Assembly: GCA_016192545.1 (NCBI GenBank)
Contig: JACPTX010000007.1
Coordinates: 1 to 53,626, forward strand
Reading direction: 5' to 3'
From: Candidatus Omnitrophota bacterium
GTDB taxonomy: Bacteria; Omnitrophota; Gorgyraeia; Aquiviventales; Aquiviventaceae
DNA: 53,626 bases
This document shows positions 1 through 53,626 of this stretch, in pieces; position 1 is the first letter of the stretch, and each line of letters begins with the position of its first letter. Below the pieces are notes generated by a model. That model was not told the DNA's origin. It ran no database searches and saw only the letters and a program-made list of their open reading frames with translations. Both the position numbers and the translations under genes were made by a program.

Positions 1-512
1 ATGAGATACGTGGCCAGATCAATCGGATTCTCATACGGGCCGGTCATCCGGAGGAACGTATGCAGGGCATATCCGCGAAACAGGCCGTGGCCCAGCCATT
101 CCTGGCTGAGCCCTTCCACCAGCACCAGGAACGCCGAGCAGGCCAGCGCCCCCAGGCTGCGCCGAAGCACGGCAGGCCGGCCGCCGAGATCCGTCGCGAT
201 GACGAAGAACCACAGGTATTCCAGCCACTTGCTGAAGAACGCCCGGACGCTGACCTCCGGAAACCGGCTGACGGTGATGGAGAGCGCGCAGATCCCGAGA
301 TAGCCGGCCAGCGCCAGGCCGAGCGGCCGCAGGGCCGGCTTCAGCCAGAGCGTGTCCCGGCGCGTGCGCGGATCCAGCCGCTCCAGGACCCAGCCCAGCA
401 GCAGGAACCCGAACAGGATCTCGACGGCCGCCTTGGAGAACGGCAGGAGAACCAGCAGCAGGTACAGGCTGCCTTCCTGCAGGAGCCGCCGCCACGAGCC
501 GAGCGCCTTCAT
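1..512 (-). CDS. O-antigen ligase / Wzy_C-family membrane protein, 5' part only (runs off the window start)
   Basis: Absent from the ORF track; translated by hand from the ATG at 512, which overlaps the wecA stop (ATGA). Reads MKALGSWRRLLQEGSLYLLLVLLPFSKAAVEILFGFLLLGW...RMTGPYENPIDLATYL and stays open to position 1. Several TM helices and an R-x-x-G-P-x-x-N-P-x-x-L-A motif typical of O-antigen ligase-like proteins. Confidence 0.75.
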   Translation of the reverse strand, partial: MKALGSWRRLLQEGSLYLLLVLLPFSKAAVEILFGFLLLGWVLERLDPRTRRDTLWLKPALRPLGLALAGYLGICALSITVSRFPEVSVRAFFSKWLEYLWFFVIATDLGGRPAVLRRSLGALACSAFLVLVEGLSQEWLGHGLFRGYALHTFLRMTGPYENPIDLATYL

Positions 513-2332
513 ACGGTTTCGGTCACGCCCGCCGTCACGACTTTCCAGGCCGTCCCGCGCGGCTCACAGCACCGCTGCACATGGTGGAGCAGCTGCGCCG
601 GAGGGTCGGCAATCGCCACGAGCACCTCCTGCACCTGCTCGCGATCCAGCACGGCCGCCAGCCGGCCGCGCCCGCCCAGCACGGGGACGCCGTGGATCCG
701 GGTGCCGTGTTTGCGGACGTCGTCGTCGAGGAATCCGACGGGACGTTGCGCCGCCGCGACCCCATACGTCAGGGAGCGCAGCACGCGCACCCCGGTCTCG
801 CCCGCCCCGATGATGAGGACCGGCGTGCCGCGGCTGGAGGCGCTGCTGATCCACTCATCCAGCAGCCGCTCCACGATCCGCGAGCCGCCGACGGCCAGGC
901 AGGTCAGCATCCAGTCGATGACCAAGACCGCCCGCGAGTACCCCTGGAAGCGCCAGAGATACAGCAGGGCCAGCGACGAGAGAACGGAGCCCAGCGTAAT
1001 CGCCTTCACCATCACGATGACGTCGGACAGCCCCACGTAGCGCCAGACGCGCCGGTACAACCCGTACGCCGCGAAGCACATCAGCTTGATCGTCAGCACG
1101 ATCGGCAGGGACTTCACGATGAGCTGCTGGATGTCGAAGGTCAGCGTCCCCTCGTAGCGCAGCAGGTGCGCGGCCGCATAGACGCTGCTGACCAGGGAGA
1201 AGTCCACCAGGATTTCAATGAGGCGCCGCTTGTGCATCAGCATGGTCTCAATCAGCGTCACCGGCTCCCCCAGCTCGACCGGCTTGCTGGGCACCGCCTG
1301 CGGCTCCAAGCGGTAGACGTTCACCTGCGCCAGATACCGGCCGACCAGCACCAGCATCGCCAGCACCACCACCCAGATGAGCAGCGCCTGAAGCGGCTGC
1401 AGGGTCACCGCGATCACGCTCAGCAGCCCCAAGAGCGTGCTGACGGTATAGAGGGCGAAGACCGCCTGGCGGGTGCTGAGACCCAGGACCGCCAGGCGGT
1501 GCGAGACATGGTCCCGCCCGCCGGTGAACGGATGCTGCCCGTGCAGGAGCCGCTGGATGGTCACGAAGCAGGTGTCGAAGATCGGCACCGCCAGCACCAG
1601 CGCCGGCACCGCCAGCACGCTCAACAACTGGGTGGAGTGATGCCAGCTCCCCAGCAGGGCCAGTCCCGCCAGGTTCAGCCCCAGCACGTGGCTGCCGGAG
1701 TCCCCCATGAAGATCTTGGCCGGCGGGAAGTTGAAGCGCAGGAAGCCCGCGCAGGCGCCGACGAGGATGACCGCCAGGAGCGCGACGGTCCACTGCTGGG
1801 CGAGCGCCGCGTGGAAGGCGCAGAAGCCCGCGGCGATCGCCCCGACGCCCGCCGCCAGCCCGTCCATGTTGTCGAGCAGGTTGAACGCGTTCATGATCAG
1901 CACGAACCAGAGGATCGACAGCGGGATCGCCACCCAGGGCCACTGGGGCAGATCAATGCGGACGCCGCTGCTGACGACCAGGCAGCCGACGAGGAGCTGG
2001 GCCATCAGCTTGGCATACGGCGTCAGGCGCCGCAGGTCGTCCGCCAGCCCCAGCAGAAAGACCAGCGCCGTGCCCGCCAGCAGGCCGATGACCGGCCGGT
2101 CCAGCGGGACCCACGCCAGGGTCGCCGCGGCGATCCCGACGAACATCGCCGCCCCGCCCAATCGCGCCACCACGCGCCTGCCCCAGCGGTCCTCCATCGG
2201 CCTGGCCACCCAGCCCAACCGGACGGCCATGGACCGCACCACCGGCGTCAGGACGAAGCTCAGGCCGAAGGCCGTCAGGCCGGCCGGCCCGAAGCCGCTG
2301 AGCACCCCCCACGTGTCGCGCAGGATCTCCAT
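509..2332 (-). CDS. wecA: WecA/MraY-family polyprenyl-phosphate HexNAc-1-phosphate transferase fused to a C-terminal PglF/CapD-type membrane + CoA-binding-like domain
   Basis: WecA motifs GLADD, NAFNLLDNMDGL, IFMGDSGS and DHVSHRL. The C-terminal ~240 aa has YGLYRRVWRY, VLIIGAGETG and VGFLDDD...IHGVPVLG. Confidence 0.88.
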   Translation of the reverse strand: MEILRDTWGVLSGFGPAGLTAFGLSFVLTPVVRSMAVRLGWVARPMEDRWGRRVVARLGGAAMFVGIAAATLAWVPLDRPVIGLLAGTALVFLLGLADDLRRLTPYAKLMAQLLVGCLVVSSGVRIDLPQWPWVAIPLSILWFVLIMNAFNLLDNMDGLAAGVGAIAAGFCAFHAALAQQWTVALLAVILVGACAGFLRFNFPPAKIFMGDSGSHVLGLNLAGLALLGSWHHSTQLLSVLAVPALVLAVPIFDTCFVTIQRLLHGQHPFTGGRDHVSHRLAVLGLSTRQAVFALYTVSTLLGLLSVIAVTLQPLQALLIWVVVLAMLVLVGRYLAQVNVYRLEPQAVPSKPVELGEPVTLIETMLMHKRRLIEILVDFSLVSSVYAAAHLLRYEGTLTFDIQQLIVKSLPIVLTIKLMCFAAYGLYRRVWRYVGLSDVIVMVKAITLGSVLSSLALLYLWRFQGYSRAVLVIDWMLTCLAVGGSRIVERLLDEWISSASSRGTPVLIIGAGETGVRVLRSLTYGVAAAQRPVGFLDDDVRKHGTRIHGVPVLGGRGRLAAVLDREQVQEVLVAIADPPAQLLHHVQRCCEPRGTAWKVVTAGVTETV

Positions 2333-2342
2333 GGTTACGTGG

Positions 2343-3362
2343 TCACCGTCGGACCGGCATCGCCCGCGCGCCCGGCCCCGACACCTCTGTCGGGGTGCGG
2401 GCCGGGGGGCGCATGCTGTCCACCACGCTCTGAATGATCTCGTCCAGCGTCATCGTCGGTTGAAACCCGATCGCGTCCCGGATCTTGCGGATATCCGGGA
2501 CCCGCCGGGGCATGTCTTCGAAGCCCTCCTCATACGCCTGCTCATAGGGGACGTATTCGACGCGGGAGGCGCTGCGCGTGATCCGGATGACCCGTTTGGC
2601 CAGCTCCTCGATCGTCACCTCTTCCTGGCTGCCGAGGTTGAACACGCGGCCCACGGCGCCGGCATGCCCGGCGAGTGTGATCAGGGCGCTCACCACGTCC
2701 CGCACATGGAGGAAGCAGCGGGACTGCCGGCCGTCCCCGTGCACCTGCAGCGGCTGGCCGGCGAGGGCGCGGGCGACGAAGCGCGGGACGACCATCCCAT
2801 AGGCCCCGCTCTGCCTGGGGCCCACGGTGTTGAACAGCCGGACGATGACGGTCGGCACGCCCTTCTCCTTCCAGTAGACGTAGGCCAGGATCTCGTCCAC
2901 CGCCTTGGAGGTCGAGTAGCTCCAGCGGCTCTTGAGGGGCGAGCCCAGCACCCGGTCGTCTTCCTCTTTAAAGGGGCCGTGGGCGTTTTTGCCGTAGATT
3001 TCCGACGTGGAGGCGATGAGCACCTTCCTGCGGTAGCGGTGGGCCATCTCCAAGACGACCTCGCTGCCCCGGATGTTGGTGAGCATGGACTCCAAGGGTT
3101 TTTTGATGATCAGCTCCACGCCGACCGCCGCGGCCAGATGGAACACCACGTCGCAGCGCTCCACCAGCTTGTCCACCAGCGCCTCGTTCAGGATGCTCCC
3201 CACGACCATCTGGAACTGCGGATGGCCGTCCAGGGCCGCCACGTTCTCGTGCCGCCCCGTGGACAGGTCATCCAGCACGGTCACGCGGTGCCCCTGCGCG
3301 ATCAAGGCCTCCGCCAGATGCGACCCAATAAATCCCGCCCCCCCGGTAATCAATGCGTGCAT
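2343..3362 (-). CDS. NAD-dependent nucleotide-sugar epimerase/dehydratase (extended SDR)
   Basis: ITGGAGFIGSHL, FHLAAAVG, STSEIYG, YSTSK (YxxxK) and RLFNTVGPRQ motifs. Confidence 0.92.
   Translation of the reverse strand: MHALITGGAGFIGSHLAEALIAQGHRVTVLDDLSTGRHENVAALDGHPQFQMVVGSILNEALVDKLVERCDVVFHLAAAVGVELIIKKPLESMLTNIRGSEVVLEMAHRYRRKVLIASTSEIYGKNAHGPFKEEDDRVLGSPLKSRWSYSTSKAVDEILAYVYWKEKGVPTVIVRLFNTVGPRQSGAYGMVVPRFVARALAGQPLQVHGDGRQSRCFLHVRDVVSALITLAGHAGAVGRVFNLGSQEEVTIEELAKRVIRITRSASRVEYVPYEQAYEEGFEDMPRRVPDIRKIRDAIGFQPTMTLDEIIQSVVDSMRPPARTPTEVSGPGARAMPVRR
2357..2416. repeat. 60-bp imperfect palindrome inside the epimerase C-terminal tail
   Basis: Core stem CCCCGACA-cctc-TGTCGGGG (2376-2395); outer arms GCATCGCCC / GGGCGCATGC. 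Confidence 0.55.
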
Positions 3363-4606
3363 GGCACCTCGACTCCCGCGTTGGTGGTCTGGCCCAGATA
3401 CACTCGTTCCATGTCCTCAATCAATCGGGCCGCCGCGAATCGCCCGCGCACCCGGCGGCGCCCCGCCTCGCCGTCCGCGCGCCGCAGGTCCGGATCCGCC
3501 GCGTAGCGCGCCAGCGACGCCGCGAGGCCCTCCGCGTCCCCGGGCCTGACCACGCATCCTCCCTCCCCGCGCACCACGTCCCCGGAGGGCCATGGCTGGA
3601 GCGCGGCGCGATCCAGTCCCAGGACATCGGGCACCCCGCCCACGGCGGTGGCGATCACCGGCTTGCCGGCGGCCATCGCCTCGATCAGGGCGACGGGCGT
3701 GCCCTCGTTGCGCGACGTCAGGCAGACGACGTCCGCATCGGCGTAGAGCCCCGCCATCTCGGAAACCCACCCCACGCACGAGACCTGCTCCGCCAGTCCC
3801 CGCTGGCGCACCATCTGCTCGATGGCGGGGCGCAGCTCGCCGTCACCCACGACCAACCCCTGGAACCGCCCGCGGTAGCCGGCGCCGAACCGGGCCAGGG
3901 CCTCCACGAACAGCTCCGGGCATTTGACGGGCACCAGCCGTCCGATCCACGCCACCGTCAGCGTCCCGGTATCGCCGGCAGGACGCCACGCCTGGCGGCA
4001 GCCGTTGAGCGCCAACAGCGGCTCCAGCGGCAGCCCCAGCGGGATCACCGCAATCCGTTCCGCGGGCGCGATGCCGCGTGCCACGAGATCCTCTTTCACC
4101 GAGGGGCTGACGGCGATCAGCAGATCCGTGCGCCGGGCCAGCCACCGCTCGGCGGCGGCGAACAGCCACGCGACCCACGGCGAGAAGTACCCGTCGAGCA
4201 CATGCCCGTGAAACGTGTGCAGGACCAGCGGCCGGTACCGCCCCCGGCTCAGCCGCCTCACGGCCCAGGCCGCCGCGCGCCCGAGGGCGCCGGCTTTGGC
4301 CATGTGGGTGTGGACCACGTCCGGCCTCCAGGCCTGGATGATCCGCAGCAGCCGCCACCAGGCCATCACGTCCTTGACCGGGTGCAGGGCGCGCTGCAGC
4401 GACGGCAGCCGGATGACACGGGCCTCATCGGGCAGCACGCGGGAGGCCATGTCGCCTTCCTGCGGGCCGATCCGGCCGATGACCAGCCGGGTGTCGAAAC
4501 GCTGCGGATCGAGGCCGGTCGTCAGCACCCCCACGTGAATGGCGGGGCCGCCGATGTTCAGCCGCGTGACGATGCGCAGCACGCGGATCCGGTCGGTGGA
4601 CGGCAC
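3350..4606 (-). CDS. Glycosyltransferase family 4 (GT-B)
   Basis: RLNIGGPA, VHTHMAKAG, HTFHGH, IGRLVPVK and SRNEGTPVALIEAMAAG motifs; GTG start. Confidence 0.93.
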   Translation of the reverse strand: MPSTDRIRVLRIVTRLNIGGPAIHVGVLTTGLDPQRFDTRLVIGRIGPQEGDMASRVLPDEARVIRLPSLQRALHPVKDVMAWWRLLRIIQAWRPDVVHTHMAKAGALGRAAAWAVRRLSRGRYRPLVLHTFHGHVLDGYFSPWVAWLFAAAERWLARRTDLLIAVSPSVKEDLVARGIAPAERIAVIPLGLPLEPLLALNGCRQAWRPAGDTGTLTVAWIGRLVPVKCPELFVEALARFGAGYRGRFQGLVVGDGELRPAIEQMVRQRGLAEQVSCVGWVSEMAGLYADADVVCLTSRNEGTPVALIEAMAAGKPVIATAVGGVPDVLGLDRAALQPWPSGDVVRGEGGCVVRPGDAEGLAASLARYAADPDLRRADGEAGRRRVRGRFAAARLIEDMERVYLGQTTNAGVEVPCTH

Positions 4607-4608
4607 GC

Positions 4609-5307
4609 TTAGGCCTCCCGTTTGATCAGGTAATACTTGCCGGTCTGCCGATCCTGGCGGATCTGCGACAGCCGGGAGCCGAAATACTCGGCGATCGCTT
4701 TCTGGGCGCCGGGGAAATGGAGATGCTCCACCGTCCCCATGTATTCATCGAACAGCACCACCCCGCCCACCGCGACGTGGGGATACAGCCGCGTCAGCGC
4801 CGTCCGGTACGAGTCGTACAGGTCCACATCCAGGTGCAGCAGCGCGATCGGGCCGCCCGCGTATTTCGGCAGGCTGTCTTCGAAAAAGCCTTTGACCAGC
4901 GTCACGTGGGAGCGGACGAACGCCAGGTCCAGGCCGCTGTCCAGCAGGATCTGCTCCACCAGCCGCACGCCGGTCCGGCCCCACTGGCCCTTTTTCGGAT
5001 GGCGGACGCTGGCGTCCTCCGACGACGGCTCCGGGAACCCCTCAAAGGAATCGAACGCCCACAGATGCCGCTTGTGGGCCTCCTCTTTGACCAAGAACGC
5101 CAACAGGGCCAAGCTGTTGCCGCGGCCCACGCCGCACTCCACGACGTCACCCTCCACGTCGCTCACCAGGTCAAACAGGCGCTTGAAGTACAGCAGCCGC
5201 GACGCGTGCGTGTAAGTCAGCCGCGGGCCCGGCGCCGGCGCGCGGCGGATCTCGAAGCCCAGCGCTTTGGCCGTCCGCGTGATGGCTGATGTCAAGCGGG
5301 GACTCAT
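4609..5307 (-). CDS. TylF/MycF/NovP-family sugar O-methyltransferase
   Basis: VEGDVVECGVGRG, AFDSFEGFP, KGFFEDSLP, LLHLDVDLY and GGVVLFDEY motifs. Confidence 0.9.
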   Translation of the reverse strand: MSPRLTSAITRTAKALGFEIRRAPAPGPRLTYTHASRLLYFKRLFDLVSDVEGDVVECGVGRGNSLALLAFLVKEEAHKRHLWAFDSFEGFPEPSSEDASVRHPKKGQWGRTGVRLVEQILLDSGLDLAFVRSHVTLVKGFFEDSLPKYAGGPIALLHLDVDLYDSYRTALTRLYPHVAVGGVVLFDEYMGTVEHLHFPGAQKAIAEYFGSRLSQIRQDRQTGKYYLIKREA

Positions 5308-6548
5308 CAGGCGGTTCTGGCGGCCACGCGGCAGGCGCCTGCCGCGGACCAGACCAGCAGCAGCGGTTCAATGAGCCAGCGATGCCGCCCCTCGACGTAG
5401 AACGCCGCCTGGATCACGGAGACGCTGGCGGCCAGGAGCAGCACCAGCACCGTGGCGTCCCGCCGGGACGAGTCGCCCGATCGCCACGCCTGCACGATCC
5501 CGATCACGGCCAGCCCGAGCAGGAGCGCGTAGTAGACGCGGTAGCCGACCGCCCACGACGCCGGATAGTGCAGGCCGGTGTGCGGCGAAAACCACCAAAA
5601 GTAGCCGAATTTTTTGACGAAGCGCTGCCATGCGGCCGCCGGGTCCTGCCGGATCGCGTCCCAGGCGGCGGCGGTCAACAGCGCATTGACCTCGACCTCA
5701 TTCCTCGTCTGGTTCTCCATCTGCGATAGGAGCGGCTTCGGCATCCCCTCCAGGACCGGTGTAGTGGATCCCAGGGCGTGCGACGTTCCGGACGCGCCCG
5801 GGTGATTGCCATACCAGAGGTTCAGGCCGGTGTCAGTCCGCAGCGGAATCAGCCGCCCGTACATCCGCCAGCCGCGGATCACCATCGGGGCCAGCATCAG
5901 CGCGGCTCCGACGGCGACCCCTGCGACGACGCGGACCGCGGCCGCCCGCGCGGCCGGCGACTTCCAGACGAGCCACAGGCCCCAGAGCGCGAGGAACGGC
6001 GCGAGCGTCGCGCGCGAGAGCATCGCCAGGCCGGTGACCAGCCCCGTCCCCACCGCCCGCGCCAGGCGGGTCTGGGGACGCAGCCGGACCAGCAGCAGCA
6101 CGCACAGCGCCGTCAGCAGCACATCCAGCGTCTGCGAGTGCAGCTTGCCGACGTAGACCAGGCCGCCGGGGTGCAGGGCCGCCAGCATCCCTGCGAGCAC
6201 GGCGGCAGACGCGCCGAACAGCGGCCGGGCTAAGGCATAGAGGACCAACGCCGTGCACCCGAACCAGACCGCATGGACTGCGACCATCATCCACGCCTGC
6301 CCGCCCCCAGCCCACAGGACGCCAGCCAGCGCCAAGGGGTAGACGGCTGAGCCGTAGAAATAGTACTTCGTGCCCATATACTCATAGACCAGGCCGCGGC
6401 CCTGCAGGAGCTGCTCGGCGACGTACGAATACTCCCACCGCTCCGGCGTCAGGAAATGGCCGGTCGCGGTGGCGACGGCGATCGCCGCGGCGAACGCGGC
6501 GAGAAACAGGAGCAGCCGGATGGCGCGCTCGCTCGGCCGCCGGGTCAT
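5307..6548 (-). CDS. GT-C (ArnT/PMT-like) polyprenol-phosphate-sugar-dependent membrane glycosyltransferase
   Basis: Start reassigned to ATG 6548 (ATGA overlap; MTRRPSERAIRLLLFL...). About 10 TM helices, EY..A..L..G.G loop, GLNLWYGN motif and C-terminal RHR..IEP. Confidence 0.78.
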   Translation of the reverse strand: MTRRPSERAIRLLLFLAAFAAAIAVATATGHFLTPERWEYSYVAEQLLQGRGLVYEYMGTKYYFYGSAVYPLALAGVLWAGGGQAWMMVAVHAVWFGCTALVLYALARPLFGASAAVLAGMLAALHPGGLVYVGKLHSQTLDVLLTALCVLLLVRLRPQTRLARAVGTGLVTGLAMLSRATLAPFLALWGLWLVWKSPAARAAAVRVVAGVAVGAALMLAPMVIRGWRMYGRLIPLRTDTGLNLWYGNHPGASGTSHALGSTTPVLEGMPKPLLSQMENQTRNEVEVNALLTAAAWDAIRQDPAAAWQRFVKKFGYFWWFSPHTGLHYPASWAVGYRVYYALLLGLAVIGIVQAWRSGDSSRRDATVLVLLLAASVSVIQAAFYVEGRHRWLIEPLLLVWSAAGACRVAARTA

Positions 6549-7213
6549 CCACAGCACGCCGTGTAGGCGACGCGCTCCGCGCCGGCCGGCGCCGGCACCG
6601 GCTTGCGCGCGAGCACGCCGACGAAACATCCCCACCCGTAGGCCAGCATCGAGACCGGCCTCAGCCCCTGCTGCGCCATCAGCACGAGGAGCTCCGCGCG
6701 GCTGAAGACCGGCCCGAGCCACACGCCGACACGGGTGCGCTTGATCCACGGCTGGAAGCCCAGCGGGCCTCGACGGGCCGGCACCCCGACAAAGAGATAG
6801 CCGCCGTCTTTCGTCACCCGCTGCATCTCTTCCAGCGCCGACGCCGGCGCGGCCAGGTGCTCGAGGGTGCTGCTGCTCCAGACCAAATCGAAGACGCCCG
6901 AACGGAACGGCAGCCGGTACAGGTCCGTCTGGACCGCCGGCAAGGCCGGGTCCCGGCGCCGCGCCTCGCGCAACGCCTCCGCGTCGAGATCGGCGGCGAT
7001 GCTGAGCGCCACGCCGGATTCGCGCGCGAAGAGGGACGAGGCGAACGCCGGCCCGGAACCGCCCTCCAGCACCCGGCTTCCAGGCGCGAGGCATGCGCGC
7101 GCGGCCAGGTAGCCGACCAGCCGGCGATTGAGCCGCCGGCGCAGCGCATCATAGCCCCGGTACAGCCAGGAGCCGGGACCGCCCGGCACACTCCAGGACT
7201 TCGCCTGCATCAT
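6545..7213 (-). CDS. Class I SAM-dependent methyltransferase (type 11)
   Basis: Start reassigned to ATG 7213 (TGATG overlap). VLEGGSGP, LPFRSGVFDLV, TLEHL and RVTKDGG motifs. Confidence 0.85.
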   Translation of the reverse strand: MMQAKSWSVPGGPGSWLYRGYDALRRRLNRRLVGYLAARACLAPGSRVLEGGSGPAFASSLFARESGVALSIAADLDAEALREARRRDPALPAVQTDLYRLPFRSGVFDLVWSSSTLEHLAAPASALEEMQRVTKDGGYLFVGVPARRGPLGFQPWIKRTRVGVWLGPVFSRAELLVLMAQQGLRPVSMLAYGWGCFVGVLARKPVPAPAGAERVAYTACCG

Positions 7214-7968
7214 CAGACAGCCGCCTTTTGCACGACAGCGAGCAGGGACGACCCGAACGGCAAATCCATCCCTGCCAACAGGCGGCGCTCCCAGTCGCTG
7301 GCCCGGAACAACAGCGCATCCACGGGGCGCGGCAGCAACCGCAGCTCGGAATGCGGCCGGCCGTTCCCCCGCCATCCCAGTGCCCGGCGCCAGAGCCGGT
7401 ACGCCGCGACCGGCGCCAAGACGCTCATGAACAGATGCGTCATGCGCACCACGCGCCCGGGCAGGCCTTCCAACAGCGCCCGCAGCTCCTTGCGGGTGTA
7501 GCGGCGCGAGGCCTGCACCGCCCGATGATGCTCCGGGCTCATCAGCCACCGGTACGCCGGCACCACCACGATCAGGCAGCCGCCAGGCCGCAGCACGCGC
7601 AGAAGCTCCCGGCAGGCCTGCCGGTCGTCCACCCCGTCGCACTCCAAGACGTCCACGCCGAGCACCGCGTCGAACGAGCCGTCGCGGAACGGCACCGCAT
7701 TCACCGAGGCCACGCACATCCGCGGCAGGCGCCGCTGCGGCCACCACGGCGCCGCGACCGCCGAGACGTCGAATCCGTAGGCCTCTTCGCTCACCTCGCG
7801 GCTGAGCACCTCAAGGGTCTTGCCGGTCCCGCAGCCCGCGTCGAGGATCCGCGACGACGGCCCCAGCCCGGCGCGCCGGCAGCAATCCACCAGGATCGCG
7901 CGCAGCTCCCGGAACCACCAGTAGGAGGATTCCGATTCCGCGAGCGTCCGGTACTCGTGCGCTTCCAT
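7213..7968 (-). CDS. Class I SAM-dependent methyltransferase (type 11)
   Basis: ILDAGCGTG, PFRDGSFDAV and RVLRPGG..VVVPAY motifs; YWWF N-terminus typical of the subfamily found next to GT2 genes. Confidence 0.9.
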   Translation of the reverse strand: MEAHEYRTLAESESSYWWFRELRAILVDCCRRAGLGPSSRILDAGCGTGKTLEVLSREVSEEAYGFDVSAVAAPWWPQRRLPRMCVASVNAVPFRDGSFDAVLGVDVLECDGVDDRQACRELLRVLRPGGCLIVVVPAYRWLMSPEHHRAVQASRRYTRKELRALLEGLPGRVVRMTHLFMSVLAPVAAYRLWRRALGWRGNGRPHSELRLLPRPVDALLFRASDWERRLLAGMDLPFGSSLLAVVQKAAV

Positions 7969-8366
7969 CAGCCGATGACCTGATGCGGAAACGTGTCCGG
8001 ATGCGCCTGGTCATACCGGCGGGATTTCAGCATGATGAACGCCGACGGCTCCTCGTAGCGGACGGCATGCGCCTCATGCGGCTTGAACAAGATGCCCTCC
8101 CGGGCCTTCAGCGACACCTGGCGGCGGACGCCGCTGCGGACATCCTCGCAGACCACGGTGGCGCGGCCGCGCGTCAGGAAGAAGCAGACCTCGGTCGCCT
8201 TGTGATAGTGGTTGCCCATCACCGCGCCCGGCGTCATCTCGCCCCAGACCAGCGATGCCCAGCGGCCCCCATTGAGCAGCTCCACGAAGGTGCCGCGCGC
8301 ATCGGTCCGCTCAAAGCTGGGCCGCAGCACCCCCTCGCCGCTGGCCGCCTGCACGGGAGCGGACAT
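7968..8366 (-). CDS. Cupin protein, FdtA/QdtA/WxcM-like sugar 3,4-ketoisomerase family
   Basis: DARG, GNHYHK and P.EAHA cupin motifs; 132 aa. Confidence 0.72.
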   Translation of the reverse strand: MSAPVQAASGEGVLRPSFERTDARGTFVELLNGGRWASLVWGEMTPGAVMGNHYHKATEVCFFLTRGRATVVCEDVRSGVRRQVSLKAREGILFKPHEAHAVRYEEPSAFIMLKSRRYDQAHPDTFPHQVIG

Positions 8367-8369
8367 CGT

Positions 8370-9128
8370 TCAATCAATGCTCCGCACGCGCGCGCGGAGA
8401 ATGCGCAGGACGTACGAGCAGCCCAGCCGCGTGAACTGCCATAACGAGACCAGGGATTTGGAGGTGCCCTGGGCCCGGTCGCGGAACGCGTACGGCACCT
8501 CGCACACCCGCAGCCCCTTGCGGCGGCAGGTGGAGAGAAACTCGATGAAGTAGGCCCCGTAGCCGGTCGGGATGATGGAGACCTTGTCGAAGACGGAGCG
8601 CCGCACGACGACGAAGCCGCTGTCGTAGTCGCGGATGCCGCGGCCGAGGACCAGGCCGGCGAACCGGTTGATCGCCAGGCTGGCGATCCGGCGGATCGCC
8701 GAACGCTCGTCCGACCCGCCCGGCGCGTAGCGCGAGCCGATCACGACGTCGTGGTCGCGCAGCCGCTCGATCATCGCCGGCAGCAGGCTGGGCGGCATGC
8801 ACATGTCCGCGTCCATCCACCCGACGACGTCGCCGCGGGACTCGATGATCCCCCGCATGAACGCCGAGGCCAGCCCGCGGGTGGCGACCCGGCGGATCAG
8901 CTTGACCTGCGGGTCCCGCAGGTCCTCGACGAGGCGCCAGGTTTCGTCGGGCGAGTCGTCGTCCACGACGATGACCTCCAGCGGCTCAGGCACGTGGGAG
9001 CGGATGCTCCGGATCGTCTCCACGATGTTGTCGCGCTCGTTGTACGTCGCCAGGATGACGGAGACCAAGCCCCGCGTCGTGGCGCGACTCGGCGTTCCGA
9101 TGTCGGCCGTGAGAGATTTCGTGTTCAT
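8370..9128 (-). CDS. GT2 polyprenol-monophosphate-sugar synthase (DPM1-like)
   Basis: Start reassigned to ATG 9128 (ATGA overlap). VSVILATYNE, VVDDDSPDET, MDAD, IGSRY and FRDRAQGTSK motifs. Confidence 0.88.
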   Translation of the reverse strand: MNTKSLTADIGTPSRATTRGLVSVILATYNERDNIVETIRSIRSHVPEPLEVIVVDDDSPDETWRLVEDLRDPQVKLIRRVATRGLASAFMRGIIESRGDVVGWMDADMCMPPSLLPAMIERLRDHDVVIGSRYAPGGSDERSAIRRIASLAINRFAGLVLGRGIRDYDSGFVVVRRSVFDKVSIIPTGYGAYFIEFLSTCRRKGLRVCEVPYAFRDRAQGTSKSLVSLWQFTRLGCSYVLRILRARVRSID

Positions 9129-10282
9129 CGAATGCCTGGGGCGAGGGCCCCGGCCTTCCGGCACTGGCGGAGGGCCGCCACGACCCGCTGCACCTGTTCC
9201 TGCGTCAAGCCCAGGCCCGACGGCAGGTACAGCCCGTCCCGTCCAAGGCGCTCGGCCACCGGATACGCCCCACTCGTGTCCGGGAACCTCGGATCGCGGC
9301 TGTCCATGAACACCGGCTGCCGGTGCAGCGGATGGAAGAAGGCGCGCGTGTCCACGCCGTGGCGGCGGAGCGCCTGCATCAGCGCGTCCCGCGAGCAGCC
9401 GAAACCGGGCTGGAGGACGATCCCATACATCCAGTAGACCGACTTCGCCCATGGCGCCTCCGGCGGCAGGGTGAGATCCGGCTCGTCCTTCAGCCGCGCC
9501 GTGTACCACTGGGCGAGCCGGCGCTTGCGGGCGATTTTCTCGTCGAGCTGCTCGCACTGGGCCAGGCCGATGGCCGCCTGGAGGTTGGTCAATCGATAAT
9601 TGAACCCCAGGAAGCGGTGCACGAACCGCGGCTCCTCAAAGGCCTGGTTGCGCAAGAGCCGCACCCGCTCGGCCAGCGCCGCGTCGTCGGTGACGACCAT
9701 CCCGCCCTCGCCCGTCGTGAGAATCTTGTTGCCGTAGAAGCTGAAGCAGGCCGCATCGCCCAACGCCCCGACGCGGCGGCCCTTGTAGTCCGCGCCATGG
9801 GCCTCGGCGCCGTCCTCGATGACCTTCAGGCCGTGGCGGCGCGCGATCGCCAGGATCGGGTCCATGTCGCACGGATGGCCGTACATGTGGACGACCATGA
9901 TGGCTTTGGTCCGCGGGGTGATTTTTTCCTCAATCCTGGCCGGATCGATACCCCAGGTCGCCGGGTCGGCGTCCACCAGCACCGCCCTTGCGCCGGTCAG
10001 CGCCACCATGTTGGCGGCCACGATCAGGGTGAAATCCGGCACGATGACCTCATCACCCGCTCCGACCCCCAGCGCCGCCAGCGCCAGGTGGATCGCGGTG
10101 GTGCCGCTGGAGCAGGCCACCCCCTCGCGGACCCCGCAAGAGCGGCTGAAGGCCTTTTCGAAGGCCGGGATGTACGTGCCCGACGAGGAGATCCAGTTCG
10201 TCCGCAGGCACTCCAGGACGTAGGCCTCCTCGCGGCCGTCCAACACCGGTTCGCAGACGGGAATCATGGGCGTGGCTGCCAT
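9125..10282 (-). CDS. DegT/DnrJ/EryC1/StrS PLP sugar aminotransferase (perosamine synthase-like)
   Basis: SSGTTAIHLAL, VHMYGHP, IEDGAEAHGA and FSFYGNKILTTGEGG (PLP Lys) motifs. Start is ATG 10282, or alternatively 10267. Confidence 0.93.
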   Translation of the reverse strand: MAATPMIPVCEPVLDGREEAYVLECLRTNWISSSGTYIPAFEKAFSRSCGVREGVACSSGTTAIHLALAALGVGAGDEVIVPDFTLIVAANMVALTGARAVLVDADPATWGIDPARIEEKITPRTKAIMVVHMYGHPCDMDPILAIARRHGLKVIEDGAEAHGADYKGRRVGALGDAACFSFYGNKILTTGEGGMVVTDDAALAERVRLLRNQAFEEPRFVHRFLGFNYRLTNLQAAIGLAQCEQLDEKIARKRRLAQWYTARLKDEPDLTLPPEAPWAKSVYWMYGIVLQPGFGCSRDALMQALRRHGVDTRAFFHPLHRQPVFMDSRDPRFPDTSGAYPVAERLGRDGLYLPSGLGLTQEQVQRVVAALRQCRKAGALAPGIR

Positions 10283-10317
10283 CTGAAAATTATAGAGGGT
10301 TCTCCGACCCTTGTACA
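10283..10317 (-). promoter_or_regulatory. Sigma70-type promoter, probably producing a leaderless mRNA
   Basis: Minus strand reads TGTACA (10317-10312), 17 nt, perfect TATAAT (10294-10289), 6 nt, ATG (10282). It lies in one of only two sizeable intergenic gaps, and there is no Shine-Dalgarno sequence. Confidence 0.72.
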
Positions 10318-10333
10318 CACCGACGGTGACCCG

Positions 10334-11362
10334 CTACGGTTTCCGGAGTCCGGCCGGGCCGTCGGCCTGGAAAAACCCCTGGCCCACCCGGACCGCCAGC
10401 TCAGGCACCACCGGCTCCATCGGCGCGTTGGTGTTGTGGATGCAGTTGTGGCACAGCGTCCCCTCCAGCGCGTTCTCCAGGTGGCGCCGGCGCATCTCCT
10501 GGAAGATCTTCGCCTCCCAGGCGTCTTTCAGCGTCGTGCGGTTCAGGTCCACCAAACTCAAATAATTCTGGTAGTCGCTGCAGCACATCCGCAGGTAGCC
10601 CTCCGCCGAGATGTGGCACTGCATGAACGGCAGCGGGCAGGGCGCGGTAATCCCCGCTTCAGCCAGGCCGAGCATCTGGCCGTTCTGGTTGTTCGCCTCG
10701 TAGAAGATCACCTCATCCACGACCGATCCCAGGAGCCGCGGCAATTGCTCCCGGCTCCCCGCGTTGCTGCCGATGGCATGCTCGACCAGCACGCAGGAGA
10801 CGGCCAGGTACAGGTCCGTCCCGAGCCGGTCGCGGTAGGCGCGGCAGAACTTCACGCGCTCGATGACCTTGTCGAAGTCGTCGCGTCCGTGGATCCGCCG
10901 GTACGTCTCCCGGTCGCCGGCGTTGATCGAGAACTTCAGGCTGTCCAGGCCGTGGTCCATGCAGGCCCTGAGGCGCGCCTCGGTCGCCAGCGACGCGTTG
11001 GTGCTGATAAAGACATACCCATAGCCCAGCATCTTGGCCAGCTTGATGCCGCGCTCCAGGTCCGGCGAGGTGAACGGCTCGGCCCCGGCGTAGAAGCCCA
11101 CCTCGCGCCCACCCAGCTCGTAGGCCTCCTGCAGCAGCCGCTCCAGCAGCGCAAAGTCCAGCAGCTTGCCGGCGCGGGTCATCTTCGCGTAGGCGCAGAA
11201 GACGCAGCGGTGGTTGCAGACGTTGCTCAGCTCCACCAGGACGGTCTTCGGGAAGGCCGGCGTCACCGAGGCGGGCTTGTAGTCATAGAACGCCTCGATG
11301 CGGCGCCGGATCTTCTCTCGTTCCCGCTTGGAGACCGTCGGCACGCCCTCGAGTTGGTTCAC
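10334..11362 (-). CDS. Radical SAM protein with SPASM/twitch-type C-terminal domain
   Basis: CNHRCVFC (CxxxCxxC) and C-terminal CPLPF...CCSD...CHNC. Start reassigned to GTG 11362 (GTGA overlap). Confidence 0.9.
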   Translation of the reverse strand: MNQLEGVPTVSKREREKIRRRIEAFYDYKPASVTPAFPKTVLVELSNVCNHRCVFCAYAKMTRAGKLLDFALLERLLQEAYELGGREVGFYAGAEPFTSPDLERGIKLAKMLGYGYVFISTNASLATEARLRACMDHGLDSLKFSINAGDRETYRRIHGRDDFDKVIERVKFCRAYRDRLGTDLYLAVSCVLVEHAIGSNAGSREQLPRLLGSVVDEVIFYEANNQNGQMLGLAEAGITAPCPLPFMQCHISAEGYLRMCCSDYQNYLSLVDLNRTTLKDAWEAKIFQEMRRRHLENALEGTLCHNCIHNTNAPMEPVVPELAVRVGQGFFQADGPAGLRKP

Positions 11363-12399
11363 GGCTTCACCCCCACGAGCCACCACTCCCCCACGCCGCA
11401 GCACCCCCGCCCAACGACTTGGCAGGTCGGCAGGTACTGGTCCAGCGCAGTCTGGTCGCCAGCCGCCAGCAGCGCCTCAATGCGCTGCGATTCTTCCATC
11501 CACCGGGCGTGTCGCCACGACCTGTCGGCTTCAGGCGAGTCGCTGCGATAGACCTCGGCATCCTGCTCCCGCTGCACGGTCCATGCCGAGGCCTGGCGGA
11601 TCAGATGGGCTCGATAGGGCGACAGCAGCCAAGTGATGGGTTGATGATTCGCCTGATCTGCGAGGGGAGGCTCCAGCGGCGGCCAGCTCCGGTAGAGCGA
11701 CAGCTCCGCCTCCACCATCCAGTCAAACAGATCCGCCAACGCGATCGGCTGATGGCGGGGCGTGAGAAAATTATCGGCGACGATCTGCAGCTCTGTCCGA
11801 CTTCCAAACCGCCTCGCCCGATCCAGGTATTCCGGAAACCACTTCCGCATCAGCGCCACGGCTCGTTCGGCCTCGCCCCCTGAGAACCGTGAAATCAGCC
11901 GTCTCAGCAGCACACGCTGCTCGGCCCCCGGCAACGGCGCGACGCAGATGACCACAAGCCCCCCCGACTTCACGCTGGCCGCGAGCTTGCGAAAGGCACC
12001 ACGCTGGTCCTCCACATGATCCAGCACTCCGTCTGCGACCGCGATGTCGTACGATTGCCTCGGCTGCCACTGGCTGATTGACGTACATTCAACCGTCGCG
12101 TGAAGCCGTCTCCGCGCAAACAGTGTCTGGAGCCGTTCAAGCGCAAGACGGTTGAAGTCGACCCCAGTGACCTGCGCTCCCCACGCAGCATAGACCAGCG
12201 TATGCTCGCCGGTCCCGCACCCAAGATCCAACACCTGGGCGCCACGGAACAGTTGCAGGGGGAGATGCAGGCGATCCCGGAAGATGCGAAGGCGCCGCTC
12301 CACCAGGGCCTCCCACGCCTCCGGAGTCTCCACAGGCATCCGGGAGGGGTTGACGGTCCGATAGTGTTGCAAGACCTGCGCTTCAATCGGGCGACTCAT
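11359..12399 (-). CDS. Class I SAM-dependent methyltransferase
   Basis: VLDLGCGTGE, GVDF, YDIAVADGVLDH and KSGG motifs. Strong SD (AAGGAGGT) before ATG 12399. Confidence 0.85.
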   Translation of the reverse strand: MSRPIEAQVLQHYRTVNPSRMPVETPEAWEALVERRLRIFRDRLHLPLQLFRGAQVLDLGCGTGEHTLVYAAWGAQVTGVDFNRLALERLQTLFARRRLHATVECTSISQWQPRQSYDIAVADGVLDHVEDQRGAFRKLAASVKSGGLVVICVAPLPGAEQRVLLRRLISRFSGGEAERAVALMRKWFPEYLDRARRFGSRTELQIVADNFLTPRHQPIALADLFDWMVEAELSLYRSWPPLEPPLADQANHQPITWLLSPYRAHLIRQASAWTVQREQDAEVYRSDSPEADRSWRHARWMEESQRIEALLAAGDQTALDQYLPTCQVVGRGCCGVGEWWLVGVKP

Positions 12400-13925
12400 G
12401 GACCTCCTTTCGAGGCGGCGGGACAACCGGCCGTCTCCACGGCCGGTTGACCTTGCGGCCCACCAGTGACCTGTTCGAGCCGGTCAAGCATGAGCCTGGC
12501 GATCCTGTCCAGATTGTCCGCACTGAGGACTCGATCGGCCAATGCAGGAACGCTCCTCGGCTCAGTCCACAATGCCTGTGGAGCTTTCGTGAGCACGGCG
12601 GCGGTGAAGGCCAGCAGCGCGTCCGGCGGCACGCGGCGGTCGCGCAGCCGGCGCAGCTGGCGCGGGAGATCCTCGACGGAGTCCAGGCGCAGGACGCCTT
12701 CCGTGAATTCCTCATAGAAGGCGCGGCCCGCCAGCAGCGCCGGCTTGCCGAACGCCAGCGCCTCCCAGCCGGCTGTGCTGCCCAGCGTGATGACCGCCTC
12801 CGCGTGTGGCACAATCGCATAGCCGTCCAGCCGCTGATCCAGCAGCCGCACGCGCGGCAGGTTCAACAATTCGCGGTAGAAGCGCCACGGCCGCACCCCG
12901 CTGGCCATCATCGGATGCTCCTTCACGTACAGCCAGCGGTCAATCGGCAGCGCCAGGCTGATGGCCCGGATCAGCTCCAGCTGATCCGTCCAGCCCCGTC
13001 CCTGGGTGATGACCGACATCTCCGGCTCAAATTGCAGGGGGTAGAAGAAAAACGGCTGACCGTGCGGAAGGGTCCTCAGCGACCGGGCGCGGAGCACCGC
13101 ATCATAGAGCGGGGTCCGTCGCGCTCGCAGAGCCCGCTGCACGACCAGGTGAAACGGGTCCTCGTAATGGCGGTAGTCGGTCCAATAGGTGTTGCGGAAC
13201 AGCCGCCAGGCGCGGCTGGGGCGCGGCAGCCATTTCATCGTGGTGATCCGCTTGACCATGTCAAACTCAATCGGCTTGACCGCCTTGGCCCGGTACTGGG
13301 TCAGCAACGCCTCCGCCTCATGCCGCTCCTCGGCCGTGAGGCCGTTGCGCAGTTTCTCCAGGTAGCGCTCGCGCACGTCCAGGTGCTCATGGGCGTCCAC
13401 AGGCAGGAAGCATCGGTCGCCGAACCGCGACGGGCTGAAGATCAGGCACGGCACCCCGTTGCCGCGCGCCACGGCAATCCCCACCCACGACGGCAAGAGC
13501 GCCGCCGGGCCGGTAACGCACAGCACCGGCTTCAGGCGGCGGCAGAGCTGCTCATAGTAGGCGATGTGGCCCAACAGGAAGCGCCACTTCTCGTCTTCGG
13601 AGCGGCCCTCGAGGATGCGCTCCGCCTGCAGGTAGACGCGCAGGTGCGGGCTGCCATACTGCTGTTCCCAGGTCTGGACGGCGGCCGGCGACCACGTCTG
13701 CGCGCGGTCGTCCGGATCGCTTGCCTCATAGTGGGCGATCAACGTCACCCGCTCGCGCGGCAGCAGTGACGCGGCCAGATCCCGGTCCCTGCGGTCGTCG
13801 AAGACCATGGTGAAGTGGTACGGGCGGGCCGCCTCGGCATAGCGCGCCAACAGGTACCGCACGGCGTGCATCAACACGTAGCTGGTGGTATTGACCCTGG
13901 CATACAGCAGGACGTTGCGGCTCAT
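12396..13925 (-). CDS. KpsS/Capsule_synth-like glycosyltransferase (candidate nonulosonic-acid transferase) 2
   Basis: FFFYPLQFEPE, YVKEHP and GSTAGWEALAFGKP motifs; start ATG 13925 (ATGA overlap). Confidence 0.75.
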   Translation of the reverse strand: MSRNVLLYARVNTTSYVLMHAVRYLLARYAEAARPYHFTMVFDDRRDRDLAASLLPRERVTLIAHYEASDPDDRAQTWSPAAVQTWEQQYGSPHLRVYLQAERILEGRSEDEKWRFLLGHIAYYEQLCRRLKPVLCVTGPAALLPSWVGIAVARGNGVPCLIFSPSRFGDRCFLPVDAHEHLDVRERYLEKLRNGLTAEERHEAEALLTQYRAKAVKPIEFDMVKRITTMKWLPRPSRAWRLFRNTYWTDYRHYEDPFHLVVQRALRARRTPLYDAVLRARSLRTLPHGQPFFFYPLQFEPEMSVITQGRGWTDQLELIRAISLALPIDRWLYVKEHPMMASGVRPWRFYRELLNLPRVRLLDQRLDGYAIVPHAEAVITLGSTAGWEALAFGKPALLAGRAFYEEFTEGVLRLDSVEDLPRQLRRLRDRRVPPDALLAFTAAVLTKAPQALWTEPRSVPALADRVLSADNLDRIARLMLDRLEQVTGGPQGQPAVETAGCPAASKGGP

Positions 13926-15439
13926 CGCGCTCCGTTCCGCCCAAGCCGGAAGGCTAACTCGTTGATCACGCAATCGGCCAGCGCCCGGATGTTCTCCGCC
14001 TGCTCCACCTCCGGTCCAGACTGCTCCAGCTCGGCCAGCTGGGTGCGGGCGAGGACCGCCGCGAGGAACCGTTCCAGCAGGTCGTCATCAACGCGCGGCG
14101 AGGCGCTCATCTGCTGGAGGGCCGCGGCGACCCCATCCCGCCCCGACGGACGCCGGATGCCCTCGCGGAAGACTTCATAGAACGCGTGACCGAACATCAG
14201 CACCGGCTTGCCGCAGCACAGCGCTTCAAAGCCGGTCGTCCCCGCCAGCGTCATCACGCCCCGGCAGCGCGCGATGATGTCGTAGCTGTCCGTGTGGGTC
14301 GGCAGCAGGCGCACGCCGGGCATGCCGGCCAGCCGCCGGTAGTACCCCATCGGACGGGTGCCGATCGCCATGTTCGGGTTTTCCTTGACGTACAGCGCGT
14401 GGCCGGCCGGCAGCGACGCCGCCGCCAGCTCGATGACGCGCAGCTGGTCCCGGTACTCGGTGCTGAAGACGTCGATCGCCGACTCCGGCTCGTAGTGGAG
14501 CGGGTAGTAGAAGAACGGTTCATCGCGCAGCGCCGCCGTCGCGCATCGCCGGAGATCCCGCCGCTGCCAGGGCGTGCGCCAGCGGGTCACCAGCGATTGC
14601 TTCACCCACGCCCCGACGCCGCGCTCGAAGTACCGGTCTTCTTCAATCACCCGCTCGTTCACCAGCTGCAGGAAGCGTCTGGGTGACGGCAGGGTGCGCA
14701 GCCGCGGCCCGATCCCGTAATAGCGCGGACGGATCCGGCGGGCCCGGTAGGTGTCCCGCAGCGCCCGCGCGCCCGCCTGTTCCTCCGGCGTCAGCGCCCG
14801 GCTCTTCAGCGCCGCGTAGGCCTCCTCCAGCCCGGGGATCTGCTCCAGCTCGTTGTCCACGATGAAGAACCGCCCGCGGAACCGGCCCGGCCCCAGCAGG
14901 AGTAGGAGCGCGCCGTGCTGTTTCATCACCTGCTGGGCCATCAAAAACAGCATCGAATCCGGCGCCGCGGTGATCAGCACGTCGGGCCGCTCGCGCCGGG
15001 CCAGCTCGTCAAAGTATTCGAGGTACGTCTGGACGTACGCCAGCTTGCGCTCCTCGCTCAGGCGATCGATCATCCGGTGGACCAGGATATAGCGCCGGAG
15101 GTTGGGGACGCCGTAGCGCTCCTCCCAGCCGGCCAGCTTCTTCAGATCCAGCCGGGCCGGGTGCCGGAACGGGTCCAGCCGCTCATGCTGATAGATCAGC
15201 TCGATGCGGGGATCGCGCGGCTGCCGCAGCGCCCAGCGATACGAGGGGCGATCGCCGATCACAAACGCCACCCGCTCCGCATGGGCGTCAAGACGCCGGA
15301 CCAGCTCCTGCACCATCGGCAGGAACAGCCGCGTGCCGATGCCCGCGATGTAGACCAGATAGCGGCGCGGCCGCCTGACCGCCTCGGCGCGGGCCGCCGT
15401 TCCGGCGCGCGGCTCCAGGACGCCGGCGTCACCCGACAT
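13922..15439 (-). CDS. KpsS/Capsule_synth-like glycosyltransferase (candidate nonulosonic-acid transferase) 1
   Basis: FFYYPLHYEPE, YVKENP and GTTGFEALCCGKP motifs; clear paralogue of 12396-13925 (WEERYGVPNLRRY vs WEQQYGSPHLRVY). Start ATG 15439 is estimated. Confidence 0.72.
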   Translation of the reverse strand: MSGDAGVLEPRAGTAARAEAVRRPRRYLVYIAGIGTRLFLPMVQELVRRLDAHAERVAFVIGDRPSYRWALRQPRDPRIELIYQHERLDPFRHPARLDLKKLAGWEERYGVPNLRRYILVHRMIDRLSEERKLAYVQTYLEYFDELARRERPDVLITAAPDSMLFLMAQQVMKQHGALLLLLGPGRFRGRFFIVDNELEQIPGLEEAYAALKSRALTPEEQAGARALRDTYRARRIRPRYYGIGPRLRTLPSPRRFLQLVNERVIEEDRYFERGVGAWVKQSLVTRWRTPWQRRDLRRCATAALRDEPFFYYPLHYEPESAIDVFSTEYRDQLRVIELAAASLPAGHALYVKENPNMAIGTRPMGYYRRLAGMPGVRLLPTHTDSYDIIARCRGVMTLAGTTGFEALCCGKPVLMFGHAFYEVFREGIRRPSGRDGVAAALQQMSASPRVDDDLLERFLAAVLARTQLAELEQSGPEVEQAENIRALADCVINELAFRLGRNGAR

Positions 15440-16646
15440 GGGCGCTCTCCATCGGTGCAACCTCATGGTGCGCATGCCGCCCGTCAGCCGTCCACCGGCC
15501 GGCGACGCCGCGCACAGCCGCCAGGTGCTCATACCAGCGCTCGTAAGCCCGCGCCATCGCCTCCGCCGTGAAGCGCGTGCGCACGAGCTCTGCGGCCTGC
15601 GCGACGAGCCGCTGCCGCAACGGTTCCTCGCTCAGCACCCGTGCGACCGCCTGCGCCATCGCGCGAGCGTCGCCCGGCGGCACCAGCAGACCGGTTTCTC
15701 CGTCGGTGACGATCTCCGGGACCCCCCCGGCCGCCGTCGCCACGACCGGCACGCCGGCGGCCATCGCCTCCAGGATCACCAGGCCGAACGGCTCCCAGTG
15801 CGACGGCAGCACCACGGCATCGGCTTCGCGGAGAATCGCCGGCACGTCATCGCGGAATCCCAGAAATTCGACCGCCTGCGACAACCCCGCCGCCTGCACG
15901 GCCCGCTCGATCCGGCCCCGCGTCGGGCCGTCGCCCACCATCAGACATCGCACCGGATTGGGTGAAGTCAGGCGGCGCAGGGCCTCGACCAGGACCTCAT
16001 GGCCTTTGAACGGTGCGAAGTTCGACACGCAGACGACCGTCGGGCGGGCGGCGCGCCGGCTCGCGCCGTTCAACGCCGCCGAGAACGGCTGCAACGCAAT
16101 GCCGTTGTGGATCACCGTGGTCTTCGATGGAGCGACGCGAATGCCCAGCCCTGAGCTCACCGCTTGCTTGACGGCCTCGCTGCAGGTCGCCACCCCGTCG
16201 CAGGCCTGGTACAGCGCCCGGTAGAACCATCCCAGGCACCATCGCTGCGCGCGCTCAAGCGGCGAACCCCATGGCAAGAGATAATTCGGCCCATGGATCG
16301 TTGAGACCCACACCGGCCCGCGCGCGATCCGGCACGCCAGCATCCCGTACAGGTCCGCCAGAATCAGATGGGTGTGGATGATGTCAGGACGGTGCTCCCG
16401 GATCAGACGGGCAAGCTGCCGGACGGCACGCCATCGAACCGGCACCGGAAACGCCAGCGGCCAATACGCCATCCCCCGTTCCCCGGCGATGCGCTCCATG
16501 GCCGCGGAAGGAGGGCACACGACGGCCGGCGCAAACCGCTCCACGTCGAGGGATCGGCACAACAGCTGCACGACGCGCTCGGCCCCGCCGAGCTCCGAGG
16601 AGGAGATCACGAGCATGAGACGAAGGCGCCGGACCGCGTCGCTCAT
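15429..16646 (-). CDS. Glycosyltransferase family 4 (GT-B)
   Basis: LGGAE, IHTH, IHNG, KGH and PSHWEPFGLVILEAMAAG motifs. Confidence 0.92.
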   Translation of the reverse strand: MSDAVRRLRLMLVISSSELGGAERVVQLLCRSLDVERFAPAVVCPPSAAMERIAGERGMAYWPLAFPVPVRWRAVRQLARLIREHRPDIIHTHLILADLYGMLACRIARGPVWVSTIHGPNYLLPWGSPLERAQRWCLGWFYRALYQACDGVATCSEAVKQAVSSGLGIRVAPSKTTVIHNGIALQPFSAALNGASRRAARPTVVCVSNFAPFKGHEVLVEALRRLTSPNPVRCLMVGDGPTRGRIERAVQAAGLSQAVEFLGFRDDVPAILREADAVVLPSHWEPFGLVILEAMAAGVPVVATAAGGVPEIVTDGETGLLVPPGDARAMAQAVARVLSEEPLRQRLVAQAAELVRTRFTAEAMARAYERWYEHLAAVRGVAGRWTADGRHAHHEVAPMESAHVG

Positions 16647-17440
16647 TTGCGCACCGCGCCGAACCCCAGGACTCGGCCCTCGGCTTCGAGCGACACGTAC
16701 GGCCGGCGCTGCGCCCGGCAGAACTGGTGGAACGCCGGGCTCCAGAAGATGTCGTCGCTGGCCAGCACCCCGCCCTCCGCCAGATGCGGCCAGACGGCCG
16801 CGTACTCGTAGGACTGGTGCGCATGCGTATGGAGGCTGTCGTGCAAGAAGAAGTCAATCCGAGGCGCGCGCACGAGCGCCGTCGGGAGCACCGCGCGGCT
16901 TTCGCCGAGCATCAGGGTATGGCGTCCCCGCAGACGGTTCGGGATCAGCCATCCCGGCTGATGCCCCGGCGGCAGCGCCGTGTCCGGCATCCCGTGCGTG
17001 GAGCCCTGGATCGTCGTCACCGCCGGGAGGTCGATGGAGATCAGCTCGCCGGCGCCGTTCTCGTCCAGCGCTTTGAGCATGACCGCGCTGGAATACCCGT
17101 CAAAGACGCCGGTTTCCAGGATCAGGCGGGGCGCGGCGCATCGGATGGCGACATAGAGAAACTCATACCACGGCGCGGCGGCCGCAGGGTGTCCCCGCAC
17201 CGCCATCATGCACTGATTGATCTCCTCAAAGAAACGGGAGTGCCCGGCGTACGCGGCGCGGAACTCCGCGGCCGCCTGCGGCGCCGTCTCCGGCCACAGT
17301 GCCGGCACCGCGCGCTCCACAGCGAGCGGCGGCGGCGCAGCCAGCCGGACCGGGATCATGGACGGCCTGCGGACCGCCCGCCAGAACTTGGCCGGCGTGA
17401 GACTCCCCACTTCTCGGACGACGGTCGGCGCGGATATCAT
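16643..17440 (-). CDS. Class I SAM-dependent methyltransferase (Methyltransf_24-like)
   Basis: ILETGVFDGYSS, ISIDLP, FFLHDSLH and GGVLASDD motifs; start ATG 17440 (ATGA overlap). Confidence 0.85.
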   Translation of the reverse strand: MISAPTVVREVGSLTPAKFWRAVRRPSMIPVRLAAPPPLAVERAVPALWPETAPQAAAEFRAAYAGHSRFFEEINQCMMAVRGHPAAAAPWYEFLYVAIRCAAPRLILETGVFDGYSSAVMLKALDENGAGELISIDLPAVTTIQGSTHGMPDTALPPGHQPGWLIPNRLRGRHTLMLGESRAVLPTALVRAPRIDFFLHDSLHTHAHQSYEYAAVWPHLAEGGVLASDDIFWSPAFHQFCRAQRRPYVSLEAEGRVLGFGAVRK

Positions 17441-18495
17441 CGCGGTTCGTACAGGTCGAAATCCGAATCGGCGGCGCTCAGGAACCATTCCGACAGCGGC
17501 GGCGCCTGCGGGACCGCCCGGCGGTCGGCCACCTTGATCAACACCCGGTTCCTCGACGACACCGGCCACAGCCCCCGCCACGCCATCCAGCGCGGATCGA
17601 GTCCCCGATCTTGCGCATCACAGCGCAGCAACCGGCAGCCGAGCCGGGCCGCCGCATGCGCCGCCTGCCGCATCAGCGCGCCGGCGGCGGCATGATCCCC
17701 GGCCGCCAATTCGACCACCCGGCACGTCGGGATGCGGACCGACTTCACCTGGATGCTCCCGCTGCGCAGCACCAGGCAGCCGGCCATGCGTCCGTCCCGG
17801 CGCGCCACCCAGGTCTGATAGCGCCAATGCGGGTGGCCGGCAAACCGCCACCGCCACCAGGCGCCATCGCGCCGCGCGCAGGCGGCATACGAGCCCTCAC
17901 GCGCACCCCACCACGCCTCAAGCTCCTCCCCGGCGCCGGCAGCCGGCTCCACCCGGATGCCCCGCCCCGACCTGAACGACGCGGCGCGCACAACCGGCAC
18001 CACGCCGACGGCGCGCGGCAGCGCGCCGAGATCGTCGAACCCGTCAAACCGAAAAATCGGATAGGACGACTCGTTGGTGCCTCCGGCCAGGATCACGGCC
18101 ATCTCCGATTGGACGGCGCGGACCGCCTCGCGCAGCAGCCATACCCCCGCCCCGCTCTTCCGACAGGCCGGGGCGACCACGAAGTCCTGGCACCACCCGC
18201 CTCGCAGCCGCCGGCCGCCGATCTTCACGTCGACCGGCACGATCGCGAGCTGTCCGATGATCGCCTCCCCCCGTCGCATCACCCACACCGGCATTCGAGA
18301 CGCCGGCGCGCCGGGCGCGTCGAGATACTGCCACCTCACACGTCTTCGGACCTCGTCGCGGTCGGTGAAAAATCCGGCATGGAACTGATCGGCATAGGCC
18401 TGCTGCTGGAATGCGGCGAGCGCATCCAGCTCATCAACCGCCAGGCGCTGGACCGCCCAGGAGCCGGTCGCCGGGGCCGTCAAGGTTTCAGACAT
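17437..18495 (-). CDS. GNAT-family acyltransferase (two-domain)
   Basis: RWQY, DFVVAPACRKSGAG (GNAT motif A) and RDGAWWRWRF..HP motifs. Confidence 0.75.
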   Translation of the reverse strand: MSETLTAPATGSWAVQRLAVDELDALAAFQQQAYADQFHAGFFTDRDEVRRRVRWQYLDAPGAPASRMPVWVMRRGEAIIGQLAIVPVDVKIGGRRLRGGWCQDFVVAPACRKSGAGVWLLREAVRAVQSEMAVILAGGTNESSYPIFRFDGFDDLGALPRAVGVVPVVRAASFRSGRGIRVEPAAGAGEELEAWWGAREGSYAACARRDGAWWRWRFAGHPHWRYQTWVARRDGRMAGCLVLRSGSIQVKSVRIPTCRVVELAAGDHAAAGALMRQAAHAAARLGCRLLRCDAQDRGLDPRWMAWRGLWPVSSRNRVLIKVADRRAVPQAPPLSEWFLSAADSDFDLYEPR

Positions 18496-19306
18496 GCGCG
18501 CTCACCAGCCTCTGGTAGCCGGCATACCAATCAAACGCGCCGGCCATCGCCATCCGGAATTCCGGCAGCCCATCCGCCCAGGAGATCCGCGTCCGCCGAA
18601 GGCGGAACCGATCCGCGCCAGGCCGGTTCACGCCGGCAATCGTGGTGAAGGCCCCGGCATAGCCCTCCTCGGCCACCGCCGCGACCGTCGAGGCGTCGAA
18701 CGCCGCATAGCTGCCGTAGGGATACGCGAACAGCGTCACCGGACGCCCCAGCCGTTCCTCGAGGAGCCGCTTGGACTCGCGCAGCTCCCTGCGCACGGTC
18801 TCGGACGGCACGCCGCGCAGCTTGGCGTGCGTGACGGCATGCGAGCCGACCGTCACCAAGTTGGAGCCGGCCAGCTGCGCCAGCTCATCCCACGTCAGCC
18901 GGTCCGGCCCGCGGCCCACCAGGTCCGTGGCGATGAACACCGTACTGGGAAACCCAAGTGACTCGAGCACCGGGTGGGCGTTCGTCAGATAATTCCGAAA
19001 CCCGTCGTCAAACGTCAGCATCGCCGACGGCCCAGAAGGCCACGGCAGGCGTCCCGCGATGATGTCGATCGCCTCTTCCCCGCCGATCACGCGGAATCCC
19101 TCGTTTCTCAGCCAGTGCATCTGCGCGGCAAAGAGCGCCCAAGGCGTCGTCATCTGGTCCCAGTCGCCCGGCGTCTCCTCGTCGGTAATCGCATGATACG
19201 TCAGCACGCGGATCGCCGGCTCGCCGTTGAGGCGCCCACCCAGCGCGAACGCCGCGCGCCCCACCCAGCGCCGCAGCCGGATCTTGGCCGGTTTGCGCTC
19301 AGGCAT
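18488..19306 (-). CDS. Polysaccharide deacetylase (NodB/CE4 family)
   Basis: VLTYH, LTFDDG, VGSHAVTH and FAYPYG motifs. Confidence 0.9.
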   Translation of the reverse strand: MPERKPAKIRLRRWVGRAAFALGGRLNGEPAIRVLTYHAITDEETPGDWDQMTTPWALFAAQMHWLRNEGFRVIGGEEAIDIIAGRLPWPSGPSAMLTFDDGFRNYLTNAHPVLESLGFPSTVFIATDLVGRGPDRLTWDELAQLAGSNLVTVGSHAVTHAKLRGVPSETVRRELRESKRLLEERLGRPVTLFAYPYGSYAAFDASTVAAVAEEGYAGAFTTIAGVNRPGADRFRLRRTRISWADGLPEFRMAMAGAFDWYAGYQRLVSAHV

Positions 19307-19562
19307 CGACCTGGACGCCCCGCTTCGCCAACGCCGCTTTGAGATCGCCGAGACTGCGAATCCCCATGATCTCCGCGAGGGTCAGCGTCACCTGATAGCG
19401 CTGCTCCACCGCGCTGACCAGCAGGATACTGCGCAGCGAATCCCATCCGCGCACCGTCTCCGGCGAGGAGGCATCCGTCAGACTGGAGGGGTTCGCATGG
19501 AGCACCTCGCCGATCAGCCGGTACAACCCGTCTCCGGCCTGGCGCAGCGGAGCCATGCTCAT
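19299..19562 (-). CDS. Acyl carrier protein
   Basis: 87 aa with a GWDSL phosphopantetheine site, directly after FkbH (ATGA overlap). Confidence 0.85.
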   Translation of the reverse strand: MSMAPLRQAGDGLYRLIGEVLHANPSSLTDASSPETVRGWDSLRSILLVSAVEQRYQVTLTLAEIMGIRSLGDLKAALAKRGVQVDA

Positions 19563-21268
19563 TCCGCCGTCACCGTCACATGCGCCGGGACGGCCGGAAC
19601 ATGCGCTAACTCAAGCTGCCAGCGCTGCACTGAATCGTCGGTGCGCATGAGACTCACGCCACAGGCCTCGAGAAACCTCCTGGCCGGGGTGTTCTTCTCA
19701 GAGGGCCGATAGGCCACGCGCAGCTCCGACACCCCCCCGGCCTTCGCCCAGCCCGCCAGCACGCTCAACACGCTCTGCTCGACCCCTTTGCCCAACACCC
19801 GGCAGCTCAGCAGCCACAGGGGCACGTCCCACCAGCGGTCGTGCCGCTCAATGCTGAGCGCGCCGCTGATGCCCTGGTCGCCGAATCGGTCCGAGACTTC
19901 AATGGCATAGAGCCGCCGCCGAGGATCCCCCAGCCATTCAGCCAGCTGCGATTCGGTATAGCGCTCAAGCGTCAGGTTGAACTGGTTGGTCCGCTGGGTG
20001 AGCTGGGCCAGGCGCGGGATGGAAAACCGATCAGCCTCTCGAAGCCGGATCTGCACCTGCAATTGGCTGAGATACTCGTCGAGCGTGCGGACCTGCGTCC
20101 GGAATTCCCGCCGAGACCGCTCCTGCGCATACATGGCCCCCCGCCGGCGGTCTTCAGGCGTCAGGGACACCGCGTCCAACCCGACGAGCCGCTGCAACGT
20201 CCGCGCATACCCCGCAGGGTCCGGCGGCAGCTCCGGCACCAGCACCTCCGGGAGCTGCTGGGACACGAGCCACCGCTGCGCCGGCTCATCGTCGAGATAG
20301 ACCAGACTGTCCAGCCCAAGGTTGAGCTCTTCGGCGATGGCGCGCAGGTTCTCGGTCTTGGGCTCCCAGTTGATCTTCATCGACGCGAAATGCGGCTCGC
20401 GCAGCACCATCGCCGGATGCTCCCGGATGACTTTCAGGGCGTCGTCGGGATTGTTGGCGCTGTTGACGGCCAGCAGCACGCCGCGCTCGAATAACGCCAG
20501 CAGCTCCTGCTGGAACGCGACGAACGTGTTGCCGGGCGGTGTCGCACCGAGCTGGATGCCGTCGAAGCCGTCCTCGCCGACGATGCCGCCCCACAGCGTG
20601 TTGTCCAGATCGAGCACGAGGCATTTCCGGCTGCGTCCCCGCAGCGCCAGCAGATAGCGGGCATAGTCGTCGCCCAGCCGGCTCCAGGCGTCCGGCGCCA
20701 GTTCCATATCCGCGAGGTAGTACAGCCGGTCATCGAAGGCGGCGTCTTTCCCCGATCGGCTCAGCACGCTGTCGAGATCCAGCAGGAACACGCGCGCGTC
20801 GTTGCGGAACTCCTCCTGCAGGCGCTGGTTGATCCACCGCACGGTTTCCAGCCAGCCGAACTTCTGCTTGGACTCCAGAAGGCCCAATGGCGAGCTGGTG
20901 GGAACCGCCAGTCCATGCACCAACACCAAACCGGAGGTCCAAGTGGCAGCCACCTGCGCCATCTTGCTCAATCGATTGGCGGCGTCTTCGGCCGCACTCC
21001 TGCGTTCCTCAACTGTGACTCCGTACGGGTTCGTCCACAGTCCGCTCAACAGCTCGCGCGCGCTCACCACAAGGATCGTCAGCTCTGGACGGAACGTGTA
21101 TAACTCGCTGGCAGGATTGATGACCTCTTGCTGCCATTGGCCGTACGGCGCGACGTACCACGCCGTCTGGATGCCATGCGCGGCGCAGCGCGGCGACACC
21201 AGCTCCGGCACATGCCGCAGCGTGCCGGATCCGACCAAGGCGACGCGCACCGGCGCCGGGTCAGGCAT
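19559..21268 (-). CDS. fkbH: FkbH-like HAD-IIIC glyceryl transferase/phosphatase
   Basis: KCLVLDLDNTLWGG, INWEPK, YLDD, RTNQFNLT, DRFGDQG and LLSCRVLG motifs; start ATG 21268. Confidence 0.93.
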   Translation of the reverse strand: MPDPAPVRVALVGSGTLRHVPELVSPRCAAHGIQTAWYVAPYGQWQQEVINPASELYTFRPELTILVVSARELLSGLWTNPYGVTVEERRSAAEDAANRLSKMAQVAATWTSGLVLVHGLAVPTSSPLGLLESKQKFGWLETVRWINQRLQEEFRNDARVFLLDLDSVLSRSGKDAAFDDRLYYLADMELAPDAWSRLGDDYARYLLALRGRSRKCLVLDLDNTLWGGIVGEDGFDGIQLGATPPGNTFVAFQQELLALFERGVLLAVNSANNPDDALKVIREHPAMVLREPHFASMKINWEPKTENLRAIAEELNLGLDSLVYLDDEPAQRWLVSQQLPEVLVPELPPDPAGYARTLQRLVGLDAVSLTPEDRRRGAMYAQERSRREFRTQVRTLDEYLSQLQVQIRLREADRFSIPRLAQLTQRTNQFNLTLERYTESQLAEWLGDPRRRLYAIEVSDRFGDQGISGALSIERHDRWWDVPLWLLSCRVLGKGVEQSVLSVLAGWAKAGGVSELRVAYRPSEKNTPARRFLEACGVSLMRTDDSVQRWQLELAHVPAVPAHVTVTAE

Positions 21269-22196
21269 CGCCGCTCCGTTGCGCAAGCAGATACAGGTCA
21301 TGGCCGGTGTCGCCGAGCAGCGTCAGCGCGCCGTTCACCGGCACCGCCAGCGCCTTCATGGTGTAATGTTTGGCGAGATACAGCGTGCGCGCAAGCCGCA
21401 TGCGGCCCGTCGCGGCGCGGCCGTGGCCGGAGGCCCGGCCGAGCGCCCTCGACGCCACCCCGAACTGCAGCGTCTGGTGCAGCCAGCTTTCGGCCTGCGC
21501 CATGCCGACCGCCACGCGCTCCACGCGGAACCCCGCTCCGACGACCGCGCGCTCAAGCGCGCGCCGGCTCCAGCGCGTCAGATGGTGCGGAGGAGCATCC
21601 CAGTGATAGCGGAACGCCGGACGGCGGTCCCGGTACGGCACGCTCAGCGCCAGCCAGCCACCGGGAACCACGAGGCGGTGCACCGTCTGTAAGAACGCCC
21701 GCGGCGAGGGGCTGTGCTCCAGCACTTCAAACGCCGTCACCACGTCGAATGCGCCGGGGCGCAAGGTCTCCAGCGGCGCGGCGTACAGCCGCGACAGCCC
21801 GTGACGCCGCGTCGCTTCTCCGATCGCGTGCTGGTCGAAATCCACGCCGCTCACCTCGTAGCCGCGACGGCGCGCCGCGGCCAGAAACGCGCCGGTGCCG
21901 CAGCCGACGTCCAGCAGCCGCCCGCCGCGGGCCGGCAGGTCGCGCAGGAACTGCCGGTGGTTCCACAGCAGCCCCGCCGGCTGGAACCGGTCGCGCATGA
22001 CGTACATCGGCTGGCCCTCGTACCACGGCCCGTCCACGGACGGCATCGGATCGCTGTACACCACGTCGCATCCCGCGCAGTGGACCAGCGCGGTGTCTCC
22101 GTGCCGCTCGATGACGCGCGGCGCGGCCGGCGGCGCCGCGCAGACCGGGCACGCGGTCCCGGCGCCAACGGCCCGGCTCGGTGCGGTGGTCGTCAT
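21261..22196 (-). CDS. Class I SAM-dependent methyltransferase with N-terminal Zn ribbon
   Basis: CPVC...CAGC, LLDVGCGTG, FDVVTAFEVLEH and PPHHL motifs; start ATG 22196 (ATGA overlap). Confidence 0.9.
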   Translation of the reverse strand: MTTTAPSRAVGAGTACPVCAAPPAAPRVIERHGDTALVHCAGCDVVYSDPMPSVDGPWYEGQPMYVMRDRFQPAGLLWNHRQFLRDLPARGGRLLDVGCGTGAFLAAARRRGYEVSGVDFDQHAIGEATRRHGLSRLYAAPLETLRPGAFDVVTAFEVLEHSPSPRAFLQTVHRLVVPGGWLALSVPYRDRRPAFRYHWDAPPHHLTRWSRRALERAVVGAGFRVERVAVGMAQAESWLHQTLQFGVASRALGRASGHGRAATGRMRLARTLYLAKHYTMKALAVPVNGALTLLGDTGHDLYLLAQRSGDA

Positions 22197-23734
22197 TGCG
22201 GAACTCCTGCCACCGCGGTCAAACGGCTTCGGATGCGGCCAAGTACCTGCGCCAAGAGTTGGCGCTCGGACGGAGACAGGACCTGAAGGGCCCATGCCGC
22301 CAGGCCATAGATTACGCACACCACGAGGGTCGCAATCGACAGCGTCATGACGGGATGGCGATCCGGCAGCCATGGCAGTAGACCCACCGCGCTGAGCACC
22401 GTGCAACCTCCCGCGACTGCCAGGCGCCACGAGCCGACTGTCACGCGCACGGCCGCTGACCGGCCGGCCGCCCAGAGCAGCATCACCTGCGCCAGCAGCG
22501 CGCAGGTCATCGCGGAGGCCGGGCCGTAGTACGGATGGAGCGGCACCAGCACGGCGTTCAGCAGCAGACTGACCGCCGCCGAACCCACATAACACCGGCA
22601 GATCGTGCCCGTGCGGCGCTCCAAAAAGAGCACCCGCTCCATCGCGCTCCGGATGATCATCAAGACCGGAAGCGGCAGCAGCGCCAGCATGAGGCCGCGC
22701 GGTCCGACGTACGCCTCGCTGGCCAGGAAGGCGATCAGATCCCGGCCCCACAGCCCCAACACCACCAGGATCGGCAGGACGATCAGCAGGCTGTACCGAA
22801 CTGAGGCGTTCATCAATCGCCGGCAGCGCGTCAGGTCGCCGGCGTTGTGGGCCGTCAAGGCATACGGATCGAGCACGCTGCTCACCATGGTCGCGGTGAG
22901 CGCCACGACCATCGCGACCAGCCCGTACTGGTAGGCGTAGACGCCCACTTCATGCGTGGAATGAAATAGGCCGATGAAATACCGGTCGGACCAGCCGATC
23001 ACGAAGTTCGACACATTGGTCAGCATCAGCGGCAGCCCGAACCGAACCGCCGTCGCGTAGAGGGCTGGGCGCAGCGGCGCGCGCCACAACCCCTGCGGGC
23101 CGGCGAAGACGATCCCCAGCACCACGGCGGCGAACGCGCCGGACAACCAGCACGCCAGCACCCGCGGCAGCGTCACGCGTGCCGGCGACACCGCAAACAA
23201 CCCGAACACCGCCAGTGCCCAGGCGGCGTTCTGCAAAAAACTGACCAGGTTGCTGCGCTCGATCTCCGTGCGCACCACCAAGTACCGGCCCAGTTCAGTC
23301 GCCCCAATATCGCAGAGGATGATGCCGATGGTCAGATAGAGCATCACCTCGCTTCCCCGCAGTTGCAGGAAACGTCCGGCCGCATCCCTGAATCCCGGAA
23401 TTGCGAGGAGCGCTCCCGCGACCGCGACAATCAGGCACGTCTGTAACCCGACAATGCTCTTGAGGAGTGTCTGGGCCTCCTCCCGGGGCCGTCCAGGCAC
23501 CTCTCGCTCATAGTATTGATGGGCGCCTAACCGGAGCAGGTTCATCGAGAACATGACTGTGGTCGCCAGGAGGGCATAGATCCCGTACTGCTCCGGCGCC
23601 AGGGCCCGTCCCAGCGCAAGCACCAGGAGCATGCGGGCAGCCAGCTGCACGAGGAAGAAGAAGCCGTTGTTGACCGCCTGGCTGACCAGCCGCGTCCCGA
23701 ACGCCAGGGCAGGATGGGGGCTACCACCGCTCAT
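22193..23734 (-). CDS. wzx: Oligosaccharide flippase (Wzx/MOP superfamily)
   Basis: About 14 TM helices; RALAPEQYGIY, FGLPL, SDRYFIG...EVGVY and LNAVLVP..GPA motifs. Confidence 0.85.
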   Translation of the reverse strand: MSGGSPHPALAFGTRLVSQAVNNGFFFLVQLAARMLLVLALGRALAPEQYGIYALLATTVMFSMNLLRLGAHQYYEREVPGRPREEAQTLLKSIVGLQTCLIVAVAGALLAIPGFRDAAGRFLQLRGSEVMLYLTIGIILCDIGATELGRYLVVRTEIERSNLVSFLQNAAWALAVFGLFAVSPARVTLPRVLACWLSGAFAAVVLGIVFAGPQGLWRAPLRPALYATAVRFGLPLMLTNVSNFVIGWSDRYFIGLFHSTHEVGVYAYQYGLVAMVVALTATMVSSVLDPYALTAHNAGDLTRCRRLMNASVRYSLLIVLPILVVLGLWGRDLIAFLASEAYVGPRGLMLALLPLPVLMIIRSAMERVLFLERRTGTICRCYVGSAAVSLLLNAVLVPLHPYYGPASAMTCALLAQVMLLWAAGRSAAVRVTVGSWRLAVAGGCTVLSAVGLLPWLPDRHPVMTLSIATLVVCVIYGLAAWALQVLSPSERQLLAQVLGRIRSRLTAVAGVPQ

Positions 23735-24881
23735 CCGTCTCGCTCAAGTGTTCCGCCAGCGTGCCGCCGGTCCGGGTCCGCTTCTGGAACGCCAGGACGA
23801 CGTACCGGGTCATCAAGTCCACCAGGCCGATATCCGGGCGGAACCGCCGGATTTCCTCGGCGATCCGCGACAGGCGGCTCTCCTCGAATTGGTTCAGCAG
23901 CCGGGGGCTGAGGCCCGCGCGGTCATCGGTATCATGCGGCGGCAGCAGCGGCCGGACGCCGAGCAGGGCCAGGTCATGGCGGTCCGCCCGCTCCACGTAC
24001 TCGTTGATCGTGGGATGGGCTTTGCCCTGGTGGTAGGCGCGGTACCGCTCCAGCCAATCCTGCGCCTGGTCCGGATGGCGGGCCGCGACGTACCGCGCGA
24101 AATCGTCCTCGGTCATCCGCTGGCAGGCATAGGGAAAATCCCCGGCGATGAACGTCGAGTTCACCGGGTACCACCAGGAATCCGCCAGCGCCGCGAACAC
24201 GCCGCCTTCCTCTAAGGCGGCGCTCACCTTGGCGAACAGCCGGTCCGGGTCGAAATACGAGAGACACAGAAAGGCTGTAATAAGATCGAAGGACTCCTGC
24301 AGCGTGAAGAGATCTCGGACGAGATACCGATCAATCACCGGGGCGCGCCGCAGGACCGGCCGCCAGAACACCGAGCCGCGGGGCGGCAGGTACCCGAAGC
24401 TGTTGAACAGCGGCGACAGCCGCTTGCCGCGCCAGGCGGCCTCGCCGATCAGCACGCGGCGCAGCCGGGGCGAGAAGGCCGCCGCCGCGGCAGCCGCCCG
24501 GAACCGCGCCCAGTAGTTCAAAAATTGCGCCGTCGGGAGCTTGCGCGAGAGATCCTTCAGTTCCACCACCGTGACATGCCGGGCGACCCCCTGCCCGCGC
24601 AGCAGGCGCGCGATCGTGCCCTCCGCTCCGCCGATCTCCAGGGCCCGTGCCCAGCGCATCGGCAGCCCGAGGCTGGCGAGGAAGTCCATGACCACCGCGT
24701 ATTCGTAGACGTCCTTGACGAACCGGTCAATCCCCATGACCCAGCCATCGGGGTCCTCGTAGCCCGCGAGCACGTCGCGGGCGGTGACCCGGGGCGCCCG
24801 CTCGCCATAGCCCTCGACGCGCCTCAGCTCGACTCCGCTGGAGGTCGTGAAGGAGGGGCTAGAGGAGATTGAACCGCTCAT
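23721..24881 (-). CDS. Putative class I SAM-dependent methyltransferase (divergent)
   Basis: ALEIGGAEG motif I, ESFDLIT and LEEGGVF, with a long insertion between the motifs. Confidence 0.6.
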   Translation of the reverse strand: MSGSISSSPSFTTSSGVELRRVEGYGERAPRVTARDVLAGYEDPDGWVMGIDRFVKDVYEYAVVMDFLASLGLPMRWARALEIGGAEGTIARLLRGQGVARHVTVVELKDLSRKLPTAQFLNYWARFRAAAAAAAFSPRLRRVLIGEAAWRGKRLSPLFNSFGYLPPRGSVFWRPVLRRAPVIDRYLVRDLFTLQESFDLITAFLCLSYFDPDRLFAKVSAALEEGGVFAALADSWWYPVNSTFIAGDFPYACQRMTEDDFARYVAARHPDQAQDWLERYRAYHQGKAHPTINEYVERADRHDLALLGVRPLLPPHDTDDRAGLSPRLLNQFEESRLSRIAEEIRRFRPDIGLVDLMTRYVVLAFQKRTRTGGTLAEHLSETDERW

Positions 24882-26178
24882 GGTCTCGATTCGGCTCCGC
24901 CGCCTTGGTGACGGTCACGATCGGCTCCACCTCATCCGGGGCCTCCGCCGCCGTCCCATCGCTCCAATAGAGGCGTCGGTTCGTGGGGCTCAGGGTGCGG
25001 TCCGCGACCTGCGGCACCCGCGCCTGCTCGACCTCGGGGCCGTTGGCGTGGTTCCAAACGGTGTCCTTGACCCGCCACCGCCCGCCGGGCCCCCGGTCCC
25101 AGATGGACAGGTCGCGCATCGGCTCCACGCACCCCTCGAACTCCTCCTCGGTCATCCCGAGGAATTTCAGGTACACGTCCAGGGTCCGCGGGCGCGCCGC
25201 GTCGTAGCGCCGGACCATCTCGATGCCCTCCTCGCGCGTCATGCGGCCGTAGCGGATCTCGGTGCTGGCGTCGTCCGTCGCCCGGCCGTAGCCGAACTTC
25301 AGGTACTTCATGTAGTCGTGGACCTCGTTGGCGTGGTCATCCGTCTTGGAGTACAGGCTGAAGGTCCGGTCGCGCCGCCGCGTCAGCGGCTGGAACTTGT
25401 AGCGGCTGATCACCAGCTCGGCTTGGGCCTTGGCATCCCAATAGATGTAGTTCGTCAGGAAGATGCCCCGCACCCCGACCTGCTCGATCTCCTCATCGGT
25501 CGGATAGATGTAGGGATACAGGTCCTGCCACGTGATCCCACTGGCAGGGTCCTTGACGATGTCCTCCGGCTCGATGCCCCGCATGTCATGCTCCTGCCGG
25601 ACCCACTTGGTGAACTCCACCATGTCGTCCAGCGTGAAGACCCCGGTCAGCTCCCCGTAGTGCTCCGGCCAGATGATCAGCGGGATCTGGTACTTGACCG
25701 ATACCTGGAACGGCACGGTCATGATGCCGGCGTGGTAGTGCCAGGTCAGGTCGCCGACTTTCTTGACCATGTACCGGGCGATCTTGCGCACCGACTCGGG
25801 ATTGGCGGTGAACCGGAGCAGGTCCACATTGAACTGCTCGACCAGGTTGTTGAGGTTGCGCAACCCCAGCGAGGTATTGAAGGTATGGTTGAACGTCACG
25901 CAGAGGGGGTTGAGGCCGTAGACGCGCTTGATGAGATGGACCTGGAAATGGCTGTCCTTGCCCCCGCTGACCGGCACCAGGCAGTCGTAGATGTGGCCGG
26001 CCGCGCGCGAGCGCTCCTTGTACTCGGCCAGGAGGCGGGCCAGCGTCGCCTCCCGCTCCTTCCAGTTGATCCGGTGGCGCGCCTCGTGATGGCGGCAACC
26101 GCTGCAGATGCCTTGGTCGTCGAAGAGGATGGTCGGCCTGGCGTTTTCCGGATACAAGCACCGCAGGCAATATCGCAT
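24859..26178 (-). CDS. wbuX: N-acetyl-sugar amidotransferase (WbuX/PseA family) copy 2
   Basis: YCLRCLYP...GICSGC, YDCLVPVSGGKDS PP-loop and YMKYLKFGYGRAT..S.EIR.G.MTREEG motifs. Confidence 0.92.
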   Translation of the reverse strand: MRYCLRCLYPENARPTILFDDQGICSGCRHHEARHRINWKEREATLARLLAEYKERSRAAGHIYDCLVPVSGGKDSHFQVHLIKRVYGLNPLCVTFNHTFNTSLGLRNLNNLVEQFNVDLLRFTANPESVRKIARYMVKKVGDLTWHYHAGIMTVPFQVSVKYQIPLIIWPEHYGELTGVFTLDDMVEFTKWVRQEHDMRGIEPEDIVKDPASGITWQDLYPYIYPTDEEIEQVGVRGIFLTNYIYWDAKAQAELVISRYKFQPLTRRRDRTFSLYSKTDDHANEVHDYMKYLKFGYGRATDDASTEIRYGRMTREEGIEMVRRYDAARPRTLDVYLKFLGMTEEEFEGCVEPMRDLSIWDRGPGGRWRVKDTVWNHANGPEVEQARVPQVADRTLSPTNRRLYWSDGTAAEAPDEVEPIVTVTKAAEPNRDHERFNLL

Positions 26179-26190
26179 GAATCGCTCCGC

Positions 26191-27276
26191 CTAATTCGTG
26201 TGCCGCAGGTAGCCCCGGCGGCCGATCTCATCCGCGAAATTCCGCGCCAATTGAACCGCCGCCTCGTCGGTCAGATGCACGTAATCCGCCAGCAGCTCAT
26301 GCGGGATCAGGCGCGCGTTGTCCACCAGCGGTACGCCCGACCGACCGGCCACGGCCCGGATGAGGTCCTGCATCGGCGCCTCCTGCGGCCGCTGATAGTC
26401 CTCCAGCAGCTCCGGGCGGATCGCCTGGGTGGACAGCATGATCGGCACGTCCTCGTACCGGGCCACCTGCACCATCAGCGACAGATTGCGCTCAAACGCC
26501 CGGAGCCCGAACGGCACCCAGCGCTCCTCGAACATCGCCTCGGTGAGCCCCTCGCGCTCGAGCTTCAACCAGTCGGCGACCCGATGCGTCAGCACCGAAT
26601 AGAGCGCCGAATGGCACAGCCAGCGGTGCCACGCCGGCGCCAGCAGATGCCTCCGCAACTCGCCGACATCCCGCGCCGGCGTCAGGATCCCGACCAGCCC
26701 CAGGTCATTGACCATCTCATAGACGATCAAGACGTCCGGCTCATAGTTGATCAGGCGCGTGACAAGATTGGCCAGGTTCTCGTAGGTGGTCCACCCCGGC
26801 AGGCCGGCATTGATCACCTCGATCCGCCGATCCGGATGCCGCGCCGCCAACTCGCGCTCCAGCTGCGCCGGCCAGGACGCCTCTTCGCTCGAGAGGTAGT
26901 ACCCCCCCCACGTCGAGGACTCCCCCAGGCAGATCACCCGGAAGACCTCTGCCGGCTTGACCGGCTCAAAGGGCCTGCCGCGCAGGCCCGCCGCGTTGTA
27001 GCGGTAGACCTTCGGATGCCGGAGATCCACGCGCGCGACGCTGTCCGGCTTCCAGGTCCAGTTGACATAGGGGTGAGGAATCTGCAGCGCTTCCTGCGCA
27101 TTGTGCGTGTGCACGTTCACGCCGTGGATCGCATCGTAGGCGCGGACCGCCAGCTCGCCGGAGGTCATCAGGCTGATGACGGACAGACCCGCGCTCAAGA
27201 CCAGTCCGCGGCGGCCGTTCCGCTTCCGGCGCCAGGCGGCGGCCGGCACGCGCGGGTTAGTCCGCTGACGGGTCAT
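26191..27276 (-). CDS. Membrane-anchored SGNH/GDSL-family protein (paralogue B)
   Basis: N-terminal TM helix; NAAGLRG, ICLGESSTWG, EVINAGLPG, VNDL and DYVH motifs. Confidence 0.82.
   Translation of the reverse strand: MTRQRTNPRVPAAAWRRKRNGRRGLVLSAGLSVISLMTSGELAVRAYDAIHGVNVHTHNAQEALQIPHPYVNWTWKPDSVARVDLRHPKVYRYNAAGLRGRPFEPVKPAEVFRVICLGESSTWGGYYLSSEEASWPAQLERELAARHPDRRIEVINAGLPGWTTYENLANLVTRLINYEPDVLIVYEMVNDLGLVGILTPARDVGELRRHLLAPAWHRWLCHSALYSVLTHRVADWLKLEREGLTEAMFEERWVPFGLRAFERNLSLMVQVARYEDVPIMLSTQAIRPELLEDYQRPQEAPMQDLIRAVAGRSGVPLVDNARLIPHELLADYVHLTDEAAVQLARNFADEIGRRGYLRHTN
26906..27063. repeat. 158-bp direct repeat, copy 1 (partner 28875-29032)
   Basis: Hand alignment gives 156/158 identity with 28875-29032. 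Confidence 0.92.
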
Positions 27277-28159
27277 CCGGAACCGCCCGGTTGCGCCGCT
27301 CGTAACTCACGCCCTCCCCTACGCGGGCCAGATGCCGATCCCACGGCTCCTTCGACGGCAGGAACTTGAAGGCCGCGGCATCACGGATCGCCCCCTTCGG
27401 CGGCGTCGCCCGGTGCACGACGTTGGAATTCCACAACACCACGGAACCGGCCCGGCCTTCCATCGCGACCCAGCCGCGGTTCAACCGATCGGCAAACCGC
27501 TCACTCTGGTAGCGGTCGAAGAACCCGCTGCGCAGCAACCGGCGGGTTCCCGGCCAGGGGTGAATCCGCAGCGCCCCGCTGGTCTGGTCGCAGTCGGTCA
27601 GGTACACCATCGCCTTGAGGACCGCCGGCGGATAGTTGTCGGTATGCCACAACCCGGATGCTTCCATCGAGCGTTCTGTCGGGACCAGCCGGTAGATCTC
27701 CGCACTATAAATCTTGAAGTGCGAGCGGAACGCGGCCTCCAACGTGGCGACGATCTCCGGCCGCAGGAACTGAAAGATTTCCGGGACGTCGCGGACGCAG
27801 TGCGAAATCTGGATCATCCACGGCTCGAGCTCGTCTACCGACGTCTGCCCTGCGGCGGCGAGCCGCTCAACCTTCTGGGCGATCGTCTGCACCAACCCTG
27901 GGTCTTGCGGCGGGAAAATATAGTAGCCATCGGTCCTCAGCTTCCGGACGGCTTCCTGTACGACGGGGCCGGCGGCCGCGCCATCGCCGCCGGGATGCAC
28001 ACGGCGGCACTCCCGCCAGTACTGCAGATAGCGGAGGTTCTGCCGCATCGGCCTGATGTTGCCGAACACCAGCCGGTTGGGCCGGAACGTGTCGAGCGCG
28101 GGATAGCGCGCAGCCAACCGCCGATAGCCCGTCTTCACCCGCTGCAGCACCGCGTCCAT
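27257..28159 (-). CDS. Fe(II)/2-oxoglutarate dioxygenase, PhyH (phytanoyl-CoA dioxygenase) family
   Basis: WHTD (HxD), MVYLTD...GAL and GSVVLWNSNVVHRA...R facial-triad pattern. Confidence 0.82.
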   Translation of the reverse strand: MDAVLQRVKTGYRRLAARYPALDTFRPNRLVFGNIRPMRQNLRYLQYWRECRRVHPGGDGAAAGPVVQEAVRKLRTDGYYIFPPQDPGLVQTIAQKVERLAAAGQTSVDELEPWMIQISHCVRDVPEIFQFLRPEIVATLEAAFRSHFKIYSAEIYRLVPTERSMEASGLWHTDNYPPAVLKAMVYLTDCDQTSGALRIHPWPGTRRLLRSGFFDRYQSERFADRLNRGWVAMEGRAGSVVLWNSNVVHRATPPKGAIRDAAAFKFLPSKEPWDRHLARVGEGVSYERRNRAVPDDPSAD

Positions 28160-28168
28160 GGCTCCCTC

Positions 28169-36612: not shown

Positions 36613-37949
36613 GGTTTTCGAAACACGGGTTGCACCACCGGCCCCTCCAAGAGGGCGCCAAGCCGGCGCTCCCTGAGCGCGGCGGCCAGCAGCTCCAGCG
36701 CCGTGCGGTAGACGCGCAGGGCCGCGTCCACGTCCTCGTCGGTGTGCGCCAGGCACATGTTGTGCGTCGCGGTGAAGAGCAGGCCCCGCTTGAGGCATTC
36801 CTGCTGGACGTACGTCTTCATCGCCAGCCCGTCCGGACCGTTGAACATGACGCCGGTTCTCGGCGACAGCCCGAGGCACCGGGTCGCCTGCCCCAGGCCG
36901 TACGCCTCGGCGAGCGCGTTATAGCTCTCGCGGAGCCGCCGGCCCCGCTCCCAGAGCGTCTCGATCGCGCCGGGTTCCCTGAGCGCCTCGATGGTCGCCT
37001 TGGCTGCGGCCAGCGACGCCGTCTCCCCGCCGAAGGTCGAGGAGAAAAAGACCTCTTCAAACAGCTGCATCACGTCCCGCCGCCCGGCGAGCGCGGCCGA
37101 CGGCATGCCGTTGGCCAGCCCCTTGCCGACACAGGCCAGGTCCGGGATCACGCCGAAGCGCTGCTGCGCGCCGCCGAGCCCGACGCGAGGCCACGTGACG
37201 ATCTCATCGAAGATCATGAGCGCCCCATGCCGCCTCGTCACCTCGCGCACGCCTTCCAAAAATCCCTGCGCCGGCTCCACCAATCCGACCGGCTCCATGA
37301 TCACGGCCGCCACCCGGCCCGGGTGCGACGCGAAGAGCGCCTCAAGCGATGCCAGGTCGTTGTACGCGAAGGCCTTCGTCAGCCCGGCCACGGCATCCGG
37401 CACCCCGCGGCGGCGCGTGGTCGTGCCCACGAACCAATCCTGCCACCCGTGATACCCGCAGCACAGCATCAGATCCCGGCCGGTGAACGCGCGCGACACC
37501 CGCACCGCCGCCGAGGTGACGTCGCTGCCGTTCTTGCCGAAGCGCACCATCTCCGCGCACGGGATCAGCTCCGCCAGCAGCCGCGCGACCTCCAGCTCCA
37601 GCGGATGGCTCAGGGTGAACGAGATGCCCTCGCGCGCCTGGCGCGCAATCGCCTCCGCCACCCGCGCATCGCCGTAGCCGAGGGTGACCGCGCCCAGCGC
37701 CATCGAGAAGTCCAGGTACTCGTTGCCGTCCACGTCCCAGACGCGGCAGCCGGACCCGCGCTGGAGATAGACCGGGGCCACGCCCTGCACGAACTGCGTC
37801 GGCCCTTTGCTGAAGGTCTGCGAGCAGCCCGGGATCAGAGCCTCGCCCTCCCGCTTCAAGGCCTGCGACCGCTCCAGCCGGCGCGCCTGCGGCGGCACCG
37901 GCGGCGCGCTCAGCAGCGCGCGGATGTGGTCCTCACTCACGACCGGCAT
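36609..37949 (-). CDS. Class III PLP aminotransferase (glutamate-1-semialdehyde aminomutase-like, glycan-locus type)
   Basis: SQTFSKGP, WDVDGNEYLD, FGKNGSD, GYHGW, FDEIVT, GKGLANG and SSTFGGE motifs. Confidence 0.9.
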   Translation of the reverse strand: MPVVSEDHIRALLSAPPVPPQARRLERSQALKREGEALIPGCSQTFSKGPTQFVQGVAPVYLQRGSGCRVWDVDGNEYLDFSMALGAVTLGYGDARVAEAIARQAREGISFTLSHPLELEVARLLAELIPCAEMVRFGKNGSDVTSAAVRVSRAFTGRDLMLCCGYHGWQDWFVGTTTRRRGVPDAVAGLTKAFAYNDLASLEALFASHPGRVAAVIMEPVGLVEPAQGFLEGVREVTRRHGALMIFDEIVTWPRVGLGGAQQRFGVIPDLACVGKGLANGMPSAALAGRRDVMQLFEEVFFSSTFGGETASLAAAKATIEALREPGAIETLWERGRRLRESYNALAEAYGLGQATRCLGLSPRTGVMFNGPDGLAMKTYVQQECLKRGLLFTATHNMCLAHTDEDVDAALRVYRTALELLAAALRERRLGALLEGPVVQPVFRKP

Positions 37950-38629
37950 CACGCCCGCCTCCGCTCCCAGTCCGCGCGCAGGATGCCCATGACGTATTTG
38001 TCGTGGAAGACTCCGTCCCGGAACAGCTGCTCTTTCAAGGTCCCCTCGATCACAAAGCCGAGCCGCTGGTAGAGGCGCACCGCCGCCGCATGATCCGCGT
38101 GGACGCCCAGCGTGATCTTGTGGAGGTTCAGCCGGCGGAAGGCGTAGTCCAGGATCAGCGCGATGGCTTCCCCGCCGTAGCCCAGGCCCCAGACCCGCTT
38201 GTCCCCCACCATGATGCCCATGTCGGCGCGCCGGTGGATCGGATGGATCGGCCCCAGCTTGATGTTGCCGACGTGCGCGCCGCTGCGCCGGTCCGTGATC
38301 GCCAAGAGCACGTTGTCGGGATTGGCCGCGACCTGCTCGTAGTATCGGCGCAGCGACTCCGGCGTCGTCGGAAACGAGCCGGTTTCCAGAAAGCGCGTCA
38401 CCTCATAGTCGTTGAGCCAGTCGCGGTACGGCCCGTCCAGGTCGCGCACGGTCAACGGCCGCAGGATGATCCGCTCGCCGGACAAAAACGGTCCGGGTGA
38501 ACGCCGGGTAGGCTGAGCGGGTGACGCGGAGCGGGCGGCTCGCCTACGGCTCCCCGCACTTCCTTCGCCCACCCAGCTTCGCTGGGTACCCGGGCTCGGT
38601 CGCAGGCCCCGCTCAGCTTTCTTGGCCAT
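37949..38629 (-). CDS. GNAT (RimJ/RimL, PseH-like) N-acetyltransferase with a ~45-aa low-complexity N-terminal extension
   Basis: HVGNIKL, WGLGYG.EA, LNLHKITLGV and YQRLGFVIEG motifs. Confidence 0.88.
   Translation of the reverse strand: MAKKAERGLRPSPGTQRSWVGEGSAGSRRRAARSASPAQPTRRSPGPFLSGERIILRPLTVRDLDGPYRDWLNDYEVTRFLETGSFPTTPESLRRYYEQVAANPDNVLLAITDRRSGAHVGNIKLGPIHPIHRRADMGIMVGDKRVWGLGYGGEAIALILDYAFRRLNLHKITLGVHADHAAAVRLYQRLGFVIEGTLKEQLFRDGVFHDKYVMGILRADWERRRA
38512..38617. repeat. ~106-108-bp palindromic element forming the GNAT N-terminal extension
   Basis: Perfect 10-bp terminal inverted repeat GCTGAGCGGG (38512-38521) / CCCGCTCAGC (38608-38617); internal hairpin ACCCAGC-ttc-GCTGGGT (38571-38587). 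Confidence 0.72.
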
Positions 38630-39645
38630 CAGCGTCGCTCTCCGATCCTGGCGACGTCGTAGGGCGCGGCGTGGTCGCGGGCGGTCAGCGCAAGCGCGAG
38701 CAGACGGCAGGCGTCCTCGAGACTCAGCAGCGGCTGCGCGCGGCCTTCCACGCAGGCGATGAAGTGCTTCAACTCTTCGAGATACATCTCATTGCCGTCG
38801 TACGCCTCGCGGCGCTCCAGGTCGGTCCAGCGTCCCGATGAGGCGTCGTAGCCCTGCACCACCACCTGCTCCGGGCGCTTGCCCCGGCTTTCCCAGCGCA
38901 GCACGCCGCCGGTGCCGATGACCTCGCACCCGCGCAATTTGCACGGGCTCAGGTAATCCAGGCGGATCTCGCCGACCGCGCCGGCCTCAAACTGCAGCAT
39001 CACCAGCGCGACATCCTCCGAATCAATCTCCAGCTCGCTGACATGGTCGGCGCACGCCTGGATGGCGGCGACCTCGCCCGCCATCCAGCGCAGATAATCC
39101 AGCTCATGCAGGCCTTCCAGGATGATCCCGCCGCCCTGGTCGCGCCGGGCGCTGTACGACTGCCGGTAATCCTGTCCCGGCCGCCAGTTCGGCAGGTAGT
39201 GGCTGAACCAGGCCCGGAAGATCAGCGGCCGCGTCAGGCGTCCGGCGTCCAGCGCCGACTTGAGCGCGGCCACGCCGGGATGAAAGCGCATATTGCAGGC
39301 GACAAGTCCCGTTCGGCCCTGAGCCCGCAGCGCGGCGAGGAGCGTCTCGGTGCCGTCCAGCGAGGCGGCCACCGGCTTTTCGATGAACAGATGCGCCCCG
39401 GCCTGTGCGGCCGCCAGCGCCGCCGGCAGGTGCTGATGCGTCGGCGTGCAGACCAGCACCGCCTCGGGCCGCCTGGCCAACGCGTCCTCCAGGCGCGCGT
39501 GGGCGCGCACGCGCAGCGCCTGCGTCAAGGCCTCGCGCCGCGAGGCATCGGGCTCGCACAGCTCGACGTCGCCGGCGTCCAGCGCCAGCAGGTTCGCCAG
39601 ATGGCGCCGGCCGATGGAGCCGCCCCCGACGACGAGCCACCTCAT
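38629..39645 (-). CDS. Gfo/Idh/MocA-family NAD(P)-dependent oxidoreductase
   Basis: VVGGGSIGRRH, CTPT..H, FIEKP, YLPNWRP..DYR.SYSA and GGG...HELD motifs; start ATG 39645. Confidence 0.92.
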   Translation of the reverse strand: MRWLVVGGGSIGRRHLANLLALDAGDVELCEPDASRREALTQALRVRAHARLEDALARRPEAVLVCTPTHQHLPAALAAAQAGAHLFIEKPVAASLDGTETLLAALRAQGRTGLVACNMRFHPGVAALKSALDAGRLTRPLIFRAWFSHYLPNWRPGQDYRQSYSARRDQGGGIILEGLHELDYLRWMAGEVAAIQACADHVSELEIDSEDVALVMLQFEAGAVGEIRLDYLSPCKLRGCEVIGTGGVLRWESRGKRPEQVVVQGYDASSGRWTDLERREAYDGNEMYLEELKHFIACVEGRAQPLLSLEDACRLLALALTARDHAAPYDVARIGERR

Positions 39646-40376
39646 CTCCCTGCCTCCGCACCCCCGGCCAGCCAGTGGCCAGGGCCGGGGCGGGCGCACG
39701 CCTGCGCGTCCATCAATGCCTCGGCGATCACCAGATGGGCCGGCTCATCAATGTCCACCGAGCGCTCCCGCGGGATCGGGTAGCCGACCAGCCGCTCGCC
39801 GTAGAGCGCGCGCTCCCGGCGCAGCGCGTCCACCCGCATGAAATAAAAATAGCCGCTGTCCACCCAGACCTTCGGCAGTTGCTGGCTGGCGACGAGATAG
39901 TCCTTGCCGAAGAACGGCCGCAGGTAGCCGTCCACCTCGTGCAGCGCCCAGAACGGCGCCTCCAGGAACGTCGTAACCGCCATGACGAAATCCGCCTTGC
40001 GCTCGTCCAGCATCGCCGCCCCGCCGCGCAGGTCCTCCGGCCGCATCAGCGCAGCGGTCGGCAGGATCAGGCACAGCACGTCGGCGGGCGTGCCGCGCTG
40101 CGCCAGCCACTCCGTGAAATCCAGGCACACGTCCACCAGCCGCGCCGCGTCGCCGGCCAGTGACGCCGCCCGGTCATGCACACTGGCGCCGAATTGCCTG
40201 GCCACGTCAGCGATCTCGGCGTCGTCGGTGGACACCCAGACCTCAGGAAACAGGCCTGACGCCTTGGCCGCCTCGACGGTGTAGCCGAGGACCGGCTTGC
40301 CCTTCAGGGGCGCGATGTTCTTGCGGGGAAACCGCTTCGACGTGCCGCGTGCCGGGATCAGGCAAGCGTAGCGCAT
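39642..40376 (-). CDS. neuA: CMP-nonulosonic acid synthetase (acylneuraminate cytidylyltransferase, NeuA/PseF)
   Basis: IPARGTSKRFPRKNI, VSTDD, PTA..R and SVDIDEP motifs; start ATG 40376. Confidence 0.9.
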   Translation of the reverse strand: MRYACLIPARGTSKRFPRKNIAPLKGKPVLGYTVEAAKASGLFPEVWVSTDDAEIADVARQFGASVHDRAASLAGDAARLVDVCLDFTEWLAQRGTPADVLCLILPTAALMRPEDLRGGAAMLDERKADFVMAVTTFLEAPFWALHEVDGYLRPFFGKDYLVASQQLPKVWVDSGYFYFMRVDALRRERALYGERLVGYPIPRERSVDIDEPAHLVIAEALMDAQACARPGPGHWLAGGAEAGR

Positions 40377-41419
40377 CACACGTCTTCCCACCGGATCGGA
40401 TCGTTCTCCGCCAGATCCCGCCGGACGGGCTTGCCCACGAACGCGTCCAGCAGCTCCGGCGAAATACCGGCCTCAGGCCGCTTGCCGCCCAGTAGCTCCG
40501 GGGTCAGGATGGCGCCCTTGGGGATCGGCGCGCGCGCCGCGAGGTGGCGGAACCACTTCCTGCGCTCGGACAGGTCCGCCCGGCTTGGGATCAGCGCCTC
40601 CTCCCCCAGCGCCGAGTGGACGCTGCGCATCAGGCGCACGTAGCCGGTGAACTCCTCCGGCTCCATGGACAGGATGTGGTGATGGCCGGGCATCTTCCGG
40701 CTCACCGTCAGCCGCTTCTCCAGCACCACCGCGCCCAGCGTGACGGCCATGATGTCAGGCGTGGCGTCGCGGTCTTTGGCGGAGAAGCCGACCAGCGTCT
40801 GGAATGTCTCGCGCAGGTACGGGATGGCGCGCATGTTCATTTCGGCGACGCGCCCGGTGTGGTAGCAGTGGACGAGCACGCTCTGGTCGTTGCCGGCGTC
40901 CTGCATGAGCTGGATCGCCCGCGCGACCTCGACGGCGTTCACCGGCCCGGTGTCGATGAGCATCGGCTTGCCGAGCTGCGCGATGGCGCGCCACAGCGGC
41001 GCGTCGGTGTAATCCCAGGAGCTGAGCTTGTAGGCCTCCAGCCCCAGCGCCTCGGCCCACACGATCCCGCTGGGTGAGTTGACCGTCGCAAAGAGGATGA
41101 CGCCCTGCCGGTCGGCGTAGCGCTTGATCTCGCGCCATTGGTCGAGGGTGAAGCGCAAGCGATTCAACATCTCGTACATGTTCTCTTCGCGCGGGCCGTC
41201 CACCGTCTCGTAGCGGTAGCGGACGCTGCGGTCGCTCATGATCTCATCCGGGAACCAGAGGATCAGCTTGATGGCGTCGGCGCCGGCGGCGCGCACCGCG
41301 TCGATCAGCCGTGTGGTGATCTCCACGTCGTAGTTGCAGGTCACACCGCACTCCGCCATGACGAACAGCGGCCGGCCCTCGCCGATGACCGTGTCGCGGA
41401 CCCGGATCTCGCGCCGCAT
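40376..41419 (-). CDS. NeuB-family (nonulosonate synthase fold + SAF domain) protein with non-canonical active site
   Basis: Colinear with PseI at 35500 (IG.G.P..V.AE, AAGADA.K, KPM...TG, GA...EK, KRP..GISP) but the key motifs are substituted; see findings. Confidence 0.85.
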   Translation of the reverse strand: MRREIRVRDTVIGEGRPLFVMAECGVTCNYDVEITTRLIDAVRAAGADAIKLILWFPDEIMSDRSVRYRYETVDGPREENMYEMLNRLRFTLDQWREIKRYADRQGVILFATVNSPSGIVWAEALGLEAYKLSSWDYTDAPLWRAIAQLGKPMLIDTGPVNAVEVARAIQLMQDAGNDQSVLVHCYHTGRVAEMNMRAIPYLRETFQTLVGFSAKDRDATPDIMAVTLGAVVLEKRLTVSRKMPGHHHILSMEPEEFTGYVRLMRSVHSALGEEALIPSRADLSERRKWFRHLAARAPIPKGAILTPELLGGKRPEAGISPELLDAFVGKPVRRDLAENDPIRWEDV

Positions 41420-43110
41420 CAGAGCACGTCCTCAGACTCGACCAGGAAGTTCCCGAGCGCCAGGTACGGCAGGCCGCTCGCCCGGAAGGCGCGCACCGCG
41501 TCGTCCGCCGTGCAGACGATCGGCTCCTCATGCATGTTGAAGCTCGTGTTGATGACGCTGCTCAACCCTGTGCGCCGATGGTAGGCGCTCAGGATCGCGT
41601 GAAACGAGGGATGGTCGTCTTTGAAGACGACCTGCGGCCTGGCGGTGCCATCCACGTGGACCGCCGCCGGCGCGTCGGCGCGCATCGTGGGGGTGCAGTC
41701 GTAGGTCATCGTCATGTGCCGCGAGGGCAGCTGCTCCGGCTTCCAGCCGACGTAGCAGCCGGCCGCGTGCTCGGCCAGCGTCGCCGGCGCAAAGGGCATG
41801 AACTCCGACCGGCTGAGGGCCCTGTTCAACCAGTCATTCACCGACGGGTCGGTCGCCCGGCACAGGATGCTGCGGTTGCCCAGGGCGCGCGGGCCGTACT
41901 CCATGCGCCCGGCGCAGCGCGCCACCACGTGGCCTTCGGCCAGCAACGCGGCGATGCGCTCCTCGAGATCCGGCACGCGCCGGCAGCGCAGCCCGCTGGA
42001 GGCCAGCAGATCCTCGATCTCCCGCTCGCCGGGCTCCTGGCCCAGGTACAGCGTGCGCAGCGGCTCCGGCATCCGGCCGGTTTCCCTGGCGTGGACCAGC
42101 CACGCCGCGCCGACGGACAGGCCGCCGTCGCCCATGTTCGGGAAGACGAAGAGGTTGCGGACGTTGGCCAGCTCGCGGATGCGCTGGTTGAGCTTCACGT
42201 TGGCGAAGATCCCGCCCGCCACCGCCAGCCGCGCCGCGCCTCCATCCTGGTCCGCCACGCACGTGCACACGACTTCCTCGAGACTGCGCTGCGCCGAGGC
42301 GGCCACGTCCTCCCGCGGGAACCGGCGCACGAACTCCCGCAGCGCCGGGTTCTCGAAGCGCGGCACGTACAGCCCATGCTCCATCCGGCCGATGAACCGC
42401 TTGACGCGCCCATCGTAATCGATCATCGCCCGGATCGCCGGATACGACTGCGGGGATTCGCAGTACGCCGCCAGGCCGAGCACCTTGCCCTCATGCCGGT
42501 GCGGCACGAAGCCCAGCGACTTGGTGATGCTGCCGTAGAAATACCCCAGCGAATCGAAGGTGTGGGAGCGCGTCAGGAGCGACATCCGTCCTCCGGCGGC
42601 GCGCCACACCGTCGAGGAGCCGTCCTCCCCCCAGCCGTCCGCCGTCAGCGCCAGGCAGCCCTCCCAGCCGGAGCCGAAGTAGGCGGAGGCGGCGTGCGCC
42701 TCGTGGTGGCCGACGACCTGCACGGGCCGTCCCAGCGCCCGGATCTCCTCGAGATACGTGGGCGTGCGGCTGCCCAGCACCATGCGCTCATGCTCCAGCC
42801 GGGTGCGCAGGTGCGTCAGCTGGGCCTCGCGCTGCTGCGGGGACAGCGGCGCATCGAGGATCCGGCGCTCTTTCTCTTCAAATGGCCCCGGGTCCGGCGC
42901 GGGTGGCGCCGCCCCGTGCGTCGCGACCACGTCAATCTCGTCCAGCGTCAGGCCCGCCAGCTTGAGGACCGCCTGGATCGCGCCCCGCGGGACGCCGTTC
43001 CACAGCTTGACCCGGTTGAGCCGCTCCTCGCTCACCGCGGCGACGAGCTGCCCGTCCCGGAGGACGACCGCCGACGCGTCAGCGAGGAACGCGATCCCTA
43101 AGATATTCAT
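41419..43110 (-). CDS. O-carbamoyltransferase (NodU/CmcH/TobZ family)
   Basis: SEERLNRVK, HHEAHAASAY, TADGWGE, EGKVLGLAAY, GGIFANVKLN, GDGG, EYGPRALGNRS, FMPFAP, HVDGTARPQ and NTSFNMHEEPIV motifs. Confidence 0.95.
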   Translation of the reverse strand: MNILGIAFLADASAVVLRDGQLVAAVSEERLNRVKLWNGVPRGAIQAVLKLAGLTLDEIDVVATHGAAPPAPDPGPFEEKERRILDAPLSPQQREAQLTHLRTRLEHERMVLGSRTPTYLEEIRALGRPVQVVGHHEAHAASAYFGSGWEGCLALTADGWGEDGSSTVWRAAGGRMSLLTRSHTFDSLGYFYGSITKSLGFVPHRHEGKVLGLAAYCESPQSYPAIRAMIDYDGRVKRFIGRMEHGLYVPRFENPALREFVRRFPREDVAASAQRSLEEVVCTCVADQDGGAARLAVAGGIFANVKLNQRIRELANVRNLFVFPNMGDGGLSVGAAWLVHARETGRMPEPLRTLYLGQEPGEREIEDLLASSGLRCRRVPDLEERIAALLAEGHVVARCAGRMEYGPRALGNRSILCRATDPSVNDWLNRALSRSEFMPFAPATLAEHAAGCYVGWKPEQLPSRHMTMTYDCTPTMRADAPAAVHVDGTARPQVVFKDDHPSFHAILSAYHRRTGLSSVINTSFNMHEEPIVCTADDAVRAFRASGLPYLALGNFLVESEDVL

Positions 43111-44017
43111 CAGCGTGTTTCCTTCCGGCGAAAAACTTCTGAAGCCCTTCGTCCACCGTCGGGAGCGGACGCCCCAGCACGGCCGCCGCCCGCTCGACGC
43201 GCAACGTCACGTTCTTCGGCCGCGGAATGTGCAGCGGCACCGTGCGGCTGTCCACCGGCATGACCAGCTCTTCCGGAAAGCCGAACAGCCTGGCCAGCCG
43301 GCACGCGAACTCGTACTTCGAGCACCCGTCCGATGCGGCAACGTGCAAGACGCCCTGGATGGGCCGCCACATCAGATCCACGAGCAGCGCCGCCAGGTCA
43401 TCGGTCAACAGCGGCGAAAACAGCAAATCCCTGAACCCGGAGAACGGCCGGCCTTCCTGCAGCGACGACAGCACCCACTCCGCCAGGCTGCTTTGCGGCA
43501 GCACGTTCCAGCCGTAGAAGGCGGTCCGGATCACCAGCGCGTCCGGCCGGGCGCACAGGACCGCCTCCTCCCCTTCCACCTTCGTGCGGCCGTACACATG
43601 CAGCGGCGACGGTGCGTCATCCTCGCGGTAGGCGCCGCGCGCGCCGTCGAACACCGAATCCGATGAGAGAAAGATGAACCGGCCCACCCACTCGTCGCCC
43701 AGCGCCTGCAGGAGGTTTTTGGTGCCTTGGACGTTGACGGCGAAGGCGGCGTCGGGGTCGGCCTCGCACTGGTTGACCGAGGTCAGCGCCGCGGTGTGAA
43801 AGACAACAGCCGGTTTGATCGCGTTGACAGCCTCTTCGACGGCGCGCGCATGACGGATGTCCACCGGCAAGGTCCGGCACGGCGACGCCGCGGCTTGTGG
43901 ACGGCGCGCGATACCCCAGACGTCGTCACGCCCCGCCGTCGCGCGCACCAGCGCGCTGCCGAGCAGGCCGGTCACGCCGGTAATCAACACCCGCGGGCGG
44001 CGATCAGCGGCCGTCAT
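43079..44017 (-). CDS. RmlD-like NDP-4-keto-sugar reductase (SDR)
   Basis: ITGVTGLLG, HTAALT.V..CE, SSDSVFDG, YGRTK and IRT motifs. Confidence 0.88.
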   Translation of the reverse strand: MTAADRRPRVLITGVTGLLGSALVRATAGRDDVWGIARRPQAAASPCRTLPVDIRHARAVEEAVNAIKPAVVFHTAALTSVNQCEADPDAAFAVNVQGTKNLLQALGDEWVGRFIFLSSDSVFDGARGAYREDDAPSPLHVYGRTKVEGEEAVLCARPDALVIRTAFYGWNVLPQSSLAEWVLSSLQEGRPFSGFRDLLFSPLLTDDLAALLVDLMWRPIQGVLHVAASDGCSKYEFACRLARLFGFPEELVMPVDSRTVPLHIPRPKNVTLRVERAAAVLGRPLPTVDEGLQKFFAGRKHADEYLRDRVPR

Positions 44018-45065
44018 GTCTCACGGCGAGCGGAGTGCCTTCGGCCATCGAACCCTCGGAGGCGAGCGCGAGGATCTCCGTGGCGACCCGCCCGATCCCC
44101 TGCCCGTCGACGAGACGGCGGCCGGCCACCCCCATCGCGGCGCGCGCCGGCGCGTCGTGCGCCAGCGCCGTCAGCGCCGCCGCCAGCCGGGACGGGAAGC
44201 CGGCGTCATCCGCCGCGCCAAGGTCTTTCATCGCCCCGGCCGCGGATAACCCTCGGAGATTCAGCCGCTGATTGTCGGCCAGCAACATCCCTAATGCCGG
44301 CGTGGCGGTGGCCGCCAGCTCATACGCGGTCTGCCCGGCCGCGCTGATCGCCACGTCCGCCTGCAGCATCAGCGCGCGCATGTCGCCCGGCGTCTGATGG
44401 AAGGTCACGCGATCAGCCCCGTCCGGTGCCATGCCCGTGGGCGGGGCGAACGGCCCGAGGACGACGTCCACCGCCGCGTCCGGCAGGCTGCGCCGCGTGA
44501 CCTCAAGGATCGGCTGCAACCGCCCGCGTGACGTCCCCCCGCCGGTCAGGACCAGCACGCGCCGGACGGTCTCGGCGTACGCCGGCCGCTCGGGCGCCAG
44601 GGCGAATGCCGGCCGCAGGAGGATGTACCGGGGTCCAAGACGATAGCGCGTCACGGGCAATCCCTGATACGTCAGCGCCTCGGCGCCGGCCGACCCGTTC
44701 ACGACGAGATCCACGGGCACGCCCCTGGCTCCGATGTCATCGAGACACGCGACCGGCGCCTCGCGTCTGAGGGCGGCGAGACCCTCGGCCGGCAGCTCCG
44801 GGTCGTCAGCCACACAGACGACCGGCCGCGGCGCGCACCGCAGCAGCGCCGTGGCACGCGCCAACCCCTCCCCGTCCGGATCCACCTCGATGGGAAAGCC
44901 GGAGGGGCTGAGCGCCGCCGCGGCTTCAGCGGACGTCACGACGAACCTGACCGGCACCGGCGCGGCGCCCGACGCGAGGCGAGCCGCCAAGGTCCAGCTG
45001 CGCCGCAGATGCCCGAACCCGACGCGCTCACCGCCCGCGATCCGAAAGACCACCGTCGGCCTCAT
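44004..45065 (-). CDS. pseG: PseG/SpsG-like UDP-sugar hydrolase (GT28-like fold)
   Basis: VFRIAGG..VGFGHLRR, LDD, LGPRY.LLR..F, AISAAGQT.YE and ADNQ motifs; start ATG 45065. Confidence 0.8.
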   Translation of the reverse strand: MRPTVVFRIAGGERVGFGHLRRSWTLAARLASGAAPVPVRFVVTSAEAAAALSPSGFPIEVDPDGEGLARATALLRCAPRPVVCVADDPELPAEGLAALRREAPVACLDDIGARGVPVDLVVNGSAGAEALTYQGLPVTRYRLGPRYILLRPAFALAPERPAYAETVRRVLVLTGGGTSRGRLQPILEVTRRSLPDAAVDVVLGPFAPPTGMAPDGADRVTFHQTPGDMRALMLQADVAISAAGQTAYELAATATPALGMLLADNQRLNLRGLSAAGAMKDLGAADDAGFPSRLAAALTALAHDAPARAAMGVAGRRLVDGQGIGRVATEILALASEGSMAEGTPLAVRHDGR

Positions 45066-45805
45066 TCCATCTGCACCACCGGGGGGGCCGCGAGGTCGTG
45101 CGCCGGGCCCCACCCGAACCGCCGCCTCGCCTCGTGCGCCACGCGGGGCCATGGCATCTGCAGCTCGGCGCGCAGCGGCCGGGGGACCATGAGGCCGCGT
45201 TCGGCCAGGTGCCGGGCCGCCGCCGCCCCATGCGGCCCGAGCGCGGCGGTCAGCGCCTCGCGCATGCCCGGATCGCCGACGGCGACCGGTTCCCCGCGGG
45301 CGTCGGTGAGCATCGCGTCATGCGCCGCGTCCACGATCACCCATCTGCCGTCGAGGCGGACGAACGGCACGACCAGCCGGCCGCCGTCCGGGAACATGAA
45401 GACGCGCCAGAAGGCGGGGACGCCGGCATAGGCGCTCAGCGTGGCGAACACGTCGGCCCGCTGGTCCGCCAGCCCGTGCCCGCGGATCATGATGTGCAGG
45501 ATGTGGTCGTCAATGACCGGCCAGCCCTCCGGCGTCTGTCGGACGTGGTCATGGACCCAGGCCAGGACGGCCGCCGCCCGCTCACGGTCGGTCCGCAGCC
45601 CCTGCGTGATGTCACGCGCCGCCAGGCGGTACTGCTGGTCGCGGTGCAGGAAGGCGAGGAGCTTCGCGTAGAGCGGCAGCGTATGCGTGGAGACCTGAAA
45701 ATTGACGCCCTGTTTGGTCGCGGCCGGCAGCTGCAACACGCCGTAGACCGCCGTCGGCAAGACCAGCACGGCAAGACCGATCACCAGCAGGCGCCTCCGG
45801 CTCAT
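45062..45805 (-). CDS. Membrane-anchored transglutaminase-like domain protein (catalytic Cys/His apparently absent)
   Basis: N-terminal TM helix; AVLAWVHDHV, RGHGLADQRADVF..L...GVPA and LDGRWVIVDA follow the TGase-core pattern. Confidence 0.65.
   Translation of the reverse strand: MSRRRLLVIGLAVLVLPTAVYGVLQLPAATKQGVNFQVSTHTLPLYAKLLAFLHRDQQYRLAARDITQGLRTDRERAAAVLAWVHDHVRQTPEGWPVIDDHILHIMIRGHGLADQRADVFATLSAYAGVPAFWRVFMFPDGGRLVVPFVRLDGRWVIVDAAHDAMLTDARGEPVAVGDPGMREALTAALGPHGAAAARHLAERGLMVPRPLRAELQMPWPRVAHEARRRFGWGPAHDLAAPPVVQME

Positions 45806-53626: not shown

What the first reader, a model, noticed from the sequence alone, without database searches (positions are those of the whole stretch)
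40376..41419. NeuB paralogue with a systematically rebuilt active site: candidate new enzyme chemistry
Seen: this intact 347-aa ORF is colinear with the canonical PseI 4 kb away but differs at nearly every catalytic motif. AELSCNH becomes AECGVTC, VKLQT becomes IKLIL, KVASFE becomes KLSSWD, ILSTG becomes LIDTG, KCTSDYP becomes HCYHTG, GLSDHT becomes GFSAKD, IEKH becomes LEKR, and GPD becomes GHHH. The SAF domain and its Arg (FRHL) are kept. Established: the SDH and E-x-H histidines bind the catalytic Mn2+ in NeuB-family synthases, and the STG serine contacts PEP phosphate. Inference: both metal ligands became Lys/Arg while new Cys/His clusters appeared, which looks like repurposing rather than decay. 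It could be a metal-independent or re-metallated enzyme acting on a modified (e.g. carbamoylated) sugar, or a non-catalytic partner of PseI. It is translationally coupled between the carbamoyltransferase and the CMP-synthetase.
Basis: partly seen in the sequence, partly recalled or inferred. Interest (0 to 1): 0.85.

Follow-up and report, generated by a model that had tools for sequence, protein, structure and literature searches.

The report
Histidine-less NeuB-family clade in pseudaminic-acid clusters
This gene belongs to a large, strongly conserved and uncharacterised branch of the sialic-acid-synthase family that has lost both metal-binding histidines thought universal in that family, and it almost always sits beside a sugar-activating enzyme in pseudaminic-acid gene clusters, so it probably does new chemistry on bacterial sialic-acid-like sugars.

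Summary
The ORF at 40376-41419 lies on the minus strand. It encodes a 347-aa NeuB+SAF protein with a confident NeuB/PseI fold (pLDDT 95.5, TM 0.90).

They are not decay.
- Across 65 distinct family members, D156, R236, H246, H247, W135 and T27 are invariant.
- The PEP-carboxylate lysines and the SAF arginine R314 are retained.
- dN/dS is 0.05-0.23.
- Only the residue replacing Mn ligand H215 is free to vary.

The family is a subclade of a deep sister clade of all canonical NeuB/LegI/PseI (split support 100). In that clade S154 is always Asp and H236 is Arg or Lys.

In related loci a PseF-like cytidylyltransferase follows directly in 51 of 56. PseB-like genes lie upstream in 29 of 41. A canonical synthase is often present too. 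The carbamoyltransferase is an occasional neighbour (10 of 45).

I read it as an active aldol-type enzyme with a rebuilt active site. It would make or remodel a nonulosonic acid for CMP activation. The chemistry is untested, and my literature searches found no description of such a clade.

The parts
40376..41419 (-). Variant NeuB-family gene ('NeuBv', 347 aa): NeuB TIM barrel plus C-terminal SAF domain. Both Mn-ligand histidines are replaced.
   Evidence: ORF and translation. Pfam NeuB 169.4 bits and SAF 38.2 bits. Below the NeuB and PseI equivalog cut-offs. AF2 pLDDT 95.5. Foldseek TM 0.90 to PseI 8h2c and 0.89 to NeuB 1xuu. Motif conservation.
39642..40378 (-). PseF-like CMP-sugar cytidylyltransferase, translationally coupled to NeuBv by a TGATG overlap. 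It is the only CTP_transf_3 match on this contig.
   Evidence: Pfam CTP_transf_3 86 bits. PseF equivalog 180.1 bits, below the 205.7 cut-off. Junction read. One search found 7 matches in the genome, one of them on C58. Directly downstream of NeuBv in 51 of 56 related loci.
41419..43110 (-). NodU/TobZ-type carbamoyltransferase. Its stop overlaps the NeuBv start (TGATG).
   Evidence: Pfam Carbam_trans_N and Carbam_trans_C. Junction read. Directly upstream of NeuBv in only 10 of 45 loci.
35500..36612 (-). Canonical pseudaminic-acid-synthase-type NeuB paralogue carrying SDHT, EKH, STG and GPD.
   Evidence: Pfam NeuB 290 bits plus SAF. Translation. Groups with the L075 PseI, which scores above the PseI equivalog cut-off, inside the canonical clade.
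36609..37952 (-). Class-III (glutamate-1-semialdehyde-aminomutase-like) aminotransferase.
   Evidence: Pfam Aminotran_3. NCBIfam PRK06209 393.7 bits, below the 486 cut-off. Recurs after NeuBv-CTP-GFO in related loci.
37949..38629 (-). GNAT N-acetyltransferase.
   Evidence: Pfam Acetyltransf_3. Weak PseH match of 47 bits, below cut-off.
38629..39699 (-). GFO/IDH/MocA oxidoreductase.
   Evidence: Pfam GFO_IDH_MocA N- and C-terminal domains. Follows the cytidylyltransferase in many related loci.
43079..44017 (-). RmlD-like NAD(P)-dependent sugar reductase.
   Evidence: Pfam RmlD_sub_bind 188.8 bits. rmlD equivalog 185.5 bits, below the 224 cut-off.
44004..45152 (-). PseG-like protein (UDP-sugar hydrolase family).
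   Evidence: NCBIfam PseG 113.5 bits, below the 153.55 cut-off. No Pfam hit.

Best explanation
The gene encodes a member of an old, widespread and uncharacterised sister clade of the NeuB/LegI/PseI nonulosonic-acid synthases.

What the protein keeps:
- the fold;
- the two lysines and the threonine that hold the carboxylate of PEP;
- two of the four phosphate ligands;
- E23 and E234;
- the SAF-domain arginine that reads the sugar's N-acetyl group.

What it has changed: the Mn site and part of the phosphate and sugar pockets are replaced by a fixed new set of residues (T27, W135, D156, H187, R236, H246-H248).

I read it as a catalytically active aldol-type enzyme of a pseudaminic-acid-type pathway. 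It would either condense a three-carbon keto-acid donor with a 2-acetamido-6-deoxy-hexose, or remodel the nonulosonic acid made by the neighbouring canonical PseI. The product would pass to the translationally coupled PseF-like cytidylyltransferase for CMP activation. The catalytic centre would be either metal-free, with R236 standing in for Mn, or built on a relocated Asp/His metal site.

Shown: fold, substitutions, their conservation, purifying selection, clade structure and synteny.

Inferred: that it is catalytic, what it acts on, and the role of the new residues.
For: Real and conserved:
- 535 proteins reached E<=0.001 among 8000 scored candidates. The 120 listed are 61-72% identical and nearly all exactly 347 aa. 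Their sources name them as Omnitrophica, Okeania and Methylomirabilota MAGs.
- A further locus comes from a record titled Planctomycetia MAG.

Pocket under constraint:
- In 65 distinct full-length family proteins, E23, T27, C28, N29, K51, I53, T112, K131, S133, S134, W135, D136, D156, H184, E234, K235, R236, H246, H247, R291 and R314 are 65/65. H187 is 64/65 and H248 is 63/65.
- 9 of the 15 positions that bind substrates or metal in NmNeuB are invariant, against 52 of 347 columns overall (hypergeometric P about 5e-5, not corrected for relatedness).
- dN/dS is 0.05-0.23 in the 40 closest of 216 pairs.

Fold kept: pLDDT 95.5 and pTM 0.88. TM is 0.90 to PseI 8h2c and 0.89 to NeuB 1xuu.

Deep clade:
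- 29 variant rows separate from 40 other rows at SH-aLRT 100.
- The 36 canonical rows group at 99, with the window's own PseI nested well inside them.
- In 22 wider-clade representatives against 32 canonical ones: S154 is D 22/22 against S 32/32. H236 is R 21/22 and K 1/22 against H 32/32. H215 is H 0/22 against 32/32. D247 is H 17 and G 5 against D 32/32. Position 135 is W 22/22. K53, K129, E234 and R314 are universal in both groups.

Pathway context:
- A cytidylyltransferase lies directly downstream in 51 of 56 loci. It lies directly upstream in L085.
- A PseB-like gene lies upstream in 29 of 41 loci, and PseC directly upstream in 11 of 41.
- L075, L081 and L042 read PseB-PseC-NeuBv-cytidylyltransferase, with PseB and PseC above their equivalog cut-offs. 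In L075 and L081 the canonical synthase is also above the PseI cut-off. In L042 it falls below both the NeuB and PseI cut-offs.
- The gene is TGATG-coupled on both sides in the window.

Residue roles come from passages of PMC11339185, section 19, citing Gunawan 2005.
Against: - No biochemical datum exists for any member. My four literature searches on this question found none.
- Clusters that hold NeuBv usually also hold a canonical synthase: 19 of 30 loci with at least 6 kb on one side. In the window contig there is only one cytidylyltransferase. A second synthase is therefore not obviously needed, which fits a tailoring or accessory role as well as a synthase role.
- A conserved pocket is also what a ligand-binding, non-catalytic subunit would show.
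- The phosphate subsite looks degraded: S154 is Asp, S132 is relaxed to A/T/C/G in 11 of 22 wider-clade representatives, and a Trp is inserted next to it. This argues against ordinary PEP chemistry but does not say what replaces it.
- I could not read model coordinates. That the new residues meet at one point is inferred from their homologous positions, not measured.
- The window gene has no close relative (best 68-72% aa), so its own dN/dS could not be estimated. The selection figures are for other family members.
Confidence: 0.55

Rival explanations
1. Non-catalytic paralogue (pseudoenzyme). It would bind the nonulosonic acid or its precursor and serve as a regulatory, scaffolding or channelling subunit for the cytidylyltransferase. 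Alternatively it would be one half of a domain-swapped heterodimer with canonical PseI.
For: - Both Mn ligands are gone, and the literature describes them as fully conserved in active synthases.
- The phosphate subsite is altered.
- A canonical synthase is present in 19 of 30 sufficiently long loci.
- The carboxylate-binding lysines and R314 are retained, as a binder would need.
- Pairing with the cytidylyltransferase is tight.
Against: - The replacements are fixed to specific polar or ionisable residues (D156, H187, R236, H246, H247) across a clade with members only about 30% identical. That is more typical of a working catalytic or metal site than of a plugged one.
- E23 and E234 are kept.
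- Five of the loci with 8 kb on both sides show no canonical synthase within reach.
- NeuBv stays 57-68% identical while its cytidylyltransferase neighbour drops to 34-40% in many loci. That is not what co-evolving subunits usually show.
Confidence: 0.22
2. An ordinary PEP-dependent nonulosonic acid synthase. It would perform the same reaction as PseI, LegI or NeuB on a slightly different hexose. Its metal ligands would simply have migrated (for example to H187 and H246-248), so it remains divalent-metal dependent.
For: - Same fold, with K51, K131, T112, S134, S213, E23, E234 and R314 kept.
- The synthase-then-cytidylyltransferase gene order matches canonical NeuB-NeuA pairs and fusions, such as the 591-aa NeuB-cytidylyltransferase fusion elsewhere in this genome.
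- The new histidines lie on loops next to the old metal site (for strand positions; proximity is inferred).
Against: - S154 is Asp 22/22, S132 is relaxed, and W135 is inserted next to it. All three sit in the phosphate pocket.
- The sugar ligands also differ: Q55 is Ile in the close family, and D247 is His.
- A canonical PseI-type gene co-occurs in the same operon.
- The protein scores about half the equivalog cut-offs.
Confidence: 0.13
3. A decaying duplicate of the neighbouring PseI, intact by chance.
For: It is a second NeuB-family gene 3.8 kb from a canonical one and lacks the catalytic histidines.
Against: - Hundreds of 347-aa homologues share the same substitutions.
- dN/dS is 0.05-0.23.
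- The clade splits from all canonical sequences at support 100 and is not sister to PseI.
- The fold is confidently predicted.
Confidence: 0.01

Closest known systems
N-acetylneuraminate synthase NeuB of Neisseria meningitidis (PDB 1xuu/1xuz/2wqp)
   Same: TIM barrel plus SAF domain, TM 0.89. K53/K129/T110 equal K51/K131/T112. S132 and S213 are kept. E234 is kept, and E23 aligns to the barrel Glu that I number E25 from memory (that number comes from no call). R314 is kept in the KRP motif.
   Different: H215 becomes a variable position and H236 becomes invariant Arg. S154 becomes Asp, N184 becomes His, Q55 becomes Ile, D247 becomes His, and a Trp is inserted after S134. Sequence identity is 22%. 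The protein is below the NeuB equivalog cut-off.
Pseudaminic acid synthase PseI (Campylobacter jejuni, PDB 8h2c; TIGR03586)
   Same: Best sequence and fold match among solved structures: E 5.1e-32 and TM 0.90. Found in the same PseB/PseC/PseG/PseF-type clusters.
   Different: Not a PseI orthologue. It scores 172.9 bits against a cut-off of 340.25. PseI sequences nest inside the canonical clade on the other side of the 100-support split. A true PseI usually sits alongside it.
Metal-independent (class I) versus metal-dependent (class II) KDO8P synthases (recalled from general knowledge; no call)
   Same: A precedent within the same superfamily of PEP-utilising alpha-carboxyketose synthases for losing a metal requirement through ligand substitution.
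   Different: In KDO8PS a single Cys-to-Asn change suffices, and the other ligands and the PEP site stay. Here both ligands and part of the phosphate and sugar pockets are rebuilt.
EpaA/EpaB nonulosonate tailoring enzymes of Acinetobacter prophages (PMC12053666; passages read)
   Same: Extra genes that alter pseudaminic acid and work with a CTP_transf_3 domain.
   Different: EpaA is a cytidylyltransferase fused to an aldo-keto reductase, and EpaB is a short-chain dehydrogenase. Neither has a NeuB fold. In the window, the GFO/IDH/MocA, class-III aminotransferase and RmlD-like neighbours resemble that redox logic more than NeuBv does.

Membership tests
NeuB superfamily (Pfam PF03102 + SAF PF08666) | NeuB TIM-barrel domain followed by a SAF/antifreeze-like domain | tested here: met
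   Pfam NeuB 169.4 bits and SAF 38.2 bits, both above the gathering scores. AF2 model with TM 0.89-0.91 to NeuB and PseI structures.
Functional nonulosonic acid synthases (NeuB/LegI/PseI) | Two histidines that bind the catalytic divalent metal (NmNeuB H215 and H236) | tested here: not met
   K215 (variable in the family) and R236 (65/65) stand at those positions. The histidines are H 32/32 in canonical representatives and 0/22 in the variant clade. Their role is stated in PMC11339185.
Functional nonulosonic acid synthases (NeuB/LegI/PseI) | PEP phosphate ligands (NmNeuB S132, S154, S213, N184) | tested here: not met
   S134 and S213 are kept. S154 is D156 (65/65) and N184 is H187 (64/65). In the wider clade S132 is S in only 11 of 22.
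Functional nonulosonic acid synthases (NeuB/LegI/PseI) | PEP carboxylate ligands (K53, K129, T110) | tested here: met
   K51, K131 and T112 are invariant, 65/65. K is 22/22 in the wider clade.
Functional nonulosonic acid synthases (NeuB/LegI/PseI) | SAF-domain arginine contacting the sugar N-acetyl group (R314) | tested here: met
   R314 in the KRP motif aligns to NmNeuB R314. It is 65/65 in the family and 22/22 in the wider clade.
Functional nonulosonic acid synthases (NeuB/LegI/PseI) | Metal-dependent condensation of PEP with a 2-acetamido aldose | not testable with these tools
   Needs an enzyme assay.
PseI equivalog (TIGR03586) / NeuB equivalog (TIGR03569) | Score above NCBI's curated cut-off | tested here: not met
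   172.9 against 340.25, and 205.5 against 399.65.
Variant ('EKR') NeuB clade defined here | T27, W135, D156, H187 and R236, with no His at 215, and membership of the 100-support clade | tested here: met
   All are present in P0001. Clade membership comes and the signature frequencies. Caveat: the tree included the signature columns.

The most novel reading that the evidence does not exclude
The clade has switched from PEP to an unphosphorylated keto-acid mechanism. D156, H187 and H246-248 would hold a new divalent metal where the PEP phosphate used to sit, or would pair with R236 there. This would stabilise a pyruvate-type enolate, as class II aldolases do. The enzyme would then be a reversible nonulosonate aldolase. 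It would cleave and re-form the C3-C4 bond of pseudaminic acid made by PseI, or build the sugar from pyruvate. The result would be the C4 epimer (L-glycero-L-gluco configuration) or another new nonulosonate, which the divergent PseF-like enzyme would then activate. That would be a new enzyme class within the NeuB fold and a route to nonulosonate stereoisomers whose biosynthesis is unknown.
Probability: 0.15. Interest if true: 0.85.

Novelty: new variant of a known kind. Interest (0 to 1): 0.68.

Why it matters
Nonulosonic acids (sialic, legionaminic and pseudaminic acids) cap bacterial flagella, capsules and S-layers. They shape phage attack and immune recognition.

Passages of PMC11339185 describe the two metal-binding histidines as fully conserved in bacterial and mammalian synthases, and metal dependence as a key evolutionary trait of the family. 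This gene shows that a large, ancient and strongly constrained branch of the family has abandoned both histidines and rebuilt the pocket. It has stayed embedded, next to the activating enzyme, in pseudaminic-acid clusters of many environmental phyla.

The finding points to an unrecognised step or product in nonulosonate biosynthesis. Current annotation pipelines label all these proteins 'N-acetylneuraminate synthase family'. The finding also gives a short signature (T27, W135, D156, R236, no H215) to separate them. If the chemistry is new, it offers a biocatalyst for rare nine-carbon sugars that are hard to synthesise.

Tried and rejected
- **Complex prediction.** NeuBv (alignment A2) with its cytidylyltransferase neighbour (alignment A4) returned 'no answer', score 0.00. 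I do not use it either way.
- **Expression.** No RNA holder was listed for window:39642-43110. The eight runs were DNA metagenomes. I laid no reads.
- **Genome scan.** I should have used the alignment. Contexts therefore come mainly from 80 metagenome loci, which are not de-duplicated. For example L047/L048 and L081/L082 look like near-copies.
- **Plasmid collection.** 153 records matched, all below 60% identity. The 15 listed are 29-32%, and some are annotated pseI or neuB. I saw no close family member and did not inspect their motifs.
- **ESM Atlas.** It returned only generic NeuB-family clusters.
- **Search for longer proteins.** One 735-aa protein carries aminotransferase domains (including DegT-type) fused to NeuBv: P0272, a single sequence on a single contig. 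This is too thin to use as a Rosetta-stone argument.
- **Own-phylum search.** 49 of 401 genomes matched at E<=1e-60, but only G000 and G101 scored above 600 bits. The next 28 loci I inspected are all canonical. I did not inspect 22 lower-scoring matches.
- **L108.** I first read L108 as flagellin, glycosyltransferase, NeuBv, cytidylyltransferase and Maf with no other Pse gene. One search then found a PseB-like gene on the opposite strand 3.8 kb away, so I withdrew that reading.
- **Primary source.** The primary NeuB structure paper (JBC 2005) is not held. Residue roles are taken second-hand from passages of PMC11339185. The roles of E25, E134 and E234 are recalled and come from no call.
- **Other papers.** In PMC8208679 a term search for metal and histidine found nothing. 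In the SugarBase preprint I read passages only. It reports unassigned C10 ulosonic acids but no genes relevant here. Supplementary files were not opened.
- **Solved structures.** I did not inspect the motifs of PDB entry 3g8r, a divergent NeuB-family structure.
- **Model coordinates.** I could not read them, so no distances between the new residues were measured.
- **Decay of a PseI copy.** Considered and rejected (see rivals).
Full report
**1. The observation**

The ORF at 40376-41419 is intact, 347 aa long, starts with ATG and lies on the minus strand. The plus-strand reading is full of stops. It matches Pfam NeuB (169.4 bits) and SAF (38.2 bits). It reaches only about half of NCBI's curated cut-offs for true synthases: NeuB_NnaB 205.5 against 399.65, and PseI 172.9 against 340.25.

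A canonical paralogue lies at 35500-36612 (-), with Pfam NeuB 290 bits. It shows AELSCNH, VKLQT, KVASFE, ILSTG, KCTSDYP, GLSDHT, IEKH and GPD. The ORF has AECGVTC, IKLIL, KLSSWD, LIDTG, HCYHTG, GFSAKD, LEKR and GHHH in their places.

Against solved N. meningitidis NeuB, phmmer aligns SAK to SDH and EKR to ERH. The two Mn-binding histidines H215 and H236 therefore become K215 and R236. The KRP arginine R314 is kept. Both flanking junctions read TGATG, a stop/start overlap.

**2. What the residues do in known enzymes**

Passages of PMC11339185 (section 19, citing Gunawan et al. 2005) give the roles, here in NmNeuB numbering:

- H215 and H236 bind Mn2+. [quoted passage not shown]
- S132, S154, S213 and N184 bind the PEP phosphate.
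- K53 and K129, with T110 nearby, bind the carboxylate.
- Q55, Y186, D247, N74, F288 and R314 contact ManNAc.

Mapped through the alignment, the ORF compares as follows.

| NmNeuB residue | Role | ORF residue |
|---|---|---|
| K53 | carboxylate | K51 (kept) |
| T110 | near carboxylate | T112 (kept) |
| K129 | carboxylate | K131 (kept) |
| S132 | phosphate | S134 (kept) |
| S213 | phosphate | S213 (kept) |
| R314 | sugar N-acetyl | R314 (kept) |
| Q55 | sugar | I53 (changed) |
| S154 | phosphate | D156 (changed) |
| N184 | phosphate | H187 (changed) |
| H215 | Mn | K215 (changed) |
| H236 | Mn | R236 (changed) |
| D247 | sugar | H247 (changed) |

I did not see the primary paper.

**3. It is a family, and the new residues are fixed**

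A word-indexed search found 535 proteins at E<=0.001 among 8000 scored candidates. The 120 listed are 61-72% identical and almost all exactly 347 aa. Their sources name them as Omnitrophica, Okeania and Methylomirabilota MAGs.

I assembled 65 distinct full-length family proteins from the window, L001 and the metagenome loci.

- Invariant (65/65): E23, G25, T27, C28, N29, Y30, K51, I53, T112, K131, S133, S134, W135, D136, D156, G158, H184, E234, K235, R236, G245, H246, H247, R291 and R314.
- Nearly invariant: H187, C185 and S213 at 64/65, and H248 at 63/65.
- Variable: position 215 carries ten different residues, with K in 28.

Of the 15 positions homologous to NmNeuB ligand residues, 9 are invariant, against 52 of 347 columns overall. 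The hypergeometric P is about 5e-5, uncorrected for relatedness. NG86 dN/dS is 0.05-0.23 in the 40 closest of 216 pairs. The window gene itself has no relative close enough for such an estimate.

**4. Fold**

An AlphaFold2 model built on alignment A3 has mean pLDDT 95.5 and pTM 0.88. Foldseek places it on C. jejuni PseI (8h2c, TM 0.90) and NmNeuB (1xuu, TM 0.89), then on DAHP and KDO8P synthases. The conserved residues sit at the C-terminal ends of the predicted barrel strands. That they converge in space is inferred from homology, because I could not read coordinates.

A profile search of the PDB found only the eight known NeuB-family entries. None is closer than the canonical enzymes. I did not inspect 3g8r.

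**5. A deep clade, not a spoiled PseI**

An exhaustive search of 50%-identity representatives gave 10090 hits at E<=0.001 and 799 at E<=1e-30. Among the 150 best, 28 carry Arg at position 236, and they show related motifs down to about 30% identity.

In a 69-row tree (IQ-TREE quick, LG+G4), the 29 variant rows split from the other 40 with SH-aLRT 100. The 36 canonical rows group at 99. The window's PseI and the L075 PseI nest deep inside them. One caveat applies: the tree used all columns, including the signature ones, and it is unrooted.

The table compares 22 wider-clade representatives with 32 canonical ones.

| Position (NmNeuB) | Variant clade (n=22) | Canonical (n=32) |
|---|---|---|
| S154 | D 22 | S 32 |
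| H236 | R 21, K 1 | H 32 |
| H215 | H 0 | H 32 |
| D247 | H 17, G 5 | D 32 |
| 27 (ORF numbering) | T 21 | N 31 |
| 135 (ORF numbering) | W 22 | varied |
| S132 | S 11 | S 32 |
| K53, K129, E234 | universal | universal |
| R314 | R 22 | R 31, G 1 |

The clade signature is therefore T27, W135, D156, H187 and R236 with no His at 215. C28 and I53 are fixed only in the close family.

In a sample of 401 genomes of the window's own phylum, only G000 and G101 hold the close family. The next 28 loci I inspected are canonical, and 22 weaker matches were not inspected. This scattered distribution across differently named phyla suggests horizontal spread of the cassette. That is an inference.

**6. Genomic context**

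The set is 81 loci (L001 plus 80 metagenome loci, not de-duplicated).

- A CTP_transf_3 gene lies directly downstream of NeuBv in 51 of 56 loci with at least 700 bp downstream. In L085 it lies directly upstream.
- A carbamoyltransferase lies directly upstream in only 10 of 45.
- A PseB-like gene lies somewhere upstream in 29 of 41 loci. A PseC-like gene lies directly upstream in 11 of 41.
- A canonical NeuB/PseI gene is in the locus in 19 of 30 with at least 6 kb on one side. Five loci with 8 kb on both sides show none.

Two layouts recur.

- **Layout 1:** PseB-PseC-NeuBv-cytidylyltransferase-PseG-acyl/formyltransferase-PseI. In L075, PseB, PseC, PseG and PseI are above their equivalog cut-offs. 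The cytidylyltransferase scores 169 bits against PseF's 205.7.
- **Layout 2 (the window's):** PseG-like, RmlD-like, carbamoyltransferase, NeuBv, cytidylyltransferase, GFO/IDH/MocA oxidoreductase, GNAT, class-III aminotransferase, PseI, a Pfam-less ORF and HisH/HisF.

Across both layouts NeuBv stays 57-68% identical to the window protein. Its cytidylyltransferase neighbour ranges from 34 to 71%. The window contig holds only one CTP_transf_3 gene.

**7. Interpretation**

Shown:
- A confidently folded NeuB-type protein.
- Loss of both Mn ligands.
- A new, fixed set of polar residues at positions that contact phosphate, metal and sugar in NeuB.
- Retention of the carboxylate site, two barrel glutamates and the N-acetyl-reading arginine.
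- Strong purifying selection.
- A deep, separate clade.
- Near-obligate pairing with a PseF-like cytidylyltransferase inside pseudaminic-acid-type clusters.

Inferred: the protein binds a 2-keto-3-deoxy acid or its three-carbon precursor together with a 2-acetamido sugar, and it catalyses an aldol-type step whose product is CMP-activated next door.

Two sub-readings seem about equally likely. In the first it is a synthase that works without the classical Mn site, with R236 or a relocated Asp/His site doing the metal's job. In the second it acts on the nonulosonate made by PseI. The degraded phosphate subsite (D156, relaxed S132, W135) and the co-resident canonical PseI lean me slightly away from plain PEP chemistry.

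My boldest reading is a pyruvate-type, class-II-like reversible aldolase that yields a C4 epimer. I give it about 0.15.

The rivals are a non-catalytic ligand-binding partner (0.22), an ordinary metal-dependent synthase with migrated ligands (0.13), and decay (0.01, refuted).

**8. Comparison with the known, and novelty**

The protein is a member of the NeuB superfamily by fold and Pfam. It fails defining features of the functional synthases: the metal histidines, two of four phosphate ligands, and the equivalog scores. I therefore do not file it as NeuB, LegI or PseI.

Four literature searches, plus term searches within one phylogenomic paper on 13,941 NeuB sequences, turned up no description of a histidine-less clade. 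Supplements were not seen. Known nonulosonate tailoring, such as EpaA/EpaB (passages), uses redox enzymes and not a NeuB fold.

I rate it a new variant of a known kind. A specialist would be surprised by the loss of residues described as universally conserved. The pathway question it raises can be tested directly with available Pse precursors.

**9. Limits**

- There is no biochemistry, no coordinates, and no RNA evidence.
- The complex prediction gave no verdict.
- Contexts come from short, partly redundant metagenome contigs.

Noticed in passing
G000: C58:35785-36501, C58:40598-41308, C40:35191-35874, C40:38360-39052, C40:46059-46763, C63:25961-26548: This 1.35-Mb, 86%-complete genome holds six NeuB-family matches and seven CTP_transf_3 matches. 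That is an unusually heavy investment in nonulosonate-type sugars for so small a genome.
   Followed up: partly
L006:1405-3180 (+) = G000 contig C40: A 591-aa fusion of a NeuB-type synthase (GFADH and IEKH kept) with a C-terminal cytidylyltransferase.
   Followed up: partly
window 29193-35540 (-): Two sets of glutamine-amidotransferase/cyclase genes: a HisH-HisF fusion at 32887-34383, HisH at 32229-33047 and HisF at 29193-30152. Three Pfam-less ORFs lie among them (34350-35540, 31072-32256, 29948-31108). The set may be acetamidino-forming machinery; that function is recalled and was not tested. The ORF at 34350-35540 is 77-80% identical across related loci.
   Followed up: partly
window 509-28159 and 46529-52731 (-): The whole window is one glycan island. 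It includes a GT4-family initiating transferase, several glycosyltransferases and a TylF-type plus at least six other methyltransferases. It also holds a radical-SAM/SPASM gene (10334-11404), a DegT aminotransferase (9125-10318) and a KpsS/KpsC-like Capsule_synth gene (12396-13973). Others are an FkbH-like gene (19559-21301), a flippase, SGNH/GDSL acylhydrolases, a PhyH dioxygenase and an asparagine-synthase-like gene.
   Followed up: partly
proteins P0174, P0194, P0208, P0197: A second small NeuB subgroup keeps S-D-H (S-C-H in P0197) but has Thr or Pro in place of H236 (EKT or EKP), and D-T-G or similar in place of S-T-G. It groups next to the canonical clade with support 86.
   Followed up: no
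proteins P0274-P0286; loci L036, L037: Canonical NeuB domains fused to UDP-galactopyranose-mutase/amine-oxidase-type domains in proteins of about 795 aa. These are recurrent in metagenomes and in the window's phylum.
   Followed up: no
protein P0272: A single 735-aa protein carries aminotransferase domains (including DegT-type) together with a NeuBv domain. It is one sequence on one contig, so it could be a real fusion or a gene-calling artefact.
   Followed up: no
L108:622-12808: Here NeuBv and its cytidylyltransferase sit between an 887-aa flagellin and a large glycosyltransferase on one side. On the other side is a 1009-aa Maf/MptE-like TPR protein. A PseB-like gene lies 3.8 kb away. This points to flagellin glycosylation in that organism.
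   Followed up: partly
L047:6173-6934; L071:3324-5841: Sulfate-activation or PAPS-reductase-type genes (CysH, CysD and CysN-like) lie just upstream of NeuBv in two unrelated loci.
   Followed up: no
L040:2711-3421; L098:2091-2831: The cytidylyltransferase next to NeuBv carries internal stop codons in these two metagenome contigs. This could be sequencing error or pseudogenisation.
   Followed up: no
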